DNA from: Candidatus Latescibacterota bacterium | GTDB lineage: Bacteria > Latescibacterota > UBA2968 > UBA8231 | Length of the DNA stretch: 64,000 bases | NCBI GenBank assembly: GCA_965203175.1 | Contig: OZ241867.1 | Span: forward strand, 2,560,001-2,624,000 | Direction: 5' to 3' | Part shown: positions 1-64,000 of the stretch, one piece after another | How the letters are laid out: each line of letters starts with the position of its first letter | How positions within the stretch are numbered: position 1 is the first letter of the stretch | Notes under the pieces: generated by a model | What the model was told of the DNA's origin: nothing | Seen by the model: only the letters and a program-made list of their open reading frames with translations | Database searches by the model: none | Program-made: the position numbers and the translations under genes

Positions 1-858
1 GGCCTGGATCTTGAACGACTGTTCGACGATGTGCTCGTGATCCGACATTCGCGCTTTCTTTAGGGCGTGCTCGGTCAGCGGCAGATAGTAATGGGTCTCG
101 GCGTTGGCTTTGATAAAGCCCTCGGCGTAAGCGCACCCGGCGGCTGTGCCGAAGGCTCCGTCGCTGGTCTCGATCCGCTTGCGCGCATACGCCCCGCCGT
201 AGCCTTGGCTTTCTAGGCAATCCAATGCCGCCAGCTTCTTGGCAACCACGTCGGTAATGTCGATAAAGACGTCGTTGTAGTAGCCGCCTTCCGAATCCCA
301 GACACTGCGCGGAATTGACGCAGCCCCGGTGCCGAAATAGAAAACTTGGGCGACTCGGTGCGGTGGACGGCTGTCGCCGGGATCTACCCCATAGGCGAGC
401 GCGAGCGCGTGGAGGACGATTTGCCCGCAGACGGCATGGGCGTTGGTCAGCCCATCGCCCTCCTTGGGAAAGTGGGTCAGCACTACATCCGGTCGGAGTT
501 CGCGCACCAGCCGCGCTAGGCGGCGCACCGCTTCCTCGGTAACCCGCAACACGGCGTCGTCGGCTCCGAAAAAGTGGATTTCCTCGACGCCGAGCAGGGC
601 ACAGGCTCGCCGCACCTCGTCGGCTTTGACATCGGCGCGCTCGGCCATCAGCTCTGTTAGTTGGTCGGCTTGCGGGACTTCTGCCCGGTGGAACATCTCG
701 TCGCTGATCACCTTGTCGTGGACTCTCGCTCCGTGCGTGAGTACCACGCAGCCGACCCAGTCGCCGCGGGTGACGTGATGGGCCATGGTGCCGCCTGACT
801 GATCGAATATATCGGCCGGATGCGCGCCGATGGACAACAGTCGCAGAGTATCGCTCAT
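1..858 (-). CDS. PIG-L/LmbE family deacetylase (3' end runs off window)
   Basis: Manual translation from ATG at 858: MSDTLRLLSIGAHPADIFDQSGGTMAHHVTRGDWVGCVVLTHG...EVRRACALLGV...RELRPDVVLTH...FIDITDVVAKKLAALDCLESQ...YAEGF, a PIG-L fold pattern; absent from the ORF track because there is no stop in the window. Confidence 0.8.
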   Translation of the reverse strand, partial: MSDTLRLLSIGAHPADIFDQSGGTMAHHVTRGDWVGCVVLTHGARVHDKVISDEMFHRAEVPQADQLTELMAERADVKADEVRRACALLGVEEIHFFGADDAVLRVTEEAVRRLARLVRELRPDVVLTHFPKEGDGLTNAHAVCGQIVLHALALAYGVDPGDSRPPHRVAQVFYFGTGAASIPRSVWDSEGGYYNDVFIDITDVVAKKLAALDCLESQGYGGAYARKRIETSDGAFGTAAGCAYAEGFIKANAETHYYLPLTEHALKKARMSDHEHIVEQSFKIQA

Positions 859-887
859 GTTCGGTTCCTTTCGCGTTTTGTTCGCAT

Positions 888-2168
888 TCACGCCGAGACC
901 ACGACTGGCACTCGGTGAATGACGTTGCCGAGGTAGCCTTTGGGGTTCCAAGGCTGGCGGAAAGGCTGGGCGTTGCCCGCATCGTCAAACGCCCGCGCCC
1001 AGATTTCGTAGTAGCCCTTGCTCGCAAAGGTTAGCTCGGCGCTCCAACTATACCAAGCGTATTTATTGGCTGGCGGGGTCAGCTCGGCCTCTTGCCACTG
1101 GATGCCGAGGTCGGTGGAGATGAGCACCTTGGCCACGCTGCGTTCGCCGGCCCAAGCGTGTCCGCTAGCGCTGAGTGGAACGCCCGCTTGGACGGTCGCG
1201 TTGGCTTGCGGCGCGGTGATGAGCGACTTGACGACCCACGAGGTAGCAATGACCATGTCGGCTTCCGGCGGCGGTTTCCCCGGTTCCACCGGATAGGCTG
1301 GAACGCGGTAGGAATAGCCGGTCATTTTATCGGAGTCGTGGACGGTGTCGCGCACCCAGATGCGGTTGAGCCACTTCTGCATGGAGCTGCCGATCCAACC
1401 CGGAACGAGCAAGCGCGCTGGGAAGCCGTGGGCCGCCGGCAGTGGCTCGCCGTTCATTTTGAGCGCGATTAACGTGTGCTCGTCCATGGCTTTCTCGATG
1501 GGAATGCCTCGCGAAAACGGAGGGTCGTCCTCGCCGTAGTTGGCGAGGTACACGGCTTTCTCGGTTACTTCGGCCGCTTGTAACACGTCGCGCAAGCGCA
1601 CGCCCGTCCACTCGCTACAGGCGACTGCTCCGCGAATCCACTGTGTACCGCCCACCGTGGGTGCGAATGAGCTACGACCGTTTCCGGCGCATTCTAATAC
1701 TACCTTCAGCGTGACTTGCGGTAGGCTGTGCAAATCGTCCAGTGAGAAGGCGCGTTGGCTGCGGACTTCGCCGTCAACGGTCAGGCTCCAGCCTTGGGCG
1801 TCTTGGCTTAGGGCGCGCTCGGGGATGCTGCCGTTGTTGCGTACGAAATGGCGTGCGGTCGGCGTGACGTCTGCGGCGAGTAGATGCGGGGGAAACTCGC
1901 CGTTGAACGGGTGTTGCGAGTGGACGATCATGTCTGGCTTGGGCAGACCGACCGCTGCTGCGCTGACCCCGTTTCCCTCCGGCTGAACGGGTCCCTCGCT
2001 ACAGCTTGGGCCAGCGCCAAAGACGCCGAGGCCAGCTAGCGCGGCTCCCTTGCCTATGGTCGTTAGGAAGTGTCGCCGCGAGGTGATCCGGTCAAAGTGC
2101 GCCAATTCGTCCGCACGCGTCCCGTTTTCCGCTGGCAGGTAGTTTTGTTCGTAGTTTGATTCAGGCAT
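888..2168 (-). CDS. Tat-exported sulfite oxidase family molybdoenzyme (SorA/SorT-like)
   Basis: SRRHFL twin-arginine signal; FVRNNG, LECAGNGR (Mo-ligand Cys), WTGVRLRDVL, HGFPARLLVPGWIG, PWNPKGY. Confidence 0.9.
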   Translation of the reverse strand: MPESNYEQNYLPAENGTRADELAHFDRITSRRHFLTTIGKGAALAGLGVFGAGPSCSEGPVQPEGNGVSAAAVGLPKPDMIVHSQHPFNGEFPPHLLAADVTPTARHFVRNNGSIPERALSQDAQGWSLTVDGEVRSQRAFSLDDLHSLPQVTLKVVLECAGNGRSSFAPTVGGTQWIRGAVACSEWTGVRLRDVLQAAEVTEKAVYLANYGEDDPPFSRGIPIEKAMDEHTLIALKMNGEPLPAAHGFPARLLVPGWIGSSMQKWLNRIWVRDTVHDSDKMTGYSYRVPAYPVEPGKPPPEADMVIATSWVVKSLITAPQANATVQAGVPLSASGHAWAGERSVAKVLISTDLGIQWQEAELTPPANKYAWYSWSAELTFASKGYYEIWARAFDDAGNAQPFRQPWNPKGYLGNVIHRVPVVVSA

Positions 2169-2195
2169 AGATGATTTCTCCAGTCTATGGAGTCC

Positions 2196-2843
2196 TCACT
2201 TGAACAAGCTCTTGCGGCCTATTCTGCTGCACAACAGGCACTCGGCCGGCTGGTGGCCGCGCGCTGGGCAGTGCTCGCGGCCAAAGTAGATGATTTGTAG
2301 GTGCAAGTCGTTCCAGCGCTCTTGGGGAAAAAGGCGCTTGCAGTCCCGTTCCGTTTGCTCAACGTTCTTTCCGGTGGATAGTCCCCAGCGGTAGATCAGC
2401 CGATGGATGTGGGTATCCACGGGAAAGGTCGGCACGCCGAAGTTCTGCGCGAGCACGACCTGCGCGGTCTTGTGCCCCACCCCAGGCAGGCGTTCGAGCG
2501 CGGCCAGATCGGGCGGAACTTGGCCGCTGTGTTCGGCGAGCAGGATTTGCGACAGTTCCCAGATGGCCTGCGACTTGCGCGGAGCCAGTCCGCAAGGGCG
2601 AATGATCTGCTCGATCTCTGCCACGGCCAGTTCGGCCATGCGCTCGGGCCGGTCGGCGCGGGCAAAGAGCGCGGGCGTTACTTGGTTGACACGCGCATCC
2701 GTGCACTGCGCCGAAAGCAACACGGCAATCAGATGCGTGTAGGGGTCTCGACGCTTGAGCGGGACTGAAGGATTGGGATAGAGCCGCTGGAGTACGTCGA
2801 GGACGATCTGAACTTTGGCCGTGGTTGTTAGCGTAGCACTCAC
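2196..2843 (-). CDS. nth: Endonuclease III
   Basis: LIAVLLSAQCTDARVN, HhH LPGVGHKTA, PVDTHIHR, C-terminal Fe-S Cys cluster; GTG start overlaps the upstream TGA (GTGA). Confidence 0.93.
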   Translation of the reverse strand: MSATLTTTAKVQIVLDVLQRLYPNPSVPLKRRDPYTHLIAVLLSAQCTDARVNQVTPALFARADRPERMAELAVAEIEQIIRPCGLAPRKSQAIWELSQILLAEHSGQVPPDLAALERLPGVGHKTAQVVLAQNFGVPTFPVDTHIHRLIYRWGLSTGKNVEQTERDCKRLFPQERWNDLHLQIIYFGREHCPARGHQPAECLLCSRIGRKSLFK

Positions 2844-3970
2844 TGGTTTCTGGCTGCCGCCCACTGATTTTTCATCTGTTCCATCTCCGCGTTGGGGCGA
2901 ATTTTCCGACTGGTGATTTGATTCTCTGGATCGTACAACCACTGACCCTGGTCGTCGCGGAGGACGGGCAGGCGCTGGGCGACGGCGGGGGGTTCGGCCA
3001 CGCGGGTGGGTTCGGCTGCGTACCAGTAGGCAACGCTGCTCATCTCATTGCAGAGGTGGTTGCCGTGGCCGTGTTCGATGGTGGCCTTGATTTCTCGCTG
3101 GAAGTGAATCGGGTTTTCGAGGTGGTGGACGTACGAAGTTTGGTAGCCGTTGGTGTTTTCTTCGTGGATGGAGGAGCCGTTGCGCAAAAAGGCGTTGTCC
3201 TGCATGCCCCACGCTTGGTTGAGATAGTCCTCGCTCCCGGTGCCGTGCAACTCGGGAGGCCACTTGTAGCCATCGATCCAAATCATGTCGTCGCCCTCGC
3301 CCCACCAAGTGCCCTGAAAGTTGGTGACGCTGATGTTGCAGCCGATGTAGTGGCCGCGGCCTTGGGTCTCCAAGATGACGTAGTTGTTGTCCCAAGCCGT
3401 CTGTTCCTTGTTGACGATGTTGGCCTCCGGCGAGTTAACGCGAATTTCGTGGCCCCAGCCGCCAAAGGGGTTTTCGCGGCGGAACTCCGCGTGGAAGTAC
3501 CCGGACTCGCTCGGCACGTCGCCGGTTTCGTAATCGACGTAGAAGTACTGGCGGTGCCGCTCGCTGCTTTCGTTGACTAGTTCGACGACTGCGCGTTGGC
3601 GGAAGGGCATTTGTGCGTACGCGTTGAGGGCGCAGCCGGTGTTAAAAACATTGTTGCTGCGCGTCGAGGCCGAAAAGAGCAGGGATTGGTAGGAGTTGAC
3701 GATGCCGTGGCCGAGGCCGAAGAAATCGCCCAAAGGGCACACCACGCTGGGAGAATCTGCGTCGTCCCAAGTGATCTTGAGCAAGCACTCTCGATAGTGG
3801 TTGGCTTGGGTCAGCCACAGGTGGGTGATGCGGCCGGGGCCTTTGATGTCGGCGAGGACTGCGCTCTCGCCGGGTTCGATCCACCAGGCGTCGCTGTTGC
3901 GGCCGGTTTCTTCCCAGGACGAGGCGCGCCCGGTCTGGGCGCTGCGGAGATAGGCGAGTTGGTCGAGCAT
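2840..3970 (-). CDS. DUF2961 / GH172 family glycoside hydrolase
   Basis: GPGRITHLWLT, PLGDFFG, WWGEGDDMIWIDG, HGTGSEDY, TIEHGHGN, SSVAYWY; ATG at 3970. Confidence 0.88.
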   Translation of the reverse strand: MLDQLAYLRSAQTGRASSWEETGRNSDAWWIEPGESAVLADIKGPGRITHLWLTQANHYRECLLKITWDDADSPSVVCPLGDFFGLGHGIVNSYQSLLFSASTRSNNVFNTGCALNAYAQMPFRQRAVVELVNESSERHRQYFYVDYETGDVPSESGYFHAEFRRENPFGGWGHEIRVNSPEANIVNKEQTAWDNNYVILETQGRGHYIGCNISVTNFQGTWWGEGDDMIWIDGYKWPPELHGTGSEDYLNQAWGMQDNAFLRNGSSIHEENTNGYQTSYVHHLENPIHFQREIKATIEHGHGNHLCNEMSSVAYWYAAEPTRVAEPPAVAQRLPVLRDDQGQWLYDPENQITSRKIRPNAEMEQMKNQWAAARNQ

Positions 3971-3983
3971 GAAGCGTTCCTTT

Positions 3984-5198
3984 CTAAGCCTTGAGTTTGC
4001 CTTCTTTTTGCACCTGTTCATAAATCCGGGCGAATTCTTCCGAGCCGTCGTCGTTCCAGACCTCGGTGCGCACGCCGCGCACATTGCCCTCGACAAATCC
4101 GGTCAGTCGCTCGACCGCCGGGATGCTCGGGGTGTAGTACGTGGTGCCGCCGGGCAGGTGCAAGACGCCGACGTGGCGCGGCAGTTCGCTCTTGGGCCGC
4201 GCAGCTAGCTCTGTCAATATGCGCTCATCGACTTCCACGCCTAGCCCCGGCCCCTCGGGCACTGGCGTGCTGCCTTCGCTGACTTCGAGGCGGTCGCCGG
4301 TCACATCCTCCGCGTATTGGTCGTCTAAGTTGGTCGAATGCGAGACATTGGGAATGACCGCGGCCAAGTGCATGGCCATGGCCTTGCACAGGGTGCCGCC
4401 GGTGAGCTGGACCACGGTCGAAACCCCGGCCGCCGCCGCGGCCAAGCCCCGGCGGATGGATTGGCCAATGCCCATTTCGCCGATCATGTAGAGATCGGCC
4501 ACATCCCGCTGAATCTCCGGGCCGCCGCCGAGTTGCGGCACGTGCATCAAAAGCGGCAGGGAGGTCTTGGAACGCAACAGACGCCAGCCCTCGATGTCGT
4601 AGGGGTAGAGCGGATCTTCTAAGAAGCCGACGACTGGAAATTTTTCCAGCTCATCGACGATGCGCAACACGGCTGTAGCGGGCCGATTGTGGTTGAAGTC
4701 CCAGTGGACCTTAAAGCCAGTCGGCGCGACTTCTTGGGCGGCGCGCGTCTGCTCGATCACGTCGTGCTGTTCGGCCGAGTGCATCTTGAAGATGGTGTAG
4801 CCCTCTTGGGCGGCGCGCTGGATTTCGCTGGCGAAGTCCTCGGGGGCCGCGGGCCGGGTCCACGCCGCCACGGGTACGCGGTCGCGGACCTTTTGGCCCA
4901 TCAGTTTGTACGCCGGCTCTTCGATGGCCTTGCCCATGGCGTCGTACAGTGCCCCCATCAAGCCGGCGCTGAGCGCGCCAGCGACGTAGTTGAACGGCGA
5001 TTGGTCGATCATGCCCGCGATTTGCTGCTCGGAGAGCGAGACGTGACCGCGCTCGTCGCCGTAGCCGACGACGCCGTTGTCGAGAGTTACGCGGAAGACG
5101 GTCTGGGTGTCGATGCCGGAGAAGCGGACTTCGTGACCTTGGTAGCGGTCGCAGAGGCGCGGATTGATGTGGAAGAATTCGACGTTGGTGATTTTCAT
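3984..5198 (-). CDS. Mandelate racemase/muconate lactonizing (enolase superfamily) enzyme, probable acid-sugar dehydratase
   Basis: ALYDAMGK...YKLMGQKVRDRVP, WDFNH, LEDP, PEGPGLGVEVDE. Confidence 0.8.
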   Translation of the reverse strand: MKITNVEFFHINPRLCDRYQGHEVRFSGIDTQTVFRVTLDNGVVGYGDERGHVSLSEQQIAGMIDQSPFNYVAGALSAGLMGALYDAMGKAIEEPAYKLMGQKVRDRVPVAAWTRPAAPEDFASEIQRAAQEGYTIFKMHSAEQHDVIEQTRAAQEVAPTGFKVHWDFNHNRPATAVLRIVDELEKFPVVGFLEDPLYPYDIEGWRLLRSKTSLPLLMHVPQLGGGPEIQRDVADLYMIGEMGIGQSIRRGLAAAAAGVSTVVQLTGGTLCKAMAMHLAAVIPNVSHSTNLDDQYAEDVTGDRLEVSEGSTPVPEGPGLGVEVDERILTELAARPKSELPRHVGVLHLPGGTTYYTPSIPAVERLTGFVEGNVRGVRTEVWNDDGSEEFARIYEQVQKEGKLKA

Positions 5199-5231
5199 GG
5201 CGATCTCTCTAGGTTGAGGGGAATGGCGGCT

Positions 5232-6614
5232 TTAGATGCGCAGGATTTTGCCGGGGTTCATCAGGTTGTCCGGGTCGAGTGATTTTTTGATGCGGCGCAT
5301 GACCTCGACGCCCGGGCCACACTCGGCTTCGAGCGCGTCGATTTTGCCCAGGCCGATGCCGTGTTCGCCGGTGCAGGTTCCCCCGGCTTGGAGTGCCCAC
5401 TCGACGATTTGCTCGCCTAGTCGTTGGACCTGTGCTAGTTCCTCGGCGTTGCCCGGTTCGATGAGGCAGACAACGTGGAAGTTGCCGTCGCCGACGTGGC
5501 CGAAGAGCGGCGCGGGAAAGTCGAGGTCGGCCAGCGCGGCTCTCGTCTGGTGGATGCAGCGGGCTAGGGCCGTGATCGGCACGCAGACATCGGTTACGTA
5601 GCCGACTGAGCCGGGGCGGAGTGCGCGCGAGGCGTAATAGGCATCGTAGCGCGCCTGCCACAAGCGTTCGCGTTCGCCCTCGGCCGTGGCCCAGCGGAAG
5701 GGACCGCCGCCCCGCCGAGCTACGTACTCGCCAGCGATTTCAGCTTGTTCGACGACTCCTTTTTCCGTGCCGTGAAATTCAAAAAAGAGCGTTGGTGCCA
5801 CTTCGTAATCGAGGCCCGCGTATTGGTTGCAGGCCTGCATTTGCACTTCGTCGAGCAATTCGAGCCGCGCGACGGGGATCCCCGCACTCAAGACGTCAAT
5901 GGCTGCGGCGACGGCGGTGTCGAGGTCGGCAAAAGGGCAGACGGCTGCGGAGATGGCCGCTGGCAGCTTGGCTAGGCGCAGAGTCACTTCGGTGATAAGG
6001 GCCAGCGTACCTTCGGTGCCGACGAGTAGGGCGGTCAGGTCGTAGCCTGCCGAGGATTTGCGCGCGCGTCCGCCCGCTTCGACGATGGTGCCATCGGCGA
6101 AGACGGCCTTGAGGCCCAAGACATTGTCGCGCATGGTGCCGTAGCCGACCGCGGCGCTGCCCGAGGCGCGGGTGGCGGCCATGCCGCCCAAGGAGGCGTC
6201 AGCGCCGGGATCGACGGGGAAGTGCAGGCCGGTATCTTGTGCTTGGAGGTGTTCGTTGAGCTGTTGGCGGGTGACGCCGGCTTCGACTGTTGCATCCATG
6301 TCGGCGGTACTGACGTGGAGGATGCGGTTCATGCGCGAGAGATCGACGCACAGGCCGCCGCGCACGGCGACAATGCCGCCTTCGACGGCCGTGCCGGTGC
6401 CAAAGGGCACGATTGGCACTTGGTGCGCGGTGCAGATCTGGGCGATTTGGGCTACTTCGTCAACGCTTGTGGGAAAGGCTACGGCCTGCGGCGGTTGCGG
6501 GGCGTGGTAGGAGGCGTCGGCAGCGTGGGCGCGGCGCACCTCAGAGGTCTCATTCAGACGTGGGCCGAGGAAAGCGGCCAGCGCCGACAGGGCTTGGGGG
6601 GCTATGGGTTTCAT
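5232..6614 (-). CDS. FAD-linked oxidase, D-lactate dehydrogenase/GlcD family
   Basis: PFGTGTAVEGG, VDPGADASLGGMAATRASG, RKSSAGYDLT, GHVGDGNFH, TGEHGIGLGK, DPDNLMNPGK. Confidence 0.92.
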   Translation of the reverse strand: MKPIAPQALSALAAFLGPRLNETSEVRRAHAADASYHAPQPPQAVAFPTSVDEVAQIAQICTAHQVPIVPFGTGTAVEGGIVAVRGGLCVDLSRMNRILHVSTADMDATVEAGVTRQQLNEHLQAQDTGLHFPVDPGADASLGGMAATRASGSAAVGYGTMRDNVLGLKAVFADGTIVEAGGRARKSSAGYDLTALLVGTEGTLALITEVTLRLAKLPAAISAAVCPFADLDTAVAAAIDVLSAGIPVARLELLDEVQMQACNQYAGLDYEVAPTLFFEFHGTEKGVVEQAEIAGEYVARRGGGPFRWATAEGERERLWQARYDAYYASRALRPGSVGYVTDVCVPITALARCIHQTRAALADLDFPAPLFGHVGDGNFHVVCLIEPGNAEELAQVQRLGEQIVEWALQAGGTCTGEHGIGLGKIDALEAECGPGVEVMRRIKKSLDPDNLMNPGKILRI

Positions 6615-6793
6615 GGGGCGGTAATATGCCCAACGGCTGGAGGGCCGTCAAAAAAGGCGATCATCAAATGCTTAGGTGGGTAAGGAGCGCCGATTATAGA
6701 GCAGAGGATAACTCCCGTTCAGAGGTCACTTCTGGACGGCTCGGTGCCTTTTTCGCATTATCGTTTTCCACCTCTAACCGGAGCCTAAACAAA

Positions 6794-7168
6794 ATGTCGA
6801 ACCCCCTTCTCAGCGCCGCCGAGACCCGCCAGAACCGCGTAGACGAATCGTGGGGCCATCTGACTTGGTTGGCGGGCCGTCCGCAGGGCAATGTCGAGGG
6901 CCTCACGTTGGGCCGCGTCGTCCTCAAAGCTGGTCAAGCCAACCCGCGTCACTCTCACCCCAATTGCGAAGAAGTGCTCTATTTGCTCGCTGGCCGCGTA
7001 GAGCACAGCTTAGGCGACCAGTCTTTTACGCTGGAAGCTGGCGATACGCTCGCCATCCCAGCCGGCGTTTTCCACAACGGAATTAGCCTCGGCCCCGAGG
7101 ACGCGGATATGATCGTGGCTTACTCGGAAGGCGATCGTCAATTCGTCTTGGAAGAGGACGGCTCGTGA
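6794..7168 (+). CDS. Cupin domain protein
   Basis: HSHPNCEEVLYLLAG and GDTLAIPAGVFH cupin motifs; ATG at 6794. Confidence 0.85.
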   Translation: MSNPLLSAAETRQNRVDESWGHLTWLAGRPQGNVEGLTLGRVVLKAGQANPRHSHPNCEEVLYLLAGRVEHSLGDQSFTLEAGDTLAIPAGVFHNGISLGPEDADMIVAYSEGDRQFVLEEDGS

Positions 7169-7340
7169 CCCGCAACGGCTATCAACACATGGTGTTCGAA
7201 TACTACGTCGGCCGTCTGCGACCGTTGCGTGCGGCCCGTCGTTAGCCCTTGCAGTCCATGCCGAGCCGCCGTCTGCGTGCTCAACTGAAAGAGCTGGGGT
7301 TGACCAAGATAGTCTGGACAAAGCCTAACCGCGCACTGCG

Positions 7341-8066
7341 ATGGACGTCTATACCCAAGCTGACCTACAGAGCCATTTAGAGGCCCTCGGAGTCGAAGCG
7401 GGGGATATGCTCTTTATCCATTCCTCGTTCAAAAGCTTGGGGCCTGTCGCCGGTGGAGCGCAGACTGTGGTCGGTGCGCTCCAGGCAGCAGTCGGCCCCG
7501 ACGGGCTTATCCTGATGCCCTCGTTCCACCTGATAGAGCGGAGTGAACGAGCGCGCCGTTGGGACTGGGCGACTACCCGTTCGACCGTGGGGTGGCTGAC
7601 CGAGTTCTTTCGCTGTTTACCCGATACTTATCGCTCGGATCATTACTCTCACTCGGTAGCGGCCCGAGGGTGTGGCGCGGCGGATTTCGTTGCAGATCAC
7701 TTACGCCAGGAGGGCCATACGTCGCCTTGGGACTTGGCTCCTTGGGGACGGACCTATGGCACTCACTCGCCCATGTTCCGCGCCTATCGACGCGGCGGCA
7801 AAATTCTCATGCTGGGCGTCGATTACCAGACTTCTACCTACATCCATCTGGTCGAAGTGCTCTACTGGCATCACTTGCGCCGAACCGATCCCCAAGCCGC
7901 TTATCCCGCTTTGGACCGCCCTCGTCTAGGGGACTTTTGGGATGCTACTGGTCCGCTGACACGGGGCCTCGTCGGCGCGTCTCCGTGCCGACTTTTTGCC
8001 ATAGATACGTATGTCGATACTCTGCTGGCCGAGGTCGTGGCAAACCCCGAACGCTATTTGGCCTGA
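7341..8066 (+). CDS. AAC(3)/YokD family N-acetyltransferase (Antibiotic_NAT)
   Basis: LGVEAGDMLFIHSSFKSLG, LILMPSF, RSDHYSHSVAARG, GGKILMLGV...STYIHLVE. Confidence 0.85.
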   Translation: MDVYTQADLQSHLEALGVEAGDMLFIHSSFKSLGPVAGGAQTVVGALQAAVGPDGLILMPSFHLIERSERARRWDWATTRSTVGWLTEFFRCLPDTYRSDHYSHSVAARGCGAADFVADHLRQEGHTSPWDLAPWGRTYGTHSPMFRAYRRGGKILMLGVDYQTSTYIHLVEVLYWHHLRRTDPQAAYPALDRPRLGDFWDATGPLTRGLVGASPCRLFAIDTYVDTLLAEVVANPERYLA

Positions 8067-8080
8067 CTCTGACTGCCGGA

Positions 8081-8872
8081 TCAGACTCGCATCCGCAGCA
8101 TGGGGCGGCCAAAAGACACTTCGAGGAATTCTCCGGTGTGCGCCGAGCGCGTGCCAGGGGGCATGAAGTGGATGACAAAGGCGCGGCGCTGGCGGTCGGT
8201 TTGGTTGGATGGGGTGTAGTGGAGGGTTTGGCAGTGGTGGAAGAGCGCGCCGCCTGCGGGCAGGTCGATGACGGCGGCGTGGGCTGCATCGACTTGGTCG
8301 CCGTAGTCGAGCAAGGCACTGGTCTGCTCTGAGCGCTCGTGCCCGACGGGTGTCAGGTGCGATTCGGGCAGCAGGTGCATGGCACCGTTGGTCACATCGA
8401 CGTCGTCGAGCGTCATCCAGCAGCTAACCAAGTTGGCCGGCATACATTTCCAGTAGGCGTTGTCTTGGTGCCAAAAGACGGGGCCGCCGTGGTGGGCGGG
8501 TTTGTAGAGGGCTTGGTCGTGGAAGAGCTGGATGTTCGGGCCGATGAGATCTTCGGCAATGTCGAGGATGCGGGTGTCGTAGAGCAGTTGTCGGAAGTGG
8601 ATACTGCGCTCGCACATTTGCATGATCTGCAACATCTGCTCGTCGGCGTTGTTTTTTTCGTCGAGGTCGTCGGTGTCGCTGATGGACAGGTTGCGGAAGC
8701 GCCCGTTCTGGCGCGCCTCGGCAAAGAGGCGATCGTATTCATCGCGCAGCGAGGCGACGAGGTCGTCGTCTAGCAGCTTGCCGATGATGATGAAGCCGCG
8801 GCGGCGGAATAGGTCAATCTGCTCTTGGTCGAGGGCTTTGTGGAGTTGGGTAACGGGCGGGGCTGTGGTCAT
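8081..8872 (-). CDS. Phytanoyl-CoA dioxygenase (PhyH) family Fe/2OG oxygenase
   Basis: KPAHHGGPVFWHQD, WMTLDDVDVTNGAM, TLHYTPSNQTDRQRR. Confidence 0.9.
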   Translation of the reverse strand: MTTAPPVTQLHKALDQEQIDLFRRRGFIIIGKLLDDDLVASLRDEYDRLFAEARQNGRFRNLSISDTDDLDEKNNADEQMLQIMQMCERSIHFRQLLYDTRILDIAEDLIGPNIQLFHDQALYKPAHHGGPVFWHQDNAYWKCMPANLVSCWMTLDDVDVTNGAMHLLPESHLTPVGHERSEQTSALLDYGDQVDAAHAAVIDLPAGGALFHHCQTLHYTPSNQTDRQRRAFVIHFMPPGTRSAHTGEFLEVSFGRPMLRMRV

Positions 8873-8942
8873 TTGTATTCTCCTGATGAGGCGTGCAAAT
8901 TAACAAGGGTAGTAGCGGATCACAACCGGTTAATGGGCCGCA

Positions 8943-9302
8943 TCACTCCACGTACACGACCACTTCCTCTCCTTCGCGCCCTGCCTCGTACGTCTTCACC
9001 CGCATGGTTTCGTCGTACAGCGCCTGCCCGGTGGCCAAGTCGAATTCCCACTGGTGCCAGGGGCACTTGAGCACCAAGCCCTCTTGCTGATAGTCGATCT
9101 GATACACGCCTGGCGACACGACCAAGGGCCGCAACCGGCCCCGGCACAAGGGACCGTTTTTGTGCGGACAGCTATTGCGCAGGGCGTAGTAGCGACCTCC
9201 GATGTTGAAGACGCCGATTTCTCTGTTGTCCACGCTGACGATCTTGCGCGCTCCAGTGGGCAGTTCCTCGGCCCGGGCGACTACGTAGCGCTTAGAAGCC
9301 AT
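8943..9302 (-). CDS. Rieske [2Fe-2S] ferredoxin
   Basis: CPHKNGPL...CPWHQWEFDLATG; ATG at 9302 overlaps the end of the amidohydrolase gene. Confidence 0.9.
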   Translation of the reverse strand: MASKRYVVARAEELPTGARKIVSVDNREIGVFNIGGRYYALRNSCPHKNGPLCRGRLRPLVVSPGVYQIDYQQEGLVLKCPWHQWEFDLATGQALYDETMRVKTYEAGREGEEVVVYVE

Positions 9303-10395
9303 AGAGTTCCGCGGCGTTTTGCGCCATGATGCGGTGGCGATAGTCCGCGTCAAAATCGGCGAGGAAACCCGTTGGCTCGTCCCAATCCCAGTGCGGATAG
9401 TCGCTGGCGAAAACCAGGACCTCATCGGCGTGCAACCACTCTAAAAAGCGCTTCATATCGTCGCGCGTGGGTGGCTGGATCATGGGCTGGGTGCCAAAGC
9501 GGATGTGCTGCCGCAGGTACTCGCTGGGCAGGCGCTTGACCCACGGCGTATAATCGCGCAGGCCCTTCCAGTCGGAATCCATGTGCCACATCAGCCCCGG
9601 GACCCAGAACACATCGTGCTCGACGAAGAGGACCCGAAAATCGGGGAATTTTTCAAAGACGCCCTCGCAGATGAAGCTGACCGTATGCGCCATGGCGATC
9701 TGCGGCCGGGCCATGCGCATTTCCAGATAGTGCGAGGGATACCCCGCGGCCGTGGGCGGCGCGGCAATGCCGGATCCCTCGGCTCCGAAGTGGATGCTCA
9801 GCGGCAGGCCGTGGCGCTGGCAGGCCTCGTAGATGGGATGGTAAAAGCGGTGGCCAAAAGGCTGGCGCGAACCAGCCGGCATCATCACTTGGACGCACTC
9901 GGGCCTGGAGCCTAGGCGGTCTATTTCCTCCACGGCTAGCTGCGGGTCTTGGGGGGCGATGTGGATGGAGGATCTAAAGCGCGAGTCTACACCCACCCAG
10001 TGCTCTAGGGTCCAATCGTTGAAGGCCCGGCAATAGGCCGCTGCATAATCGCAATCCGAATGCACGGCCGCGCTGTACGGCCCACCCGTCAACACGGCCA
10101 CGTCGATGTCGTACTCGTCGAGATGCCTCTGGCGCGCTACTTCGACATTGGCCGCTGGATTGGTCTTTTGTTCCTCCCACAATTCTTGGCGGTTGCCGTG
10201 TTTAGGCATATTGGTATGGCCCAACTGCGGCATCATGGAGCCGAAGTCCTCAATGCGCTCGACATAGTGGCGCGGCAAGTAGGGAAAGAGGGCCTTGTCG
10301 TTGGGCAGGGTGTGATGCACGTCGCAGTCGATGAGACGAAACTGGGTGGCTGTGTGGCCGTTTGTGGATGGGACGGGTTGGGCATTAGCAGTCAT
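9292..10395 (-). CDS. Amidohydrolase_2 family TIM-barrel metalloenzyme
   Basis: IDCDVHH, RAFNDW, EGVFEKFP, FASDYPHWDWD. Confidence 0.88.
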   Translation of the reverse strand: MTANAQPVPSTNGHTATQFRLIDCDVHHTLPNDKALFPYLPRHYVERIEDFGSMMPQLGHTNMPKHGNRQELWEEQKTNPAANVEVARQRHLDEYDIDVAVLTGGPYSAAVHSDCDYAAAYCRAFNDWTLEHWVGVDSRFRSSIHIAPQDPQLAVEEIDRLGSRPECVQVMMPAGSRQPFGHRFYHPIYEACQRHGLPLSIHFGAEGSGIAAPPTAAGYPSHYLEMRMARPQIAMAHTVSFICEGVFEKFPDFRVLFVEHDVFWVPGLMWHMDSDWKGLRDYTPWVKRLPSEYLRQHIRFGTQPMIQPPTRDDMKRFLEWLHADEVLVFASDYPHWDWDEPTGFLADFDADYRHRIMAQNAAELYGF

Positions 10396-10480
10396 GGTTC
10401 ATCTCCAGGGATGAGGCGCGGATGTATGATGTAGATAAGAAGCGTCATCCGTAGTGTGTCAAGGGGATTCAAAAGCGACC

Positions 10481-11608
10481 TCATGCGGACCCATCCCGGC
10501 TCAGGGTGAGGAGCGCGATTTCGGAAGGGGCACCGAGCCGCAGCGGCGGACCCCAGTAGCCAGTACCTCGGTGGACGTAGATCCAGGTGTCGCGGAATTT
10601 GTGCAGGCCCGCGACATAGGGCTGTTGGAGGGGGATTGCGTACTTCCACGGCACGAACTGGCCGCCGTGCGTGTGGCCCGACAGTTGGAGGTGGCAGTCG
10701 GCTTGGCTGGCGGCCTCTATGCTGCGCGGCTGGTGCGCGAGCAGGATGCGCACATCGGCTCCGTCGCTCGCAGCAAGGGCCTTGGCCGGGTCCGATGCGT
10801 GGTCGGGCACTAGCTCGCCGGCACTGAAGTCGGTCGTGCCGGCCAAGGCTATCCGCCCGCCATCGCAGTCGATCTGGCGTAGTTCGTTGATTAGGACGTC
10901 GAAGCCGAGAATACGCGCCTGCTCAGTCCAGCTCTCCACGCCCGAGTAGTATTCGTGGTTGCCAGTGCAGAAATAGATTCCGAGCGGCGCGGTGAGTTCG
11001 GCTAGAGAGGCTGTATGTGGGGCGAGTCGTTCGACCGGCCCGTCGGCGAGGTCGCCGGTGAAGGCGATTAGGTCGGGTTGCAATTCGTTGACGCGGGCGA
11101 CGACGCGCTCTACAAAAGGGGCTTTGATGGTTGGGCCGATGTGGAGATCGCTGATCTGGACGATGCGCAGTCCAACTAGCGCGGGTGGAAGATTCGCGAT
11201 AGGGACGTCGACGCGGCGGACCGCTGGCGTGCGGCGAGCTTGGTAGTAACCGTAGCAGGCCGCAACCAAGGCTAGGGCAAAGGTCGCCAAGTCGATGCTG
11301 GCATTGAGCGATGCGTCGATGGGATAGATCAGGACCAAGAGCAGTCCTCCAAGATCGCGTAGGACCAGTAGCGTCGAGCAGATGGTGAAAAAGCCCATGC
11401 CGAGATAGGCCACCCAAGCGAGGGGATCCGTCAGCCAAGCCAGATGTGGACGGGAGCGCAGGCGAAAGAGCAACAAGGGCGTCAATAGCAGGAATACCAG
11501 CGCTAGTGCGGCACCGATCTGTGCGGGCGGCGGGAGATAGGGAATGAGCCGCCAGCCCGAATAGCCGTAGATCGAGCCGAGCAGCGATAGAAAAATCAGC
11601 GCAAACAT
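10481..11608 (-). CDS. Membrane-anchored metallophosphoesterase (YkuE-like)
   Basis: N-terminal TM helices; SDLH, TGD, GNHE, LAHQP, SGHTHGGQ. Confidence 0.9.
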   Translation of the reverse strand: MFALIFLSLLGSIYGYSGWRLIPYLPPPAQIGAALALVFLLLTPLLLFRLRSRPHLAWLTDPLAWVAYLGMGFFTICSTLLVLRDLGGLLLVLIYPIDASLNASIDLATFALALVAACYGYYQARRTPAVRRVDVPIANLPPALVGLRIVQISDLHIGPTIKAPFVERVVARVNELQPDLIAFTGDLADGPVERLAPHTASLAELTAPLGIYFCTGNHEYYSGVESWTEQARILGFDVLINELRQIDCDGGRIALAGTTDFSAGELVPDHASDPAKALAASDGADVRILLAHQPRSIEAASQADCHLQLSGHTHGGQFVPWKYAIPLQQPYVAGLHKFRDTWIYVHRGTGYWGPPLRLGAPSEIALLTLSRDGSA

Positions 11609-11771
11609 GCCCTGGTCTTTGTTTGAGAGGAAATGCGGCTTTTATTTTAGGGGCAATCCAAGACCCTTACAAGTCAAGGTACGCTGACTGACGGGTCTTG
11701 TCCCCAGTCGGTCGAGTAGTTATTAAAAGACTTGGAGGCAGGGGAGAAAATTGAACAGAAGGAGACCAATC

Positions 11772-12635
11772 GTGAAAGGCCAACATCTCGACTTTTTCGA
11801 GGAAGAAGGGTACGTCATCGTCAAAGGAGGGCTTACCGACGACGATCTCGCGCCGCTCATCGAGGATCACAATATCATCGTCGATGAAATCGCCCGCGAT
11901 CTACACGGCCAAGGCAAGATCGCCAACCTCTACGAAAACGAGCCTTTTGCGCGGCGCTTGGCCTGCCTCGCCGAAGAGTGTGACGAGGTCGATGGCTGTC
12001 CCGACATAGGGGAGACCCGCCGGCGCGGCACCTTTGAATTTTTGCGCAACCAAAACCTCGTCGATCTGATTGAGCCGTTCATCGGTCCAGAAATTACCTG
12101 CAATGCCGTGTCGCACGTTCGGCCAAAGATGCCGTCAACAGACGTCATCTTTCATCAGGATGCCGTGTTTACCACCCAACAAGCACAGGGTATCCTGCAG
12201 GTGACGGTCTGGATTCCCCTCGTCGAGTCAACCGAAGAGAACGGCTGCTTGCAGGTTCAGCCTCGGGTCCATCAGCGGCGCATGGTCTATTGGAGGTACG
12301 GGCAGGACCTGCCTCAGACTGAGCGGATTAGTCTGCCCATGCAGAAGGGGGACGTTCTGTTCGTACACAAACTGACGCCCCACGGCTCGGGCCCGAATAA
12401 CACCAACGCCGTGCGCTGGAGTATGGACCTGCGCTACCAGAAAACGGGCGAGCCTTCCCCGCGGCCCGAATGGCCCAGTCTCGTCGCCCGCAGCCGGCGC
12501 GACCCCGCCTCGGAGACCGCCTATGAAGACTGGCGCGACCAATGGGCCGCTGGGCTAGAAAAGACGCCTAAACAGATTCACTACGAGCGTCCAAACAAGC
12601 CTTTGCCCTTCACCGGGGAGATGTTTCTCAAGTAG
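11772..12635 (+). CDS. PhyH family dioxygenase
   Basis: FHQD, VWIPLVESTEENGCL, TPHGSGPNNTNAVRWSMDLRY; GGAG RBS before GTG 11772. Confidence 0.85.
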   Translation: MKGQHLDFFEEEGYVIVKGGLTDDDLAPLIEDHNIIVDEIARDLHGQGKIANLYENEPFARRLACLAEECDEVDGCPDIGETRRRGTFEFLRNQNLVDLIEPFIGPEITCNAVSHVRPKMPSTDVIFHQDAVFTTQQAQGILQVTVWIPLVESTEENGCLQVQPRVHQRRMVYWRYGQDLPQTERISLPMQKGDVLFVHKLTPHGSGPNNTNAVRWSMDLRYQKTGEPSPRPEWPSLVARSRRDPASETAYEDWRDQWAAGLEKTPKQIHYERPNKPLPFTGEMFLK

Positions 12636-12717
12636 CGCAAACCGACCTGCTGACGCGCTGGTGGATGTGGGTGTGGACTGCGCCAGTCGGGCTGCTGCCT
12701 AGACCGAGGAGGACTTC

Positions 12718-13755
12718 ATGTACGGCGTTGGTGTATTGGGCAATTGCTGCACCCACGGAGCTGGGACCGCCGGGCAGTTCGCCGCGCATCCTCGGACCTG
12801 GGTGGTGACGGGATACGAGCCTAGGGCGCAGCGAGCCGGGGAATTGCAGCGGGCCATGCGAGCGCCCCTTGCCGCCAGTTATGAGGCTGTGGTGAACCAT
12901 GCCCAGGTCGAAATCCTGGCTCTGGCGACCGATCCCTGCGACAAAGCCGAGATGGTCGAATTGGCCGCTCGGGCTGGCAAGGCGCTCTGGATCAACAAAC
13001 CCCTGTGCCACAATCCAGCCGCCGCCCGACGCATTGAAGAACAGGTCCGGGCTGCGGGGGTCCCCGCTGTTTTCGACGCCCCCATGGTTAAATTCCAACC
13101 CGCCTTTGACAAATTGCTGCACCAGGTGCGGGCCGGGCTATACGGCGAGGTGGTGAGCTACTACCACACCTTTGGCATGACCTTTGCCCCGGACTTCCCG
13201 ATCCGGGACACTTGGCCCGAGCGCTTTGATCCAGCTACCACGGCCGGCGGCGGCGAAATGACCAATATGGGCTGCTACGCCATTGACTACGCCCTGCATT
13301 TGCTGGGCGTGCCCCGCCGGGTGGAAGCGCGCTGGCAGAAGTTTTGGCGACCCTATGTCGAGGCCGATGTGGAGAACTTTGGCCAGATATGTCTCGACTA
13401 CGGACGCTTTTGGGCCGTATTGGCAGTGGGCAAACAGGCCGTCGAGGGCCAGCGGGGTCCGCGCAATGCCTTGACCATTGAATTCGAAGCGGCCAATTTC
13501 TTCCTCGACCCAGGTGCTGGCCTAGTCGTCGAGACCGGTCGGGCCCGTTCGCTCGACGAGTACCTGGACGGCCATCAATGTCCCTCCTCCATTGACCAGT
13601 TGCTCGCGGCCCTGGAAGAAGGCCCTGCACCCCAGAGCGATATAGCCACGGCGGCCAGAGGCGTGGAAGTTCTGTGCGGCGCGTACCAATCCATCCTCGA
13701 AGAACGGCCCGTGGACCTGCCGCTAATCCGGGCGAAAAATCCCCTATTTGAGTGA
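12718..13755 (+). CDS. Gfo/Idh/MocA family oxidoreductase
   Basis: N-terminal Rossmann-like VGVLG, AGKALWINKPL (EKP variant), GGGEMTNMGCYAID. Confidence 0.8.
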   Translation: MYGVGVLGNCCTHGAGTAGQFAAHPRTWVVTGYEPRAQRAGELQRAMRAPLAASYEAVVNHAQVEILALATDPCDKAEMVELAARAGKALWINKPLCHNPAAARRIEEQVRAAGVPAVFDAPMVKFQPAFDKLLHQVRAGLYGEVVSYYHTFGMTFAPDFPIRDTWPERFDPATTAGGGEMTNMGCYAIDYALHLLGVPRRVEARWQKFWRPYVEADVENFGQICLDYGRFWAVLAVGKQAVEGQRGPRNALTIEFEAANFFLDPGAGLVVETGRARSLDEYLDGHQCPSSIDQLLAALEEGPAPQSDIATAARGVEVLCGAYQSILEERPVDLPLIRAKNPLFE

Positions 13756-13864
13756 AGCTCCTGAGAAGCCGTCTGCTTCACTACGCCTTTAGGCGTGACA
13801 ACCCCCGGCGACCGGTGCCCACCCTGTAAGGGACCGACCTCGATCCTTTGAAAAAGGGAGGCAG

Positions 13865-14851
13865 ATGTCAATCGACGCAACCGATTCGGACGCACCGAAA
13901 TTTCCCGAGCGATTCTTGCGATACGCAACTAGAGAATTTGGCAAAGAAGGCGAGGCGTGGATTGAGGAACTGCCGTCTATTCTCGTGCGGTGCTGCGATA
14001 AGTGGGGTCTGACACTCGGCCGACCGACCGAAGAGATCAAAATCAACTATATCGCTTACGTCGAGATGGGCAATGGAGAAGAGGCCGTGCTCAAGGTGGG
14101 CGTCCCGCACGGCGATTTCAGCGCGGAGATGGAAGCGTTGGCGATCTACGAGGGCCGTGGGATAAACCGGCTCATCGACTGCGACAAAGCGCTTAACGCC
14201 ATGCTGCTCGAACGACTGCGTCCTGGCAAGATGCTAGACTCTGTTGGGAACGCGCACGAGCAAAGCGAGATTGCGGCGCGTATCCTCCGGGAGTTACACG
14301 CGACTCCGCCGCCGTCGCACCACACACTGCCGCACTTTATGGATTGGATGCGAAGTGCATTCGCGGATGCCAAAAGCTGCGAGGATCGCGAGCGGGCGCG
14401 AGGCTATATCGAGCAGATTCCGCGCGTGGAATCTATGATGGGAATCCTGATGGAGGCGGATGAACCTCAGATACTGCTGCACGGCGACCTCCATCACTGG
14501 AACATACTGTCCGACGCAAGCCGCGGCTGGATGGCGATTGATCCGAAGGGCGTGATCGGGGCCTCGTGTCTGGATGTCGGCCGGTTTATCAACAACGCGA
14601 TGGGATTCGGCGAGACTATTGCGGAGAAGCGAGAGATCCTGCTTGAGGCGGTGACGATTTTCAGCGGTGTACTGGGAGAAAATGAAGAACGGATGTTTGC
14701 GGGCGCTTTCTGCGACAAGATCATGGGTTCATCGTGGGGATTGCAACAGGAGCCTGATGAGCACGAGGCGAGTTCGCAAGAGGCGCTTAGAGTGATGGTT
14801 GAGATGGCGAGGGACGTGGATGATTGTCGGCTGCGATGTCGAGTCATCTAG
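13865..14851 (+). CDS. APH(6)-like aminoglycoside/hydroxyurea resistance kinase family protein
   Basis: AVLKVG, AMLLERLRPG, LLHGDLHHWNIL, WMAIDPKG. Confidence 0.85.
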   Translation: MSIDATDSDAPKFPERFLRYATREFGKEGEAWIEELPSILVRCCDKWGLTLGRPTEEIKINYIAYVEMGNGEEAVLKVGVPHGDFSAEMEALAIYEGRGINRLIDCDKALNAMLLERLRPGKMLDSVGNAHEQSEIAARILRELHATPPPSHHTLPHFMDWMRSAFADAKSCEDRERARGYIEQIPRVESMMGILMEADEPQILLHGDLHHWNILSDASRGWMAIDPKGVIGASCLDVGRFINNAMGFGETIAEKREILLEAVTIFSGVLGENEERMFAGAFCDKIMGSSWGLQQEPDEHEASSQEALRVMVEMARDVDDCRLRCRVI

Positions 14852-14974
14852 TGGTGCAGACGCACCAAGCCACATCGCGTTGCACCTACTTGCGCAGATG
14901 CAACGCTCATCGTGCGTGGCTGGTCGGGTAGCGAGGCGGACTTGCGCTTGCAGCCACTTGTCCGCCTGTCATTG

Positions 14975-15307
14975 TTAACCCTTGAGCCGGTTGATCGTCC
15001 TTCTGACGAGGATGGCTATAACGGCGGCGTATAGAGCGATGCTGACCTGATCGACGATGGCGTCTAAGCGATCACCAAGCGTGTCGAGAAGTTCCTGGTC
15101 CAGCACGTTCGCACTTGCGGCAGCGCCAACCGCAATGGTGACTGCCAAGTAGGCTGTTGCGTCCTCGGCGTCGATCGCTATCGCCCCATATATCAGACCC
15201 AGAACGACTAGCGCGAGCGTCAGAATGCCTCCTCCGATCGGGGCACCTGCCGCACCCTGAATGATGGCCACAAGAGCCATCAGGCCAATGATAATCCTGA
15301 CTGCCAT
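14975..15307 (-). CDS. Small integral membrane protein (3-4 TM), unknown function
   Basis: Hydrophobic ORF MAVRIIIGLMALV... preceded by a GGAGGGAG RBS. Confidence 0.7.
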   Translation of the reverse strand: MAVRIIIGLMALVAIIQGAAGAPIGGGILTLALVVLGLIYGAIAIDAEDATAYLAVTIAVGAAASANVLDQELLDTLGDRLDAIVDQVSIALYAAVIAILVRRTINRLKG

Positions 15308-15637
15308 TTCTCCCTCCTGGAGTAAGTTGATAACGACTAGCGTACTCAACCTCCCGTGACGGTCACCGAAGGTATAACGCAGTCGCAGAAACCACACCGC
15401 CAATGGAGAAAAAAACTGTCTCGGAAAAAATCGATTATGTGCCTATATGTCGTTCCGCCGGGATCGAATCTGTAGCTTGGTGCAGCTTGGTTAAATTTGG
15501 TACAGGAATAGCCGAACCATTCGGCGCTACACCAATAGTTGTGCTAGACAATATAGAGAGATACGATATTATGGGGCGCGCATCAAGAAAATAATGATGC
15601 GCCATAGTGCGGAAAGGACGTTTATAGGGACGCTGAG

Positions 15638-16690
15638 CTAGGCAATGATGCCGCCGCCGAGGCAAATTTCACCGTCGTAGAACACGGCGTGCTGGCCTGG
15701 AGCAATGCCGGGATCGGGCGTAGATAAGGCGACGTGGGCGCGATCCGGCGCGAGCATCTGTACCTGACAGGGAATCAGGGCTGGCCCATGCCGCAGCTTG
15801 ACTTGGAGCACGGTCTGCTCCGGTGCTCCAGCAATCCAATGGATTTGTTCGGCGATCAGTTCGCGGCGTCCGGCCCGCGTCAGCGCGCTGCCGTGGGCGA
15901 TGTACACGATGTTGTTGGCAACGTCTTTGTCTGTCACATACCAAGGTCCGCCGCCGAGTTGCAGGCCGTGCCGTTGGCCAATGGTGTAGAACCAATAGCC
16001 GGGGTGCTCGCCCTTCTTTTGTCCGCTCGTCTGCTCGACGATGTCGCCTTGGGCTTCTCCCAAGTGGAAGCGGACGAAGTCCCGGTAGTTGATCTTGCCC
16101 AAGAAGCACATGCCTTGGCTGTCGGGGCGATTCTTGGCCGGCAGGTCGAATTCCGCGGCGAGTGCGCGCACTTGATGCTTGTGCAGGTGGCCGATGGGCA
16201 GGCAGAGCCGAGCGAGTTGCGCTTGGCTCAGATTGGAGAGGAAATAGGTCTGGTCCTTGACCGGATCGGCGGCGCGCCGGAGCCGATAGCCGCCCGCGGT
16301 CTCCTCGACGCGGGCGTAGTGTCCGGAGGCAATTTGCTCGCACTCGTTGGCCACCCGCTGATAAAAGGCTCCGAACTTGACGCGCTGGTTGCAACAGATG
16401 TCTGGGCTGGGCGTGCGCCCCAAGCGCAGCTCGGCCAATGCGTACTCGACGATGTGGTCGCGGTACTCGCTTTGCAGCGGTACGACTTCGAGTGGCACCC
16501 CGAGCTGTTCGCAGGTGGCGCGGGCGTAGGTCAAGTCCGTTTCCCACGGGCAGTCGCCGAGCGAAAACAGCTCGTCCTCCAGCCAGATCTTGAGGTAGTA
16601 GGCTTTGAGGACGAGCCGCTTTTCGCGTTGGAGTAGCGCGAGGGCCAACGAGCTATCGACCCCACCGGAAAGCAGGACGGCGACGTTCAT
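15638..16690 (-). CDS. mnmA: tRNA-specific 2-thiouridylase
   Basis: SGGVDSS PP-loop, TPSPDICCN, SGHYA, KDQTYFL, DSQGMCF, PGQHAVFY. Confidence 0.96.
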   Translation of the reverse strand: MNVAVLLSGGVDSSLALALLQREKRLVLKAYYLKIWLEDELFSLGDCPWETDLTYARATCEQLGVPLEVVPLQSEYRDHIVEYALAELRLGRTPSPDICCNQRVKFGAFYQRVANECEQIASGHYARVEETAGGYRLRRAADPVKDQTYFLSNLSQAQLARLCLPIGHLHKHQVRALAAEFDLPAKNRPDSQGMCFLGKINYRDFVRFHLGEAQGDIVEQTSGQKKGEHPGYWFYTIGQRHGLQLGGGPWYVTDKDVANNIVYIAHGSALTRAGRRELIAEQIHWIAGAPEQTVLQVKLRHGPALIPCQVQMLAPDRAHVALSTPDPGIAPGQHAVFYDGEICLGGGIIA

Positions 16691-16696
16691 GGGATG

Positions 16697-18019
<1,323 letters not shown>

Positions 18020-18066
18020 TGAGTTCTCCTTATGAATGATGAGTAGTTTGTTGTGTGGCAAATTCC

Positions 18067-19644
18067 TCATGCCGGTCCGGCTTGCTTTACGGCCGTTGAA
18101 GCTCCGTCCACAAAGGCGGCGAAGTTCGCCTTGAACAGCTCGGCGAGTTGGCCAGCGCGCTCGTCGTAGGCCGCTCCATCGGTCCAAGTTCGTCGTGGTA
18201 CCATCTGCGCAGTGGGCACGTCTGGACACGCGCACACTACGTCAAAGCCGAAGCGCGGATCCTGCTCTGTGGGCGCGTTGGCCAGGGCTCCGGCGTGAAT
18301 CGCACTGATAATCGCCCGAGTGTGCTGAAGCGAGAGGCGCGTGCCTATCCCGTACGGCCCTCCCGTCCAGCCCGTGTTGACCAGCCAGACTTGCGCGTTG
18401 TGGGCGCGGATCTTGTCGGCTAGCAGAGCGGCGTACTTGTGCGGATGCCAGACTATGAAGGCCGCGCCAAAGCAAGCCGAAAACGTGGCTTCTGGCTCGG
18501 TGACGCCCATCTCGGTACCGGCGACTTTGGCCGTGTACCCGCTCATAAAGTGATACATAGCTTGGTCGGGCGTCAGGCGGCTGACTGGCGGCAGCACGCC
18601 GAAGGCATCGCAGGTGAGGAAGATGATGTCGCGTGGATGGCGACCGGTGCAGGGGATCATCGCGTTGGGGATGTAGTCAATGGGATAGGCCGCACGGGTG
18701 TTTTCGGTGATCGCGTCGGCAGCGTAATCGACTCGGCGGCTCTCCTCGTCGCAGACGACGTTTTCCAAGACCGTGCCAAAGCGAATGGCGCGAAAGATCT
18801 CCGGCTCTTGCTCTGGGGTTAAGTCGATGCATTTGGCATAGCAGCCGCCCTCGATGTTGAAGATTCCCTCCGCGCTCCAGACGTGCTCGTCGTCGCCGAT
18901 CAACTGCCGCTGTGGATCGGTTGAAAGCGTGGTCTTGCCCGTGCCCGACAAGCCAAAGAACAACGCAGTGTCGCCGCTGGTTCCCGCATTGGCCGAACAG
19001 TGCATGGGCAGCAGGCCGGCTTTGGGCATGAGGAAGTTCATGACCGTGAATACGCCTTTTTTCATTTCGCCCGCGTACTCGGTTCCCAAAATCACCATTT
19101 CTCTGCGCTCGAAGCTCAGGTCGATGCTGGTTGTGGAGGTCATCTCCGAAGTGTAGCGGTTGGCCGGAAAGCGGCCAGCGTTGTAGATGGTAAAATCCGG
19201 CGGATCAAATTGGGCCAGTTCGGCTTCGGACGGGCGGATGAGCATGTTGTGCATGAAGAGCGCGTGGTATGCGCGAGAGCAAATCACGCGAATTTTGATC
19301 CGATATTGGGGATCCCAGCCGGCGAATCCATCGACCACGTACAACTGCTCGCAGGTGTTGAGATAGTCGATGGCGCGCTCTAGGTTGATCATAAAGGTGT
19401 GCTCTTGGAGCTTGATGTTGACCGCACCCCACCAGATGTCGGCGCTACTTTGCGGGTCGAAGACGATGCGCTTGTCAGTGGGACTGCGCCCGGTTTTGTT
19501 GCCCGAGGAAACCACGAGCGCGCCTTGATCGGAAATGATGGATCCGCGCTCGTGGCGCAGCGCTTCTTCGTAAAGCTTGGCTGGCGCCACGTTGCGGAGA
19601 ATCGCGCCGACCGAGATATCGTCGAGCTGGATGATTTCGCTCAT
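18067..19644 (-). CDS. pckA: Phosphoenolpyruvate carboxykinase (ATP)
   Basis: [45 protein letters not shown]. Confidence 0.98.
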
Positions 19645-19775
19645 AGTTTTTTGTTGAGTTGTATAAAAGTCATCTTATACGCTTTAAATGCGGCCTTCAC
19701 CGGTGCCGGTGGAAGTATTTAGGTATTAGTCAATTAAGATACTTACCTGCGAATGAGCAAGCGCGTCCCACCAAG

Positions 19776-19804
19776 TTGACGATACAGTCTCAACACCCTA
19801 CCTT
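19776..19804 (+). promoter_or_regulatory. Putative sigma70 promoter
   Basis: TTGACG-17 nt-TACCTT upstream of the GNAT gene. Confidence 0.45.
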
Positions 19805-19852
19805 GCCCCCACCTTGAGGAAATTCTGCCTGTCATGTTATATCCAATCTATC

Positions 19853-20419
19853 ATGCAATCCCTCGTCTCCCCCTCCGTCCTGTACCGGGATAGCTTCATA
19901 GAGGGCGCAGCCGAGTTCTTGGCCGAAGGCCGTTTCGACTCGACGTACGCCCGATCCCTCGGCTACGACAGCGACTCCCTCGCCGATCAGTTTCCGCAAT
20001 TCGTGCGCGACCTCAAGGCTCTTGCCGATGAGACAGGTTTACGAGTGCGGTACCCAGATCGGGTGCTCTGGCTCGTACACGACGGCGAGTACATCGGCCA
20101 AACCTCTATAAGACCCGAACTCAGCACTCCGTATTTGCTCACCTACGGAGGGCACATTGGCTACAGCATTCGACCTTCTCGGCGGTGTCGCGGTTACGGC
20201 AAGGCCATTCTCGCCCTGACGCTAGAGGTATCACGGGAAATCGGGCTGCGCCGCGTGCTGGTCACCTGCGACTCGGACAACATTGGCTCGCGCAAGATCA
20301 TCGAGCACAACGGCGGCCAATTCGAGAGCGCGATGACCATGCCCAGTCAGGTGTTTCGCGCCGAGGATCGCAAACCCGCGCAGCGCATTGAGAAGTTGCG
20401 CTACTGGATTGACCTATGA
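19853..20419 (+). CDS. GNAT family N-acetyltransferase
   Basis: GGHIGYSIRPSRRCRGYG, VLVTCDSDNIGSRKIIEHNGG, RYWI. Confidence 0.9.
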   Translation: MQSLVSPSVLYRDSFIEGAAEFLAEGRFDSTYARSLGYDSDSLADQFPQFVRDLKALADETGLRVRYPDRVLWLVHDGEYIGQTSIRPELSTPYLLTYGGHIGYSIRPSRRCRGYGKAILALTLEVSREIGLRRVLVTCDSDNIGSRKIIEHNGGQFESAMTMPSQVFRAEDRKPAQRIEKLRYWIDL

Positions 20420-21366
20420 TTGCCCTAGCTATCGCCTTATTGCTATCCACCGCTGGCTTGACTCTAGCGGATCAAGGGGACGCAGCGCTGCGTCGCACAC
20501 TCTACGCCACCCTGCAAGAGCAACTCGCGCAACAGGCCAGCTATTCGCAAGACCTCTTAAGTAGAATCGCGCAAGGAAGTGGCGTCCCCGTAGAAGAGTT
20601 GCGCCCCCGGCTCCAGGTACTGCTCGACTCACTGATGGCCCAGCGCAAAGCCGAGACAGACGCTTGGGAAATGCTGCTTTTGCAGGGCGGGCCAGACATT
20701 GCGCCCGAGCGCGCCGACAAGCTAATCGCCTATTTGGCCAAGGAGAGCCGCAGTGTGCTCGCCAACGAAAAAAACGTCCTGCTCGAAAAGAGGATCAAAA
20801 AGGTGGCGCGCAAGGCCAAGGTGCCGTTTTTCCAGAGCCGCGATTATATTCTCAGAACCCTCGCATGGGCGGTCGCCAGCAGCGCACCTCAAGAGCGGGA
20901 AAAGCAGCCCCTACACTTCTTGGTCGTCGGCCATACCAACCCCTTTGAGGTGGCGCTTGATCCCCTTTTCCTGTTTTTCGGCACCGAGGACGAAGCCTTC
21001 GTGCGCGAACAGGTTCGCGAAGTCCAGCGATTTCTCGTGCCGGCATTGGTCCAGCGGCTACCCGAATTGGAGGCTATTGGTTGGGCTGTACGCGAACGCG
21101 AGTCTAACGCCCTCGTGATTCCCGACTATCGACTGAGGGTCGGAATCGACGAGCTTCGCTTCGTTGGCTCAAACCTAGATCTCAAGCCCTGTATTGAAAC
21201 TACTCTCGAAGTGACGCAGTGGAAATCTCAAGTCCGCTTGATGGAGGAACCGTTCTCCTTTTGTAGCGAACAGCACGGCTCGGCTACCTCCCGCGAATTG
21301 GCACCCTTCTGGGACGAGGCTGCCGACGCGATTGGGGTACACATAGTGGAGCGGCTGGGGCGCTAG
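20416..21366 (+). CDS. Hypothetical secreted protein
   Basis: Signal-peptide-like N-terminus; ATGA overlap with the GNAT gene; no recognisable motif. Confidence 0.65.
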   Translation: MIALAIALLLSTAGLTLADQGDAALRRTLYATLQEQLAQQASYSQDLLSRIAQGSGVPVEELRPRLQVLLDSLMAQRKAETDAWEMLLLQGGPDIAPERADKLIAYLAKESRSVLANEKNVLLEKRIKKVARKAKVPFFQSRDYILRTLAWAVASSAPQEREKQPLHFLVVGHTNPFEVALDPLFLFFGTEDEAFVREQVREVQRFLVPALVQRLPELEAIGWAVRERESNALVIPDYRLRVGIDELRFVGSNLDLKPCIETTLEVTQWKSQVRLMEEPFSFCSEQHGSATSRELAPFWDEAADAIGVHIVERLGR

Positions 21367-21451
21367 CGGTCTTAATTTTTCCACTACTTTTTTTCACTAA
21401 CATTTTCCCTCGCGTAAAACTTTTTGTGCTCGTCTCTCGTCTTAGAGGGGT

Positions 21452-22009
21452 ATGAGCGACGCCGATCTCATCCTGCGCTTCAGGGCTGGCCAGCACCAAG
21501 CGTTCAATGCCTTGGTCTGGCGCTGGCAGGGCCGCCTTTACCGCTTTGCGCTTCGCTACAGCGGCGATTCTGAAGAAGCGCGAGACCTCTGCCAGCAGAG
21601 CTTTATCCGCGCCTATGGCCAGTTGCACCGGCTGCGCGACCCCGAGCGCTTTTCTACGTGGCTCTACCAAATCGCCGCCAATCTGTGCCGCGACCACCTG
21701 CGCCAGCGAGTGCAGCACGTTTCGCTCGATGCGTACGAGGAAGCAAGTGCCCAGCCGCATCCGGCACTGTGCCGAGCCGCCGATATGGACAAGGTCGAGC
21801 TACGCGATCTGCTCAATCGCGCCTTGCAGACTCTGCCCGAAGAACAGCGCGTCGTCGTGGTGCTCAAGGAATACGAGGGGCTGAAGTTTCGGGAAATCGC
21901 CGAAGTGCTCAACGCCCCGATCAACACGGTCAAATCGCGCCTCTACTACGGCCTCAAGGCACTGCGAAAAACCTTTAACCAGTGGGACATTGACAGAGAT
22001 GGACTGTAA
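21452..22009 (+). CDS. ECF RNA polymerase sigma factor
   Basis: Region 2 FSTWLYQIAANLCRD; region 4 GLKFREIAEVLNAPINTVKSRL. Confidence 0.93.
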   Translation: MSDADLILRFRAGQHQAFNALVWRWQGRLYRFALRYSGDSEEARDLCQQSFIRAYGQLHRLRDPERFSTWLYQIAANLCRDHLRQRVQHVSLDAYEEASAQPHPALCRAADMDKVELRDLLNRALQTLPEEQRVVVVLKEYEGLKFREIAEVLNAPINTVKSRLYYGLKALRKTFNQWDIDRDGL

Positions 22010-22607
22010 CGTAAAAAAAGAAGACCTACTCACCTTTTTTTACGGAGAATGCGAAAAAGGTGAACAGGAGCGCATTAAAGAACACGTGGCCGCCTGTGCG
22101 ACGTGTCGCCGCGAACTCGACGCGCTCGCTAGTACGCAAGCATTGCTTCGGGCTTGGCCGGATGAGACCCCGCGCCTCGACTTGACGTTTGTCGAGGCCG
22201 AGGTGCCGCGTCGGCGCTTCCCGCTGATGGCAGGTTTGGCTGCTGCTGCGGTGGCCGCTGTGGTCCTCTTTTTGGCGTGGCCAGAGTTTGAACTCAGCTA
22301 CCGCGCCGGCGAACTCGACCTCAAGTGGGGGGAGGCACTGGTGGACGAACCACCCACTCGGGAGGAAGTACTGGCCACACAGGAGGGTACTCTCGCGTTA
22401 GTAAACCAACTTCTGCGAGCTTCTGAGGTGCGCCAGCAGCGCGTCTTCGACCATTTGCTGACCGAGATCCAAGCCCAGCGCTACCAAGACTTGCAGTTCA
22501 TCAACCGCCAGTTCGAACAGTTCGACCGCGAGATCTACATCCACTTGCGCCGCAACGAAGCACCCGTGCTGGAAGTGCTGCCAGCAACGCGCTATACCAA
22601 CCCATAG
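21999..22607 (+). CDS. Zinc-binding (HxxxCxxC) transmembrane anti-sigma factor
   Basis: EHVAACATC motif, single TM, helical periplasmic tail; overlaps the sigma gene. Confidence 0.85.
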   Translation: MDCNVKKEDLLTFFYGECEKGEQERIKEHVAACATCRRELDALASTQALLRAWPDETPRLDLTFVEAEVPRRRFPLMAGLAAAAVAAVVLFLAWPEFELSYRAGELDLKWGEALVDEPPTREEVLATQEGTLALVNQLLRASEVRQQRVFDHLLTEIQAQRYQDLQFINRQFEQFDREIYIHLRRNEAPVLEVLPATRYTNP

Positions 22608-22616
22608 GAGATTGCC

Positions 22617-23795
22617 ATGACCACGCTCTACCGCGCCATCTTAGTCGCTGGCTTCATGGCCACTGCCAGCCTCGCCGATATGGACCCCCAGCGCCTGCAG
22701 CGCGACATCCGCATCATGGAGGGAGTGCTCTCCAACGAGAACCTGTATTACGACGTGCCTGATGGTGCTAGCTTCCGCGCCCGCGGCCTGTACCTCGATG
22801 GCTATGGGGTGCTCTTTGTGGCGGCCGGCCCAGCATCCGGGACGGAAAGATGGGACAAAAAGTTATCGCAAGCAGAATTACTGGCTGCAACCCGCGACCT
22901 GCTCGCCGAATTTCTGGGCGACTATGCCGGGACCATCGGCCAACTCGACCAAGACGACCGGATAACGGTCTGCTATCAGCCTAGGTGGCCCCCACGTCCC
23001 GCCGTTGCAGATACCGTGTCTTTCGACCTTTTCAAGCAAGTCGAAGCGATACCTGAACTTAGGGGGAGCCGCTTCGATTTTAAAGAATTAGTCGTGGCTG
23101 TGGCTGTTCCTGACTCTTTAAATGCGAAGTTCCATTTCTCAATTGACGACGAGCAAATCGCAACGATAGCTAAAGCGCGGGAGTACCTACAGGAGGCCCT
23201 AGAGACGCTGGTAGCGGGGGGCCATATCGACAAGTCGCTAGCGGAGGCAGTCGGAGAAGCAGATTCTCCAGTCAAAGTTCATGTCCGCTTCTATAACGTA
23301 CACTCCGCAGCAATCGCGGCCGCCGTCAAAAAATCTGCTATCGACGCCTTTCGCGAGGGGCGGATCGACTCGGCTAGCTTCCGCCAGCGCATCGCCTTTG
23401 CCGAGTACGGGGACTTGAGGAAAATCGACATCATGGCTGGCATCCTCGACCAAGTCTTTAGGGACGGCTCGTATCCTCCCTGGTCACGCATCCAACGCAC
23501 TTTGGGGATGTATCAGCCGGACGTAGGTGCCCTATTTTTTATTAGTGACCCAATGCGCGTTGCCAACCCTTTGCCCCGCGCCACCGTCAAAGCCAGAACC
23601 GTCGAGGCCGTCGCCGACTACAGCGCGACTCTTCGCCAAGTCCAGTCCGATGAGCACGTCATCGTCGAATATCGCTCTCCGTTTTCCGCTCGCAGCGCAC
23701 TGCTCAAAGTGCCCAAATCCGCCATTGATGCCTACGCCCGCGGCGACTTGGACCTCGACGGCTTCCGCAAAAAGGCGGTGTGGGAAACGCAGTAG
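22617..23795 (+). CDS. Secreted hypothetical protein with internal duplication (ECF locus accessory)
   Basis: Signal peptide; two homologous halves (see findings). Confidence 0.7.
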   Translation: MTTLYRAILVAGFMATASLADMDPQRLQRDIRIMEGVLSNENLYYDVPDGASFRARGLYLDGYGVLFVAAGPASGTERWDKKLSQAELLAATRDLLAEFLGDYAGTIGQLDQDDRITVCYQPRWPPRPAVADTVSFDLFKQVEAIPELRGSRFDFKELVVAVAVPDSLNAKFHFSIDDEQIATIAKAREYLQEALETLVAGGHIDKSLAEAVGEADSPVKVHVRFYNVHSAAIAAAVKKSAIDAFREGRIDSASFRQRIAFAEYGDLRKIDIMAGILDQVFRDGSYPPWSRIQRTLGMYQPDVGALFFISDPMRVANPLPRATVKARTVEAVADYSATLRQVQSDEHVIVEYRSPFSARSALLKVPKSAIDAYARGDLDLDGFRKKAVWETQ

Positions 23796-23897
23796 AGAGC
23801 TTGGGTCGCGGGCGATTCTTCCGCAATGGGGGAACTGTAGCGACAGATCCTATGGATGTCTTTGGCAAGGCGGCGGACAATCGCTATATTCGCCGCC

Positions 23898-24896
23898 ATG
23901 CCTACCTCAACCGAAGCAGTTCTGCCCGACAAGGATACTTGTCGGGCGCTCTATCGCCAGATGCTGGTCATCCGCCGCTGCGAAGAGCAGCTTGCCCGGT
24001 CCTACCAAGCTGGTCTGATCCCCGGCGCCTGCCACACGTACGTCGGCGAGGAAGCTATCGCCACTGGCGTTTGCGCCCACCTCAACGACGATGACGCGGT
24101 TTTTAGCACGCATCGCGGCCACGGCCACGCCCTCGCCAAAGGCGTACCGCCCAAGGAGCTGCTCGCCGAGCTTTTCGGCAAAGCTACGGGCTGCTCGCAG
24201 GGGCGCGGTGGCTCCATGCACCTTTTCTCGCCGCAAGTGGGGATGATGGGCACCAGCGGCATCGTCGGTCCCTGCATCCTCCAAGCCGCTGGCGCTGGCT
24301 ACTCCTTCAAACTCTTGGGCGTCCCCAAGGTCGGCGTGGCGTTCTTTGGCGATGGGGCGGTAGCCAACGGAGCTTTCCACGAGGGCATCAATCTGGCGAC
24401 CAACTGGCAGTTGCCGGTGCTCTTCGTCTGCGAAAACAACCTCTATGCCACGGAAGTGGCCTTTGTCGATACTACTCGCAATCCGCAGGTGGCCAACCGC
24501 GCCGCAGCCTACGGACTGCCCGGCATTGCCGTCGATGGCAACGACGTAGCGGAGGTGTACGCGGTAGCTGGCGAAGCGATAACGCGTGCGCGCCAAGGCG
24601 ATGGCCCGACCCTCATTGAGTGCAAGACCTACCGCACCCGGCCCCACGCCGAGGGAATGCGCGACGGGGGCTATCGCTCCACTGAAGAAATCGACGAGTG
24701 GAAGAAGCGCGATCCCATTCCGGCTTTCGCCCACCGGCTGCTAGAGGCAGGCCACGCCCGCCAAGAAGAACTCGACGCGGTCGCGGCGGACGTTACCGCG
24801 CTGGTTGCTGAGGCTTTGCAATTTGCCCACGACAGTCCATGGCCCGACCCGGCCACCGTGGCCGACCACGTCTTCAGCCAAAGGGGCGGCATGTAA
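23898..24896 (+). CDS. TPP-dependent 2-oxoacid/acetoin dehydrogenase E1 alpha
   Basis: STHRGHGH, GRGGSMH, FFGDGA...FHEGINLA...CENN. Confidence 0.93.
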   Translation: MPTSTEAVLPDKDTCRALYRQMLVIRRCEEQLARSYQAGLIPGACHTYVGEEAIATGVCAHLNDDDAVFSTHRGHGHALAKGVPPKELLAELFGKATGCSQGRGGSMHLFSPQVGMMGTSGIVGPCILQAAGAGYSFKLLGVPKVGVAFFGDGAVANGAFHEGINLATNWQLPVLFVCENNLYATEVAFVDTTRNPQVANRAAAYGLPGIAVDGNDVAEVYAVAGEAITRARQGDGPTLIECKTYRTRPHAEGMRDGGYRSTEEIDEWKKRDPIPAFAHRLLEAGHARQEELDAVAADVTALVAEALQFAHDSPWPDPATVADHVFSQRGGM

Positions 24897-25873
24897 TGCC
24901 CGAACTCACGTATGTAGAAGCGGCGCGCCAAGCCCTAGCCGAGGAGATGGCGCGCGACGAGACCATTTTCGTCGTCGGCGAAGGCGTTGGTCCGCGCGGT
25001 GGCAACTTCAACACTACTACGGGTCTTTTCGACCTGTACGGGCCGGAGCGCCTGCGCGACACCCCGATATGCGAGCGCGGCTTTGTCGGTTTGTGCGCTG
25101 GCGCGGCCATGACCGGGACGCGGCCGGTTGTGGATTTCATGTTCTTGGACTTCATCCTCGATTCATTTGGCGAACTGGTCAACCAGATTGCCAAGATGCA
25201 GTACATGAGCAGCGGCCGCCTAAAAATGCCCATCGTCCTGCGCGGCTGCATTGGCGTCGGTGGCGCGGCCGCCACCCATCATTCGGGCAATTACTATCCG
25301 ATCTTTACGCATCTGCCCGGTTTCAAGGTCGCAGTGCCGTCCAATCCGCACGACGCCAAGGGCCTGTTCAAGACGGCCCTGCGCGGCGATGATCCGGTGC
25401 TTTTCCTCGAACACAAGTCCTTGCTCAACACCCGAGGCGAAGTGCCAGAAGAGGAGTACTCCATTCCCTTTGGCCAAGCGGCCGTGTGTCGTCGCGGTGA
25501 GCATCTGACCGTCGTGGCTTTGACGACCATGGTGCCCGAGACGCTGCAAGTCGCCGAGGCCCTATCTGGCGAGGGCATCTCGGTCGAAGTGATTGACCCC
25601 CGCACTACGTCCCCCCTCGACATCGATACGGTGCTCGAATCCGTCCACCGGACGGGCCGCCTGCTGATCGCCGATGAGACCTTTGCCCCCTGCGGCATGG
25701 GCGCGGAAATCGCCGCCGCAGTGGTTGACCAAGCCTTCGACGACCTCGACGCGCCGGTGCGCCGCCTCAATGGCGCGCACGTACCCACGCCGTACAGCGC
25801 GCCCCTAGAGGCGGCGATTGCGCCCAATAGGGAAGACATAGAACGGGCCATTCGCGACCTGATGGCTGAGTAG
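24896..25873 (+). CDS. 2-oxoacid/acetoin dehydrogenase E1 beta
   Basis: RLRDTPICE, DPVLFLEHK, EVIDPRT, LDAPVRR; TAATG coupling. Confidence 0.93.
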   Translation: MPELTYVEAARQALAEEMARDETIFVVGEGVGPRGGNFNTTTGLFDLYGPERLRDTPICERGFVGLCAGAAMTGTRPVVDFMFLDFILDSFGELVNQIAKMQYMSSGRLKMPIVLRGCIGVGGAAATHHSGNYYPIFTHLPGFKVAVPSNPHDAKGLFKTALRGDDPVLFLEHKSLLNTRGEVPEEEYSIPFGQAAVCRRGEHLTVVALTTMVPETLQVAEALSGEGISVEVIDPRTTSPLDIDTVLESVHRTGRLLIADETFAPCGMGAEIAAAVVDQAFDDLDAPVRRLNGAHVPTPYSAPLEAAIAPNREDIERAIRDLMAE

Positions 25874-25883
25874 GAGCAAGCGC

Positions 25884-26972
25884 ATGGCCGAGCCAATCGC
25901 AATGCCCCGCTTGGGATGGACCATGGAGGAGGGCACGCTCGTCGAGTGGCTCAAAGCCGATGGCGATACAGTCGAGGCCGGCGAAATCCTCTTTACGGTG
26001 GAAAGCGACAAGGCCCTCAACGAGATCGAGACTTTTTCCAGCGGCATCCTGCGCATCCCCCCGGACGCGCCCCAACCCGGCGATACGGTGCCGGTGGGCA
26101 CCCTGTTGGGCTATCTGTTGCAGCCCGGCGAGGAAATGCCGACTGCGCCACCTCCAACTCCTACCGCAGAGCCGGTTCCAACGCCTGCGGAACCCGCGAC
26201 CGTAGCAAAACCAAAACTAGCCCCAACTCCTGCACCAGCTCGCTCCGCGGAGCCGACCATCAGCCCCCGCGCTCGGCGCGTGGCCTCGGAGCTTGGGGTG
26301 GAATGGCGCGTGCTTACGGGTAGCGGACGCACGGGCCGGATCGTCGAGCGCGACGTCCGCGCGGCTGCCGCCCGCAGCAGCCAAGCTGCCCCCGCGATCC
26401 TGACGACCGAAGCAGACGCAACCGAGTTAGTGACGTTGCGCCCGCGGCTCAAGGCGGAAGATGCACCAGCACCTGCCTATCACCACCTGATTGCCAAGCT
26501 AGCGGTCGTCGCCTTGGCAGATTACCCCCAGTTGAATGCCGCGGGGACCGAGGCTGTCCACCTCAGTCTCGCCGTAGATACGGGCGATGGTTTGGCGAGT
26601 CCAGTCATTCGCGACGCGCATACCAAGAACTGGGCCGAACTCGCGGCCGAGGCCCGCTTCCTAGCGCTTCAGGCGCGGCGGCACGTCTTAGGGCCGGAGG
26701 ACATGCAGGGCGGCACCTTTGCCATCGCCAACCTCGGCATGTACGGAATCGACGCCTTTACTCCCATCCTCCGCCCTCCCTATCGCGCTGCCTTGGGACT
26801 GGGTCGCATTGCCGAGCGCCCGGCCGTGCGCGAGGGCCGCGTGGTGCCCCGGGCGTTGATATCTTTGAGCCTGACGGTTGAGAGCGAGTTGCTCGAAAAT
26901 GGCGCAGCGCCCCGCTTCCTCGACCGCCTGCGATCCTTGATTGAGCGGCCCGAATTGGGACTGCAAGACTAG
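25884..26972 (+). CDS. E2-like dihydrolipoamide acyltransferase with degenerate catalytic domain
   Basis: Lipoyl domain VESDKA, Pro/Ala linker, E3-binding ISPRARR...GSGRTGRIVERDV, GGTFAIANLG; DHRxxDG motif absent. Confidence 0.85.
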   Translation: MAEPIAMPRLGWTMEEGTLVEWLKADGDTVEAGEILFTVESDKALNEIETFSSGILRIPPDAPQPGDTVPVGTLLGYLLQPGEEMPTAPPPTPTAEPVPTPAEPATVAKPKLAPTPAPARSAEPTISPRARRVASELGVEWRVLTGSGRTGRIVERDVRAAAARSSQAAPAILTTEADATELVTLRPRLKAEDAPAPAYHHLIAKLAVVALADYPQLNAAGTEAVHLSLAVDTGDGLASPVIRDAHTKNWAELAAEARFLALQARRHVLGPEDMQGGTFAIANLGMYGIDAFTPILRPPYRAALGLGRIAERPAVREGRVVPRALISLSLTVESELLENGAAPRFLDRLRSLIERPELGLQD

Positions 26973-26981
26973 GCGCGTCCC

Positions 26982-29381
26982 TCACTTCAGCATCGTCTGC
27001 ACGACCATGCGCGTCCCGTCAATCCGCACTTGTACCGCGCCGGTGTGGTCAGTGCGCAGCACTCGCGCTCCGTGCGCTGCGTAGCGCGCGACGATCTCTG
27101 GGGCCGGGTGCTTGAACTTGTTGCCTTCCCCCAACGACATCACCGCCACTGCGGGCGCGACCGCTTCGATAAAAAGTGGCTGCGACGAGGTGCGCGAGCC
27201 GTGGTGAGCCACCTTGAGCAAGCGCGCCTGCAGCCGCGGGCCCCAAGCGAGGATCGCCGGATCGGTTTCCTGCTCTACGTCGCCGGTGAAGAGCACGCGC
27301 ACGGTTCCGTGCTGTAAGCTAAAGACCACCGAGCCGTTGTTGGGGCCAAAAGGGGTGTTGCCGTCTACATCGACAAAGTCCGCAGTCGGATGCAGGACCA
27401 GTCCCGCGACTTCGCCCAAACCCGCCAAGCTGTCACCCGCCGCGACCCGATGGTAGCGCACGCCCCGCTCGGCGATCAGTTCTTGCAAACGCCGCGCGGT
27501 CCACGAGTCATAGACTTGCCCGCTGTCGAGAAAGTGGCCGACTTCCATTTGCTCCAACAGGGCTACCAGTCCGCCGATGTGGTCGTTGTGCGAATGCGAG
27601 GCTACGACGACATCGACCCGCCGGACGCCCGTGTAGCGCAAGAAAGGCAACAGCACTTGTTCGCCGCAGTCGAAGTATGCGCTGCGCTCGCCGCCATCGA
27701 CGACCATGGTTTTGCCGTTGGGGAAATGCACAAACGCTGCGTCGCCTTGCCCCACGTCCAAAAAGACGATCTCCAAGTCGCGGGAGCGGAGCGCGTAGGT
27801 CCACACTGCGACGTTGAGCCAGATGAGCGACGCGAAAATGGCGGCTTTACACGCCCACGGCCTATGGGGCAACAGCGGGCCGAGCAGGCAGAGGGCGGCG
27901 GCCACTGCGACGAAGAGTACCCCCGGCCGCGGCACGACCACGGATGTAAAGGGCAGCGAGGCCCACCACGAGACTAGCTCGATCAGCCCCACGAGGACTA
28001 GGTAATTGGTGGCATTGAACGCGGTGGTGATCCAAGGCAAAATCCACCCCGTCAACGCGGCCAGCAGACCCAAGCCCACGGCGAGCGCCAAGAGTGGCAC
28101 GACTACTAGATTAGCCACCACGGCTCCCAATGCTAACTGCTGAAAGGAATAGGCGATTAAAGGTCCGGTGCCGAGCTGGGCCCCTAGCGAGGCGCATAGG
28201 GGGATGACAACCCAGCGGCCGATCCGGCTATCAGCGCGTTGAGAGGCCGTAGGGAAAAGCGAGGCGAGCGGCCCGTGCAAGGCGACGATGGCCCACGTCG
28301 CGCCAAAGGAGAGCTGGAAGCTAAGGCTCCACGGACTCTCTGGCCATATCACCAAGATCACTAGTGCCGCCAGCCCAAGGGTGTTGTAGATGTCACCCTG
28401 CCGCCGCAGCACCCGTCCCAACAGCACCACCGCTCCCATCATCACCGACCGCACCACTGGCACCTGCGCTCCGGTTGCGAGGGCATAGAGCGCCAGTGCG
28501 GCGATTGTGGCTGCGGAGCTCGACCGGTCGGCGAGCCGCAGGAGACGGAAGCCGAAGAAGAAAAATCCGCCTACCATCCCGACGTGGAGTCCGCTGACCA
28601 CGAGCGCATGCGCCAACCCGGTGCTGCGAAACGCAGTGCGCACCTCCTCGGGAATTCGCCGCTTCTCTCCCAAGAGTACGCCCAACAACAGCCCGGCCGG
28701 TGCGCCTGAGAGGTTGCGCTCAATGCTCTGGCGCACGGCGCGTCTGAAGGGCAACACCACACCCTCGTACAGCCAGTGTCCAGGCAAGCGCTCCACGGAA
28801 ACGACCTGATCGGGTTTGCCGACGAAAAGCGTGCCGTAGATGTCCTGCTGGGCCAAAAAGGCTCGGTAGTCGAAGGCACCAGGATTCCGCACTGCACGGG
28901 GCCGTTGCAGCCTCCCGCGCAGGGACACGCGGTCGCCGTAATCGGCGGGCAAGTACGCGTCTTTTACTGTGACTAGCACTTGCCCGCTCAAGTGGTAGAT
29001 GGCGCTGTCGGTGACTACCTGTTCCAGCTCTATGGCAAAGTGTACTCGCTCGTCGCTGCGCTCTGGTTCTTGGACGATGCGCCCGGTGACCACGCCGCGC
29101 TGGCCAAAGACCTCGAGCTCGACTAGGTGCGGCAAAGGGGACAGGGCTGTGTCGATGTGGTAACGCAGCGCACCTAACAGGACGACGACCACCCACACCA
29201 TCCAACCCGTCCAACGCGCCTTGCGATAGAAGCCTGTGGTTGCGCCGGCAAGGGCTAAGCCGCTCAGGACCGTCGCTGCGGCTAGGTCTATCTCCACAGT
29301 CTGCCCTAGGAAAATGCCGCTTCCGAAACCGAGGGCCGTCCACAGCGCGGGCCGCCGGAGCGTCTTTTTGCTCGCAGACAT
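26982..29381 (-). CDS. comEC: DNA internalization competence protein ComEC/Rec2
   Basis: RNPGAFDY, GLAHALVVSGLHVG, SFQLSF, FLDVGQGDA, SHSHNDHIGG, KVAHHGS. Confidence 0.95.
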   Translation of the reverse strand: MSASKKTLRRPALWTALGFGSGIFLGQTVEIDLAAATVLSGLALAGATTGFYRKARWTGWMVWVVVVLLGALRYHIDTALSPLPHLVELEVFGQRGVVTGRIVQEPERSDERVHFAIELEQVVTDSAIYHLSGQVLVTVKDAYLPADYGDRVSLRGRLQRPRAVRNPGAFDYRAFLAQQDIYGTLFVGKPDQVVSVERLPGHWLYEGVVLPFRRAVRQSIERNLSGAPAGLLLGVLLGEKRRIPEEVRTAFRSTGLAHALVVSGLHVGMVGGFFFFGFRLLRLADRSSSAATIAALALYALATGAQVPVVRSVMMGAVVLLGRVLRRQGDIYNTLGLAALVILVIWPESPWSLSFQLSFGATWAIVALHGPLASLFPTASQRADSRIGRWVVIPLCASLGAQLGTGPLIAYSFQQLALGAVVANLVVVPLLALAVGLGLLAALTGWILPWITTAFNATNYLVLVGLIELVSWWASLPFTSVVVPRPGVLFVAVAAALCLLGPLLPHRPWACKAAIFASLIWLNVAVWTYALRSRDLEIVFLDVGQGDAAFVHFPNGKTMVVDGGERSAYFDCGEQVLLPFLRYTGVRRVDVVVASHSHNDHIGGLVALLEQMEVGHFLDSGQVYDSWTARRLQELIAERGVRYHRVAAGDSLAGLGEVAGLVLHPTADFVDVDGNTPFGPNNGSVVFSLQHGTVRVLFTGDVEQETDPAILAWGPRLQARLLKVAHHGSRTSSQPLFIEAVAPAVAVMSLGEGNKFKHPAPEIVARYAAHGARVLRTDHTGAVQVRIDGTRMVVQTMLK

Positions 29382-29483
29382 ACCAAGTCTAACGGCAAAA
29401 ATCGTTCCAACTCGACGGGACGTTGGCGAGTCTGTATGCTAAAGCGGAGAGAAGAAGAGAAAGTTTTGACGAAGGAAGATTAG

Positions 29484-29795
29484 ATGACCAATCCCATAGC
29501 TAAATTACGCGGCAAAGAACGCCGCTATTTGCGCGGTTTAGGCAACGCGCTGCGCCCGACCGTGTATTTGGGCAAAGAAGGGCTTTCCGCTGCCGTTATC
29601 CGTTCGCTCAATGAAGCCTATTCCAACAGCGAGTTGGTCAAGGTGCGCTGCGAGCGCAACAGCCCCCTCGACCGCCGCGAAGCCGGTGAGCAGCTTGCCG
29701 CCGCTACCGAGTCACACCTAGTGCAAGTCTTGGGCAACACGCTGCTCCTCTACCGTCCCGATCCCGATGATCCCCAAATCTCGCTGCCCGAATAG
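29484..29795 (+). CDS. yhbY: YhbY/CRM-domain RNA-binding protein
   Basis: LRGKERRYLRGLG, ELVKVR, VQVLGNTLLLYR. Confidence 0.88.
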   Translation: MTNPIAKLRGKERRYLRGLGNALRPTVYLGKEGLSAAVIRSLNEAYSNSELVKVRCERNSPLDRREAGEQLAAATESHLVQVLGNTLLLYRPDPDDPQISLPE

Positions 29796-29832
29796 AGGCG
29801 CAGGCTTTCGTTGAGAAGCGAGAAATATCACT

Positions 29833-30633
29833 TTGAAACCTAGACGCGCGTTGATCACCGGCGGAGCCAGCGGCTTTGGCCTAGGCACCGCCAAGGCCCT
29901 GCTCGCCCAGGGTGCCCAGGTCGCCATCGCCGATATCGATGGCGAGAAACTACGGACAGCAGCCGACGAATTGCACAGCGATCGCGTGTTGCCCCTAGTG
30001 CTCGATGTCACCTCGCCGACATCCGTCCAACAGACCGTAGCCGCCTGCCAAACGCACTTTGGGGGCTTGGACATTCTCGTCAATTCCGCCGGCGTCATCC
30101 ACTTCGGCTCCTTGGCAGAAACCACCGAAGCGGATTGGGATAGGGTCATCGACATTGACCTCAAGGGGGTTTTCCTCTGCTGCCAGGCCGCTGCCCCGCT
30201 TTTGCGCCAGAGCGGTCGGCGCGGTCGCATCGTCAATATCGGCTCGGATGTGTCCAAGATCGGCTTCCCGCTGATTGCCTCCTATTGCGCCGCCAAGGCC
30301 GGAGTCGTCGGCCTGAGCAAGGCGCTGGCCGGCGAACTAGCCTCCGACGGTGTCACCGTCAACTGCGTCTGTCCGGTCGGCGTCTCGACCACCGGCATGG
30401 GCCAGGAGGTGCTCGCCTACAAACGACAGGCGACCGGCGCGACCAATGAAGCGATCCTCGCTGCGACAGCGGCGGACATCCCGCTCGGCCGCAACCCCAC
30501 CCAAGACGATGTCGTCAACGCCATTCTGTTTTTCCTCGCCGAAGAGTCGTCCTTTTTGACCGGAGTCGCGCTCGATGTCGATGGCGGTCTGCTCAGCACC
30601 TCGACCCTGCCCGGCGTTACCGATGGCCAGTAA
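29833..30633 (+). CDS. Short-chain dehydrogenase/reductase
   Basis: TGGASGFG, NSAG, YCAAK catalytic motif, VDGG. Confidence 0.92.
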   Translation: MKPRRALITGGASGFGLGTAKALLAQGAQVAIADIDGEKLRTAADELHSDRVLPLVLDVTSPTSVQQTVAACQTHFGGLDILVNSAGVIHFGSLAETTEADWDRVIDIDLKGVFLCCQAAAPLLRQSGRRGRIVNIGSDVSKIGFPLIASYCAAKAGVVGLSKALAGELASDGVTVNCVCPVGVSTTGMGQEVLAYKRQATGATNEAILAATAADIPLGRNPTQDDVVNAILFFLAEESSFLTGVALDVDGGLLSTSTLPGVTDGQ

Positions 30634-30686
30634 AGGGAAGTGCTAGTTCCGCAAATGAAAAAAGAAGGGAAACTTTGACGGATGCG

Positions 30687-30951
30687 ATGGCTTACACCAT
30701 CCATTTAGAACGTCGTGCTGAACGAGAATTTCGGAGGCTGCCACGAGAAGCTACCAGACGCATCGATGCTGTGTTCCGTCAATTAGCAAGTAATCCACGT
30801 CCAGATGGCGTCGTTAAACTTTCAGGTCGGACAGCTTCTGGTTGGCGGGTATGTGTCGGGGAGTACCGCATCCTCTATCAAATAGATCGACGGCAGGAAC
30901 CGCGTTGATGTTTATCGAATAAAACATCGTCGGGAAGCCTACCGTCAATAA
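30687..30951 (+). pseudogene. RelE/ParE family toxin, frameshifted
   Basis: MAYTIHLERRAEREFRRL...NPRPDGVVKLSG...WRVCVGEYRILYQID continues in the +1 frame as DGRNRVDVYRIKHRREAYRQ*. Confidence 0.8.
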
Positions 30952-30988
30952 CAAATTGATTGTCGCGGGGCGACTTTTCGAGGCCCTC

Positions 30989-31495
30989 TCAGTTGCTCCC
31001 ATCGCCGCTAGCAACCACGACGAACGTACCTTCCACCACATTGTTCGTCTCATTGGTCTCACGAAGATCGTCAGCCCGGTCGAGAACGAACTCGTAGCGA
31101 TAGGTCCCCGGTTCAGGCGGCTTGAAACCTATTTGATACCACAAAGTAGAATCCATGATCTTATAATGAAGCATCTCGGGAGAAGGGGGCTCTTGGTAAA
31201 CCTTGGCAGGATCCGCTTGATAAACCTTGATAGGACCCGGTACGTAATCAAAAAATTCTCTCTCTCCATCGACGAACAGTTCAACATGGAATGATTTTTT
31301 CGGAATAGCAGTAAGCCCTCTGTTGTCGTAGAACGCCTTAAAGACCACCGTGTTACCCACTTCGATCTTTTCAGGCTCGACTATGACTCCAACAGCATTC
31401 AAGTCGTAGTTTCCCGGAGGAGCCGAAACGATTCTTCCCGTCGATTGACAGGACAGAATAGAAAAGAGTAGTACGGCATAGCAAGTATAGCGCAT
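30989..31495 (-). CDS. Lipoprotein with CARDB (Ig-like) domain
   Basis: Lipobox ILSC; C-terminal LDRADDLRETNETNN CARDB signature; visibly AT-richer. Confidence 0.75.
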   Translation of the reverse strand: MRYTCYAVLLFSILSCQSTGRIVSAPPGNYDLNAVGVIVEPEKIEVGNTVVFKAFYDNRGLTAIPKKSFHVELFVDGEREFFDYVPGPIKVYQADPAKVYQEPPSPEMLHYKIMDSTLWYQIGFKPPEPGTYRYEFVLDRADDLRETNETNNVVEGTFVVVASGDGSN

Positions 31496-31509
31496 ATCTA
31501 TCTCCTTAC

Positions 31510-31533
31510 GTAGGGGCGAATCTGCGTTCGTCC
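31510..31533 (+). repeat. GTAG-type REP-like palindrome
   Basis: GTAG GGGCGAA TCTGCG TTCGTCC: GTAG tetranucleotide followed by an imperfect stem. Confidence 0.4.
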
Positions 31534-31606
31534 ATTGGGAAGTCCTTTAGACATTATACATTATCCGGAATAGAGAGCCAAACCGTCTAGGATGCCAAAT
31601 CGGTTC

Positions 31607-32554
31607 TCACCCCTTCCATGCCTGAGCAAAAATGCCGAGTGAGCCGGGCGCGTACCCGGCGTAGTGGTTGTTGAAAAACACGTACGCGGGCTGCTCCGGC
31701 GCAGCCTGTGCCAACTCCCGCACCTGCCGCGCCCACTGCTGGGTCTCAGCGGCGCGGTCCCAGACGAGGCGATCCCAATGTCGTTCCTGTTCGCCCTTGC
31801 GAATTCGCTCCTCGACGTAGGCGTCCATCTTTTTGCGGTCGCCCAAAAAGCGCACGTAGAGGAAGTCGGCGGTTACTGGATTGCTCCGTTCGACGGTGTC
31901 CGCTAAGCCCGGCATGGTGTAGTAGTTGTTCAGCACCAGCGCCACTCCGTGTTCGCGCAGCAGGTCTAACAGTTCCGCCCGCAGCCAACTCCCGTTGCGC
32001 ACTTCCACCGCAAAGCGGAACTCGCCCGTAGGAAGCTGCGGCAAAAACTCCGCTAGGCGCTCGGTGAACGCACTGCCGTACTCGTTTTCGTGCGCGTCCT
32101 GGCCCCGCGCAATGTATGGAAACTGCATCAGCAGCGGCCCCAATCGCTCGCCGAGTGGAGCCATCGCGTCGAGGAATTCCTCCATTTCCCCCATGCAGTC
32201 CACGAGCATTTTTTCGTGGCTGATCACGCGGGGAATTTTGGCGGTAAAGCAAAAGTGCGGAGGCGTCCGCCGCAGCCATCCTTCGATCGCTCTTGGCGTT
32301 GGTACTCGGTACCACGTCGAGTCGATCTCCACACTTTTGAAGACCTTAGCATAGTGCTCGATGTAATCGGCCGCGGCGCAGCCCTCTGGGTAGATCAGCC
32401 CTTCCCAATCCTCATTCGACCAACTCGTCGTCCCCAAAAAGAGTTGCGCGGGCAGCCCCTCTTGCACTTGCTGCATCCGCTCGACGTGCCGGGGCTTAGC
32501 CGGTGGCATAATTTCGGAGAAAAGGTCCTGTTGTTCTGCCACGATTTGCTCCAT
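31607..32554 (-). CDS. DUF72 family protein
   Basis: LGTTSWS...W, SVEIDSTWY, FTAKIPRVISH, LGPLLMQFP, FAVEVRN, YVRFLG, YVFFNNHYAG. Confidence 0.92.
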   Translation of the reverse strand: MEQIVAEQQDLFSEIMPPAKPRHVERMQQVQEGLPAQLFLGTTSWSNEDWEGLIYPEGCAAADYIEHYAKVFKSVEIDSTWYRVPTPRAIEGWLRRTPPHFCFTAKIPRVISHEKMLVDCMGEMEEFLDAMAPLGERLGPLLMQFPYIARGQDAHENEYGSAFTERLAEFLPQLPTGEFRFAVEVRNGSWLRAELLDLLREHGVALVLNNYYTMPGLADTVERSNPVTADFLYVRFLGDRKKMDAYVEERIRKGEQERHWDRLVWDRAAETQQWARQVRELAQAAPEQPAYVFFNNHYAGYAPGSLGIFAQAWKG

Positions 32555-32586
32555 AAAAAAGAGGGCGCGGCACCTACCGCACCCTC
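32555..32586 (-). terminator. Intrinsic terminator after the LysRS gene
   Basis: Minus strand GAGGGTGCGG-TAGGTG-CCGCGCCCTC-TTTTTT. Confidence 0.7.
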
Positions 32587-32614
32587 GCAATTACCGACGA
32601 ATATCCTGTATGCG

Positions 32615-34213
32615 CTATGCTTTCTCCCGCACCATCTTCACCACCTGTTCCTTCCCCACTAGCTGCACGAGCGAACCAAATCGCGGCCCCCGCTCCTGCC
32701 CGAGTACCACCTCGTAAAACATCCGAAACAACTCCTTGGGAGGGATTTCGGCCTCGCGGGCCAAGTCGAATGGAATGGCCTGCAATTCTTCCTCGGTGGC
32801 CCCATTGGCCGCGTTCAGCCGCTCGGCCAACTGTCCTAGGAGTGCTCGCTCCTCGTCTGTAGGCGGACGAAATTGTTTGTTCGGCAGCACCACGTCTCGG
32901 TAGTAGTTAAGACCCTTCTCCACCAGTGCCTGTGTTACCTGCGGATAAGTAGAAGCCTGCGCGTCGTAGCGCGCCAGATATTCCTCCAACACTCCGACCG
33001 AATCCACTCCTAGGGCTGCGATCAGATTGTTGACTGTCGAGAAGTTGACTTGGGACGCGTACTCGGGCACGACTGCGCCGCGGTCGCCGATATGCCACAG
33101 GGCCTGTTCGGGGCGCTGCTCTTCTTCTACATCGGGATAGCTCCGCAGCTCATCGAGATAGTCGTCAACGCACTTGGGGACGATGTCCCAGTGCAGCCGC
33201 TTGGCTCGCTTGGGATTTTGGAATAAGAAAAAGAGTAGGGATTCTATTGGCGCGTACTTCTTCCACGCGTCTACTGTCACTCCCATGCGGCCGGCGCTGC
33301 TCGCCAACCCTCGCCCTTCCTCGTCGAGAAAAAACTCGTAGCACAAGCCGACCGGCGGCTGCTTGCCCATCAGGCGCACGATGCGAGAGGACTGGCGCAC
33401 GGAGTCGACGAGGTCTTTGCCGTACATTTCATAATCAACCTCGTAGGTGTACCAGCGCAGTGCCCAATCGACTTTCCAGCCCACCTTGGCCTTGCCGCCG
33501 AGCACCGACTGTTCACCGCTCTCGCCGCACCCAGTGTAGTGGCCGGTGTCGAGGCTGGTTGTTGAGCTTGCCGAAACGCCGCAGGTGAAGCTCACGGTGC
33601 CCCGGCTGGGGTGGTAGGCGGTGACTTGCGTGGCCATGATCGAGCCGCAGTTGGTACAAATCGGGAAGAAGGGCGACCAGTGCTGGCGGTTTTGTTCCCG
33701 CAGCGTGGGTACGATGATTTGGCGCACCTCTTCGGCTTTGTCTAGGAGCACCGATAGCCCTTCGTCGAAGTCTCCGCGCACGTAGGCCGCACGCGAGCTT
33801 TGGAATTCGTAGTCGAAGCCAGACGCGTCGAAAAACTCGCACAGCTTGGCGTTCATGTGATCGCTGTAACTCTTATAGCGACCAAAGGGGTCTGGGACGG
33901 CGTGTAGGGGTTTGCCGAGGTGGGCGGCGAGCATGTCAGGATTCGGCAAGTTGCTAGGCACCTTGCGCAGGCCATCCATGTCGTCGCTGAAGCAGAGTAG
34001 GCGGGTCTTTAAGCCGTAGAGATACTCGCAGGCGTTGCGCACCCAAGAGGTGCGGACGCCTTCGGAAAAGTGACCTAGATGGGGGAAGCCGCTGGGGCCA
34101 AAGCCGGTCTCGAATAGTACCGGGCGGTCTTCGCTGGGCTGGCGCTGCTTGACAATCTGTGCCGCCTCTTGGAAGGGCCAAGCCCGATGCGTACTGGTCT
34201 GGTTCCTCTCCAT
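32615..34213 (-). CDS. lysK: Class I lysyl-tRNA synthetase (LysRS1) homologue
   Basis: FETGFGPSGFPHLGH, SDDMDGLRKVP, KVGWKVDWALRW, YEMYGKDL, GQERGPRFG. Confidence 0.9.
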   Translation of the reverse strand: MERNQTSTHRAWPFQEAAQIVKQRQPSEDRPVLFETGFGPSGFPHLGHFSEGVRTSWVRNACEYLYGLKTRLLCFSDDMDGLRKVPSNLPNPDMLAAHLGKPLHAVPDPFGRYKSYSDHMNAKLCEFFDASGFDYEFQSSRAAYVRGDFDEGLSVLLDKAEEVRQIIVPTLREQNRQHWSPFFPICTNCGSIMATQVTAYHPSRGTVSFTCGVSASSTTSLDTGHYTGCGESGEQSVLGGKAKVGWKVDWALRWYTYEVDYEMYGKDLVDSVRQSSRIVRLMGKQPPVGLCYEFFLDEEGRGLASSAGRMGVTVDAWKKYAPIESLLFFLFQNPKRAKRLHWDIVPKCVDDYLDELRSYPDVEEEQRPEQALWHIGDRGAVVPEYASQVNFSTVNNLIAALGVDSVGVLEEYLARYDAQASTYPQVTQALVEKGLNYYRDVVLPNKQFRPPTDEERALLGQLAERLNAANGATEEELQAIPFDLAREAEIPPKELFRMFYEVVLGQERGPRFGSLVQLVGKEQVVKMVREKA

Positions 34214-34269
34214 GTGACCTGATCAGTATGAGGCTTATCGAGACGGCGCTTGAGTGAGCGTGCGGCGTC

Positions 34270-34488
34270 TCAGCGATTGCGGAAAGTGATGCGTCCGCGG
34301 CTCAAATCATAGGGCGAAAGGGCCACGGTGACCTGGTCGCCCGGAAGCACGCGAATGTAGTACTTGCGCATCTTGCCGGAAACGTGGGCCATAATCTCGT
34401 GGTTATTTTCCATTTCGCACTTGAAGTAGCCGTTGGGCAGGGCCTCTTTGACCACTGCTTGGACTTCGATCGCTTCTTCTTTGGCCAT
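34270..34488 (-). CDS. infA: Translation initiation factor IF-1
   Basis: MAKEEAIE...EALPNG...[15 protein letters not shown]...[10 protein letters not shown]. Confidence 0.98.
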
Positions 34489-34601
34489 TGCTCTCGCCTA
34501 AAGGAGATGGTGGCGGCGTTCTCCGCGCCACGGAAAAAGCAGCCGCTAGAGCGGCTTGCAAAGAATGTTAAGAGTACGCTTTGACTGAGCAAAAGTCAAA
34601 C

Positions 34602-35537
34602 TCATTCGACCAAGTAATTCACATCGTACGAGGCGTGTTTGACTGCCTCGATCGTCGCTAGATGAGGGGCTAGCTGCTGGACTCTGCCGTAGTATTGGAC
34701 GGCTTCTGCATATCGCTCGGTCTTTTCGCAGATCATGCCGAGGTTGTGCAGGGCTGGGATGTGATCGCCGGACAGCGCGATGACCTGCCTAAAGGCCGCT
34801 TCGGCCTCGACGAGCTTGCCGAGGCCGAGGTGGGCGAGGCCCTTGGCGAAGAACATGCTCTCGTTGTCTTGCTCGTACTCGACGGCCTTGGCCAGCACGG
34901 CGAGCGCCAACTTGGGCTGTTGGGCTTGCAGCCGCACGAGCCCGAGGCTGTAGTAAGCGCGGGCTAGGGCGCGGCGCGCACCGCGATATGTAAAATCGAC
35001 CTGCAACAGGGTCTCTAGGTGTTCGATGGACTTTTTGAAGTCGCCGACCTTGTGATATGCCACGGCCATGTTGAAGCGGGCGTTGACGTGATCGGGCTGG
35101 ATTGAGATGACTTTTTCTAGGTATTCGATACCCTCGGCTTGACGCTCGGTGCGGCAGAGCAAGGTCCCTAGCCCAGCCATGGCTTCGACCATCAGCGAAT
35201 CTAGCCGCAGAGCCTCCTTGTAGTGGTGTTCGGCTTCGCGGTCGTATCCTTGGACGTGGAGAATGACCGCGAGGTTGCAGTGTGCCTCGGCATAGTCGGG
35301 GTCGAGCTGCAATGCCTCGAGCAGCAGCCTTTTGGCCTCGTACTTTTGCCCGTCGTCAAAGTACGCGTTAGCGAGGAGAACGCGCAGCTGCGGGTTGTAG
35401 GGTTCGATGGTGACCTTGGCGTTGAGATAGCGGATTTTCTCTTTGGCCCAGAGGTTGTACCCCCGCTTGTCTTGGCGCTGAGCCTGGCCCTCGCTGCACA
35501 GCAAGGACAGCAATAGAAATAAGAGCACGGGCTTCAT
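34602..35537 (-). CDS. Secreted tetratricopeptide repeat protein
   Basis: Signal peptide; repeated AHCNLA, ARFNMA, ALHNLG TPR units. Confidence 0.85.
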   Translation of the reverse strand: MKPVLLFLLLSLLCSEGQAQRQDKRGYNLWAKEKIRYLNAKVTIEPYNPQLRVLLANAYFDDGQKYEAKRLLLEALQLDPDYAEAHCNLAVILHVQGYDREAEHHYKEALRLDSLMVEAMAGLGTLLCRTERQAEGIEYLEKVISIQPDHVNARFNMAVAYHKVGDFKKSIEHLETLLQVDFTYRGARRALARAYYSLGLVRLQAQQPKLALAVLAKAVEYEQDNESMFFAKGLAHLGLGKLVEAEAAFRQVIALSGDHIPALHNLGMICEKTERYAEAVQYYGRVQQLAPHLATIEAVKHASYDVNYLVE

Positions 35538-36823
35538 GGTTGGAATTTCTGAATCCGATCGTTGAACGTATCGGCCACGTAAATGAATCCCTCGGCATCG
35601 CGGGCGATGCCGCCGGCTACGACCTCGCGCTCGCCCTCTTCGCCAGTAGCCATATCGACGACAACTTGGATGCGGCCTGTGAAGCGGAACTGATCGTCCT
35701 CTTCGCCCTCTTCGCCCCAGCGCGTCAGGTAGTGCCCTCGCTGGAACACCTCAATGCGGCTGTGGCCGGCATTGACCACGAAAGCGCGGTCGGCGGCTTC
35801 ATCGACGGCAAAATCGGTGGGCCGCAACAAAAGCCCGTTGCCGCGATCCTGATGCGATTTGGGATCGCGGCCAATGACGCGGCTGGCCGTGGCGCGCTGT
35901 GGGTCGTCGTACACGACTAGGCGGGGTGACTGCCAGTCATCAGCGCGCAGGGCCAATGGCTCGATCAGCGCGGCGAAGCGCCCTTGCCAAAGTCGCAGAC
36001 TAGCCACCAGCAGGGCTGGGATGGCGTACTGGATCTGCTGTTCGCCTGCTTGGTCGAATAGCTGCAATTGGCTGATGCTTTCGACGTAGATGGCATCGCT
36101 GTCGACGACAATGTGGCGGGCGAACAGCCCGGCTAGCGGACGCGTCCACAGCAGCCGACCGTCTGGGGCGAATTTTGCCCAAAAGGCCTCTGGCTTCTGG
36201 CTTGGGCGGTGCAGGTTGTACACCACGTAGAGATGATCTTCGTCATCGAGGGCCAGTGCTGGCCCGTCCAATGCGCTCGTTTCCATACAGGCCAGTGGCT
36301 CAGTAGTATAGACCCATGCGTCTAAGGAGCGGCCCGCGTGGTCAAAGCGCTCGACGCGCCCCCTGCCCGCGCCGACGACAAAGACCGTGCCGTTGCGGCT
36401 GATGGCCAGCCGCGTGGGGGTCGTACCCTCGGCTAGTGCCCAGCTTGCGACGCGGCGGTGGAACCGGCCTGCGGCAGTCGTGCTGATTAGCTCGTGTACG
36501 GTCTCGTCCTCGCCGTAGAAGCTGGCGATCCGGTAGCGGTACTGCGTGTTGGCCAACAGGCCGACGTCTGTATAGGTGGTGTCGGCCGCGGATTCCACGC
36601 GCGCTATGGCCGCGAACTCGCTCCCTGCGGCGCGCTGGATTTCACCGTAGAGAAAGCCTGATGAAGGCACTGGGTGCCAGACCAAGTGCGCGGCAGCCTC
36701 CTCACTGGAGAAGGTCGCTTTGAGCATGGGGGGATCCGCAAGCCAAGGCGGGACCTTCTTACCGGCGAAGGGACCAACGCAGGCGACGAGCGCTGCGGCG
36801 AGGCAAAAAAAGAGTTTATTCAT
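35534..36823 (-). CDS. Lipoprotein with FN3 domain and NHL beta-propeller repeats
   Basis: Lipobox LVAC; YTDVGLLANTQYRYRI (FN3); IYVADTFNDRIQKF (NHL). Confidence 0.75.
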   Translation of the reverse strand: MNKLFFCLAAALVACVGPFAGKKVPPWLADPPMLKATFSSEEAAAHLVWHPVPSSGFLYGEIQRAAGSEFAAIARVESAADTTYTDVGLLANTQYRYRIASFYGEDETVHELISTTAAGRFHRRVASWALAEGTTPTRLAISRNGTVFVVGAGRGRVERFDHAGRSLDAWVYTTEPLACMETSALDGPALALDDEDHLYVVYNLHRPSQKPEAFWAKFAPDGRLLWTRPLAGLFARHIVVDSDAIYVESISQLQLFDQAGEQQIQYAIPALLVASLRLWQGRFAALIEPLALRADDWQSPRLVVYDDPQRATASRVIGRDPKSHQDRGNGLLLRPTDFAVDEAADRAFVVNAGHSRIEVFQRGHYLTRWGEEGEEDDQFRFTGRIQVVVDMATGEEGEREVVAGGIARDAEGFIYVADTFNDRIQKFQP

Positions 36824-36882
36824 AGCGCCAAATAGATAGGCCCGCCCTCCCGCAATGTCAAGAAATATGAGGAGCGATCTAT

Positions 36883-39525
36883 TCACCGCGCGGTTTGGGG
36901 TTTAATGGTGCAGGTGGGACAGACGCGCCGCAGGTGTTCGCGCCGCACCTGCCACAGGTCGTGGGCCTTCACCAATTCGCATTCGGCCTGCCCGACCTTG
37001 CCCCGCCGCTGCAACTTCCTCCGGTCGAGTGTTGAGTCCAGCTTGTGGGTTGGGACCGGGCAGGGGCCATTGCGAAAGGCCAGCCCCAAGATCTCGTCCG
37101 CGGTCCCATCCTCGCGCACGATGCGGTCTGGAATTGCAAAAGATTCAATGCAGCCGCAGGGCACGGACATCTCGGCCACGTGATAGGCCGTGCTCGTATC
37201 GTGCGTCGTGCCCAGCGCGAGGATGTAGCCGCCGCCGTGCACCAATTTGCCGATCGGGCTATCTGGGGCCCAGATGCCGGCTTCGAGGTGTCCGTGGCAA
37301 TAGTCGCTGGCTCGCGGCCCAATCGCCGCCACTGCGTGAGTGGGATGCATGCTGCGCTCGGCCTCTGTGCGCCGCCACAGCGCGTCTGGAATCGCGCCAT
37401 TGGTGGTGGGTGTGGTCAGTCGGTTGAAGACTTTCGCCGCACGGTGGTTGAACGAAGGTGCCAGCAGAGTTCCTCGCTTGCCGACCGCCTGCAAGAGCGC
37501 ATCGACGACGGTTTCAGCGCCGCCCTCGACAAAGCCGATGGCCGACAGGGAGCTGTGGACCATCAAATCCATGCCTGGGGTGACACCCAAGCGGCGCAAA
37601 TCCTTCACTAGTTCCTTGCGGCCGATCATCTTGGCCGGGTCGGTCAACGCGGCATAGCCCAATTCAGCGTGTGCTGCGAAGTAATCGTGCACCCGCTTGA
37701 CGGTGACGGGCCCTTCCGTCCGCGGTCCGGCTGGATAGTCGGCTTCCTCGCAGGCAATGCGCTCGGCGATTTCGCCCAGATTCCGGCGTCCGTCGGCCCA
37801 AAACAGTGCCCACGGCGATAGCTGTGCAGCCGAGATGCGCGCATTGATCGCGGCTGGCGCGTTTTCGCCGGTCGGTGAGAGCACTGCCGTGCGCCGAGGC
37901 ACCAGCCGCGCTTGGGCTGTGCGCCGCGCTTGCTTGTCCGGTAGCGCGGTTTCGGCTGCGGCGGTCGCCACTTGCCGCTCGCTTTCGTCCATGGCCTCCA
38001 AGATCTCGCGCCGACTGCCCCCCCAGAGCCAGCGCGCCAGCCGTCGCACGCTGCGGCTGTGTGCCTCGCGCACGTACTCGGCCTCGGCTCGAGGCCGCTT
38101 TTTCTTGTGTAATACGGAGAGGAAGTGCTGGGTCTCGGTGCGGATCAGCTCCCCCACCTCGCGGCTGCCCATGTCGGCCAAGTAGTACAGATAGGCCGCC
38201 ATCGAGGCCGCGCAGGTCTCCAGCCCTCGCGGGCTGAGCAGTGCTTCCACGTCGGCCGAAGAGTGGTAGGCGTCAAAGCCGCGCCCGCTCTTGCTGTGAT
38301 GCGTGGTGATCCAAGGACAGGGAAATCCGTACTGAGGATCGCCGATCAAGGTGTCAGCCGTCGACATGAACCTTTCTAGATGCACTCGATAGCCAGGCTT
38401 GTGTTGCCGCACTCCGGCCCGCAAAATAGTCTCGCCGACTCGGTCGACGAAACCCGCCGACATGGGGATCGTCGCGTGCCACTCCAGCCGGCTTTCGCAG
38501 ACAGGAGGCCGGGAGCCAACCGAGTCGATACACACGCCGGCCAACGGAGTCTGCAAGCGCCGCACCCTTTCTAGATAGGCGAAAAATCCGTAGCACTCAT
38601 AGGCGTTGAGCAGGCGAATGGTGCGCTTGGGGCGCGCGAGTTTTCCCGCGCGGATAAGCCCTTCGATCACGCGGGCTATCTCTAGGGTAGTGGCCACGCC
38701 CGAAGCGTTGTCTATGGCCCCTGGCTCGCCGCTGTGCGCGATGGCCCACACTTCGTCCTGCGGATCACCTGCTCCCTTGATGACGCCGCTGACCACGTCG
38801 TGGCTGCCGACGTATTTGCGGATATCGGCTCTTACGTGCAGGGTTAGAGGACCGTGCTTCTGCGCTAGCCGCCGCAGTCGCTTCCCTTGCTGCTCAGAGA
38901 TCACAAAGCCCACCAACCGCGCTGTCGCATGAGCTAGGGGTATTGCACCCCATCCGAATTTGGTCCACGCGACTGCGTTGGGCAGGTTGGGCACCGGCCG
39001 GTCGGCGATGACTGCGGTGGCTCCCTTAGCGGCTAAAAGACCGAGGTTAGAGCGCGGGTCTAGCTTGGTCAGCACAATCGCACCAGCAAGTCCGTCGGTT
39101 GGCTGGCGTTGGATGTCTTCGACTTGATCGAGAATCACGAGCCGCAGTCGCAGGCCGCTTGCCGGGGTCGCTGCGCTCCACTGGATGACGTGCCAGGGGT
39201 TCTCCTGCCAATCCAGCACCCGTTTGGCGAGCGGGTGTACCACATCCACAGTCGCGCCCACCACATCGGCGGCCTCGCGGATGATCCACCGGCCCGACCC
39301 AATCCGCCCTCCGGTCTGGATGGACTCGACCTCCACGCGCGCGCCAGCGGCCTCATAGCGGCTCGTTAGCGTGGCTGTCGTTTCGCCGAAGCGATCAAAC
39401 GAATTCCACCGATCGGTCTGTACAACGTCTCGCACCGCCGCCATCATCTCCCGCCCATTCGCCTGCTGCAATATTAGCGGCAAGGTTTGGCGACAGAGCC
39501 GCTGCAATGATTTCGCGCTAGGCAT
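36883..39525 (-). CDS. DUF4910/M28 aminopeptidase-like domain fused to a C-terminal AAC(3) acetyltransferase
   Basis: PA-like insert, AHSGEPGAIDNASG, YHSSAD, ADGRRNLGEIAE; then LGVTPGMDLMVHSSLS, RSMHPTHAVAAIG, STAYHVAE. Confidence 0.8.
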   Translation of the reverse strand: MPSAKSLQRLCRQTLPLILQQANGREMMAAVRDVVQTDRWNSFDRFGETTATLTSRYEAAGARVEVESIQTGGRIGSGRWIIREAADVVGATVDVVHPLAKRVLDWQENPWHVIQWSAATPASGLRLRLVILDQVEDIQRQPTDGLAGAIVLTKLDPRSNLGLLAAKGATAVIADRPVPNLPNAVAWTKFGWGAIPLAHATARLVGFVISEQQGKRLRRLAQKHGPLTLHVRADIRKYVGSHDVVSGVIKGAGDPQDEVWAIAHSGEPGAIDNASGVATTLEIARVIEGLIRAGKLARPKRTIRLLNAYECYGFFAYLERVRRLQTPLAGVCIDSVGSRPPVCESRLEWHATIPMSAGFVDRVGETILRAGVRQHKPGYRVHLERFMSTADTLIGDPQYGFPCPWITTHHSKSGRGFDAYHSSADVEALLSPRGLETCAASMAAYLYYLADMGSREVGELIRTETQHFLSVLHKKKRPRAEAEYVREAHSRSVRRLARWLWGGSRREILEAMDESERQVATAAAETALPDKQARRTAQARLVPRRTAVLSPTGENAPAAINARISAAQLSPWALFWADGRRNLGEIAERIACEEADYPAGPRTEGPVTVKRVHDYFAAHAELGYAALTDPAKMIGRKELVKDLRRLGVTPGMDLMVHSSLSAIGFVEGGAETVVDALLQAVGKRGTLLAPSFNHRAAKVFNRLTTPTTNGAIPDALWRRTEAERSMHPTHAVAAIGPRASDYCHGHLEAGIWAPDSPIGKLVHGGGYILALGTTHDTSTAYHVAEMSVPCGCIESFAIPDRIVREDGTADEILGLAFRNGPCPVPTHKLDSTLDRRKLQRRGKVGQAECELVKAHDLWQVRREHLRRVCPTCTIKPQTAR

Positions 39526-39574
39526 GGTCTCCTCCTTTTTTGCTACTAATAAAGGTCGGCGCGTGGATTGGAAC

Positions 39575-39620
39575 AAAAAAGCGGGGAGCTAGCGGACGAA
39601 AAGTCCACCAGCTCCCCGCT
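39575..39620 (-). terminator. Intrinsic terminator after the small HTH gene
   Basis: Minus strand AGCGGGGAGCTGGTGGAC-TTTTC-GTCCGCTAGCTCCCCGC-TTTTTT. Confidence 0.8.
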
Positions 39621-39646
39621 GGCCGCGCGCGGTGTGCGATGCTTAT

Positions 39647-39904
39647 TTAGTTAAGATCGAGGACCTCCTCTAGCGCCTCGATCTCTTGCAGGTCGAGGTC
39701 GATATCTTCTAAGAGATCGCCGTCGCGCTGGCGGTAGAACTCCTCGCGCCGCCGTCGCTTGCGCGCATAGGGGGTCTCAATGTTGTAGAGCCGGCAGAGC
39801 CGGCTGAAACTGCCCGGGGCGATACCCAGCGCGCGGCTGGCTTCTTGGTTGCTCGCGTAAATGCGTGCCGCGCGCTTGATGCGTTCTGGCTCGATTTTGC
39901 GCAT
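39647..39904 (-). CDS. Small Fis-like helix-turn-helix protein
   Basis: ASNQEASRALGIAPGSFSRLCRLYNI HTH pattern; GGAGAG RBS; own terminator. Confidence 0.7.
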   Translation of the reverse strand: MRKIEPERIKRAARIYASNQEASRALGIAPGSFSRLCRLYNIETPYARKRRRREEFYRQRDGDLLEDIDLDLQEIEALEEVLDLN

Positions 39905-39958
39905 GAGTTGTTTTCTCTCCAGATCTTCATTTGGTGCGAAGTTCGACGAAATTCAACG

Positions 39959-40015
39959 AAAAAAGCCGCAGCATTTTTGCGCCGCAGCCATCAAAAAAGC
40001 CGCTGGAAAGCGGCT
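39959..40015 (-). terminator. Two tandem hairpin+U-tract terminators in the leader of the 39647 gene
   Basis: Minus strand AGCCGCT-TTCC-AGCGGCT-TTTTT, then GCTGCGGC-GCAAAAAT-GCTGCGGC-TTTTTT (second stem uses G-U pairs). Confidence 0.6.
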
Positions 40016-40569
40016 GTATCGAAATCGATGTATCGCCGGTTTCCGGGACGCAAAAGTGCCCTCCTTCTCGAAAGCGCTGTCCCGAAAACCCCGTGGGAAA
40101 ATCCCTGCACGCGCAATCAATCGCCTAAGACGATGCGAATGCGAGGTAAGTTCCCGATTCGGCTGTGCGTTTTAGCCAGCCGATGCACGCAACCTGAAGA
40201 GTCGTGCGTGTATCCTAGGGATTGGGACGAACGCGCAACGCGCGGATGCTGTTCGTAGCCCGCATATTTGGGACCGTATGGCCGCCCCCATCGGGGAGTC
40301 GGCTCCTGAGAGTACTACACGAGAATCGACGTGCGAAGAGAATCATTATATGAGGCCCTCCTCTCATGGTGATGTGCAATTTGTTTTGCACGATTTTTGA
40401 CTGCCTCTTAGTTTCACTTTCAAGGTGATATATTGTCAAGGAAAAAATGCCTAAGAATAGAAAAAAAAGAACTTTACGTCATTTTCTGAATATCTCTTGA
40501 TTAATCTGCATATTTATCAATCAATCTGCGTCAAATGGCGCGAATCCCCTAACGACTAAGGAGACCATT

Positions 40570-40890
40570 ATGTATTCGATTGGTTTAGCCATGCGGCTGC
40601 GACCCAATGCGTACGCCGAGTACAAACAGGCCCACGACGACCTGTGGCCCGAAATCGCCGACAGCATGACCGACAACGAGGTCAGCATGGCCATCTACCG
40701 CTTGGACGAATACCTCATCATCCACGCGGTCGCCCCCACCGAGGAAGACTGGCTCAAGAGCCGTCAAGTGCCCATCCTAGAAGAGTGGTACGACTATATG
40801 GCCCAGTTGTTGGAGACCGACGCCGAAGGGGAGATCATCTTCGAGGAGCTGCCTGAAGCCTTTGCCTTCGGCATGTTCAAGGAAGCGTGA
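40570..40890 (+). CDS. L-rhamnose mutarotase (RhaM/DUF718) family protein
   Basis: MRLRPNAYAEYKQAHDDLWPEI...EEWYDYMAQLLE; AAGGAG RBS. Confidence 0.78.
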   Translation: MYSIGLAMRLRPNAYAEYKQAHDDLWPEIADSMTDNEVSMAIYRLDEYLIIHAVAPTEEDWLKSRQVPILEEWYDYMAQLLETDAEGEIIFEELPEAFAFGMFKEA

Positions 40891-40893
40891 ACG

Positions 40894-41697
40894 CTAGGCC
40901 GCTTCCACCGGGTTTTGCAGTCGGCCGATCTGGTCTATTTCCACGATTACCTCGTCGCCGGCGGTAAGCCATACAGGCGGTTTGCGCGCAAAACCCACGC
41001 CCTGCGGGGTGCCGGTGAGGATGACCGTGCCTGGCAGCAAAGTCGTATCTTCGCTGAGGAATTCGATCAGTTCGGCGACCGTGAAAATCATGTCGCCGGT
41101 GGTGTGGTCCTGCATGGTCGCGCCGTTGAGGATCGTGCGGATGCCGAGGGTTTGTGGGTCGGGGATTTCATCGGCTGTGACTAGCACCGGCCCCAAAGGG
41201 CAAAAGGTGTCAAAGCCCTTGCCGCGGATCCACTGGCCGCCACCGCCGTGGAGCTGCCACTTGCGGGCCGAGACGTCGTTGGCGCACGTGTATCCAAGCA
41301 CATAGCTGAGGGCATCGGCTCGCGCCACATTGCGGGCGGCCTTGCCGATCACCACCGCGAGCTCGCACTCGTAGTCAACTTCCGGGCCGCGGCGACAGCA
41401 GGCTGGCAGCAGGATCGGGTCGCCCGGGCCGCAGACCGCGCTCGTGGGCTTGGCAAAGACGACGGGCTGCTCGGGCGGCTCGAGGCCGGATTCGGCCGCG
41501 TGCTCGCGGTAGTTTAACCCAATGCAGAAAATGTTGGTCGGATCGAGCGGGGCGAGCAGTCTTTTGACGGCCACCTGTTCGCCCGTGGGCGCTAGTTCTG
41601 CGAAGAGATCGCCGGCGAGTACGGAGGCTTGGCCCCCCTCGGCTTCGAGGCCCCAACGGACGGCGTCGTCAGCGTCGATAAAGCGGATGATGCGCAT
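40894..41697 (-). CDS. Fumarylacetoacetate hydrolase family protein
   Basis: FCIGLNYREHA, VDYECEL, NDVSAR, GKGFDTFCPLGP, ILTGTPQGVG. Confidence 0.93.
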   Translation of the reverse strand: MRIIRFIDADDAVRWGLEAEGGQASVLAGDLFAELAPTGEQVAVKRLLAPLDPTNIFCIGLNYREHAAESGLEPPEQPVVFAKPTSAVCGPGDPILLPACCRRGPEVDYECELAVVIGKAARNVARADALSYVLGYTCANDVSARKWQLHGGGGQWIRGKGFDTFCPLGPVLVTADEIPDPQTLGIRTILNGATMQDHTTGDMIFTVAELIEFLSEDTTLLPGTVILTGTPQGVGFARKPPVWLTAGDEVIVEIDQIGRLQNPVEAA

Positions 41698-41766
41698 GTT
41701 TTTCTCCTTTGTTTTTCCACCATTTGCACAAACCTTAAGGCAGGGCTAGCAGCCCGTCAAATGACC

Positions 41767-41795
41767 TTGACGCTCAGAGTGGGGCCGCCTATTTT
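41767..41795 (+). promoter_or_regulatory. Putative sigma70 promoter of the BMC operon
   Basis: TTGACG-17 nt-TATTTT about 40 nt before the AldDH start. Confidence 0.45.
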
Positions 41796-41836
41796 CCCCA
41801 TTCTTAAAATATTAGATCCAACGCGAGGAAAAAAGC

Positions 41837-43249
41837 GTGTCCCAAAACGTCAGCGAAGAACACGTACGCAAAATAGTCGAAGAAGTGGTGCAGCGCGTCG
41901 TCAGCGGCGGAGACGGCAGCGGGAGTGGGGACACCGGTGTCTTCGCGACGGTTGACGCGGCCGTCCAAGGCGCTATTCGCGCCCAGCAGCAGTTGGTGGC
42001 CTTGTCACTGGAGGAGCGCAAAAAGATCGTCGAGGCCCTCCGGCAGACGGCGCACGTCCACGCCGAGGAATTTTCGCGGCGGGCCTTGGCCGAGACGGGC
42101 ATGGGGCGGTTGGAAGACAAAATCATCAAGCACCAAGTCGCGGCCGACACGACGCCCGGCGTCGAAGACCTAGAGGCCACTTCGTGGACTGGTGACCACG
42201 GGCTGACCGTGGTTGAAATGGCTCCTTACGGGGTCATCGGCGCGGTCACCCCATCGACCCATCCCGTGCCGACGATGGTCAACAACGCCATTTGCATTGT
42301 CGCCGCGGGCAACTCGGTCGTCTTCAACGTGCATCCGGCGGGCAGAAAGGTCTCCATGTTCGCGGTGGGCTTGATCAATCAGGCCATCGTCGCAGTTGGC
42401 GGACCGGCCAACTTGGTGACCGCGGTCGAAACGCCGACCATTGAGACGGCCAGCGAATTGTTCAATCACCCAGATATCCGCCTGCTGCTGGTCACAGGCG
42501 GGCCAGGCGTGGCCAAGGCCGCGATGGGTAGCCCCAAAAAGGCCATCGTCGCCGGCCCGGGCAATCCGCCGGTGGTCGTCGATGAAACGGCCGATTTGGC
42601 CAAGGCCGCGCGCGACATCATCGACGGGGGAGGCTTTGACAACAACATTCTCTGCATCGGCGAGAAGCAGGTCTTTGCCGTCACTTCCATTGCCGACGAG
42701 CTCAAGCGGCTGATGGTCCAATACAATGCGTATGAACTCGACACGCGGCAGATCGAGGCGCTCGCACAGGTGGCCTTTGTCGAAGGGCCGGACGGGCATC
42801 TCGTAGCCAACCGCGAATTGGTGGGGCGCGACGCCGCCGTGTTGGGCGAGCGCATCGGCCTCCGGCTCGACTCGTCGCTGCGCATGCTCATTGGCGAGAC
42901 CGACGCCAACCACGTCTTCGTGCGCGAGGAGCAGATGATGCCTTTTCTGCCGATCGTGCGGATGCCCAACGTCGACCAAGCCATCCGCGAGGCCGTCATC
43001 TCCGAGCACGGCTACGGGCACACGGCCGTGATCCATTCGCGCAACATCGAAAACATGCACAACATGGCCTGCGCCGTGGATACCACCATTTTCGTCAAGA
43101 ACGGTCCTTCCTACGCCGGGGTTGGCTTGGGCGGCGAGGGGTTTGGGACGTACTCGATTGCCGGGCCTACGGGCGAGGGGCTGACGTCGCCGCGCACCTT
43201 TACCCGCCAGCGCCGCTGCGCTCTCGTGGACTACTTCCGCATCACCTGA
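41837..43249 (+). CDS. CoA-acylating aldehyde dehydrogenase (EutE/PduP family) with N-terminal encapsulation peptide
   Basis: ETGMGRLEDK, TPGVEDL, TGGPGV, GPGNPP, FDNNILCIGEK (catalytic Cys), EQMMP, GEGLTSPRTFTRQRRC. Confidence 0.95.
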   Translation: MSQNVSEEHVRKIVEEVVQRVVSGGDGSGSGDTGVFATVDAAVQGAIRAQQQLVALSLEERKKIVEALRQTAHVHAEEFSRRALAETGMGRLEDKIIKHQVAADTTPGVEDLEATSWTGDHGLTVVEMAPYGVIGAVTPSTHPVPTMVNNAICIVAAGNSVVFNVHPAGRKVSMFAVGLINQAIVAVGGPANLVTAVETPTIETASELFNHPDIRLLLVTGGPGVAKAAMGSPKKAIVAGPGNPPVVVDETADLAKAARDIIDGGGFDNNILCIGEKQVFAVTSIADELKRLMVQYNAYELDTRQIEALAQVAFVEGPDGHLVANRELVGRDAAVLGERIGLRLDSSLRMLIGETDANHVFVREEQMMPFLPIVRMPNVDQAIREAVISEHGYGHTAVIHSRNIENMHNMACAVDTTIFVKNGPSYAGVGLGGEGFGTYSIAGPTGEGLTSPRTFTRQRRCALVDYFRIT

Positions 43250-43563
43250 TGCTCTTGGGCCAAGTCAAAGGGCATCTGGTTTCCACGGCCAAGGTCCCGA
43301 GCCTGCACGGCAAGAAGCTCTTAGTCGTCGAAATCGCGTCGGTGCGCGAGCACGGTCTGGTGCTGACAGGGCGGGATATGGTTTGCATCGACGCGGTGCA
43401 AGCGGGCAAGGGCGAGTTGGTGATTTTGGTGCAGGGCAGTTCGTCGCGGATCGCCCCGAACTTGGGCGATGTGCCGACCGACGCGGTAATCGTCGGGATT
43501 GTCGATTCGCTACAGGCTATGGGTAAGGACTTCGACTGTCGGCAACTGAGCCGCGAAGGGTAG
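43249..43563 (+). CDS. BMC-P pentameric vertex protein (EutN/CcmL family)
   Basis: MLLGQVKGHLVSTAK...LHGKKLLVV...DAVQAGKGELV...GSSSR...PTDAVIVGIVD. Confidence 0.95.
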   Translation: MLLGQVKGHLVSTAKVPSLHGKKLLVVEIASVREHGLVLTGRDMVCIDAVQAGKGELVILVQGSSSRIAPNLGDVPTDAVIVGIVDSLQAMGKDFDCRQLSREG

Positions 43564-43566
43564 GCG

Positions 43567-44247
43567 ATGAACGTTGCACCAGCGGCTGGATTGGACCGCA
43601 AGCAGATTGAGGCGCTGGTGCGTCGGGTGGTGTACGATCACCTGCCCGATGCTCAGCTAGAGCAGGCACCCTCAGCTCCGAGGCTGGTCGTCAATATGTC
43701 CGCCCGCCACGTCCACCTCAATCGAGAGGCGCTGGACGCGCTCTTTGGCGCGGGTGCCGAGCTGACCGTGCAGAAGGCCCTGTACCAGGAAAGCGCTTTT
43801 GCCGCCGAGCAGACGGTGTCGGTTTTTGGCCCGCGCAAGCAGGTGATTCCCAGTGTGCGAATCCTCGGCCCATTGCGCGATTACAACCAGGTGGAGTTGG
43901 CCTTTACGGACGCCCGCTATTTGGGCATTGACGCGCCGGTGCGGCTCAGCGGCAACATCGAGGGGACGCCGGGCTGCTACTTGGTGGGGCCAGCTGGGGG
44001 GCTGGAATTGGATCACGGGGTGATTCGGGCCGCCCGCCACGTGCATTTAAACCCGGAAGAGGCCGCGTACTACGGAGTCGGGCCGGGAGACTTGCTGCGG
44101 CTGGTAGTAGAAGGCGATCAGGGCGGGGTGCTGGAAGGGTTGATCTGCCGAGTCAGCGAGCGCGAACGCCTAGAAGTTCACATCGATACGGACGAGGGCA
44201 ATGCGATTGATTTGGTACACGCCCGCAAGGTATATTTAGAGCGTTGA
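43567..44247 (+). CDS. pduL: Phosphate propanoyltransferase (BMC phosphotransacylase)
   Basis: SARHVHL, VRILGPLR, QVELAFTDA, APVRLSG, RHVHL, HIDTDEGNA. Confidence 0.93.
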   Translation: MNVAPAAGLDRKQIEALVRRVVYDHLPDAQLEQAPSAPRLVVNMSARHVHLNREALDALFGAGAELTVQKALYQESAFAAEQTVSVFGPRKQVIPSVRILGPLRDYNQVELAFTDARYLGIDAPVRLSGNIEGTPGCYLVGPAGGLELDHGVIRAARHVHLNPEEAAYYGVGPGDLLRLVVEGDQGGVLEGLICRVSERERLEVHIDTDEGNAIDLVHARKVYLER

Positions 44248-44285
44248 AACGCAAAAATCCGCACAATTACTTCAGGAGGTAAGGG

Positions 44286-44846
44286 ATGTCGGATGCAATA
44301 GGCATGGTAGAAACCGTGGGGCTAGTCGGGGTCGTCGAGGCCGGCGACGCCATGGCCAAGGCCGCTAGCGTACAGCTTTTGGGCTGGGACCGAGTCGGCT
44401 CTGGCTTGGTGACTGTGTTTTGCGCGGGCGATGTGGCGGCCGTCAAGTCGGCCGTGGATGCTGGCTCGACTGCTGCTGCCAAGGTCGGGGAGGTGCATTC
44501 GGTCCACGTGATTCCCCGCCCGCACAGCGAACTGACGACCGTCGTGCCCGAACGCGGCGACAGCGGCGACAGCGATGGCCGCGTCCGCGCCTTGGGTCTT
44601 ATTGAGACGAAGGGGTCCATCGGCGTGATCGAAGCGGCCGACGCCATGAGCAAGGCCGCCAATGTGGAGGTCGTCAAGCTGCAGGACATCGGCGGCGGGT
44701 ACATCACCGTCATAGTTAGTGGCGACGTCGGCTCGGTGCAGGCTTCGGTCAGCGCCGGTGCCGAGGCGGCCGAGCGCGTGGGCGAGCTCGTATCGCAACA
44801 CGTGATTCCCCGCCCGCACGACGATCTCGTCGCGCTGTATTTGTAG
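44286..44846 (+). CDS. BMC shell protein with two tandem BMC domains (BMC-T)
   Basis: Two copies of A(I/L)G(M/L)xETxG...DAMxKAA...GDVxxV...HVIPRPH. Confidence 0.93.
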   Translation: MSDAIGMVETVGLVGVVEAGDAMAKAASVQLLGWDRVGSGLVTVFCAGDVAAVKSAVDAGSTAAAKVGEVHSVHVIPRPHSELTTVVPERGDSGDSDGRVRALGLIETKGSIGVIEAADAMSKAANVEVVKLQDIGGGYITVIVSGDVGSVQASVSAGAEAAERVGELVSQHVIPRPHDDLVALYL

Positions 44847-44858
44847 AGGAGACAAATA

Positions 44859-45122
44859 ATGAAAGCATTGGGTATGGTCGAGACTCGCGGTTTGGTCTGC
44901 GTCGTCGAAGCCCTCGACGCCATGTTGAAGACCGCGGACGTGAGCTATGCGGGCCAAAAGCGCGTGGGTAGCGGCCTAATCGCCGTGCTGGTCGAAGGCG
45001 ACGTAGCGGCTGTCAAAGCGGCCGTAGATGCGGGAGCGCAAGCCGCCCAGCGCATCGGCGAGCTGCGCAGCGTCCACGTGATTCCCCGTCCAACTGAGGG
45101 ACTGACAGACCACCTTGGTTAG
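44859..45122 (+). CDS. BMC-H hexameric shell protein (EutM/PduA-like)
   Basis: ALGMVETRG...DAMLKTADV...[10 protein letters not shown]...HVIPRP. Confidence 0.96.
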
Positions 45123-45126
45123 CTAG

Positions 45127-45573
45127 GTGACCGAGGCTTTGCACATCGACGCTCCGGTCGTCACCGGCGATTTGCTCGGGCGCGAGCACAAGGGCGAGCG
45201 GACGCTCAGCGTGTCCCCCAGCGCCATCTTGACGCCGACGGCTTGGGACTACATCCGCCAGCACCGCTTGCAGCTAAGTCGCGGCGAGGCCGTTGCCGCT
45301 GCCGAGGCCGTTGCGGACGCGGGCCGGTGCGAGCATCCCGACCGCGCCTGCGGCTGCGAGCACGAGGAATTTGGCTCGGGGTACGTCGAGCCAGCGCACT
45401 GCGGCGATTGCGCCGTCCACGAGCGCAAGAAGGCGGGCGACCCCGAGGCGAATTGTGAGGGTTGCAATCGCTACAAGACGCTTTTGCAACAAATCGAAAA
45501 GGGCCAAGCCTCCGATCCAGAAGCCTTAATTGAGCAGATCACCGAGCTAGTAATTCACCGGCTGGCGGACTAA
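45127..45573 (+). CDS. BMC-associated Cys-rich hypothetical protein
   Basis: AILTPTAWDY module, seven Cys, C-terminal amphipathic helix. Confidence 0.75.
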   Translation: MTEALHIDAPVVTGDLLGREHKGERTLSVSPSAILTPTAWDYIRQHRLQLSRGEAVAAAEAVADAGRCEHPDRACGCEHEEFGSGYVEPAHCGDCAVHERKKAGDPEANCEGCNRYKTLLQQIEKGQASDPEALIEQITELVIHRLAD

Positions 45574-45576
45574 GCT

Positions 45577-46161
45577 ATGGCGGGCGACCCGGCAGTCGGC
45601 ATGATCGAGGTGCAGGGCGTGGCCGCTGCCATTGTGGGTGCGGATGCGGCCTGCAAGGCTGCGGAAGTGAAGCTCGCAGGTTGGTCCTCAATCGGCGGTT
45701 ATACCACGGCTTTTTTTACTGGGTCGATCAGCGATGTAGCCGCGGCGCTGCGAAGCGGCGAGGAAGCGGCCCGCGAAATAATAGAACACGTAGTGGCCGC
45801 GCCTTTACTCCAACCCGCCGCTGCTTGCAGTCATTTCATCGATTTTCCGGTCCGGTCCGACAGCGACTTTCCCGCCGGTGCCTTGGGATTGGTCGAGACG
45901 CGCGGCTATGGGGCTCACATTCACACGAATGATCAGATGGTTAAGACGGCTGCCGTCGCGGTCGTCAACGTGCTGACGGTCCACGACCGCGTGGTGTGTT
46001 CGCTGGTCTTGGGAGACGTTGGGGCTGTCAAAGAAGCCATAGCCGTCGCGCAAAAGTTGCTCGGGGACTGCGAGCACTTGTTGGGCACGGCCCTGGTTCC
46101 GCAGCCGCGGCCCGAGGTCTTGGCTGCATACGCCGCGCCGATGGGAGGTGGTGGTGTCTAG
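45577..46161 (+). CDS. Divergent two-domain BMC shell protein
   Basis: AVGMIEVQG...DAACKAA and ALGLVETRG...DQMVKTA...GDVGAV...VPQP. Confidence 0.9.
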   Translation: MAGDPAVGMIEVQGVAAAIVGADAACKAAEVKLAGWSSIGGYTTAFFTGSISDVAAALRSGEEAAREIIEHVVAAPLLQPAAACSHFIDFPVRSDSDFPAGALGLVETRGYGAHIHTNDQMVKTAAVAVVNVLTVHDRVVCSLVLGDVGAVKEAIAVAQKLLGDCEHLLGTALVPQPRPEVLAAYAAPMGGGGV

Positions 46162-47302
46162 CGGGGCGATTGGCATGCTGGAGACGCGCGGGATGGCGTC
46201 GCTGATGGCTTCTACCGATGCCATGCTCAAGGCCGCTGAAGTACAACTCTGCGGTCGGCACGGTATTGGCTCGGGTTGGCTCACTGCGGTAATCGCCGGT
46301 CAAGTAGCTGATGTGGAGGCGGCCATTCGCGTTGGCGAGGTCGAGGCGAACCGCACCGGTGAACTGATCGGCGCGCAAGTGGTGCCACGGCCAGACGCGC
46401 GCGCCATGGACGCCATGCCCCACGCAACCGGTCTTGGTGCCGAACAGGTACAGCCGCAGGCAATTGGCTTATTGGAGACGCAGGGCCTGACGCCGCTGGT
46501 GGCCGGTGCCGACGCCATGCTCAAGGCCGCCCAAGTGGAGCTAGGGGGTTGGGCCTTCATCGGGGGCGCGCTGTGTCACGCGCCGATCTTTGGCGATGTA
46601 GCGGCCGTGCAGACGGCGTTAGAAGTGGGCCGGCAAGCAGCCGAGCGGATTGGCACCGTGTACGCGACTCTTGTTTTGCCCCAGCCCAGCGAGGGGCTAG
46701 GTCCTCTGTTGCCGCCCGCGCCAGCGGTCGAGCTGCGCTCCACCGGTGCCTTGGGCCTCATAGAGACCATTGGTTACGCCTCGGTCGTGGGCAGTGCGGA
46801 CGCCATGCTCAAGGCCGCGGATGTCCAAATCGAGCGCTTGAGCATTGGTAGCGGCGGGCGGATTACCGCGCTGGCTACCGGCCATCTCGACGACGTGCAG
46901 GCCGCAGTGCGCGCCGGTGCCGAGGCAGCCACGGCTTTGGGGGAGTTCGACGCCTCGGCCGTAGTCTCGCGGCCCGATCCCGCGCTCGTCGCCCGTTTTG
47001 CCACTGCGGCCGAGGGCCTTGGCGCGGGTGCGCGGCAGGCCATGGGGCTGATTGAGACGCGCAGTACCGTGGCCTTGGTGCGAGCCGTCGATCGGATGCT
47101 CAAGGCCGCAGCCGTCGAATACGAGGGAGCCTATAAGGTGGGGTACTACTTGACGGCCGCGGTCGTGCGCGGCGATGTGGGTGCCGTGCAGGTCGCGATA
47201 GATGCGGGTCGGAAGGAGGCTGTTGAACACGGGGAACTGGTTTCGGCCTACGCAATTCCGCAGCTCTACAGCGGCCTCGAAGGCCGCCTGCCGCACGTTT
47301 AG
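46154..47302 (+). CDS. BMC shell protein with four tandem BMC domains
   Basis: Four AxG(M/L)(L/I)ET...D(A/R)MLKAA repeats; GGAGG RBS 5 nt before GTG 46154. Confidence 0.9.
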   Translation: MSSGAIGMLETRGMASLMASTDAMLKAAEVQLCGRHGIGSGWLTAVIAGQVADVEAAIRVGEVEANRTGELIGAQVVPRPDARAMDAMPHATGLGAEQVQPQAIGLLETQGLTPLVAGADAMLKAAQVELGGWAFIGGALCHAPIFGDVAAVQTALEVGRQAAERIGTVYATLVLPQPSEGLGPLLPPAPAVELRSTGALGLIETIGYASVVGSADAMLKAADVQIERLSIGSGGRITALATGHLDDVQAAVRAGAEAATALGEFDASAVVSRPDPALVARFATAAEGLGAGARQAMGLIETRSTVALVRAVDRMLKAAAVEYEGAYKVGYYLTAAVVRGDVGAVQVAIDAGRKEAVEHGELVSAYAIPQLYSGLEGRLPHV

Positions 47303-47316
47303 CGAGGACGCGAAAA

Positions 47317-48498
47317 ATGATTCGGATTGACGATGCAGTAATTACCGCGCAGACCTTGGAGGGCCGCCTAGCTGGCGAACGGCAGGTCGAGATCGGCCCG
47401 GGGTCTAAACTGACGCCCTCGGCACAGGACTTTTTGCACGCCCAAGGCATTGAAATCGTGCGCCGGGAAGCCAGCGGCCAAGCTCCTCCAACGACAACAC
47501 TGGCACCAGCACCGGCACCGGCGGGTCCTCGCGCGGCCGAACGCCAGCCATTTGCTGGCATCTTCTGCCCCAATGTCGTCCTTTTCGACAGTCAGAACGA
47601 GATCAACCACGCCGAGATGGAGCGCTACATCAACTGGTTAATCGAGGTTGGGATCCACGGGCTGTACCCCAACGCCAGCACTGGCGAGTTCGCGCGCCTG
47701 TCGCAGAAGGAGCGCCAAGACGTGGTGCGGCTGGTCTGCGAGGTCAACAAGGGACGCGTACCCGTACTGGCCGGAGCCAGCGAGGCCAGCTTGCGCGACG
47801 TGCTCAAGATGGCCGAATACTACGCCTCGCTCGGCGTGGATGCCATTGCACTGATGCCCCCCTATTACTACGAAATTTCCACTGAGAGCCTCTTTGAGTA
47901 CTTCGCCGAAATCGCCGGGGAATCGCCGCTGGATATCCTGCTGTGCAATATCCCGCAATTTACCCAAGAGCTGTCGATAGATTTGCTGGAGCGGCTCTTG
48001 CCCTACGATCGGATTTTCGGCATCAAGGACTCCAGCCGCGACCTGCCGAGGCTGCTCAACACCATGAACTGCCTGCGCCAACAGCGCCCCGACTACGTGG
48101 TGATGACTGGTTGCGAGGAGATCGTGTTTCCCTCGGTGCTCATGGGAGCCAACGGAGGCACCATCGCCACTTCGGGTATCGTCCCGGAAGTCATTGTCGA
48201 GCTTTATGAAAAGGCCAAAAGCGATGACATTGAGCGGGCCCGCGAACTGCAATACCGCATCCTCGATCTCATCAACTTGATGCTCCTTGGGGTCAATTTC
48301 CCAGAGGGCTTCAAGACTGGCGTGGCGGCCCGTGGCTTTGACGTCGGCCCAGCGCGCGCGTCGAGCAGCGCGTCCGAACAGGAGTACCTGATCAAGCTAG
48401 AGGCCCAAATCAACTGCGTCCTCGCGGATATGGGCTATCCAGTCCAAGGCCCCCGCGCCTGCCCGGCGACCAACCTGCCGCCGATCGTCGGTCGCTAG
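47317..48498 (+). CDS. DHDPS/NAL-family (class I aldolase-like) protein with N-terminal BMC-associated module
   Basis: NASTGEF, MPPYY, FGIKDSS (Schiff-base Lys); extra N-terminal ~50 aa and Pro/Ala linker. Confidence 0.88.
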   Translation: MIRIDDAVITAQTLEGRLAGERQVEIGPGSKLTPSAQDFLHAQGIEIVRREASGQAPPTTTLAPAPAPAGPRAAERQPFAGIFCPNVVLFDSQNEINHAEMERYINWLIEVGIHGLYPNASTGEFARLSQKERQDVVRLVCEVNKGRVPVLAGASEASLRDVLKMAEYYASLGVDAIALMPPYYYEISTESLFEYFAEIAGESPLDILLCNIPQFTQELSIDLLERLLPYDRIFGIKDSSRDLPRLLNTMNCLRQQRPDYVVMTGCEEIVFPSVLMGANGGTIATSGIVPEVIVELYEKAKSDDIERARELQYRILDLINLMLLGVNFPEGFKTGVAARGFDVGPARASSSASEQEYLIKLEAQINCVLADMGYPVQGPRACPATNLPPIVGR

Positions 48499-49575
48499 AT
48501 GGCCCTGACGGGCGCACGCGTGTTGGTGGTCGGGGCCGGTATCATCGGCCGCTCGACGGCCTATTTCCTCGCCCGGCAAGGCGCGCAGGTCGTCCTGCTC
48601 GACGAGGGGATCCCTACAGGCTCGCCCACGAGCCGGGCCTCGTTGGGCGTCCTCACCCACTGCAACGGCGGCGACAATCCCTACGCCCAGCTTTTCCGCG
48701 ACGGTCACGCTTTGCACGCCCGGCTGGCCCGCGACCTAGCCGAAGACGTGGGCGCAGACGTGGGTTGGCGTCCCCTCGGCGGTATCGATCTTTTTGCCGA
48801 CCCATCCCAGCTAGAGGAGGTATGGCGCTTCAACCACGAGCGCGGCTGTCGGGTCGAGCGGCTCGACGAGCGGGCCTTGCGCGATGCGGAGCCGGGGTTG
48901 GACGACGGTGGTGAGGGGCTGTATTTTGCCGATGATCATCGGGTGGATCCCCTCAAGTTGGGCGCGGCGCTTTGGGCGGCGGCCGTACAGCAGGGTGCGT
49001 CTGCTGCTTGGGGTGCGCGCGTCTGGCGCATTGCCCAAGAAGGCGAGACCGTCGAGGTCGCCACCAGTCGCGAAATTTACCGCGCCGACTTTGCGGTGTT
49101 GGCGGCTGGGGCGTGGACCGGTGGCTTGGCAGCGCAGCTCGGTGCCCAAGTTGCGCTGCGTCCGGTGCGGGGCCAACAAGCGCGTTTTGTAGGTGCCCCA
49201 TTGCGTCACTTAGTGAGGATAAACGGACGCCACTTCATTCCAGACGGCGGCGAAACCATCGTGGGAGCGACGTCGGAGGAGGTCGGCTTTCGGTTGGAGA
49301 CGACCCGTGCAGCCGCTGAGCAATTTGCCTCGGAGGTGCGCTCTGCACTGGGGAACTGCTTGCCGCTGTCGCGCCAGCAGGCCGGTCTGCGGCCCAAGCC
49401 CCGAGGCGGGCGTCCGCTCATCGGTCCGCTGACGGATGCGCCGCGCGTTTTCGTGGCCTCTGGGCACTACAAAAACGGCGTCTTGCTAGGCCCGATTACC
49501 GGCCAAATCGTCGCCCGTTGGATCGCCGAGGGAACCCCGGGGCGCGATATGCGCCGCTTCGCACCCGAGCGTTGA
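48499..49575 (+). CDS. FAD-dependent amino acid oxidase (DAO/ThiO glycine oxidase family)
   Basis: VGAGIIG, LAAGAW, PVRGQ, GLRP, SGHYKNGVLLGP. Confidence 0.88.
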   Translation: MALTGARVLVVGAGIIGRSTAYFLARQGAQVVLLDEGIPTGSPTSRASLGVLTHCNGGDNPYAQLFRDGHALHARLARDLAEDVGADVGWRPLGGIDLFADPSQLEEVWRFNHERGCRVERLDERALRDAEPGLDDGGEGLYFADDHRVDPLKLGAALWAAAVQQGASAAWGARVWRIAQEGETVEVATSREIYRADFAVLAAGAWTGGLAAQLGAQVALRPVRGQQARFVGAPLRHLVRINGRHFIPDGGETIVGATSEEVGFRLETTRAAAEQFASEVRSALGNCLPLSRQQAGLRPKPRGGRPLIGPLTDAPRVFVASGHYKNGVLLGPITGQIVARWIAEGTPGRDMRRFAPER

Positions 49576-49608
49576 ATTCACTGCCACTAAACACAGTTGA
49601 GGTTAAAC

Positions 49609-50550
49609 ATGCCATTGCAAAAAGAAGACCTACTCGCCGTGCTAAACTCGGTTACCTCCATTCCGGTGGTCCCTTTTCGCGGCGGGCAAATCGACTACGA
49701 GGCCCACGCCAAGAACATCAACTACTTGATGGAGAACAATCACTTGGACGGCGCCCGGCCCCGGGTGATTGGCATCGCCGGCACCAGCTTGATCCACCAC
49801 ATTAGCGCGGATGAGCAAGTGCGGTTGTTGGGCTTTACCGGCCAGCAGATGGGGGGACGCGGGGTGCTGATGTCCGGGCTTGCTCCCAATCCGGTTGGGG
49901 ATGCCGAGCGGTTGATCGAGCGGGAGGCCGCGCTCGAATATCCCCCGGATGTCTATCTCGTCATGCCGCTTACGGGCGTGGCCAGTCCAGAGGGCATTTT
50001 CGCGTACTACGTGGATTTTGCCGAGCGGTTGGGGCGTTCGTGCGGGGCCAAGTTGCTCTACTACCTGCGCAACCAAGCCGAGCGCGAGATAGCCGTGCGG
50101 CTGATGAACGAGTCCGAGCACTTCGTGGGGTTGAAGATCGGCACTACGGTTGATGATGTTGAGCCGATTGTCGCGGGTGTGGAAGAGGGGGCTGCGTTGG
50201 TGATTTGGGGCGTGGGGGATCGCTCGACTGGGCCGGCTGAGCGCGGCACCAAGGGGCATACGTCGGGGATTAACGTGGCCTTTGCCCGCGCTTCAGACGA
50301 GATCAACAACGCCCAGCGTCGAGGTGATTTTGCGACCTCGCAGCAGATTGAAGACAAGCTTGCGGCTCTAGAGGGAATTCGCTTCCGCGATGGCCGTATG
50401 TACAACTACTCGGCTGTGGTTGAGGCCATGCACTTGGGGGGGTTCAGCGATGTGGATGGCGGCGAGGGTGGTCCGTTCAATCCTCGGGTGCCTAAGGAAG
50501 TGGCAGAGGAAGTGGCTGCGGCCATCGCCGATATTGTGGACTATCACTAG
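49609..50550 (+). CDS. Divergent DHDPS-family protein (KdgD-like lyase)
   Basis: SIPVVPF...IDYE, LLYY, FVGLKIG, GHTSG...AQRRGDF. Confidence 0.7.
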   Translation: MPLQKEDLLAVLNSVTSIPVVPFRGGQIDYEAHAKNINYLMENNHLDGARPRVIGIAGTSLIHHISADEQVRLLGFTGQQMGGRGVLMSGLAPNPVGDAERLIEREAALEYPPDVYLVMPLTGVASPEGIFAYYVDFAERLGRSCGAKLLYYLRNQAEREIAVRLMNESEHFVGLKIGTTVDDVEPIVAGVEEGAALVIWGVGDRSTGPAERGTKGHTSGINVAFARASDEINNAQRRGDFATSQQIEDKLAALEGIRFRDGRMYNYSAVVEAMHLGGFSDVDGGEGGPFNPRVPKEVAEEVAAAIADIVDYH

Positions 50551-50849
50551 CCCTCGTTGCGCAGCCGCTCTAGATAGGCCGCCCATTCGACGGGGAGCAG
50601 GTGTTGCTTTTGGCTGTTGCAGTGCTTGCAGCAAGGCACCACGTTGGACTTGGTGGTGCGGCCGCCGCGGATGAGCGGCACTACGTGATCCATGGTCAGT
50701 TCATCGGGCGGGAATGACTGCTGGCAGTAGTGACATTGGCCAGCAGCCCGTTTGCGCTTCCACCATTGGGAACGGCGCAGTTCCTTGGCCTTGTTTTTCT
50801 CTCGGGCGACGTGCTCGGCGTCGGCTGGGACGAAGTATGTGTTTTCCAT
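50547..50849 (-). CDS. Small HNH endonuclease
   Basis: CHYC...LTMDHVVPLIRGG...NVVPCCKHCNSQK. Confidence 0.88.
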   Translation of the reverse strand: MENTYFVPADAEHVAREKNKAKELRRSQWWKRKRAAGQCHYCQQSFPPDELTMDHVVPLIRGGRTTKSNVVPCCKHCNSQKQHLLPVEWAAYLERLRNEG

Positions 50850-51012
50850 GCGAAAGCAAGATAGCGCAGAATGGGCATAGCACAAATGAACGCCAGCGAA
50901 GCCGATACCAGAGGCGAGCTCATTTGCGATGCTCTAGCGCTTGCAATAGGTGCAAGGAGGCTATTGACGCTATGCCATCGGCCATGCTGCGGCGAGTTTT
51001 TGCGAGAAAGGT

Positions 51013-51924
51013 ATGATGGGTAATTTCTCGCCACAAACAATTGAAGCTCTGGCGATCACTATTACTGGTGGTTCTTTCTCAGATTCCACCAGTCCTGTTC
51101 CTAGCAAATATCGTGCTGGTTGGGAATTGGAACAGTTCTTCAGAGGGATCGAGGTATCGTTTCAAATAGATAAAAGGTCTCGTGTCTCTGCTGTTCGCGA
51201 GTGCTTGGAGGACTTGAATATTAGCAATCCCACCAAGATAAAAGAGGCCATTCAAGCTATATGTGATCCACGTGAATACCTTGATGAAGAAGACGATCTC
51301 AGGGAAATCGTGGTTTATCTAAATAAACGGTTGAAATTCGACGGGTTTGAGCTTTGGGAGGAGGGAGGGTTCTACAGATTAGTATCAACCAATATAGTAG
51401 GAGCTCCCGCCAATGATCTCCAAGCCACTATTAATCTAACTGACTATGACTCGGTTAAGACGGACTTTGAGAGAGCCGTAAATGCCATCGAAAAAGATCC
51501 AGAAGACGCTATAACTGCTGCCTGTTCCATTGTTGAGAGCGTTTGTAAGTGCATCCTATATCAGATGAAGAAATCTTACCCCAAAAAGCAGGACATCAAG
51601 GGTTTGGTCACTGAAGTAGGAAAGCACCTGAATCTCTCACCGGCACGAAGTGACCTCCCTTCTGAGATATCTGGCGATATCAAGCAAATTTTGTCTGGCT
51701 TGATTAGCGTCACTTCAGGTATCGGTGCACTGAGAACACATAGTGGAGACGCGCACGGACGTGGCAGAAAGAGAGTACCTGTGGATGCTCGTATCGCTCG
51801 TCTAGCAATCCACGCTGCCAGCACTATATCGCTCTTCTATATCGAGACATGGAACCGCATTACGGCGGTAAAAAAAGATAATGATAAAGAGGCGAGAAAA
51901 AGCGATCCAAACAGCGATAACTAG
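51013..51924 (+). CDS. Abortive infection family protein (AbiJ-like N-terminus + Abi_C domain)
   Basis: DPEDAITAACSIVESVCKCIL, KQILSGL...GIGALRTHSGDAHGRG, ARLAIHAAST; visibly AT-richer than flanks. Confidence 0.8.
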   Translation: MMGNFSPQTIEALAITITGGSFSDSTSPVPSKYRAGWELEQFFRGIEVSFQIDKRSRVSAVRECLEDLNISNPTKIKEAIQAICDPREYLDEEDDLREIVVYLNKRLKFDGFELWEEGGFYRLVSTNIVGAPANDLQATINLTDYDSVKTDFERAVNAIEKDPEDAITAACSIVESVCKCILYQMKKSYPKKQDIKGLVTEVGKHLNLSPARSDLPSEISGDIKQILSGLISVTSGIGALRTHSGDAHGRGRKRVPVDARIARLAIHAASTISLFYIETWNRITAVKKDNDKEARKSDPNSDN

Positions 51925-51942
51925 CAGATAATCAGTTCAGGT

Positions 51943-52170
51943 TCACGGCAAATAATCTTGGAAATGCTCAAGATGTTCATCGTCATCGGCAAGGATCATC
52001 AACTTGCCCTTTCCAAGGCCAAACTGACGCGCCCGATTCTGAGTACTACTTTTTACTAACCGCGCAACAGTCTCGCTGCCGCGTGTCAACTCGATTTCCT
52101 CGTCCGGTTGTAGTTGATCAATCAATTCATTAAGCCGCGAACTCGCTTCTTTGATCGAGATCGTCGTCAT
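51943..52170 (-). CDS. Phd/YefM-type antitoxin (orphan)
   Basis: MTTISIKEASSRLNELI...IELTRGSETVARLV...RQFGLGKGKL...DDDEHLEHFQDY. Confidence 0.8.
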   Translation of the reverse strand: MTTISIKEASSRLNELIDQLQPDEEIELTRGSETVARLVKSSTQNRARQFGLGKGKLMILADDDEHLEHFQDYLP

Positions 52171-52200
52171 AGTGGATATTCCAAGAGTGTAAATATACGA

Positions 52201-52506
52201 TTAGACAGGCTCATAACGCTGGACGCTGATCTCATTTGCACGGGCACGCATCTGCGAGGCGTCATACCAAGCCTGCATCCTCAGCAGCATGTCCATACCC
52301 ACGCCGAATGCCTTCTCGATACGCAGTGCCATCTCAGGTGATAGCGCGGCGTGGCCGTTTAGTAAATCCGAAAGCGTTGCCCGCCGAACCCCTAGAATCT
52401 CAGCCGCTTTTGTCACGTTCAGATCCAACTCCTCGATGATCTCGGTGCGAATGAAATCACCTGGATGCGAAGGGGTCATGTTCACTTTGATGCCGTCGGT
52501 AGCCAT
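52201..52506 (-). CDS. higA: HigA family antitoxin
   Basis: HPGDFIRTEII...AAEILGVRRATLSDLLNG...LSPEMALRIEKAFG...WYD; TAATG coupling. Confidence 0.9.
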   Translation of the reverse strand: MATDGIKVNMTPSHPGDFIRTEIIEELDLNVTKAAEILGVRRATLSDLLNGHAALSPEMALRIEKAFGVGMDMLLRMQAWYDASQMRARANEISVQRYEPV

Positions 52507-52740
52507 TAGTGGTAATCCTCCAAGTTTAAGCGGTCGATATAGCCGTCTTCTTCTGCAAAGGTGATCCGCCAATTTCCGGACACGAGGTGCATCGGCAATG
52601 AATCTGTCTAATCCCTCTGCCAAAATCAGTGCCGTCAGGATCTTACGCACTCGATCAACCAAGTTGTGTTGCAGGAACCGAGGATTATCGTCTTCAATCA
52701 ATCGGCGCAATCCTCGGTGGTGGATGGAGCGAATGATCAT
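52506..52740 (-). pseudogene. higB: HigB toxin with internal frameshifting deletion
   Basis: MIIRSIHHRGLRRL...FIADAP, then in another frame VSGNWRITFAEEDGYIDRLNLEDYH*; the central HxLxG...WS segment is missing. Confidence 0.82.
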
Positions 52741-52746
52741 GTTCTA

Positions 52747-52775
52747 AGTGTACGGTAATACCGTTCATTTTACAA
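52747..52775 (-). promoter_or_regulatory. higBA promoter with palindromic operator
   Basis: Minus strand TTGTAA-17-TACACT; ACGGTA-A-TACCGT palindrome in the spacer. Confidence 0.65.
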
Positions 52776-52877
52776 GTTTCTCCTCGCGCCGAAAGATCAT
52801 CTCTGGCACTCACCAACGGAAACCCTCAGATTTGCTTATGGATCAGGCTGTTGTCGGCACATCGGTTAGCACCGCAT

Positions 52878-53000
52878 CTTGGATCTGATCAATACCACTG
52901 TCACCTTTCCCGCGATTGGGTGGCCTGTTGGTCTTACGTGAAAACTTCAAAAACCATCGAGGTCTATTATGCAGGCAGTCGTGAAAACGCCCCGTATTGA
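52878..53000 (+). pseudogene. C-terminal remnant of a RelE-like toxin
   Basis: LGSDQYHCHLSRDWVACWSYVKTSKTIEVYYAGSRENAPY*; no ATG in frame nearby upstream; overlaps the antitoxin start. Confidence 0.7.
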
Positions 53001-53337
53001 GATCAATATTAAGGGAGAGATTCCCGATAGGTTAATGTCTGTACTGGAGGAAGAGTACGGCGAACAGATTCAACTTTTGGAAGATAACGACGAAGAGGCC
53101 GTGAACGTCTTTGAGACCGACTGGTATCGGGATATCAAGTCAAAGATGACGCCGGGCGACAATCTGAAGATCTATCGGGAGAATCGCGGTTTGACTCAGG
53201 CCAAGTTAGGTGAGATGCTCGGTGCTGTTCCCCGTCAGCATATCTCAAACATGGAGAGAGGGGTGCGGTCGATTAGCCTAAAAACAGCCCGGAAGCTGGC
53301 AGAGCTATTCAAGGTATCGCCTGAGAAATTCATTTGA
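52969..53337 (+). CDS. XRE-family HTH antitoxin
   Basis: TPGDNLKIYRENRGLTQAKLGEMLG...HISNMERG. Confidence 0.88.
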   Translation: MQAVVKTPRIEINIKGEIPDRLMSVLEEEYGEQIQLLEDNDEEAVNVFETDWYRDIKSKMTPGDNLKIYRENRGLTQAKLGEMLGAVPRQHISNMERGVRSISLKTARKLAELFKVSPEKFI

Positions 53338-53429
53338 AGACCAGAAGGGCCAGACAAACTTGCTGATAGTAGATGCCTACGCGCTAGTCGCCTTTTGGCA
53401 ACAGTAGAGTACAATCCTGCGCGACGACA

Positions 53430-55019
53430 TCAGCAGCGCTTGGTGATGAATTCGCGGCTCATCCACTGTCCGAGCACGTTGTGCGAGCGGAGCAGCATCT
53501 TTTGGTAAGCGCGCTCTAAGTTCTTTTTGTTTTTGGCGTTGGGCAGGGCGTTGAAGCGGCCGCGGATTTGGGTGATGGTGCGGCTGCGCGGATCGACGGC
53601 GATGGTGAGGATGCGGTGGCGATGGCCTTTGCCGTCTTCTACGCCGAGGGACCAGATCGAGGTACTGCCGTTGCGGCAACTCTTGGCGTAGGTATAGACG
53701 CAGTGGCCCATTTCGCGGCCCTCGGCTCCCAGTTCGTGATTGGAGAGTAGCTCCTTTACGCTCCAGGTGAGGGTCTCGCCGAACTGCTTGTCCTCCTGCT
53801 TCATCTCGAATTCGCCGATACTTGAAGCGCCCCAAGACATGTGCCGGACGCGCACCTTTTTGCCGCCAGCTCTGTCCGGGTCGGCTTCTTCATCGGGTAG
53901 CAGCACCTGCCGCGCCAGGGCTTCGTGCCACTCGTCAACCTGGCGCAACAGTTTGGGAATGCTGCGGCTCTTCAGCGAAAAGTTCGGCTGCGCAGGCGGC
54001 CTTTGCTCGACGCCACCGCCGGGCAGGGGGATTTGCTGTGGCACGTATTTCTGATCGTGGATGAAATCGACTATGGGGCCGACATGGGCTGGGTCGAGCA
54101 TGGGATTGTTGGCAAAAAACAGGATCGCGGTGGACCAGAAGTCCTCGTTTTCAAACGACTGACCCAGCCGGGTGGCAATTATCGCTCGCGCCAGCGCTGG
54201 ACTGCCGCCTTGTCCCACGACTTGGCCCCAGCGCAGGGCGTGGGCGATGGAGAGGTCGTCGGGGGCGGCGAGGAAGCAGTGGGCCGACTTTTTGCTCAAG
54301 GCGACGGGGAGGTCGGCGGTGCGGATGTTCTGCCCCGAGCCGATGTGTTTGAACCACGCCTGATGCAAGCCAGCCTCTGGCATCGCGGCGGTGAAAAAGG
54401 CCGCGTCCATAAAAGTGGGCACGTCATAGCGGGCCAGCAGGTGGCAGGCGAGGTGGTGAAACTGCTTGCGAGGGTTGTGGCTCGGCGGTGCCCACTCGGC
54501 CACGGGGCGCACCCAGTCTTCTGCATGGCGGGCCAAGGCGGCTAGGCCATCGATGAAATTGTTATCCGGGTGGGCACCGAAAGCGGGGACGACGGGGTCA
54601 AGGCGAAACAGGTCGGCGCGGCGCGCAGCTTGGAGCAGAATGTCGAGAAAGGCGCGGCGCGTTGGGCCGTGGGGAAAGGCGTTGAAGAGGCCGCGGATCT
54701 TGTAGAGGTAGTCGGCACCGAGCCGTCCCTTGGGAAGCGTGCGGTCGTAGAGTTGGCGGATGGTGTTGGCTGGGCTGCGCGTTTGCTGGCGGGTGCGGGT
54801 GAGCGCGACCTCGCCCTGTTGGCGGCGGGCGAGTTGACGCTCTTTTTGGATCTGGCGATTGCTCTTGTGGAGTCCGTCGCCCAAACCGCGCTTGCGGCAC
54901 CAAGCCCGGTACTCGTCCTCGGATTGGAGGCCCAAGGCGCGGATGTGGCTTCTGAGATTGGCGCGGTTGTGGGCTCGCTCGATCTCGCTGCGGACGTTTC
55001 TTTTGCGGCGGCGCGCCAT
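53430..55019 (-). CDS. PcfJ domain-containing protein
   Basis: C-terminal ELLSNHELGAEGREMGHCVYTY...SIWSL...LTIAV...QIRGRFN. Confidence 0.78.
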   Translation of the reverse strand: MARRRKRNVRSEIERAHNRANLRSHIRALGLQSEDEYRAWCRKRGLGDGLHKSNRQIQKERQLARRQQGEVALTRTRQQTRSPANTIRQLYDRTLPKGRLGADYLYKIRGLFNAFPHGPTRRAFLDILLQAARRADLFRLDPVVPAFGAHPDNNFIDGLAALARHAEDWVRPVAEWAPPSHNPRKQFHHLACHLLARYDVPTFMDAAFFTAAMPEAGLHQAWFKHIGSGQNIRTADLPVALSKKSAHCFLAAPDDLSIAHALRWGQVVGQGGSPALARAIIATRLGQSFENEDFWSTAILFFANNPMLDPAHVGPIVDFIHDQKYVPQQIPLPGGGVEQRPPAQPNFSLKSRSIPKLLRQVDEWHEALARQVLLPDEEADPDRAGGKKVRVRHMSWGASSIGEFEMKQEDKQFGETLTWSVKELLSNHELGAEGREMGHCVYTYAKSCRNGSTSIWSLGVEDGKGHRHRILTIAVDPRSRTITQIRGRFNALPNAKNKKNLERAYQKMLLRSHNVLGQWMSREFITKRC

Positions 55020-55188
55020 AGCCAAGTCCCGGTTTTGAGGACACTTCTTAATGAGTCGCGCAGCTAGTATAATGTCAATAGTGCCACTCGCGTCGCGGGA
55101 CTAGGCTGCCACAGCCGCTGCGCCGCTTGCCCTCGTTGGTATCGGCAGTTTAATTTGCTCTTACCACCTAACCCAATGCGCCGCGCTC

Positions 55189-55842
55189 ATGCTAGATTGC
55201 AATCCGATTCCGCTCTTCCCCCTGCCAGTGGTCGTCTTCCCCGGCCAAATCGTGCCCCTGCACATATTTGAGCCGCGCTACAAGCAGATGCTCGCCGATG
55301 TGCGGGCGGCTGACGAGCGCGGTGAGACTCTGCCCGTTGGCATGATTCTGGGGAAGGATCGCGAGGTACAGGGCGAGGTGGGCTGCGCAATGCTGTTGGC
55401 CAAAGTGCTCGACGAGTTCGACGATGGACGACTCAACATCATCGTCCGCGGCGCGCGGCGCTTTCGCATTGCACGCATTGACGAGCACAAGCCCTACTTA
55501 GAGGCGTGGGTAGAATACGTAGATGACACCGAGGAGCCGACGGATCCAGTACTCTTGGCCAAGGCCGTTGCGGCCTTAGAAAAATTGGTGAAGCAGCTCG
55601 AGGAAGTGACCGGCGCGCACGCCGAAGTAGGGTCTATGCAAAACGCCTTTCAAATCGCCCAAGTGACAGGCCTCGATCTGGAGATTAGGCAACAACTGCT
55701 GGAAATGACGACCGAGAATGGTCGCCTACACGCGCTCTGCGAGTACTTTGAGCAAATAATCCCCCTGCTAGAGGCGGAGCGCAAGCTCCATCGCTTGGCG
55801 TCCTCCAATGGGCACACCGGGAGCCATAGAGAAGGCTCTTAA
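55189..55842 (+). CDS. LON peptidase substrate-binding domain protein
   Basis: IPLFPLPVVVFPGQIVPLHIFEPRYKQM, DGRLNIIVRGARRFRI. Confidence 0.9.
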   Translation: MLDCNPIPLFPLPVVVFPGQIVPLHIFEPRYKQMLADVRAADERGETLPVGMILGKDREVQGEVGCAMLLAKVLDEFDDGRLNIIVRGARRFRIARIDEHKPYLEAWVEYVDDTEEPTDPVLLAKAVAALEKLVKQLEEVTGAHAEVGSMQNAFQIAQVTGLDLEIRQQLLEMTTENGRLHALCEYFEQIIPLLEAERKLHRLASSNGHTGSHREGS

Positions 55843-56519
55843 TCGGCTTCGACGAAGATACTACCGGCCACTTCCAACCCTAGCGACACCTCTTTAGAGG
55901 CGTCGATCTTCAATTGCAGCGGACCGTTAAAGGGTGCCTTGGCGGTGACTTCGACCCGGGTCCCCAAGCGCAATTGCAAATTTTCCATATAGCGCAGCAT
56001 CTGGGGATTGCGGTCGCTGACGCGGCGGATGACCGCGGACTGGCCGTCTTGTAGCTCGGAGAGACGGCGGTAGTTCGGGTGGTCAATCTGGCCTTGCTTG
56101 GTGGGGATTGGCTCGCCGTGGGCGCCGACGGTGGGATAGCCCAAAGCCTCGTCGATGCGATCTTCAAATTCCTCGGAAATAGCGTGCTCTAGGCGGTCGG
56201 CCTCGGCGTCGATCTGGTCCCAGGAATAGCCCAACGCTTGGCTGAGATATAGCTCGATTAAGCGGTGATGGCGGATGGTCTCCAAGGCGATCTTCTCGCC
56301 GCTGGCTGTTAGCTCGACCCCTTGGTACGGCGTGTAAATGAGCAGGTTCATCTCGGCGAGCTTCTTGATCATGTTCGTCGCTGAGGCCGCGGCCACTTCC
56401 ATGCGGCTGGCAATCACCGAGGTGGTGACGCGCCCGCCGTGCTCGTCACTGTGCTGCAATTTGTAGATCGTCTTGAGGTAATCCTCAATAGCCTGAGTTA
56501 GCAATCCCCGTACCTCCAA
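55839..56519 (-). CDS. mntR: DtxR/MntR family metal-dependent repressor with FeoA-like C-terminus
   Basis: EDYLKTIYKL, ATNMIKKL, RHHRLIELYL, EADRLEH, HGEPIP. Confidence 0.92.
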   Translation of the reverse strand: MEVRGLLTQAIEDYLKTIYKLQHSDEHGGRVTTSVIASRMEVAAASATNMIKKLAEMNLLIYTPYQGVELTASGEKIALETIRHHRLIELYLSQALGYSWDQIDAEADRLEHAISEEFEDRIDEALGYPTVGAHGEPIPTKQGQIDHPNYRRLSELQDGQSAVIRRVSDRNPQMLRYMENLQLRLGTRVEVTAKAPFNGPLQLKIDASKEVSLGLEVAGSIFVEAD

Positions 56520-56558
56520 GGTTACGCTCCTTGCCCTTAAGATAGGGTCAAAAGCAGA

Positions 56559-56599
56559 TTTAGCAATGACCTTGACATATTTTTAGCCATGACTAAATT
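56559..56599 (+). promoter_or_regulatory. DtxR/MntR-type operator overlapping a sigma70 promoter
   Basis: Near-perfect palindrome TTTAGCCATGACTAAA (56582-56597), a partial copy TTTAGCAATGAC (56559-56570), and TTGACA at 56572. Confidence 0.75.
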
Positions 56600-56641
56600 T
56601 TTGTTTTGTACGTCAATTATAAATTAGATAAGCAAGGAATC

Positions 56642-57538
56642 ATGCCCTGGATTTTCATTTTGTTGTGCGCGTTGGGTTGCAACGCTCCCGAGCGCAAAGA
56701 CGAGCGAATCGACGTGGTGTGTACCACCGGGATGGTGGCTGACCTCGCCCGGAATATCGGCGGCGACCGCATCTCGGTTGTTGGGATGATGGGTCCGGGC
56801 GTTGATCCGCATTACTACAAGGCATCGCAAGGCGATTTGGCCAAGCTGACGGCCGCGGATTTGATTCTCTTCAACGGCCTTTTTCTCGAAGGCAAGATGG
56901 AAGACATCTTCGCCAAAATGGCCCGCAGCAAGCAAGTGTTGGCCGTGGCCGAGCAAATACCAGAAGAGCGCTTGCTGCGCCCGCCGGAATTCGAGGGCAA
57001 CTTCGATCCTCACATATGGTTCGACGTATCGCTGTGGGCGCAGACGATTGAGCCGGTCGTGGCTCGTCTGAGCGCAATAGACCCGGATGGGGCGTCGGTC
57101 TATCGCCAGAACGGCGCGCGCTACCGAGAGCGCCTCGACGCGCTGAACCAATGGGTCGTCGAGCAGGTCGAGCTGCTGCCGGAGGCCAGCCGCGTGCTGA
57201 TTACGGCCCACGATGCCTTTGGTTACTTTGGCCGGGCCTACGGAGTGGAGGTCGTCGGCTTGCAAGGCATTTCCACGGTGGCCGACTACGGGGTCAACGA
57301 CGTTACCCGGCTAGTCGATCTGATCGTCGAGCGCCAGGTCAAGGCTATCTTCGTCGAGAGCAGCGTGCCCGTGCGCTCGATTGAGGCCGTGCGCGAAGGG
57401 TGCTTGGACCGCGGCTTCCAAGTGGAAATAGGCGGCACCCTATACTCGGATGCGATGGGGGCTGCCGGCAGCGGTGCCGACACGTATGTGGGCATGGTCG
57501 AAGGCAACGTCAACACCATTGTGGGAGCTTTGCGGTGA
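56642..57538 (+). CDS. troA: Mn/Zn/Fe ABC transporter substrate-binding lipoprotein
   Basis: Lipobox ALGC; [30 protein letters not shown]. Confidence 0.93.
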
Positions 57539-58305
57539 GCGCACCCCATCCCATTCAGATCCACGACATGACCATTGCCTACCACAAGAAGCCGGTGCTG
57601 TGGGACGTGGATCTCGATGTGCCCGAAGGACAGCTCGTGGGCATCATCGGTCCCAACGGCTCGGGCAAAAGCACCATGATTAAGGCCATTATGGACCTCG
57701 TGCCCAAGGCGTCGGGATGGGTCAAGATTTACGGCGAGGACTACAGCCAGATGCGCAAGATCATCGGCTATGTGCCGCAGCGCGAATCCGTGGATTGGGA
57801 CTTTCCGGTCAGTGCGCTCGACGTGGTGCTGATGGGCCGCTACGGCCACGTCGGATGGATGCGGCGACCGAGCAAGGAGGATAGCCGCTTGGCTTGGGCG
57901 GCCCTCGACGAGGTGGGCATGACCCCCTTTGCCGAGCGGCAGATCAGCCAGCTATCGGGTGGCCAGCAGCAGCGGGTCTTTCTCGCCCGCGCCTTGGCCC
58001 AAGAAGCCCGCATCTACATCATGGACGAGCCGCTTGCCGGCGTGGATGCGGCGACCGAGCGCGCGATCATCGCCAGCTTGGTCGCCCTGCGCGAGCAGGG
58101 AAAGACCATCTTGGTTGTGCACCACGACTTGCAGACCGTAACCGAATACTTCGATTGGGTTATTATGCTCAACATGCGGGTCGTGGCGTCCGGTCCAACC
58201 AGCGAGGTCTTTATCGACGACAACTTGCAAAAGACCTATGGGGGCCGACTGACCGTGCTCTCGCAGGCCGCCCAAGCCATGGCCGAGCAACGGCGCGAGG
58301 GCTGA
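57535..58305 (+). CDS. troB: Metal ABC transporter ATPase
   Basis: [30 protein letters not shown]; GTG start. Confidence 0.95.
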
Positions 58306-58307
58306 CG

Positions 58308-59636
58308 ATGCTAGTCGAAAACGCCCTGCGCTTCTTGAGCTTGGCCGACGCCAACGTGCGCTTCGTGCTCTTTGGCTCCCTGCTGATTGGCGCGACCGGC
58401 GGGTTGCTGGGGTCGTTTGCGGTGTTGCGGCGGCGGAGCCTCGTCGGCGACGCGCTGGCGCACGCGGCCCTGCCGGGGGTGGCGTTGGCCTATTTGTGGA
58501 CTGGGAGCAAGGCCCTGCCGGTGCTGCTGACGGGCGCGGCGATTTCCGGGGTGCTCGGCGTGTTGGTGATGCAGTTCATCATCAACTATACCCGCGTCAA
58601 GGCGGATTCGGCGATTGGCATTGTGCTGTCGGTATTTTTTGGCGTGGGGATCGTGCTGTTGACCCACGTCCAGCGGGTCGGCACAGGCAATCAGAGCGGT
58701 TTGGACAAGTTCCTCTTTGGGCAGGCGGCCTCGCTGGTGGACGACGACCTGCGCATCATGAGCGTGCTGGCGGGCCTCATCATCCTCGCGGTGGCTCTGT
58801 TTTTTAAGGAATTCAAGGTCCTGATTTTCGACGCGGACTTTTTGCAGACGCTCGGCTACTCGGCCCGCTGGATTGACGCCTTGCTGATGGGGCTGATCGC
58901 GCTGACGGTGATCGTGGGCTTGCAGGCTGTAGGCGTGGTGCTGATTGCGGCTATGCTCATCACGCCGGCTGTGGCGGCGCGCTTTTGGACCGAGCACCTG
59001 CACAAGATGGTGCTGCTCGCCGCTGCTTTTGGGGGCTTGTCTGGGGTCGTCGGCACCTTCATCAGTTCCTTGGTGCCGCGGATTCCCACCGGTCCGGTAA
59101 TGGTGCTCATCGCCACCTTGTGCTTTGTGGTGTCGGCGCTTTTTGCGCCCCAGCGGGGGGTGTTGGCGCGGTGGCGCAGGCAGCGGCACAACAGCCGCCG
59201 CGAGAGCCAGCAGCACTTTTTGCGCGCCTGCATCGAGCTGCAAGAGAAGCTGGGAACGGGTCGCTCCTTGGCCGTGGAGGAACTGGCCATTGAGATGGGC
59301 CTGTCGCCGGACTGGGTCAAACGCCTCGGGCGGCGGCTGGCCGAAAAGGGACTAGTCTCCAGTCAGGACGGGCGTTTCGCCCTGACGGCTCTAGGCGCGG
59401 AGGAAGGGCTTTTCGTGGTTAAATCGCACCGCCTGTGGGAGCACTATTTGTACTATCGGGCCATACTCGACGCCGATCACGTGGATCGGCCCGCCGACGA
59501 AGTCGAGCACTTGTTGACGCCGGAAATCATTGCCGAGTTAGAGGACATCCTCCAGCGCGAGCAAGGGCTGGACCCGGCCCGGATCGTCAATATCCACGGC
59601 ACTGGCAGCCACTACCGCCGGGGAGGCCGCGAATGA
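58308..59636 (+). CDS. troC: Metal ABC permease fused to a DtxR-like domain
   Basis: SLVGDALAHAALPG permease; C-terminal wHTH and SHRLWEHYL...ADEVEH. Confidence 0.9.
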   Translation: MLVENALRFLSLADANVRFVLFGSLLIGATGGLLGSFAVLRRRSLVGDALAHAALPGVALAYLWTGSKALPVLLTGAAISGVLGVLVMQFIINYTRVKADSAIGIVLSVFFGVGIVLLTHVQRVGTGNQSGLDKFLFGQAASLVDDDLRIMSVLAGLIILAVALFFKEFKVLIFDADFLQTLGYSARWIDALLMGLIALTVIVGLQAVGVVLIAAMLITPAVAARFWTEHLHKMVLLAAAFGGLSGVVGTFISSLVPRIPTGPVMVLIATLCFVVSALFAPQRGVLARWRRQRHNSRRESQQHFLRACIELQEKLGTGRSLAVEELAIEMGLSPDWVKRLGRRLAEKGLVSSQDGRFALTALGAEEGLFVVKSHRLWEHYLYYRAILDADHVDRPADEVEHLLTPEIIAELEDILQREQGLDPARIVNIHGTGSHYRRGGRE

Positions 59637-60910
59637 TCGAAGGCGCTTTCTGGATCGTGCTCACCGGCGTGTTGGTCACTGCGTCCTGCGCCCTGTTGGG
59701 CACCTTCCTGGTGTTGCGCAAGATGTCGCTGTTGGGCGACGCTTTGAGCCACTCCGTGCTGCCGGGGATCGCCGTGGCCTTCCTGCTGTCGAGCAGCCGC
59801 GCGGTACTGCCGATGTTTTTTGGCGCAGCCGTCTTCGGTTTGCTGACTGCGCTGTTGGTCGAGGCCTTTCACCGGCGGTGGCGCGTGCAAGAGGACGCGG
59901 CCATCGGCATTGTGTTTACCGCGCTTTTTGCGCTGGGCGTGGTGATCATCACCGCGTATGCCGGTCAAGTGGATCTCGATCAAGAGTGCGTGCTCTACGG
60001 CGAGATCGCCTATACTCCTTGGGATCTGCTGCTGTGGGGAGATCAATCGCTGGGGCCGCGGCCGGTGTGGATATTGGGTGCGATGCTGGCGATCAATCTG
60101 ATTGTGATCGCGCTCTTGTACAAGGAATTCAAGATCTCTGCGTTTGATCCGGCCATGGCCATGTCGGTGGGGATCAACGCCACGCTGATGCACTACCTCT
60201 TGATGGGTTTGGTCGCGCTGACGACGGTGGCGTCGTTTGAATCCGTGGGCGCGATCTTGGTCGTGGCCATGCTGATTGTGCCTGGGGCAGCCGCTTACCT
60301 GTGGAGCGACCGGCTCATCGCGGTACTGGGGTTGGCCGTGTTCTTTGGGGTGGTCTCGGCCGTGGCGGGTTACTTTTTGGCCAGCTTATGGAATAGCTCT
60401 ATCGCCGGCGCTATGGTGGTGGTCATCGGTGGAATTTTTCTCTTTTCCCTGCTTTTTTCGCCGAATCAGGGCGTGCTGGCGCGGATCTTTCAGCGCGTGC
60501 GGCTGTCGCTGCAAGTGGCGCAAGATCACATGCTGCTCGCGCTGGTGCGGCGCGAGGAGAAGGAAGCCGAGCGCGCTGGGCTGCGGCCCGCCGAGTTGGT
60601 GGCGACTGCGGCCGTTTGGAGTCCGCTGGCGCAGCTGGCGTTTGGCGGTCTGCGGCGGCGGCAATTGTTGGTACAGGCGAATGGCGTGGTCGAATTGTCT
60701 GCAAAGGGCCAACAAGCCGCGCTGCGCCTGTTGCGCCATCACCGGCTTTGGGAAACTTATATGAGCCATCTGGGCCTGCCCGAAGACCACGTACACGACC
60801 CAGCCGACGCGCTTGAGCACTTTATCGGCGGCGAGCTGGCAGCCGAGTTGGGCGCGCAAATCAGCGACGAACAGGATCCGCAAGGCAAGCAAATCCCGCC
60901 CTCTAATTGA
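59633..60910 (+). CDS. troD: Metal ABC permease fused to a DtxR-like metal-binding/dimerisation domain
   Basis: GDALSHSVLPG, VDLDQECVLYGE; C-terminal HHRLWETYM...ADALEH...DPQGKQIP. Confidence 0.9.
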   Translation: MIEGAFWIVLTGVLVTASCALLGTFLVLRKMSLLGDALSHSVLPGIAVAFLLSSSRAVLPMFFGAAVFGLLTALLVEAFHRRWRVQEDAAIGIVFTALFALGVVIITAYAGQVDLDQECVLYGEIAYTPWDLLLWGDQSLGPRPVWILGAMLAINLIVIALLYKEFKISAFDPAMAMSVGINATLMHYLLMGLVALTTVASFESVGAILVVAMLIVPGAAAYLWSDRLIAVLGLAVFFGVVSAVAGYFLASLWNSSIAGAMVVVIGGIFLFSLLFSPNQGVLARIFQRVRLSLQVAQDHMLLALVRREEKEAERAGLRPAELVATAAVWSPLAQLAFGGLRRRQLLVQANGVVELSAKGQQAALRLLRHHRLWETYMSHLGLPEDHVHDPADALEHFIGGELAAELGAQISDEQDPQGKQIPPSN

Positions 60911-60923
60911 TGCCGAGGCCAGC

Positions 60924-61532
60924 ATGATCCGGCTGAAGAGCAAAGATGCAGATCTCAAGCGAACTTATATGAGGGATCTGTGGGCTTCGGTGGGGTTTGT
61001 GGTCCTGTTGTTGGCCGCAGTGGTGGCGATTGATCCGCAGATTGCGTTCGATGCGAGCAGGCCCGTGCAGCGGCCTGCTCGCATCGAGTTGGAACTCGTT
61101 CCTGAGACCGAGATGCGGCTCCCCTTGCCGCCGCCGCCAGTCCGGCGCATCGAGCCGGTGGCATACGTGCGGACGCGACCCGTGCGCGAGCATAAACTGC
61201 CGCCGCCTGTGGTGGTGACCGAGTTCCCTCTAGAAGAGGAAGTGGAGGCCGCGGAGTTGTGGATGGTGGAGCAGCCGCCGAGAGTGCTTAAGAGGGTTCT
61301 ACCGGTCTATCCCGACAGCGCGCGGAAAGCACTTGTGGAGGGCAAGGTCTTTGCGCGGGTGTTGGTGGGTCGAAAGGGACGGGTCGAACACATCGACCGC
61401 ATCGAGGGGCCGCAGGTCTTCCAGCGTTCGGTAGCGCAAGCCGCCAAGGCTTGGGAGTTTTCGCCGGCTGTGCAGAACGACCGCGCCGTCCCGGTGTGGG
61501 TCAGCTTGCCGTTTGTGTTTGAGCTAGAGTAA
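60924..61532 (+). CDS. TonB family protein
   Basis: Single TM, Pro-rich linker, PVYPDSARKALVEGKV...WEFSPA...VSLPFVF. Confidence 0.85.
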   Translation: MIRLKSKDADLKRTYMRDLWASVGFVVLLLAAVVAIDPQIAFDASRPVQRPARIELELVPETEMRLPLPPPPVRRIEPVAYVRTRPVREHKLPPPVVVTEFPLEEEVEAAELWMVEQPPRVLKRVLPVYPDSARKALVEGKVFARVLVGRKGRVEHIDRIEGPQVFQRSVAQAAKAWEFSPAVQNDRAVPVWVSLPFVFELE

Positions 61533-61856
61533 TCAGCCACCGCTGCGCTTGGCCTGATAGCCGCGCTTGGCTAGCTCGGCGAGCACGACATCTACTTTGT
61601 CCCCTTGAATTTCTATTACGCCATCGACGACCGATCCGCCGCTGCCGCATTTGCGCTTGAGTTCGGAGGAGAGGGTCTTTAGTTCGGCTGCGGACAGCCT
61701 CAGGCCCGAGATGGTGGTGACGGTCTTGCCGCCGCGGCCCTTTTTCTCGCGGCGCACGCGGGCGATGCCGTCGCCGGTGGGGGCAGCGGCTTGCTCTTTC
61801 GGCTGCGGTACGCGGCCGGTATCAGAGGAATACACGAGGCGACTGTTTTTAGCCAT
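61533..61856 (-). CDS. yciH: SUI1/YciH translation initiation factor
   Basis: RLVYSSD, KGRGGKTVT, LKRKCGSGGSV, IEIQGD. Confidence 0.93.
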   Translation of the reverse strand: MAKNSRLVYSSDTGRVPQPKEQAAAPTGDGIARVRREKKGRGGKTVTTISGLRLSAAELKTLSSELKRKCGSGGSVVDGVIEIQGDKVDVVLAELAKRGYQAKRSGG

Positions 61857-62661
61857 GATTGGGGTTCTCCATGCCGTGTCCCGCCGCCCGCCGCTCTTGG
61901 ACTATGCGCACGGTCTCGTCGCGCCACGCCGCAAACTCGTCGGTATCTACGGCGTCGTGCAGAGTCGCCCTTTTGGCGTAGGGCACGTAGTTGCCGATAT
62001 GCCACAGGGTATTGCGGTAGAGACAGAAGTCGCCGGCGTCGAGGAAGAGCTGCTGGGCACCGGGCATACTCTGTGCATAGCTAAGGCAGGCCCACTCGCG
62101 TTCGGTAGCGGATTGTCCTTCGAGATCGGGCTTGGCGATGGGCCGCTCGGGGAAGCGCGCTGCTTCGCACGGCAGATCGCGGCGTAGGTGGCTGCCGGGG
62201 ACGACCCACGTGCACGAGTCGACGTACAGAGCGCAGTTGACTTGGTTGAAGTAGCGGTCGTCGGCAAAGTGCTCATCCCAGCGCGCCAGTTCCAAGCCGG
62301 GCATATTGTCGCGCCAGTCGCGGTGCCAGTGGGTACACCACGGCGACTCGGCCGGTTCAAAAAGCACGCCCATGACCTGCGGCCCGCCGACGCGAAAATC
62401 CGACGCGAGCAAGCGGTGGATTGCGTCGTTGAGCGCGGGGAGTTCGGCGTAGTCAATGAAAGGCTGTTGGTCGAGTGGAAAGTCGGCCATCGGCTGCAAG
62501 CGCTGGGCTTGGGGGCCGCGCTGTTGACGGGCCAAGTCTCGCGCCTCGTCGCATACTCGGCGCAGATCAGCGACGAGGGCAGGAGGCAGGAGTTGGCGGA
62601 AGACTGTGTAGCCCTGAGTGCGGTACTCGTCGATGTGTTGGTCGGAAAAAGCGAAGGCCAT
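61849..62661 (-). CDS. PhyH family dioxygenase
   Basis: YRTQGY, HWHRDW, WVVPGSH, LWHIGNY. Confidence 0.8.
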   Translation of the reverse strand: MAFAFSDQHIDEYRTQGYTVFRQLLPPALVADLRRVCDEARDLARQQRGPQAQRLQPMADFPLDQQPFIDYAELPALNDAIHRLLASDFRVGGPQVMGVLFEPAESPWCTHWHRDWRDNMPGLELARWDEHFADDRYFNQVNCALYVDSCTWVVPGSHLRRDLPCEAARFPERPIAKPDLEGQSATEREWACLSYAQSMPGAQQLFLDAGDFCLYRNTLWHIGNYVPYAKRATLHDAVDTDEFAAWRDETVRIVQERRAAGHGMENPNHG

Positions 62662-62670
62662 GGCGTTGTC

Positions 62671-63381
62671 TCACACGTGCGCTACATGAAAGCCCTGAGG
62701 CGGCTCAAAGTGTTCGGCGCGTTTGCCGATATAGTGGCAGATAAAACTGCGCCGCCAGCGATTGGCAGTCTGGTTGGGGTAGGAGCCGTGGATGGTTTTG
62801 CCGTCGAAGAAGAGGCCGTCGCCCGGGGCCATGTCGAGACCGACGATTGCGGCTTCAGGAGGTAGCTGGCTCTGAGCGCGGGTGAAAGAGACGCGAGTGT
62901 CGGCCTTTTCAACGGGCTGGAGCTGGCCGTGCGAGCCGGGGACGACGACCATTTGGCCCACGGCGTCGTCGGATGGGTCGAGGGCGATCCACAGGCCGAT
63001 TAGCGGATCAGTAGTGATGTACTGCTCGTCTTGATGCAGGCCCTGCCCGCGGCCGCCGGGCGGCTTGAAGTAGAGCATGGTCTGACGCAGGACGGGCTCG
63101 TCGTCGATGAGCTGTTCGACCGCGGAGAGCAGATTGGGTCGGGTAGCCCAAGTGGCGCTGGCGGGATCCCAGTCGTGCATGTTGATCATGCGCGGATAGG
63201 TGTGGTTGGGGTCGTCGGGCTGGTCGTCGGTACCGCCGCTGTCGCCAGGGTGAGGGCCTTGAGCGCGCAGTTCCATGTAGTGGCCGATCATGGCCTCGGC
63301 TTGGTCGGGCGCGAATACCCCTGGCACGACGAGGTAGCCTTGGTCGCGGTAGGACTGCACTTGGGCGGCGTTGAGGTTCAC
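62671..63381 (-). CDS. PhyH family dioxygenase
   Basis: YRDQGY, FKPPGGRGQGLHQD, WIALD, VVPGSH, IHGSYPN...RRSFICHY. Confidence 0.9.
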   Translation of the reverse strand: MNLNAAQVQSYRDQGYLVVPGVFAPDQAEAMIGHYMELRAQGPHPGDSGGTDDQPDDPNHTYPRMINMHDWDPASATWATRPNLLSAVEQLIDDEPVLRQTMLYFKPPGGRGQGLHQDEQYITTDPLIGLWIALDPSDDAVGQMVVVPGSHGQLQPVEKADTRVSFTRAQSQLPPEAAIVGLDMAPGDGLFFDGKTIHGSYPNQTANRWRRSFICHYIGKRAEHFEPPQGFHVAHV

Positions 63382-63394
63382 GGCGGGTTACTTC

Positions 63395-63487
63395 CTAAGT
63401 GACGTTTCATGAGAGTTTTAGGTATGGGATGCTTCGGCTCCGTTTCACTCCGCTCAGCATGACAGGAACGGCTGCTCCGTAACTTAG
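63395..63487. repeat. Small REP/MITE-like palindromic element
   Basis: Imperfect terminal inverted repeats CTAAGTGACG/CGTAACTTAG around GATGCTTCGGCTCCGTTTCACTCCGCTCAGCATGACA. Confidence 0.45.
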
Positions 63488-63520
63488 CGAACAGGGTCAC
63501 GCTCTTCAACCAATGGCGGC

Positions 63521-64000
63521 TTACCATTCGGCCACGCGCTTTTTGGCGAAATAGGCTCGGTCCCACTCGGCTCCCCAGCCGGGGCCGGTCGGCGGCGCGA
63601 TGTGACCATTGATGGGTAGTGGGGGATTGAGTAGGCCGATTTCGCGGCCGATTTCGTCGCGGCTGCCGCCGGGAAAATACTCGTAGTACGTGGTGTTTTG
63701 CAGGGCGCAGACTAGGTGGGCGTGGACTAAGCCAAAAAGGCCGCCTGGACCGTTGAGTTCGATAGTGGTGCGATGAGCGACGGCTATAGCGGCGAGTTTG
63801 AGGGTGGCTGTGGTGCCGTGGCGGGCGTTGGCGCGGACGAGGTCCGTGGCCTCAGCGCGAACCCAAGCGGTGCAGAGTTCGCAGTCGTACATTAGGGTCT
63901 CAAGGGCCATGACCGGTATGTCGAGTTCGGCGCACAGTGTTTGCAAGCCTTGGAGATCGCGGTCGGAAATGGCCTCCTCGAACCAGCCGTAGTTGAGTTC
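63521..64000 (-). CDS. Enolase-superfamily (mandelate racemase-like) protein, 5' part outside window
   Basis: YGWFEEAISDRD, IPVMALET, YYEYFP, PPTGPGWGAEWD. Confidence 0.78.
   Translation of the reverse strand, partial: ELNYGWFEEAISDRDLQGLQTLCAELDIPVMALETLMYDCELCTAWVRAEATDLVRANARHGTTATLKLAAIAVAHRTTIELNGPGGLFGLVHAHLVCALQNTTYYEYFPGGSRDEIGREIGLLNPPLPINGHIAPPTGPGWGAEWDRAYFAKKRVAEW

Follow-up and report, generated by a model that had tools for sequence, protein, structure and literature searches.

A microcompartment locus in a Candidatus Latescibacterota genome matches the catalogued MUF2 type, with its predicted signature aldolase encoded elsewhere

Which enzyme makes the aldehyde for a bacterial microcompartment (BMC) whose gene cluster encodes a shell, an aldehyde dehydrogenase and a phosphotransacylase, and no classical signature enzyme? 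The question is raised by a locus at 41837..50550 of the window, a 64,000-nucleotide stretch of a Candidatus Latescibacterota genome (G000), for which the original prediction was a candidate new BMC type. Eleven packed, co-directional ORFs on the + strand are confirmed there, separated in order by -1, 3, 38, 12, 4, 3, -14, 14, 0 and 21 bases, and Pfam bears out the families and coordinates. The core cargo gene comes first (41837..43249, PF00171) and encodes a CoA-acylating aldehyde dehydrogenase of the EutE/PduP type (AldDH), which scores 648 bits against NF011927 (cut-off 403), shares 53% identity with E. coli EutE, and begins with an amphipathic helix (hydrophobic moment 0.63) that resembles an encapsulation peptide (EP) and matches the EP profile weakly. 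A BMC-P vertex protein (43249..43563, PF03319, EutN_CcmL) precedes the phosphotransacylase (PTAC) PduL (43567..44247, PF06130, above cut-off for NF011652), whose N-terminal EP-like helix gives a weak profile match at residues 15-21. Four shell genes hold nine PF00936 domains by Pfam (x2, x1, x2, x4): a two-domain protein (44286..44846), a BMC-H hexamer protein (44859..45122), a double-domain orthologue of Ts_hazel (45577..46161) and a quadruple BMC-H fusion (46148..47302). Between the second and third lies a gene for a Cys-rich protein (45127..45573) that matches no Pfam family. The last three genes encode DHDPS1, a class I aldolase-like protein of the DHDPS/NAL family (47317..48498; DHDPS, E 1e-53), a DAO/ThiO-like flavoenzyme (48499..49575; PF01266, DAO, E 7e-57) and DHDPS2, a divergent DHDPS-family protein (49597..50550; DHDPS, E 2e-9).

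Among these 11 genes, none matches EutBC, PduCDE, a glycyl-radical enzyme, a class II aldolase, an Fe-ADH or acetate kinase. The predicted absence of classical enzymes holds for the locus only; elsewhere the genome encodes a class II aldolase, acetate kinase and four FucO/EutG-like alcohol dehydrogenases. Among 71 fetched loci with DHDPS1, in which genes were counted within 10 kb and some contigs stop early, gene order is kept for AldDH in 46, the Cys-rich gene in 48 and the four-domain shell gene in 68. A promoter and terminator scan of the locus gave chance-level results only. Contigs from three RNA-library runs of related strains span most of the locus; transcription is not inferable from them.

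Judged by orthologue identity with catalogue proteins, used in place of the colour-clade HMMs of BMC Caller, this is the main locus of MUF2, a catalogued and functionally unsolved microcompartment (Sutter et al. 2021, PMC8217296). Orthologues in the related loci L025, L065 and L037 are exactly the catalogue proteins CME20_01425, CME25_02550 and CME28_01115. Locus L025, syntenic at 66-94% identity, is the catalogued MUF2 locus of CME20, and its CME20_01425, labelled MUF2 (main), hazel, is 75% identical to the Ts_hazel orthologue here. As the catalogue text describes for MUF2, the main locus carries AldDH, with its N-terminal EP-like helix, and PTAC, a double (Ts_hazel) and a quadruple BMC-H fusion, and, between BMC-H and BMC-Ts, a Cys-rich protein with a C-terminal EP-like helix and an N-terminal domain that is found again in a PF00701 aldolase nearby (PMC8217296, supplement file 4). 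Satellites supply further parts of the described set: a PF00596 aldolase with a C-terminal EP-like tail beside a BMC-H; a BMC-P triplet plus extra copy, matched here by count only, with one in the locus and three together at G000:C1:3690118-3690940; and a lone extended BMC-H of 149 aa (G000:C1:160670-161119), matched by its C-terminal extension to the one that the catalogue places in clade H_darkrose. The differences are that three of the four BMC-P genes sit in a satellite, that DHDPS1 of this genome carries a Tyr-to-Cys replacement, that the hosts are, by record titles, Ca. Latescibacterota rather than mostly Gemmatimonadetes, and that the type is class-wide (AldDH in 120/132 genomes), compared with 13 loci in the catalogue. 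The claim of a new organelle therefore falls on both of the counts originally named as refuting it: the type is already catalogued, and the genome encodes, outside the locus, a classical signature enzyme whose tail resembles an EP.

The catalogue places the MUF2 AldDH nearest to that of the PVM organelle, and on substrate its MUF2 description goes no further than "similar to PVM" (PMC8217296). PVM loci are described from Planctomycetes and Verrucomicrobia only, with two BMC-H and three BMC-P; aerobic breakdown of L-rhamnose and L-fucose by way of lactaldehyde is reported for them (Axen 2014, PMC4207490; Sutter 2021, PMC8217296). The aldolase of that type cleaves rhamnulose- or fuculose-1-phosphate. 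Shared with the published PVM accounts are an acylating AldDH, PduL, acetate kinase, a BMC-P triplet and, as the signature enzyme, a class II aldolase, likened through those accounts. This locus has neither the PVM host range nor its shell set; it belongs to another phylum, with scattered genes, multi-domain shell fusions and an extra class I aldolase, and it lacks a DeoR regulator and a lactate dehydrogenase-like gene, in a genome lacking fucose isomerase. The SPU type finds no counterpart, PF01791 (DeoC aldolase) and PF02502 (RpiB) being absent among the 11 genes. For the EUT and GRM types, tblastn with E. coli EutB, EutC and PflB gave no hit in this genome (93% complete). The glycyl-radical enzyme model PF02901 gave no match in a search whose control matched 3/14, and the PduC diol dehydratase model PF02286 matched 0/11 genomes, its control matching 0/14.

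By prediction, the missing signature enzyme is the satellite-encoded class II aldolase (PF00596; G000:C1:4484217-4484939), a putative cargo protein with an EP-like C-terminal tail. Its gene, 1.9 Mb from the main locus, starts 820 bases after a BMC-H gene (G000:C1:4483109-4483396), and it is the only PF00596 protein of the genome. An EP profile trained solely on tails of the Cys-rich protein matches the aldolase tail at 13.7 bits (iE 6e-5 among 20 proteins) and has no match in DHDPS1, the DAO-like protein, DHDPS2 or the neighbouring FAH-family hydrolase. A genome-wide EP scan recovered only the Cys-rich protein and this aldolase; because it missed the AldDH and PduL peptides, it is unable to exclude other cargo. 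Hydrophobic moment is an unspecific sign of an EP, the N-terminal helix of the aldolase also reaching 0.66. Among 132 genomes of the class, which are related and so not independent, 120 have the BMC AldDH, 119 the class II aldolase and 110 both. In the sister families f2 to f4 the aldolase gene lies within 3 kb of AldDH in 55/56 genomes, and in two shell-less genomes (G067, G069) the aldolase has neither the tail nor an adjoining BMC-H gene.

What would this aldolase cleave? From pathway content, the likeliest substrate is L-rhamnulose-1-phosphate, yielding lactaldehyde. The reading we hold somewhat more probable than its negation is that of an MUF2 metabolosome with scattered genes, in which the aldolase cleaves this compound and probably also phosphates of the DHAP shunt, DHDPS1 is optional, and DAO, DHDPS2 and FAH are neighbours. 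L-rhamnose would be isomerised in the cytosol by RhaI and phosphorylated by a RhaB-like kinase; the encapsulated aldolase would then release DHAP and L-lactaldehyde, which AldDH would convert to lactyl-CoA, PduL to lactyl-phosphate, and acetate kinase to lactate with ATP formation, as in the PVM organelle. The genome has RhaI above cut-off, a RhaB-like kinase and RhaM, and no RhaD. Across the class, RhaI and RhaA occur in 53 genomes each and never together, jointly in 106/132, and a rhamnose isomerase is present in 98 of the 110 genomes with both BMC AldDH and class II aldolase.

Several observations speak against this reading. The other 12 of these 110 genomes have neither rhamnose isomerase nor a strong FucI match, and five of them consist of one or two contigs at 93-100% completeness. 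At 474 bits the kinase falls short of the rhamnulokinase cut-off (528), neither the operon nor the neighbourhood of the aldolase gene holds a gene for rhamnose catabolism, and the aldolase passes no NCBIfam cut-off and is 33% identical to FucA and 25% to RhaD. Genomes G062 and G063, which have neither this aldolase nor a rhamnose isomerase, retain the organelle and DHDPS1, and G071 and G072 retain the organelle with neither aldolase. A RhaM-like mutarotase gene (40570..40890, + strand, PF05336), tail-to-tail with the FAH gene, was rejected as support: it is distant (24% identity to E. coli RhaM, against 64% for a close orthologue elsewhere in the genome), outside the operon, and present in 18/71 DHDPS1 loci. 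The phosphorylative fucose route was also rejected, since this genome has no FucI; in the class FucI has strong matches in 4/132 genomes and weak ones, to which no function is assigned, in 37 more.

A plausible second input to MUF2 is the DHAP shunt, or 5-deoxyribose salvage, described as MtnP or MtnK, MtnA/DrdI and Ald2/DrdA (PMC10986504, PMC6079011). By gene content this genome resembles the published scheme, with MtnP, MtnA and a single class II aldolase that is FucA-like, and with neither MtnB nor MtnD. It differs in that the three genes are unclustered (mtnA at C1:5923629, mtnP at C1:1889940, the aldolase at C1:4484217) and in the EP-like tail of the aldolase, whose gene adjoins a shell gene. 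From 5'-deoxyadenosine and MTA, the enzymes MtnP and MtnA would form 5-deoxy- or methylthio-ribulose-1-phosphate, which the same aldolase probably also takes. In a wider interpretation, which we hold rather unlikely, MUF2 would be an aldehyde hub fed by several inputs, and its ancestral role throughout the class would be to complete the DHAP shunt with an encapsulated Ald2-type aldolase. We think it rather unlikely that the shunt ketose phosphate is the main substrate and rhamnose secondary, with the organelle confining acetaldehyde or methylthioacetaldehyde on its way to acyl-CoA, acyl-phosphate and ATP. Consistent with a main role for the shunt, MtnA occurs in 130/132 genomes and in 109 of the 110 with both AldDH and aldolase, MTAP is above cut-off in 5/5 tested genomes, MtnD is found in 0/132, and RuBisCO-family matches occur in 18/132. 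Four single-contig genomes (G000, G004, G025, G035) have no RuBisCO-family match and also no MtnB, because the BMC aldolase is their sole PF00596 protein; the last three have neither a rhamnose isomerase nor FucI. Of the aldolase's six closest homologues in a plasmid collection, two are encoded in clusters that also contain mtnA and a nucleoside phosphorylase gene, and DrdA and FucA share the same inferred stereochemistry as given in PMC6079011. However, MtnA is near-universal in the class, shell-less genomes included, and its co-occurrence with the organelle therefore does not discriminate. The mtnA gene is far from organelle genes wherever coordinates were compared, with housekeeping context in the four flanks inspected, and one of the six plasmid-collection homologues lies in a fucose operon and another adjoins an FGGY kinase gene. 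A tree of 22 class II aldolases has long branches and does not separate function, and the flux of endogenous by-products may be too small to require an organelle. A blastn search with mtnA against E. coli genomes, seeking Ald2, gave no match.

DHDPS1 is probably accessory cargo, because it was lost along with the shell genes (loci L123 to L126). Cleavage of sugar acids of the 2-keto-3-deoxy type, the first route originally proposed, survives for it as an accessory source of aldehyde: its nearest relatives of solved structure are aldolases of this kind, PDB 4uxd (KDG aldolase, E 7e-37) and YagE (E 3e-32). As a general signature enzyme it does not stand, and we consider it improbable that DHDPS1 is the organelle's aldolase acting on 2-keto-3-deoxy acids. 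DHDPS1 is nearly confined to genomes with BMC AldDH (76/79, the other three being 58-87% complete), and it is the only candidate in the loci of G062 and G063; yet 44/120 AldDH genomes lack it (the class II aldolase being present in 40 of these), and it occurs in 0/3 genomes of family f2 and 2/31 of f4. The genome has 90 enolase-superfamily matches, with no dehydratase gene at the locus. DHDPS1 shares with the DHDPS/NAL family the GSTG-type motif and the Schiff-base Lys described as conserved (PMC9795676). It differs in its extra N-terminal module, in passing no NCBIfam cut-off and, in the window's copy, in lacking the catalytic Tyr, described for the family as a proton shuttle (PMC9795676). 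Here Lys237 is kept, the Tyr is Cys210 and Gly120 is Ala; across 69 aligned copies the Lys is present in 68, and the Tyr position holds Tyr in 58 and Cys in 11, including this one. Decay of the Cys group was not supported, pooled dN/dS being 0.11 both in eight Cys copies and in 12 close Tyr copies. DHDPS1 would be an optional second source, releasing pyruvate and an aldehyde, possibly weakened in this lineage.

The N-terminal module, of 50 residues, is common to DHDPS1 and the Cys-rich protein (hhalign probability 99.2) and, within this genome, occurs in these two proteins only. A predicted complex of the two copies (Cys-rich protein 1-58, DHDPS1 1-54), bearing on an adaptor role, scored 0.00 and gives no answer either way; the predicted fold of DHDPS1 has a mean pLDDT of 57, with about 78 for the module. 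The cysteines of the Cys-rich protein stand at 68, 75, 77, 92, 95, 110 and 113. It matches TIGR02536 weakly (E 2e-4), a PDB sequence profile search found nothing, and its predicted fold has no clear match (best Z 5.6; none by Foldseek at E <= 0.001). In the ESM Atlas its best score is 0.84, with the EutQ family at 0.79, a lead only.

The original alternative, in which DAO and a DHDPS-family deaminase or aldolase feed an amino-acid-derived aldehyde to the organelle, is very improbable: both genes come next after DHDPS1, with gaps of 0 and 21 bases, and recur in 51/71 (DAO) and 47/71 (DHDPS2) DHDPS1 loci, but HNH, lonN and mntR are equally syntenic and the pair outlasts the shell. In G067 to G070, which have no PF00936 gene and have lost AldDH and DHDPS1, DAO and DHDPS2 remain side by side. 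Close orthologues are nearly missing from the 56 organelle-bearing genomes of f2 to f4 (DHDPS2 0/56; DAO 1/56, weak), and DHDPS2 is absent from the organelle-bearing G062, G063, G071 and G072. On this gene-content record the two are neighbours, not cargo, and independent of the organelle, because they are kept in four relatives that lost the hexamer shell genes, AldDH and DHDPS1. DHDPS2 keeps its Tyr155 and Lys180 invariant (48/48). DAO scores 173 bits against the ThiO model TIGR02352, below the 250.8 cut-off, and thiG, thiS, thiC and thiE gave no hit in this genome. The divergently transcribed FAH-family gene (40894..41697, - strand, PF01557), also kept after organelle loss and present in 35/71 DHDPS1 loci, is likewise a neighbour.

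The aldehyde-making enzyme of this microcompartment, encoded outside the locus, thus probably splits rhamnose and possibly SAM sugar left-overs. MUF2 function is narrowed to three assayable inputs, with two false leads, DAO and DHDPS2, removed. If the DHAP-shunt input is true, it would give microcompartments a role for which the literature searched offers no report, the word "microcompartment" having no occurrence in PMC10986504 or PMC6079011. Under the hub interpretation, acetaldehyde or methylthioacetaldehyde made from radical-SAM and MTA by-products would be confined and go on to yield ATP, which would link a microcompartment to salvage of SAM by-products and make a Schiff-base sugar-acid aldolase a cargo protein. 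Within this class of uncultured Latescibacterota nearly every genome carries the organelle, and different lineages have naturally lost the entire shell, the class II aldolase or DHDPS1.

The eleven co-directional ORFs of the locus lie exactly where they had been predicted (41837..50550), with intergenic spacing of -14 to 38 bases. Pfam models recognize Aldedh, EutN_CcmL, PTAC, DHDPS, DAO and a weak DHDPS domain, together with nine BMC domains spread over four genes; the Cys-rich ORF has no family. A search with DHDPS1 (47317..48498), the first of the two DHDPS-like proteins, returned 71 loci at 63-96% identity, mostly titled Candidatus Latescibacterota, plus Gemmatimonadetes and Handelsmanbacteria labels. 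In these loci, where some contigs stop early, the genes within 10 kb of DHDPS1 include AldDH in 46, the four-domain shell gene in 68, DAO in 51 and DHDPS2 in 47. One group has DHDPS1 with just two multi-domain shell genes, apart from AldDH. In L004 and L021, the operon is split by an insert of about 4 kb that separates the Cys-rich gene from the double-domain shell gene. An HNH protein is kept next to the locus in 48/71 cases; in the window (50547-53337) a stretch of lower GC (52-53%) comes after its gene and contains an Abi_C-domain gene along with HTH/antitoxin-like genes. Elsewhere in the window are an 897-aa fusion (36883-39576, minus strand) of an M28/DUF4910 peptidase-like region to a C-terminal aminoglycoside 3-N-acetyltransferase-family domain that scores under NCBIfam cut-offs, and a stand-alone protein of that acetyltransferase family (7341-8066).

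The original prediction proposed a candidate new BMC type, but relatives' shell proteins identical to catalogue entries match the locus to the catalogued type MUF2. Among ten sequences looked up, the double-domain shell sequences of L025, L065 and L037 are identical to CME20_01425, CME25_02550 and CME28_01115, which carry the MUF2 label in the catalogue of Sutter et al. (PMC8217296). L025 has the same FAH-to-DHDPS2 gene order as the window, at 66-94% identity. The MUF2 features taken from the catalogue's text are all found in the window's genome (G000), whose satellite shell genes on the same contig, C1, comprise three BMC-P genes (C1:3690118-3690940) and a 149-aa BMC-H (C1:160670-161119). The Cys-rich protein and DHDPS1 share a module (alignment probability 99.2) found in these two alone among 56,336 ORFs. 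By its orthologues' identity with catalogue proteins and by gene content, the locus very likely belongs to MUF2, and the catalogue's locus diagrams may already depict DAO and DHDPS2. In literature searches that covered subscription journals thinly, "MUF2" together with "microcompartment" was confined to the catalogue and its preprint, and nothing on the window locus appeared among the matches listed.

A class II aldolase with an encapsulation-peptide (EP)-like tail, the sole PF00596 gene of G000, is encoded at C1:4484217-4484939, starting 820 bases past a BMC-H gene. A profile trained solely on Cys-protein tails picks the aldolase tail at 13.7 bits, and the N-termini of PduL and AldDH weakly, with no match in DHDPS1, DAO, DHDPS2 or FAH. 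Searches of G000 gave no EutB, EutC or PflB match; for PduC, the PF02286 model matched 0 of 11 genomes and its control 0 of 14. Of the 132 genomes in the class, 120 encode the BMC AldDH, 119 the class II aldolase, 110 both and 79 DHDPS1. Judged from the gene content of relatives, the aldolase is probably the core signature enzyme of the organelle. The aldolase is separated from the satellite BMC-H by the gene of an LPG-synthase TM-region membrane protein (L072:9391-10221, equivalent to G000:C1:4483390-4484220), which overlaps its neighbors on either side and remains next to the aldolase in shell-less genomes.

Organelles of the Planctomycetes/Verrucomicrobia metabolosome (PVM) type degrade rhamnose and fucose via a class II aldolase of this sort (PMC4207490), and a BMC route for these sugars was previously proposed in other Latescibacteria (PMC4454575). 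G000 encodes RhaI above cut-off, a rhamnulokinase-like protein slightly below cut-off and a RhaM orthologue at 64%; RhaD and RhaEW were searched for there and not found, leaving the BMC aldolase as the sole candidate to carry out the cleavage. RhaI and RhaA, the two known types of rhamnose isomerase (PMC3870299), each occur in 53 of the 132 genomes and never together, and one or the other is present in 98 of the 110 genomes having both AldDH and aldolase. Rhamnose is thus favored as an organelle input, with some reservation. Against it, the other 12 genomes have neither a rhamnose isomerase nor a strong FucI, including three single-contig genomes (G004, G025, G035) whose sole PF00596 protein is the BMC aldolase, and that aldolase is closer to FucA than to RhaD. 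FucA and RhaD act on C4 epimers. In f4, one of the four families of the class, a Fucose_iso_C match turns up in 28/31 genomes, in every case a weak one (E ~1e-6 to 1e-10) and mostly in ORFs of ~550-590 aa; this protein, as a divergent isomerase, could feed the aldolase.

The chief rival input is the DHAP shunt (PMC10986504), in which MtnP/MtnA and a class II aldolase handle 5'-deoxyadenosine and MTA. MtnA occurs in 130/132 genomes, MTAP in 5/5 tested, MtnD in 0/132, and RuBisCO-family proteins in 18/132, G000 not among them; MtnB, a PF00596 member, is ruled out where the BMC aldolase is the sole PF00596 protein. Of the aldolase's six closest homologues in a plasmid collection (37-44% identity), two share a gene cluster with mtnA plus a nucleoside phosphorylase; fucose genes, an FGGY kinase and BMC genes accompany one each, and the sixth is uninformative. 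Against the shunt, mtnA is not linked to organelle genes and is near-universal in the class, so its presence does not discriminate. The shunt is unlikely as the main role of the organelle, and as one input it is a tentative proposal. Shunt or methylthioribose terms never occurred alongside "microcompartment" among the literature matches listed, again with thin coverage of subscription journals. Class II aldolases act on several substrates (PMC6079011), so rhamnose and shunt inputs may both be real. In Brevibacillus laterosporus (L134:530-5828), genes for a nucleoside phosphorylase, nucleoside transporter, DeoR-type regulator and mtnA accompany a class II aldolase with a C-terminal EP-like helix, with no shell gene within 5 kb. 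Acetoanaerobium noterae (L135:4921-10223) has a PVM-like locus whose EP-tailed class II aldolase is 43% identical to the MUF2 aldolase; the locus also holds a DeoR regulator, AldDH, PduL and four BMC-H-type genes.

Among solved structures, DHDPS1 is closest to 4xky, to the KDG aldolase 4uxd and to YagE. We aligned the window copy with those of 68/71 loci, leaving out three partial loci; the Schiff-base Lys is kept in 68 of the 69 rows. The catalytic Tyr, the proton shuttle in these aldolases (PMC9795676), is kept in 58 rows; the other 11, the window copy among them, have Cys. Ala in place of Gly120 is seen in the window copy alone. The DHDPS1 copies of L008 and G063 are of the Tyr type. Cys-type copies have a dN/dS of 0.11, so purifying selection persists. 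DHDPS1 is missing from 44 of the 120 AldDH genomes, 40 of which have the class II aldolase, and is present in six of the ten AldDH genomes that lack that aldolase. G062 and G063 are near-complete examples in which DHDPS1 is present and a BMC-type class II aldolase is missing; the tails inspected from their class II aldolases have no EP-like helix. The organelle loci of G071 and G072 (L080, L081) have AldDH, PduL, the Cys protein and shell genes, but DHDPS1, a BMC-type class II aldolase and, within the locus, a BMC-P of the grey/orange type are missing; RhaA and an aldolase-SDR fusion of 657 aa occur in both genomes. From this distribution DHDPS1 is a fairly likely cargo protein, best taken as optional; in some lineages it may be the chief aldehyde source. 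In L031 (G098), DHDPS1 and RhaI are each in two frames, possibly assembly errors. Catabolic enzymes of the sugar-acid type have undergone a very large expansion of paralogues in G000, with 90 matches to PF13378, an enolase-superfamily domain (88 above cut-off), and 14 to the DHDPS family. E. coli queries found no thiC, thiE, thiG, thiH or thiS match in G000, and thiamine auxotrophy is possible.

Four genomes (G067, G068, G069 and G070; 92-96% complete, 1-10 contigs) have zero PF00936 matches, as does the fragmented G065. At the locus site the four have lytB, FAH, DAO, DHDPS2, HNH, lonN and mntR with no gap; AldDH to DHDPS1 was lost as a single block, and FAH, DAO and DHDPS2 were retained. G067 and G069 retain an aldolase without the tail and without the BMC-H neighbor. 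The shell-less state thus links DHDPS1 to the organelle, and the tail of the aldolase likewise. The proposal that DAO and a DHDPS-family enzyme together make the aldehyde is largely refuted, since both genes outlast the shell, and their being cargo is highly improbable. The synteny of these last two genes holds near DHDPS1 (DAO in 51/71 loci, DHDPS2 in 47/71) and also where the organelle is gone. DHDPS2 occurs in 62/132 genomes and DAO in 72/132, all in f1, the window's family, except for one weak DAO match.

In f2-f4, no more than 3 kb separates the aldolase from AldDH in 55/56 genomes, the two genes being on separate contigs in the 56th, and an acetate kinase orthologue is present in 5/7 main loci fetched from these families. 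This arrangement suggests an ancestral PVM-like locus whose genes became dispersed in f1, the family of the window.
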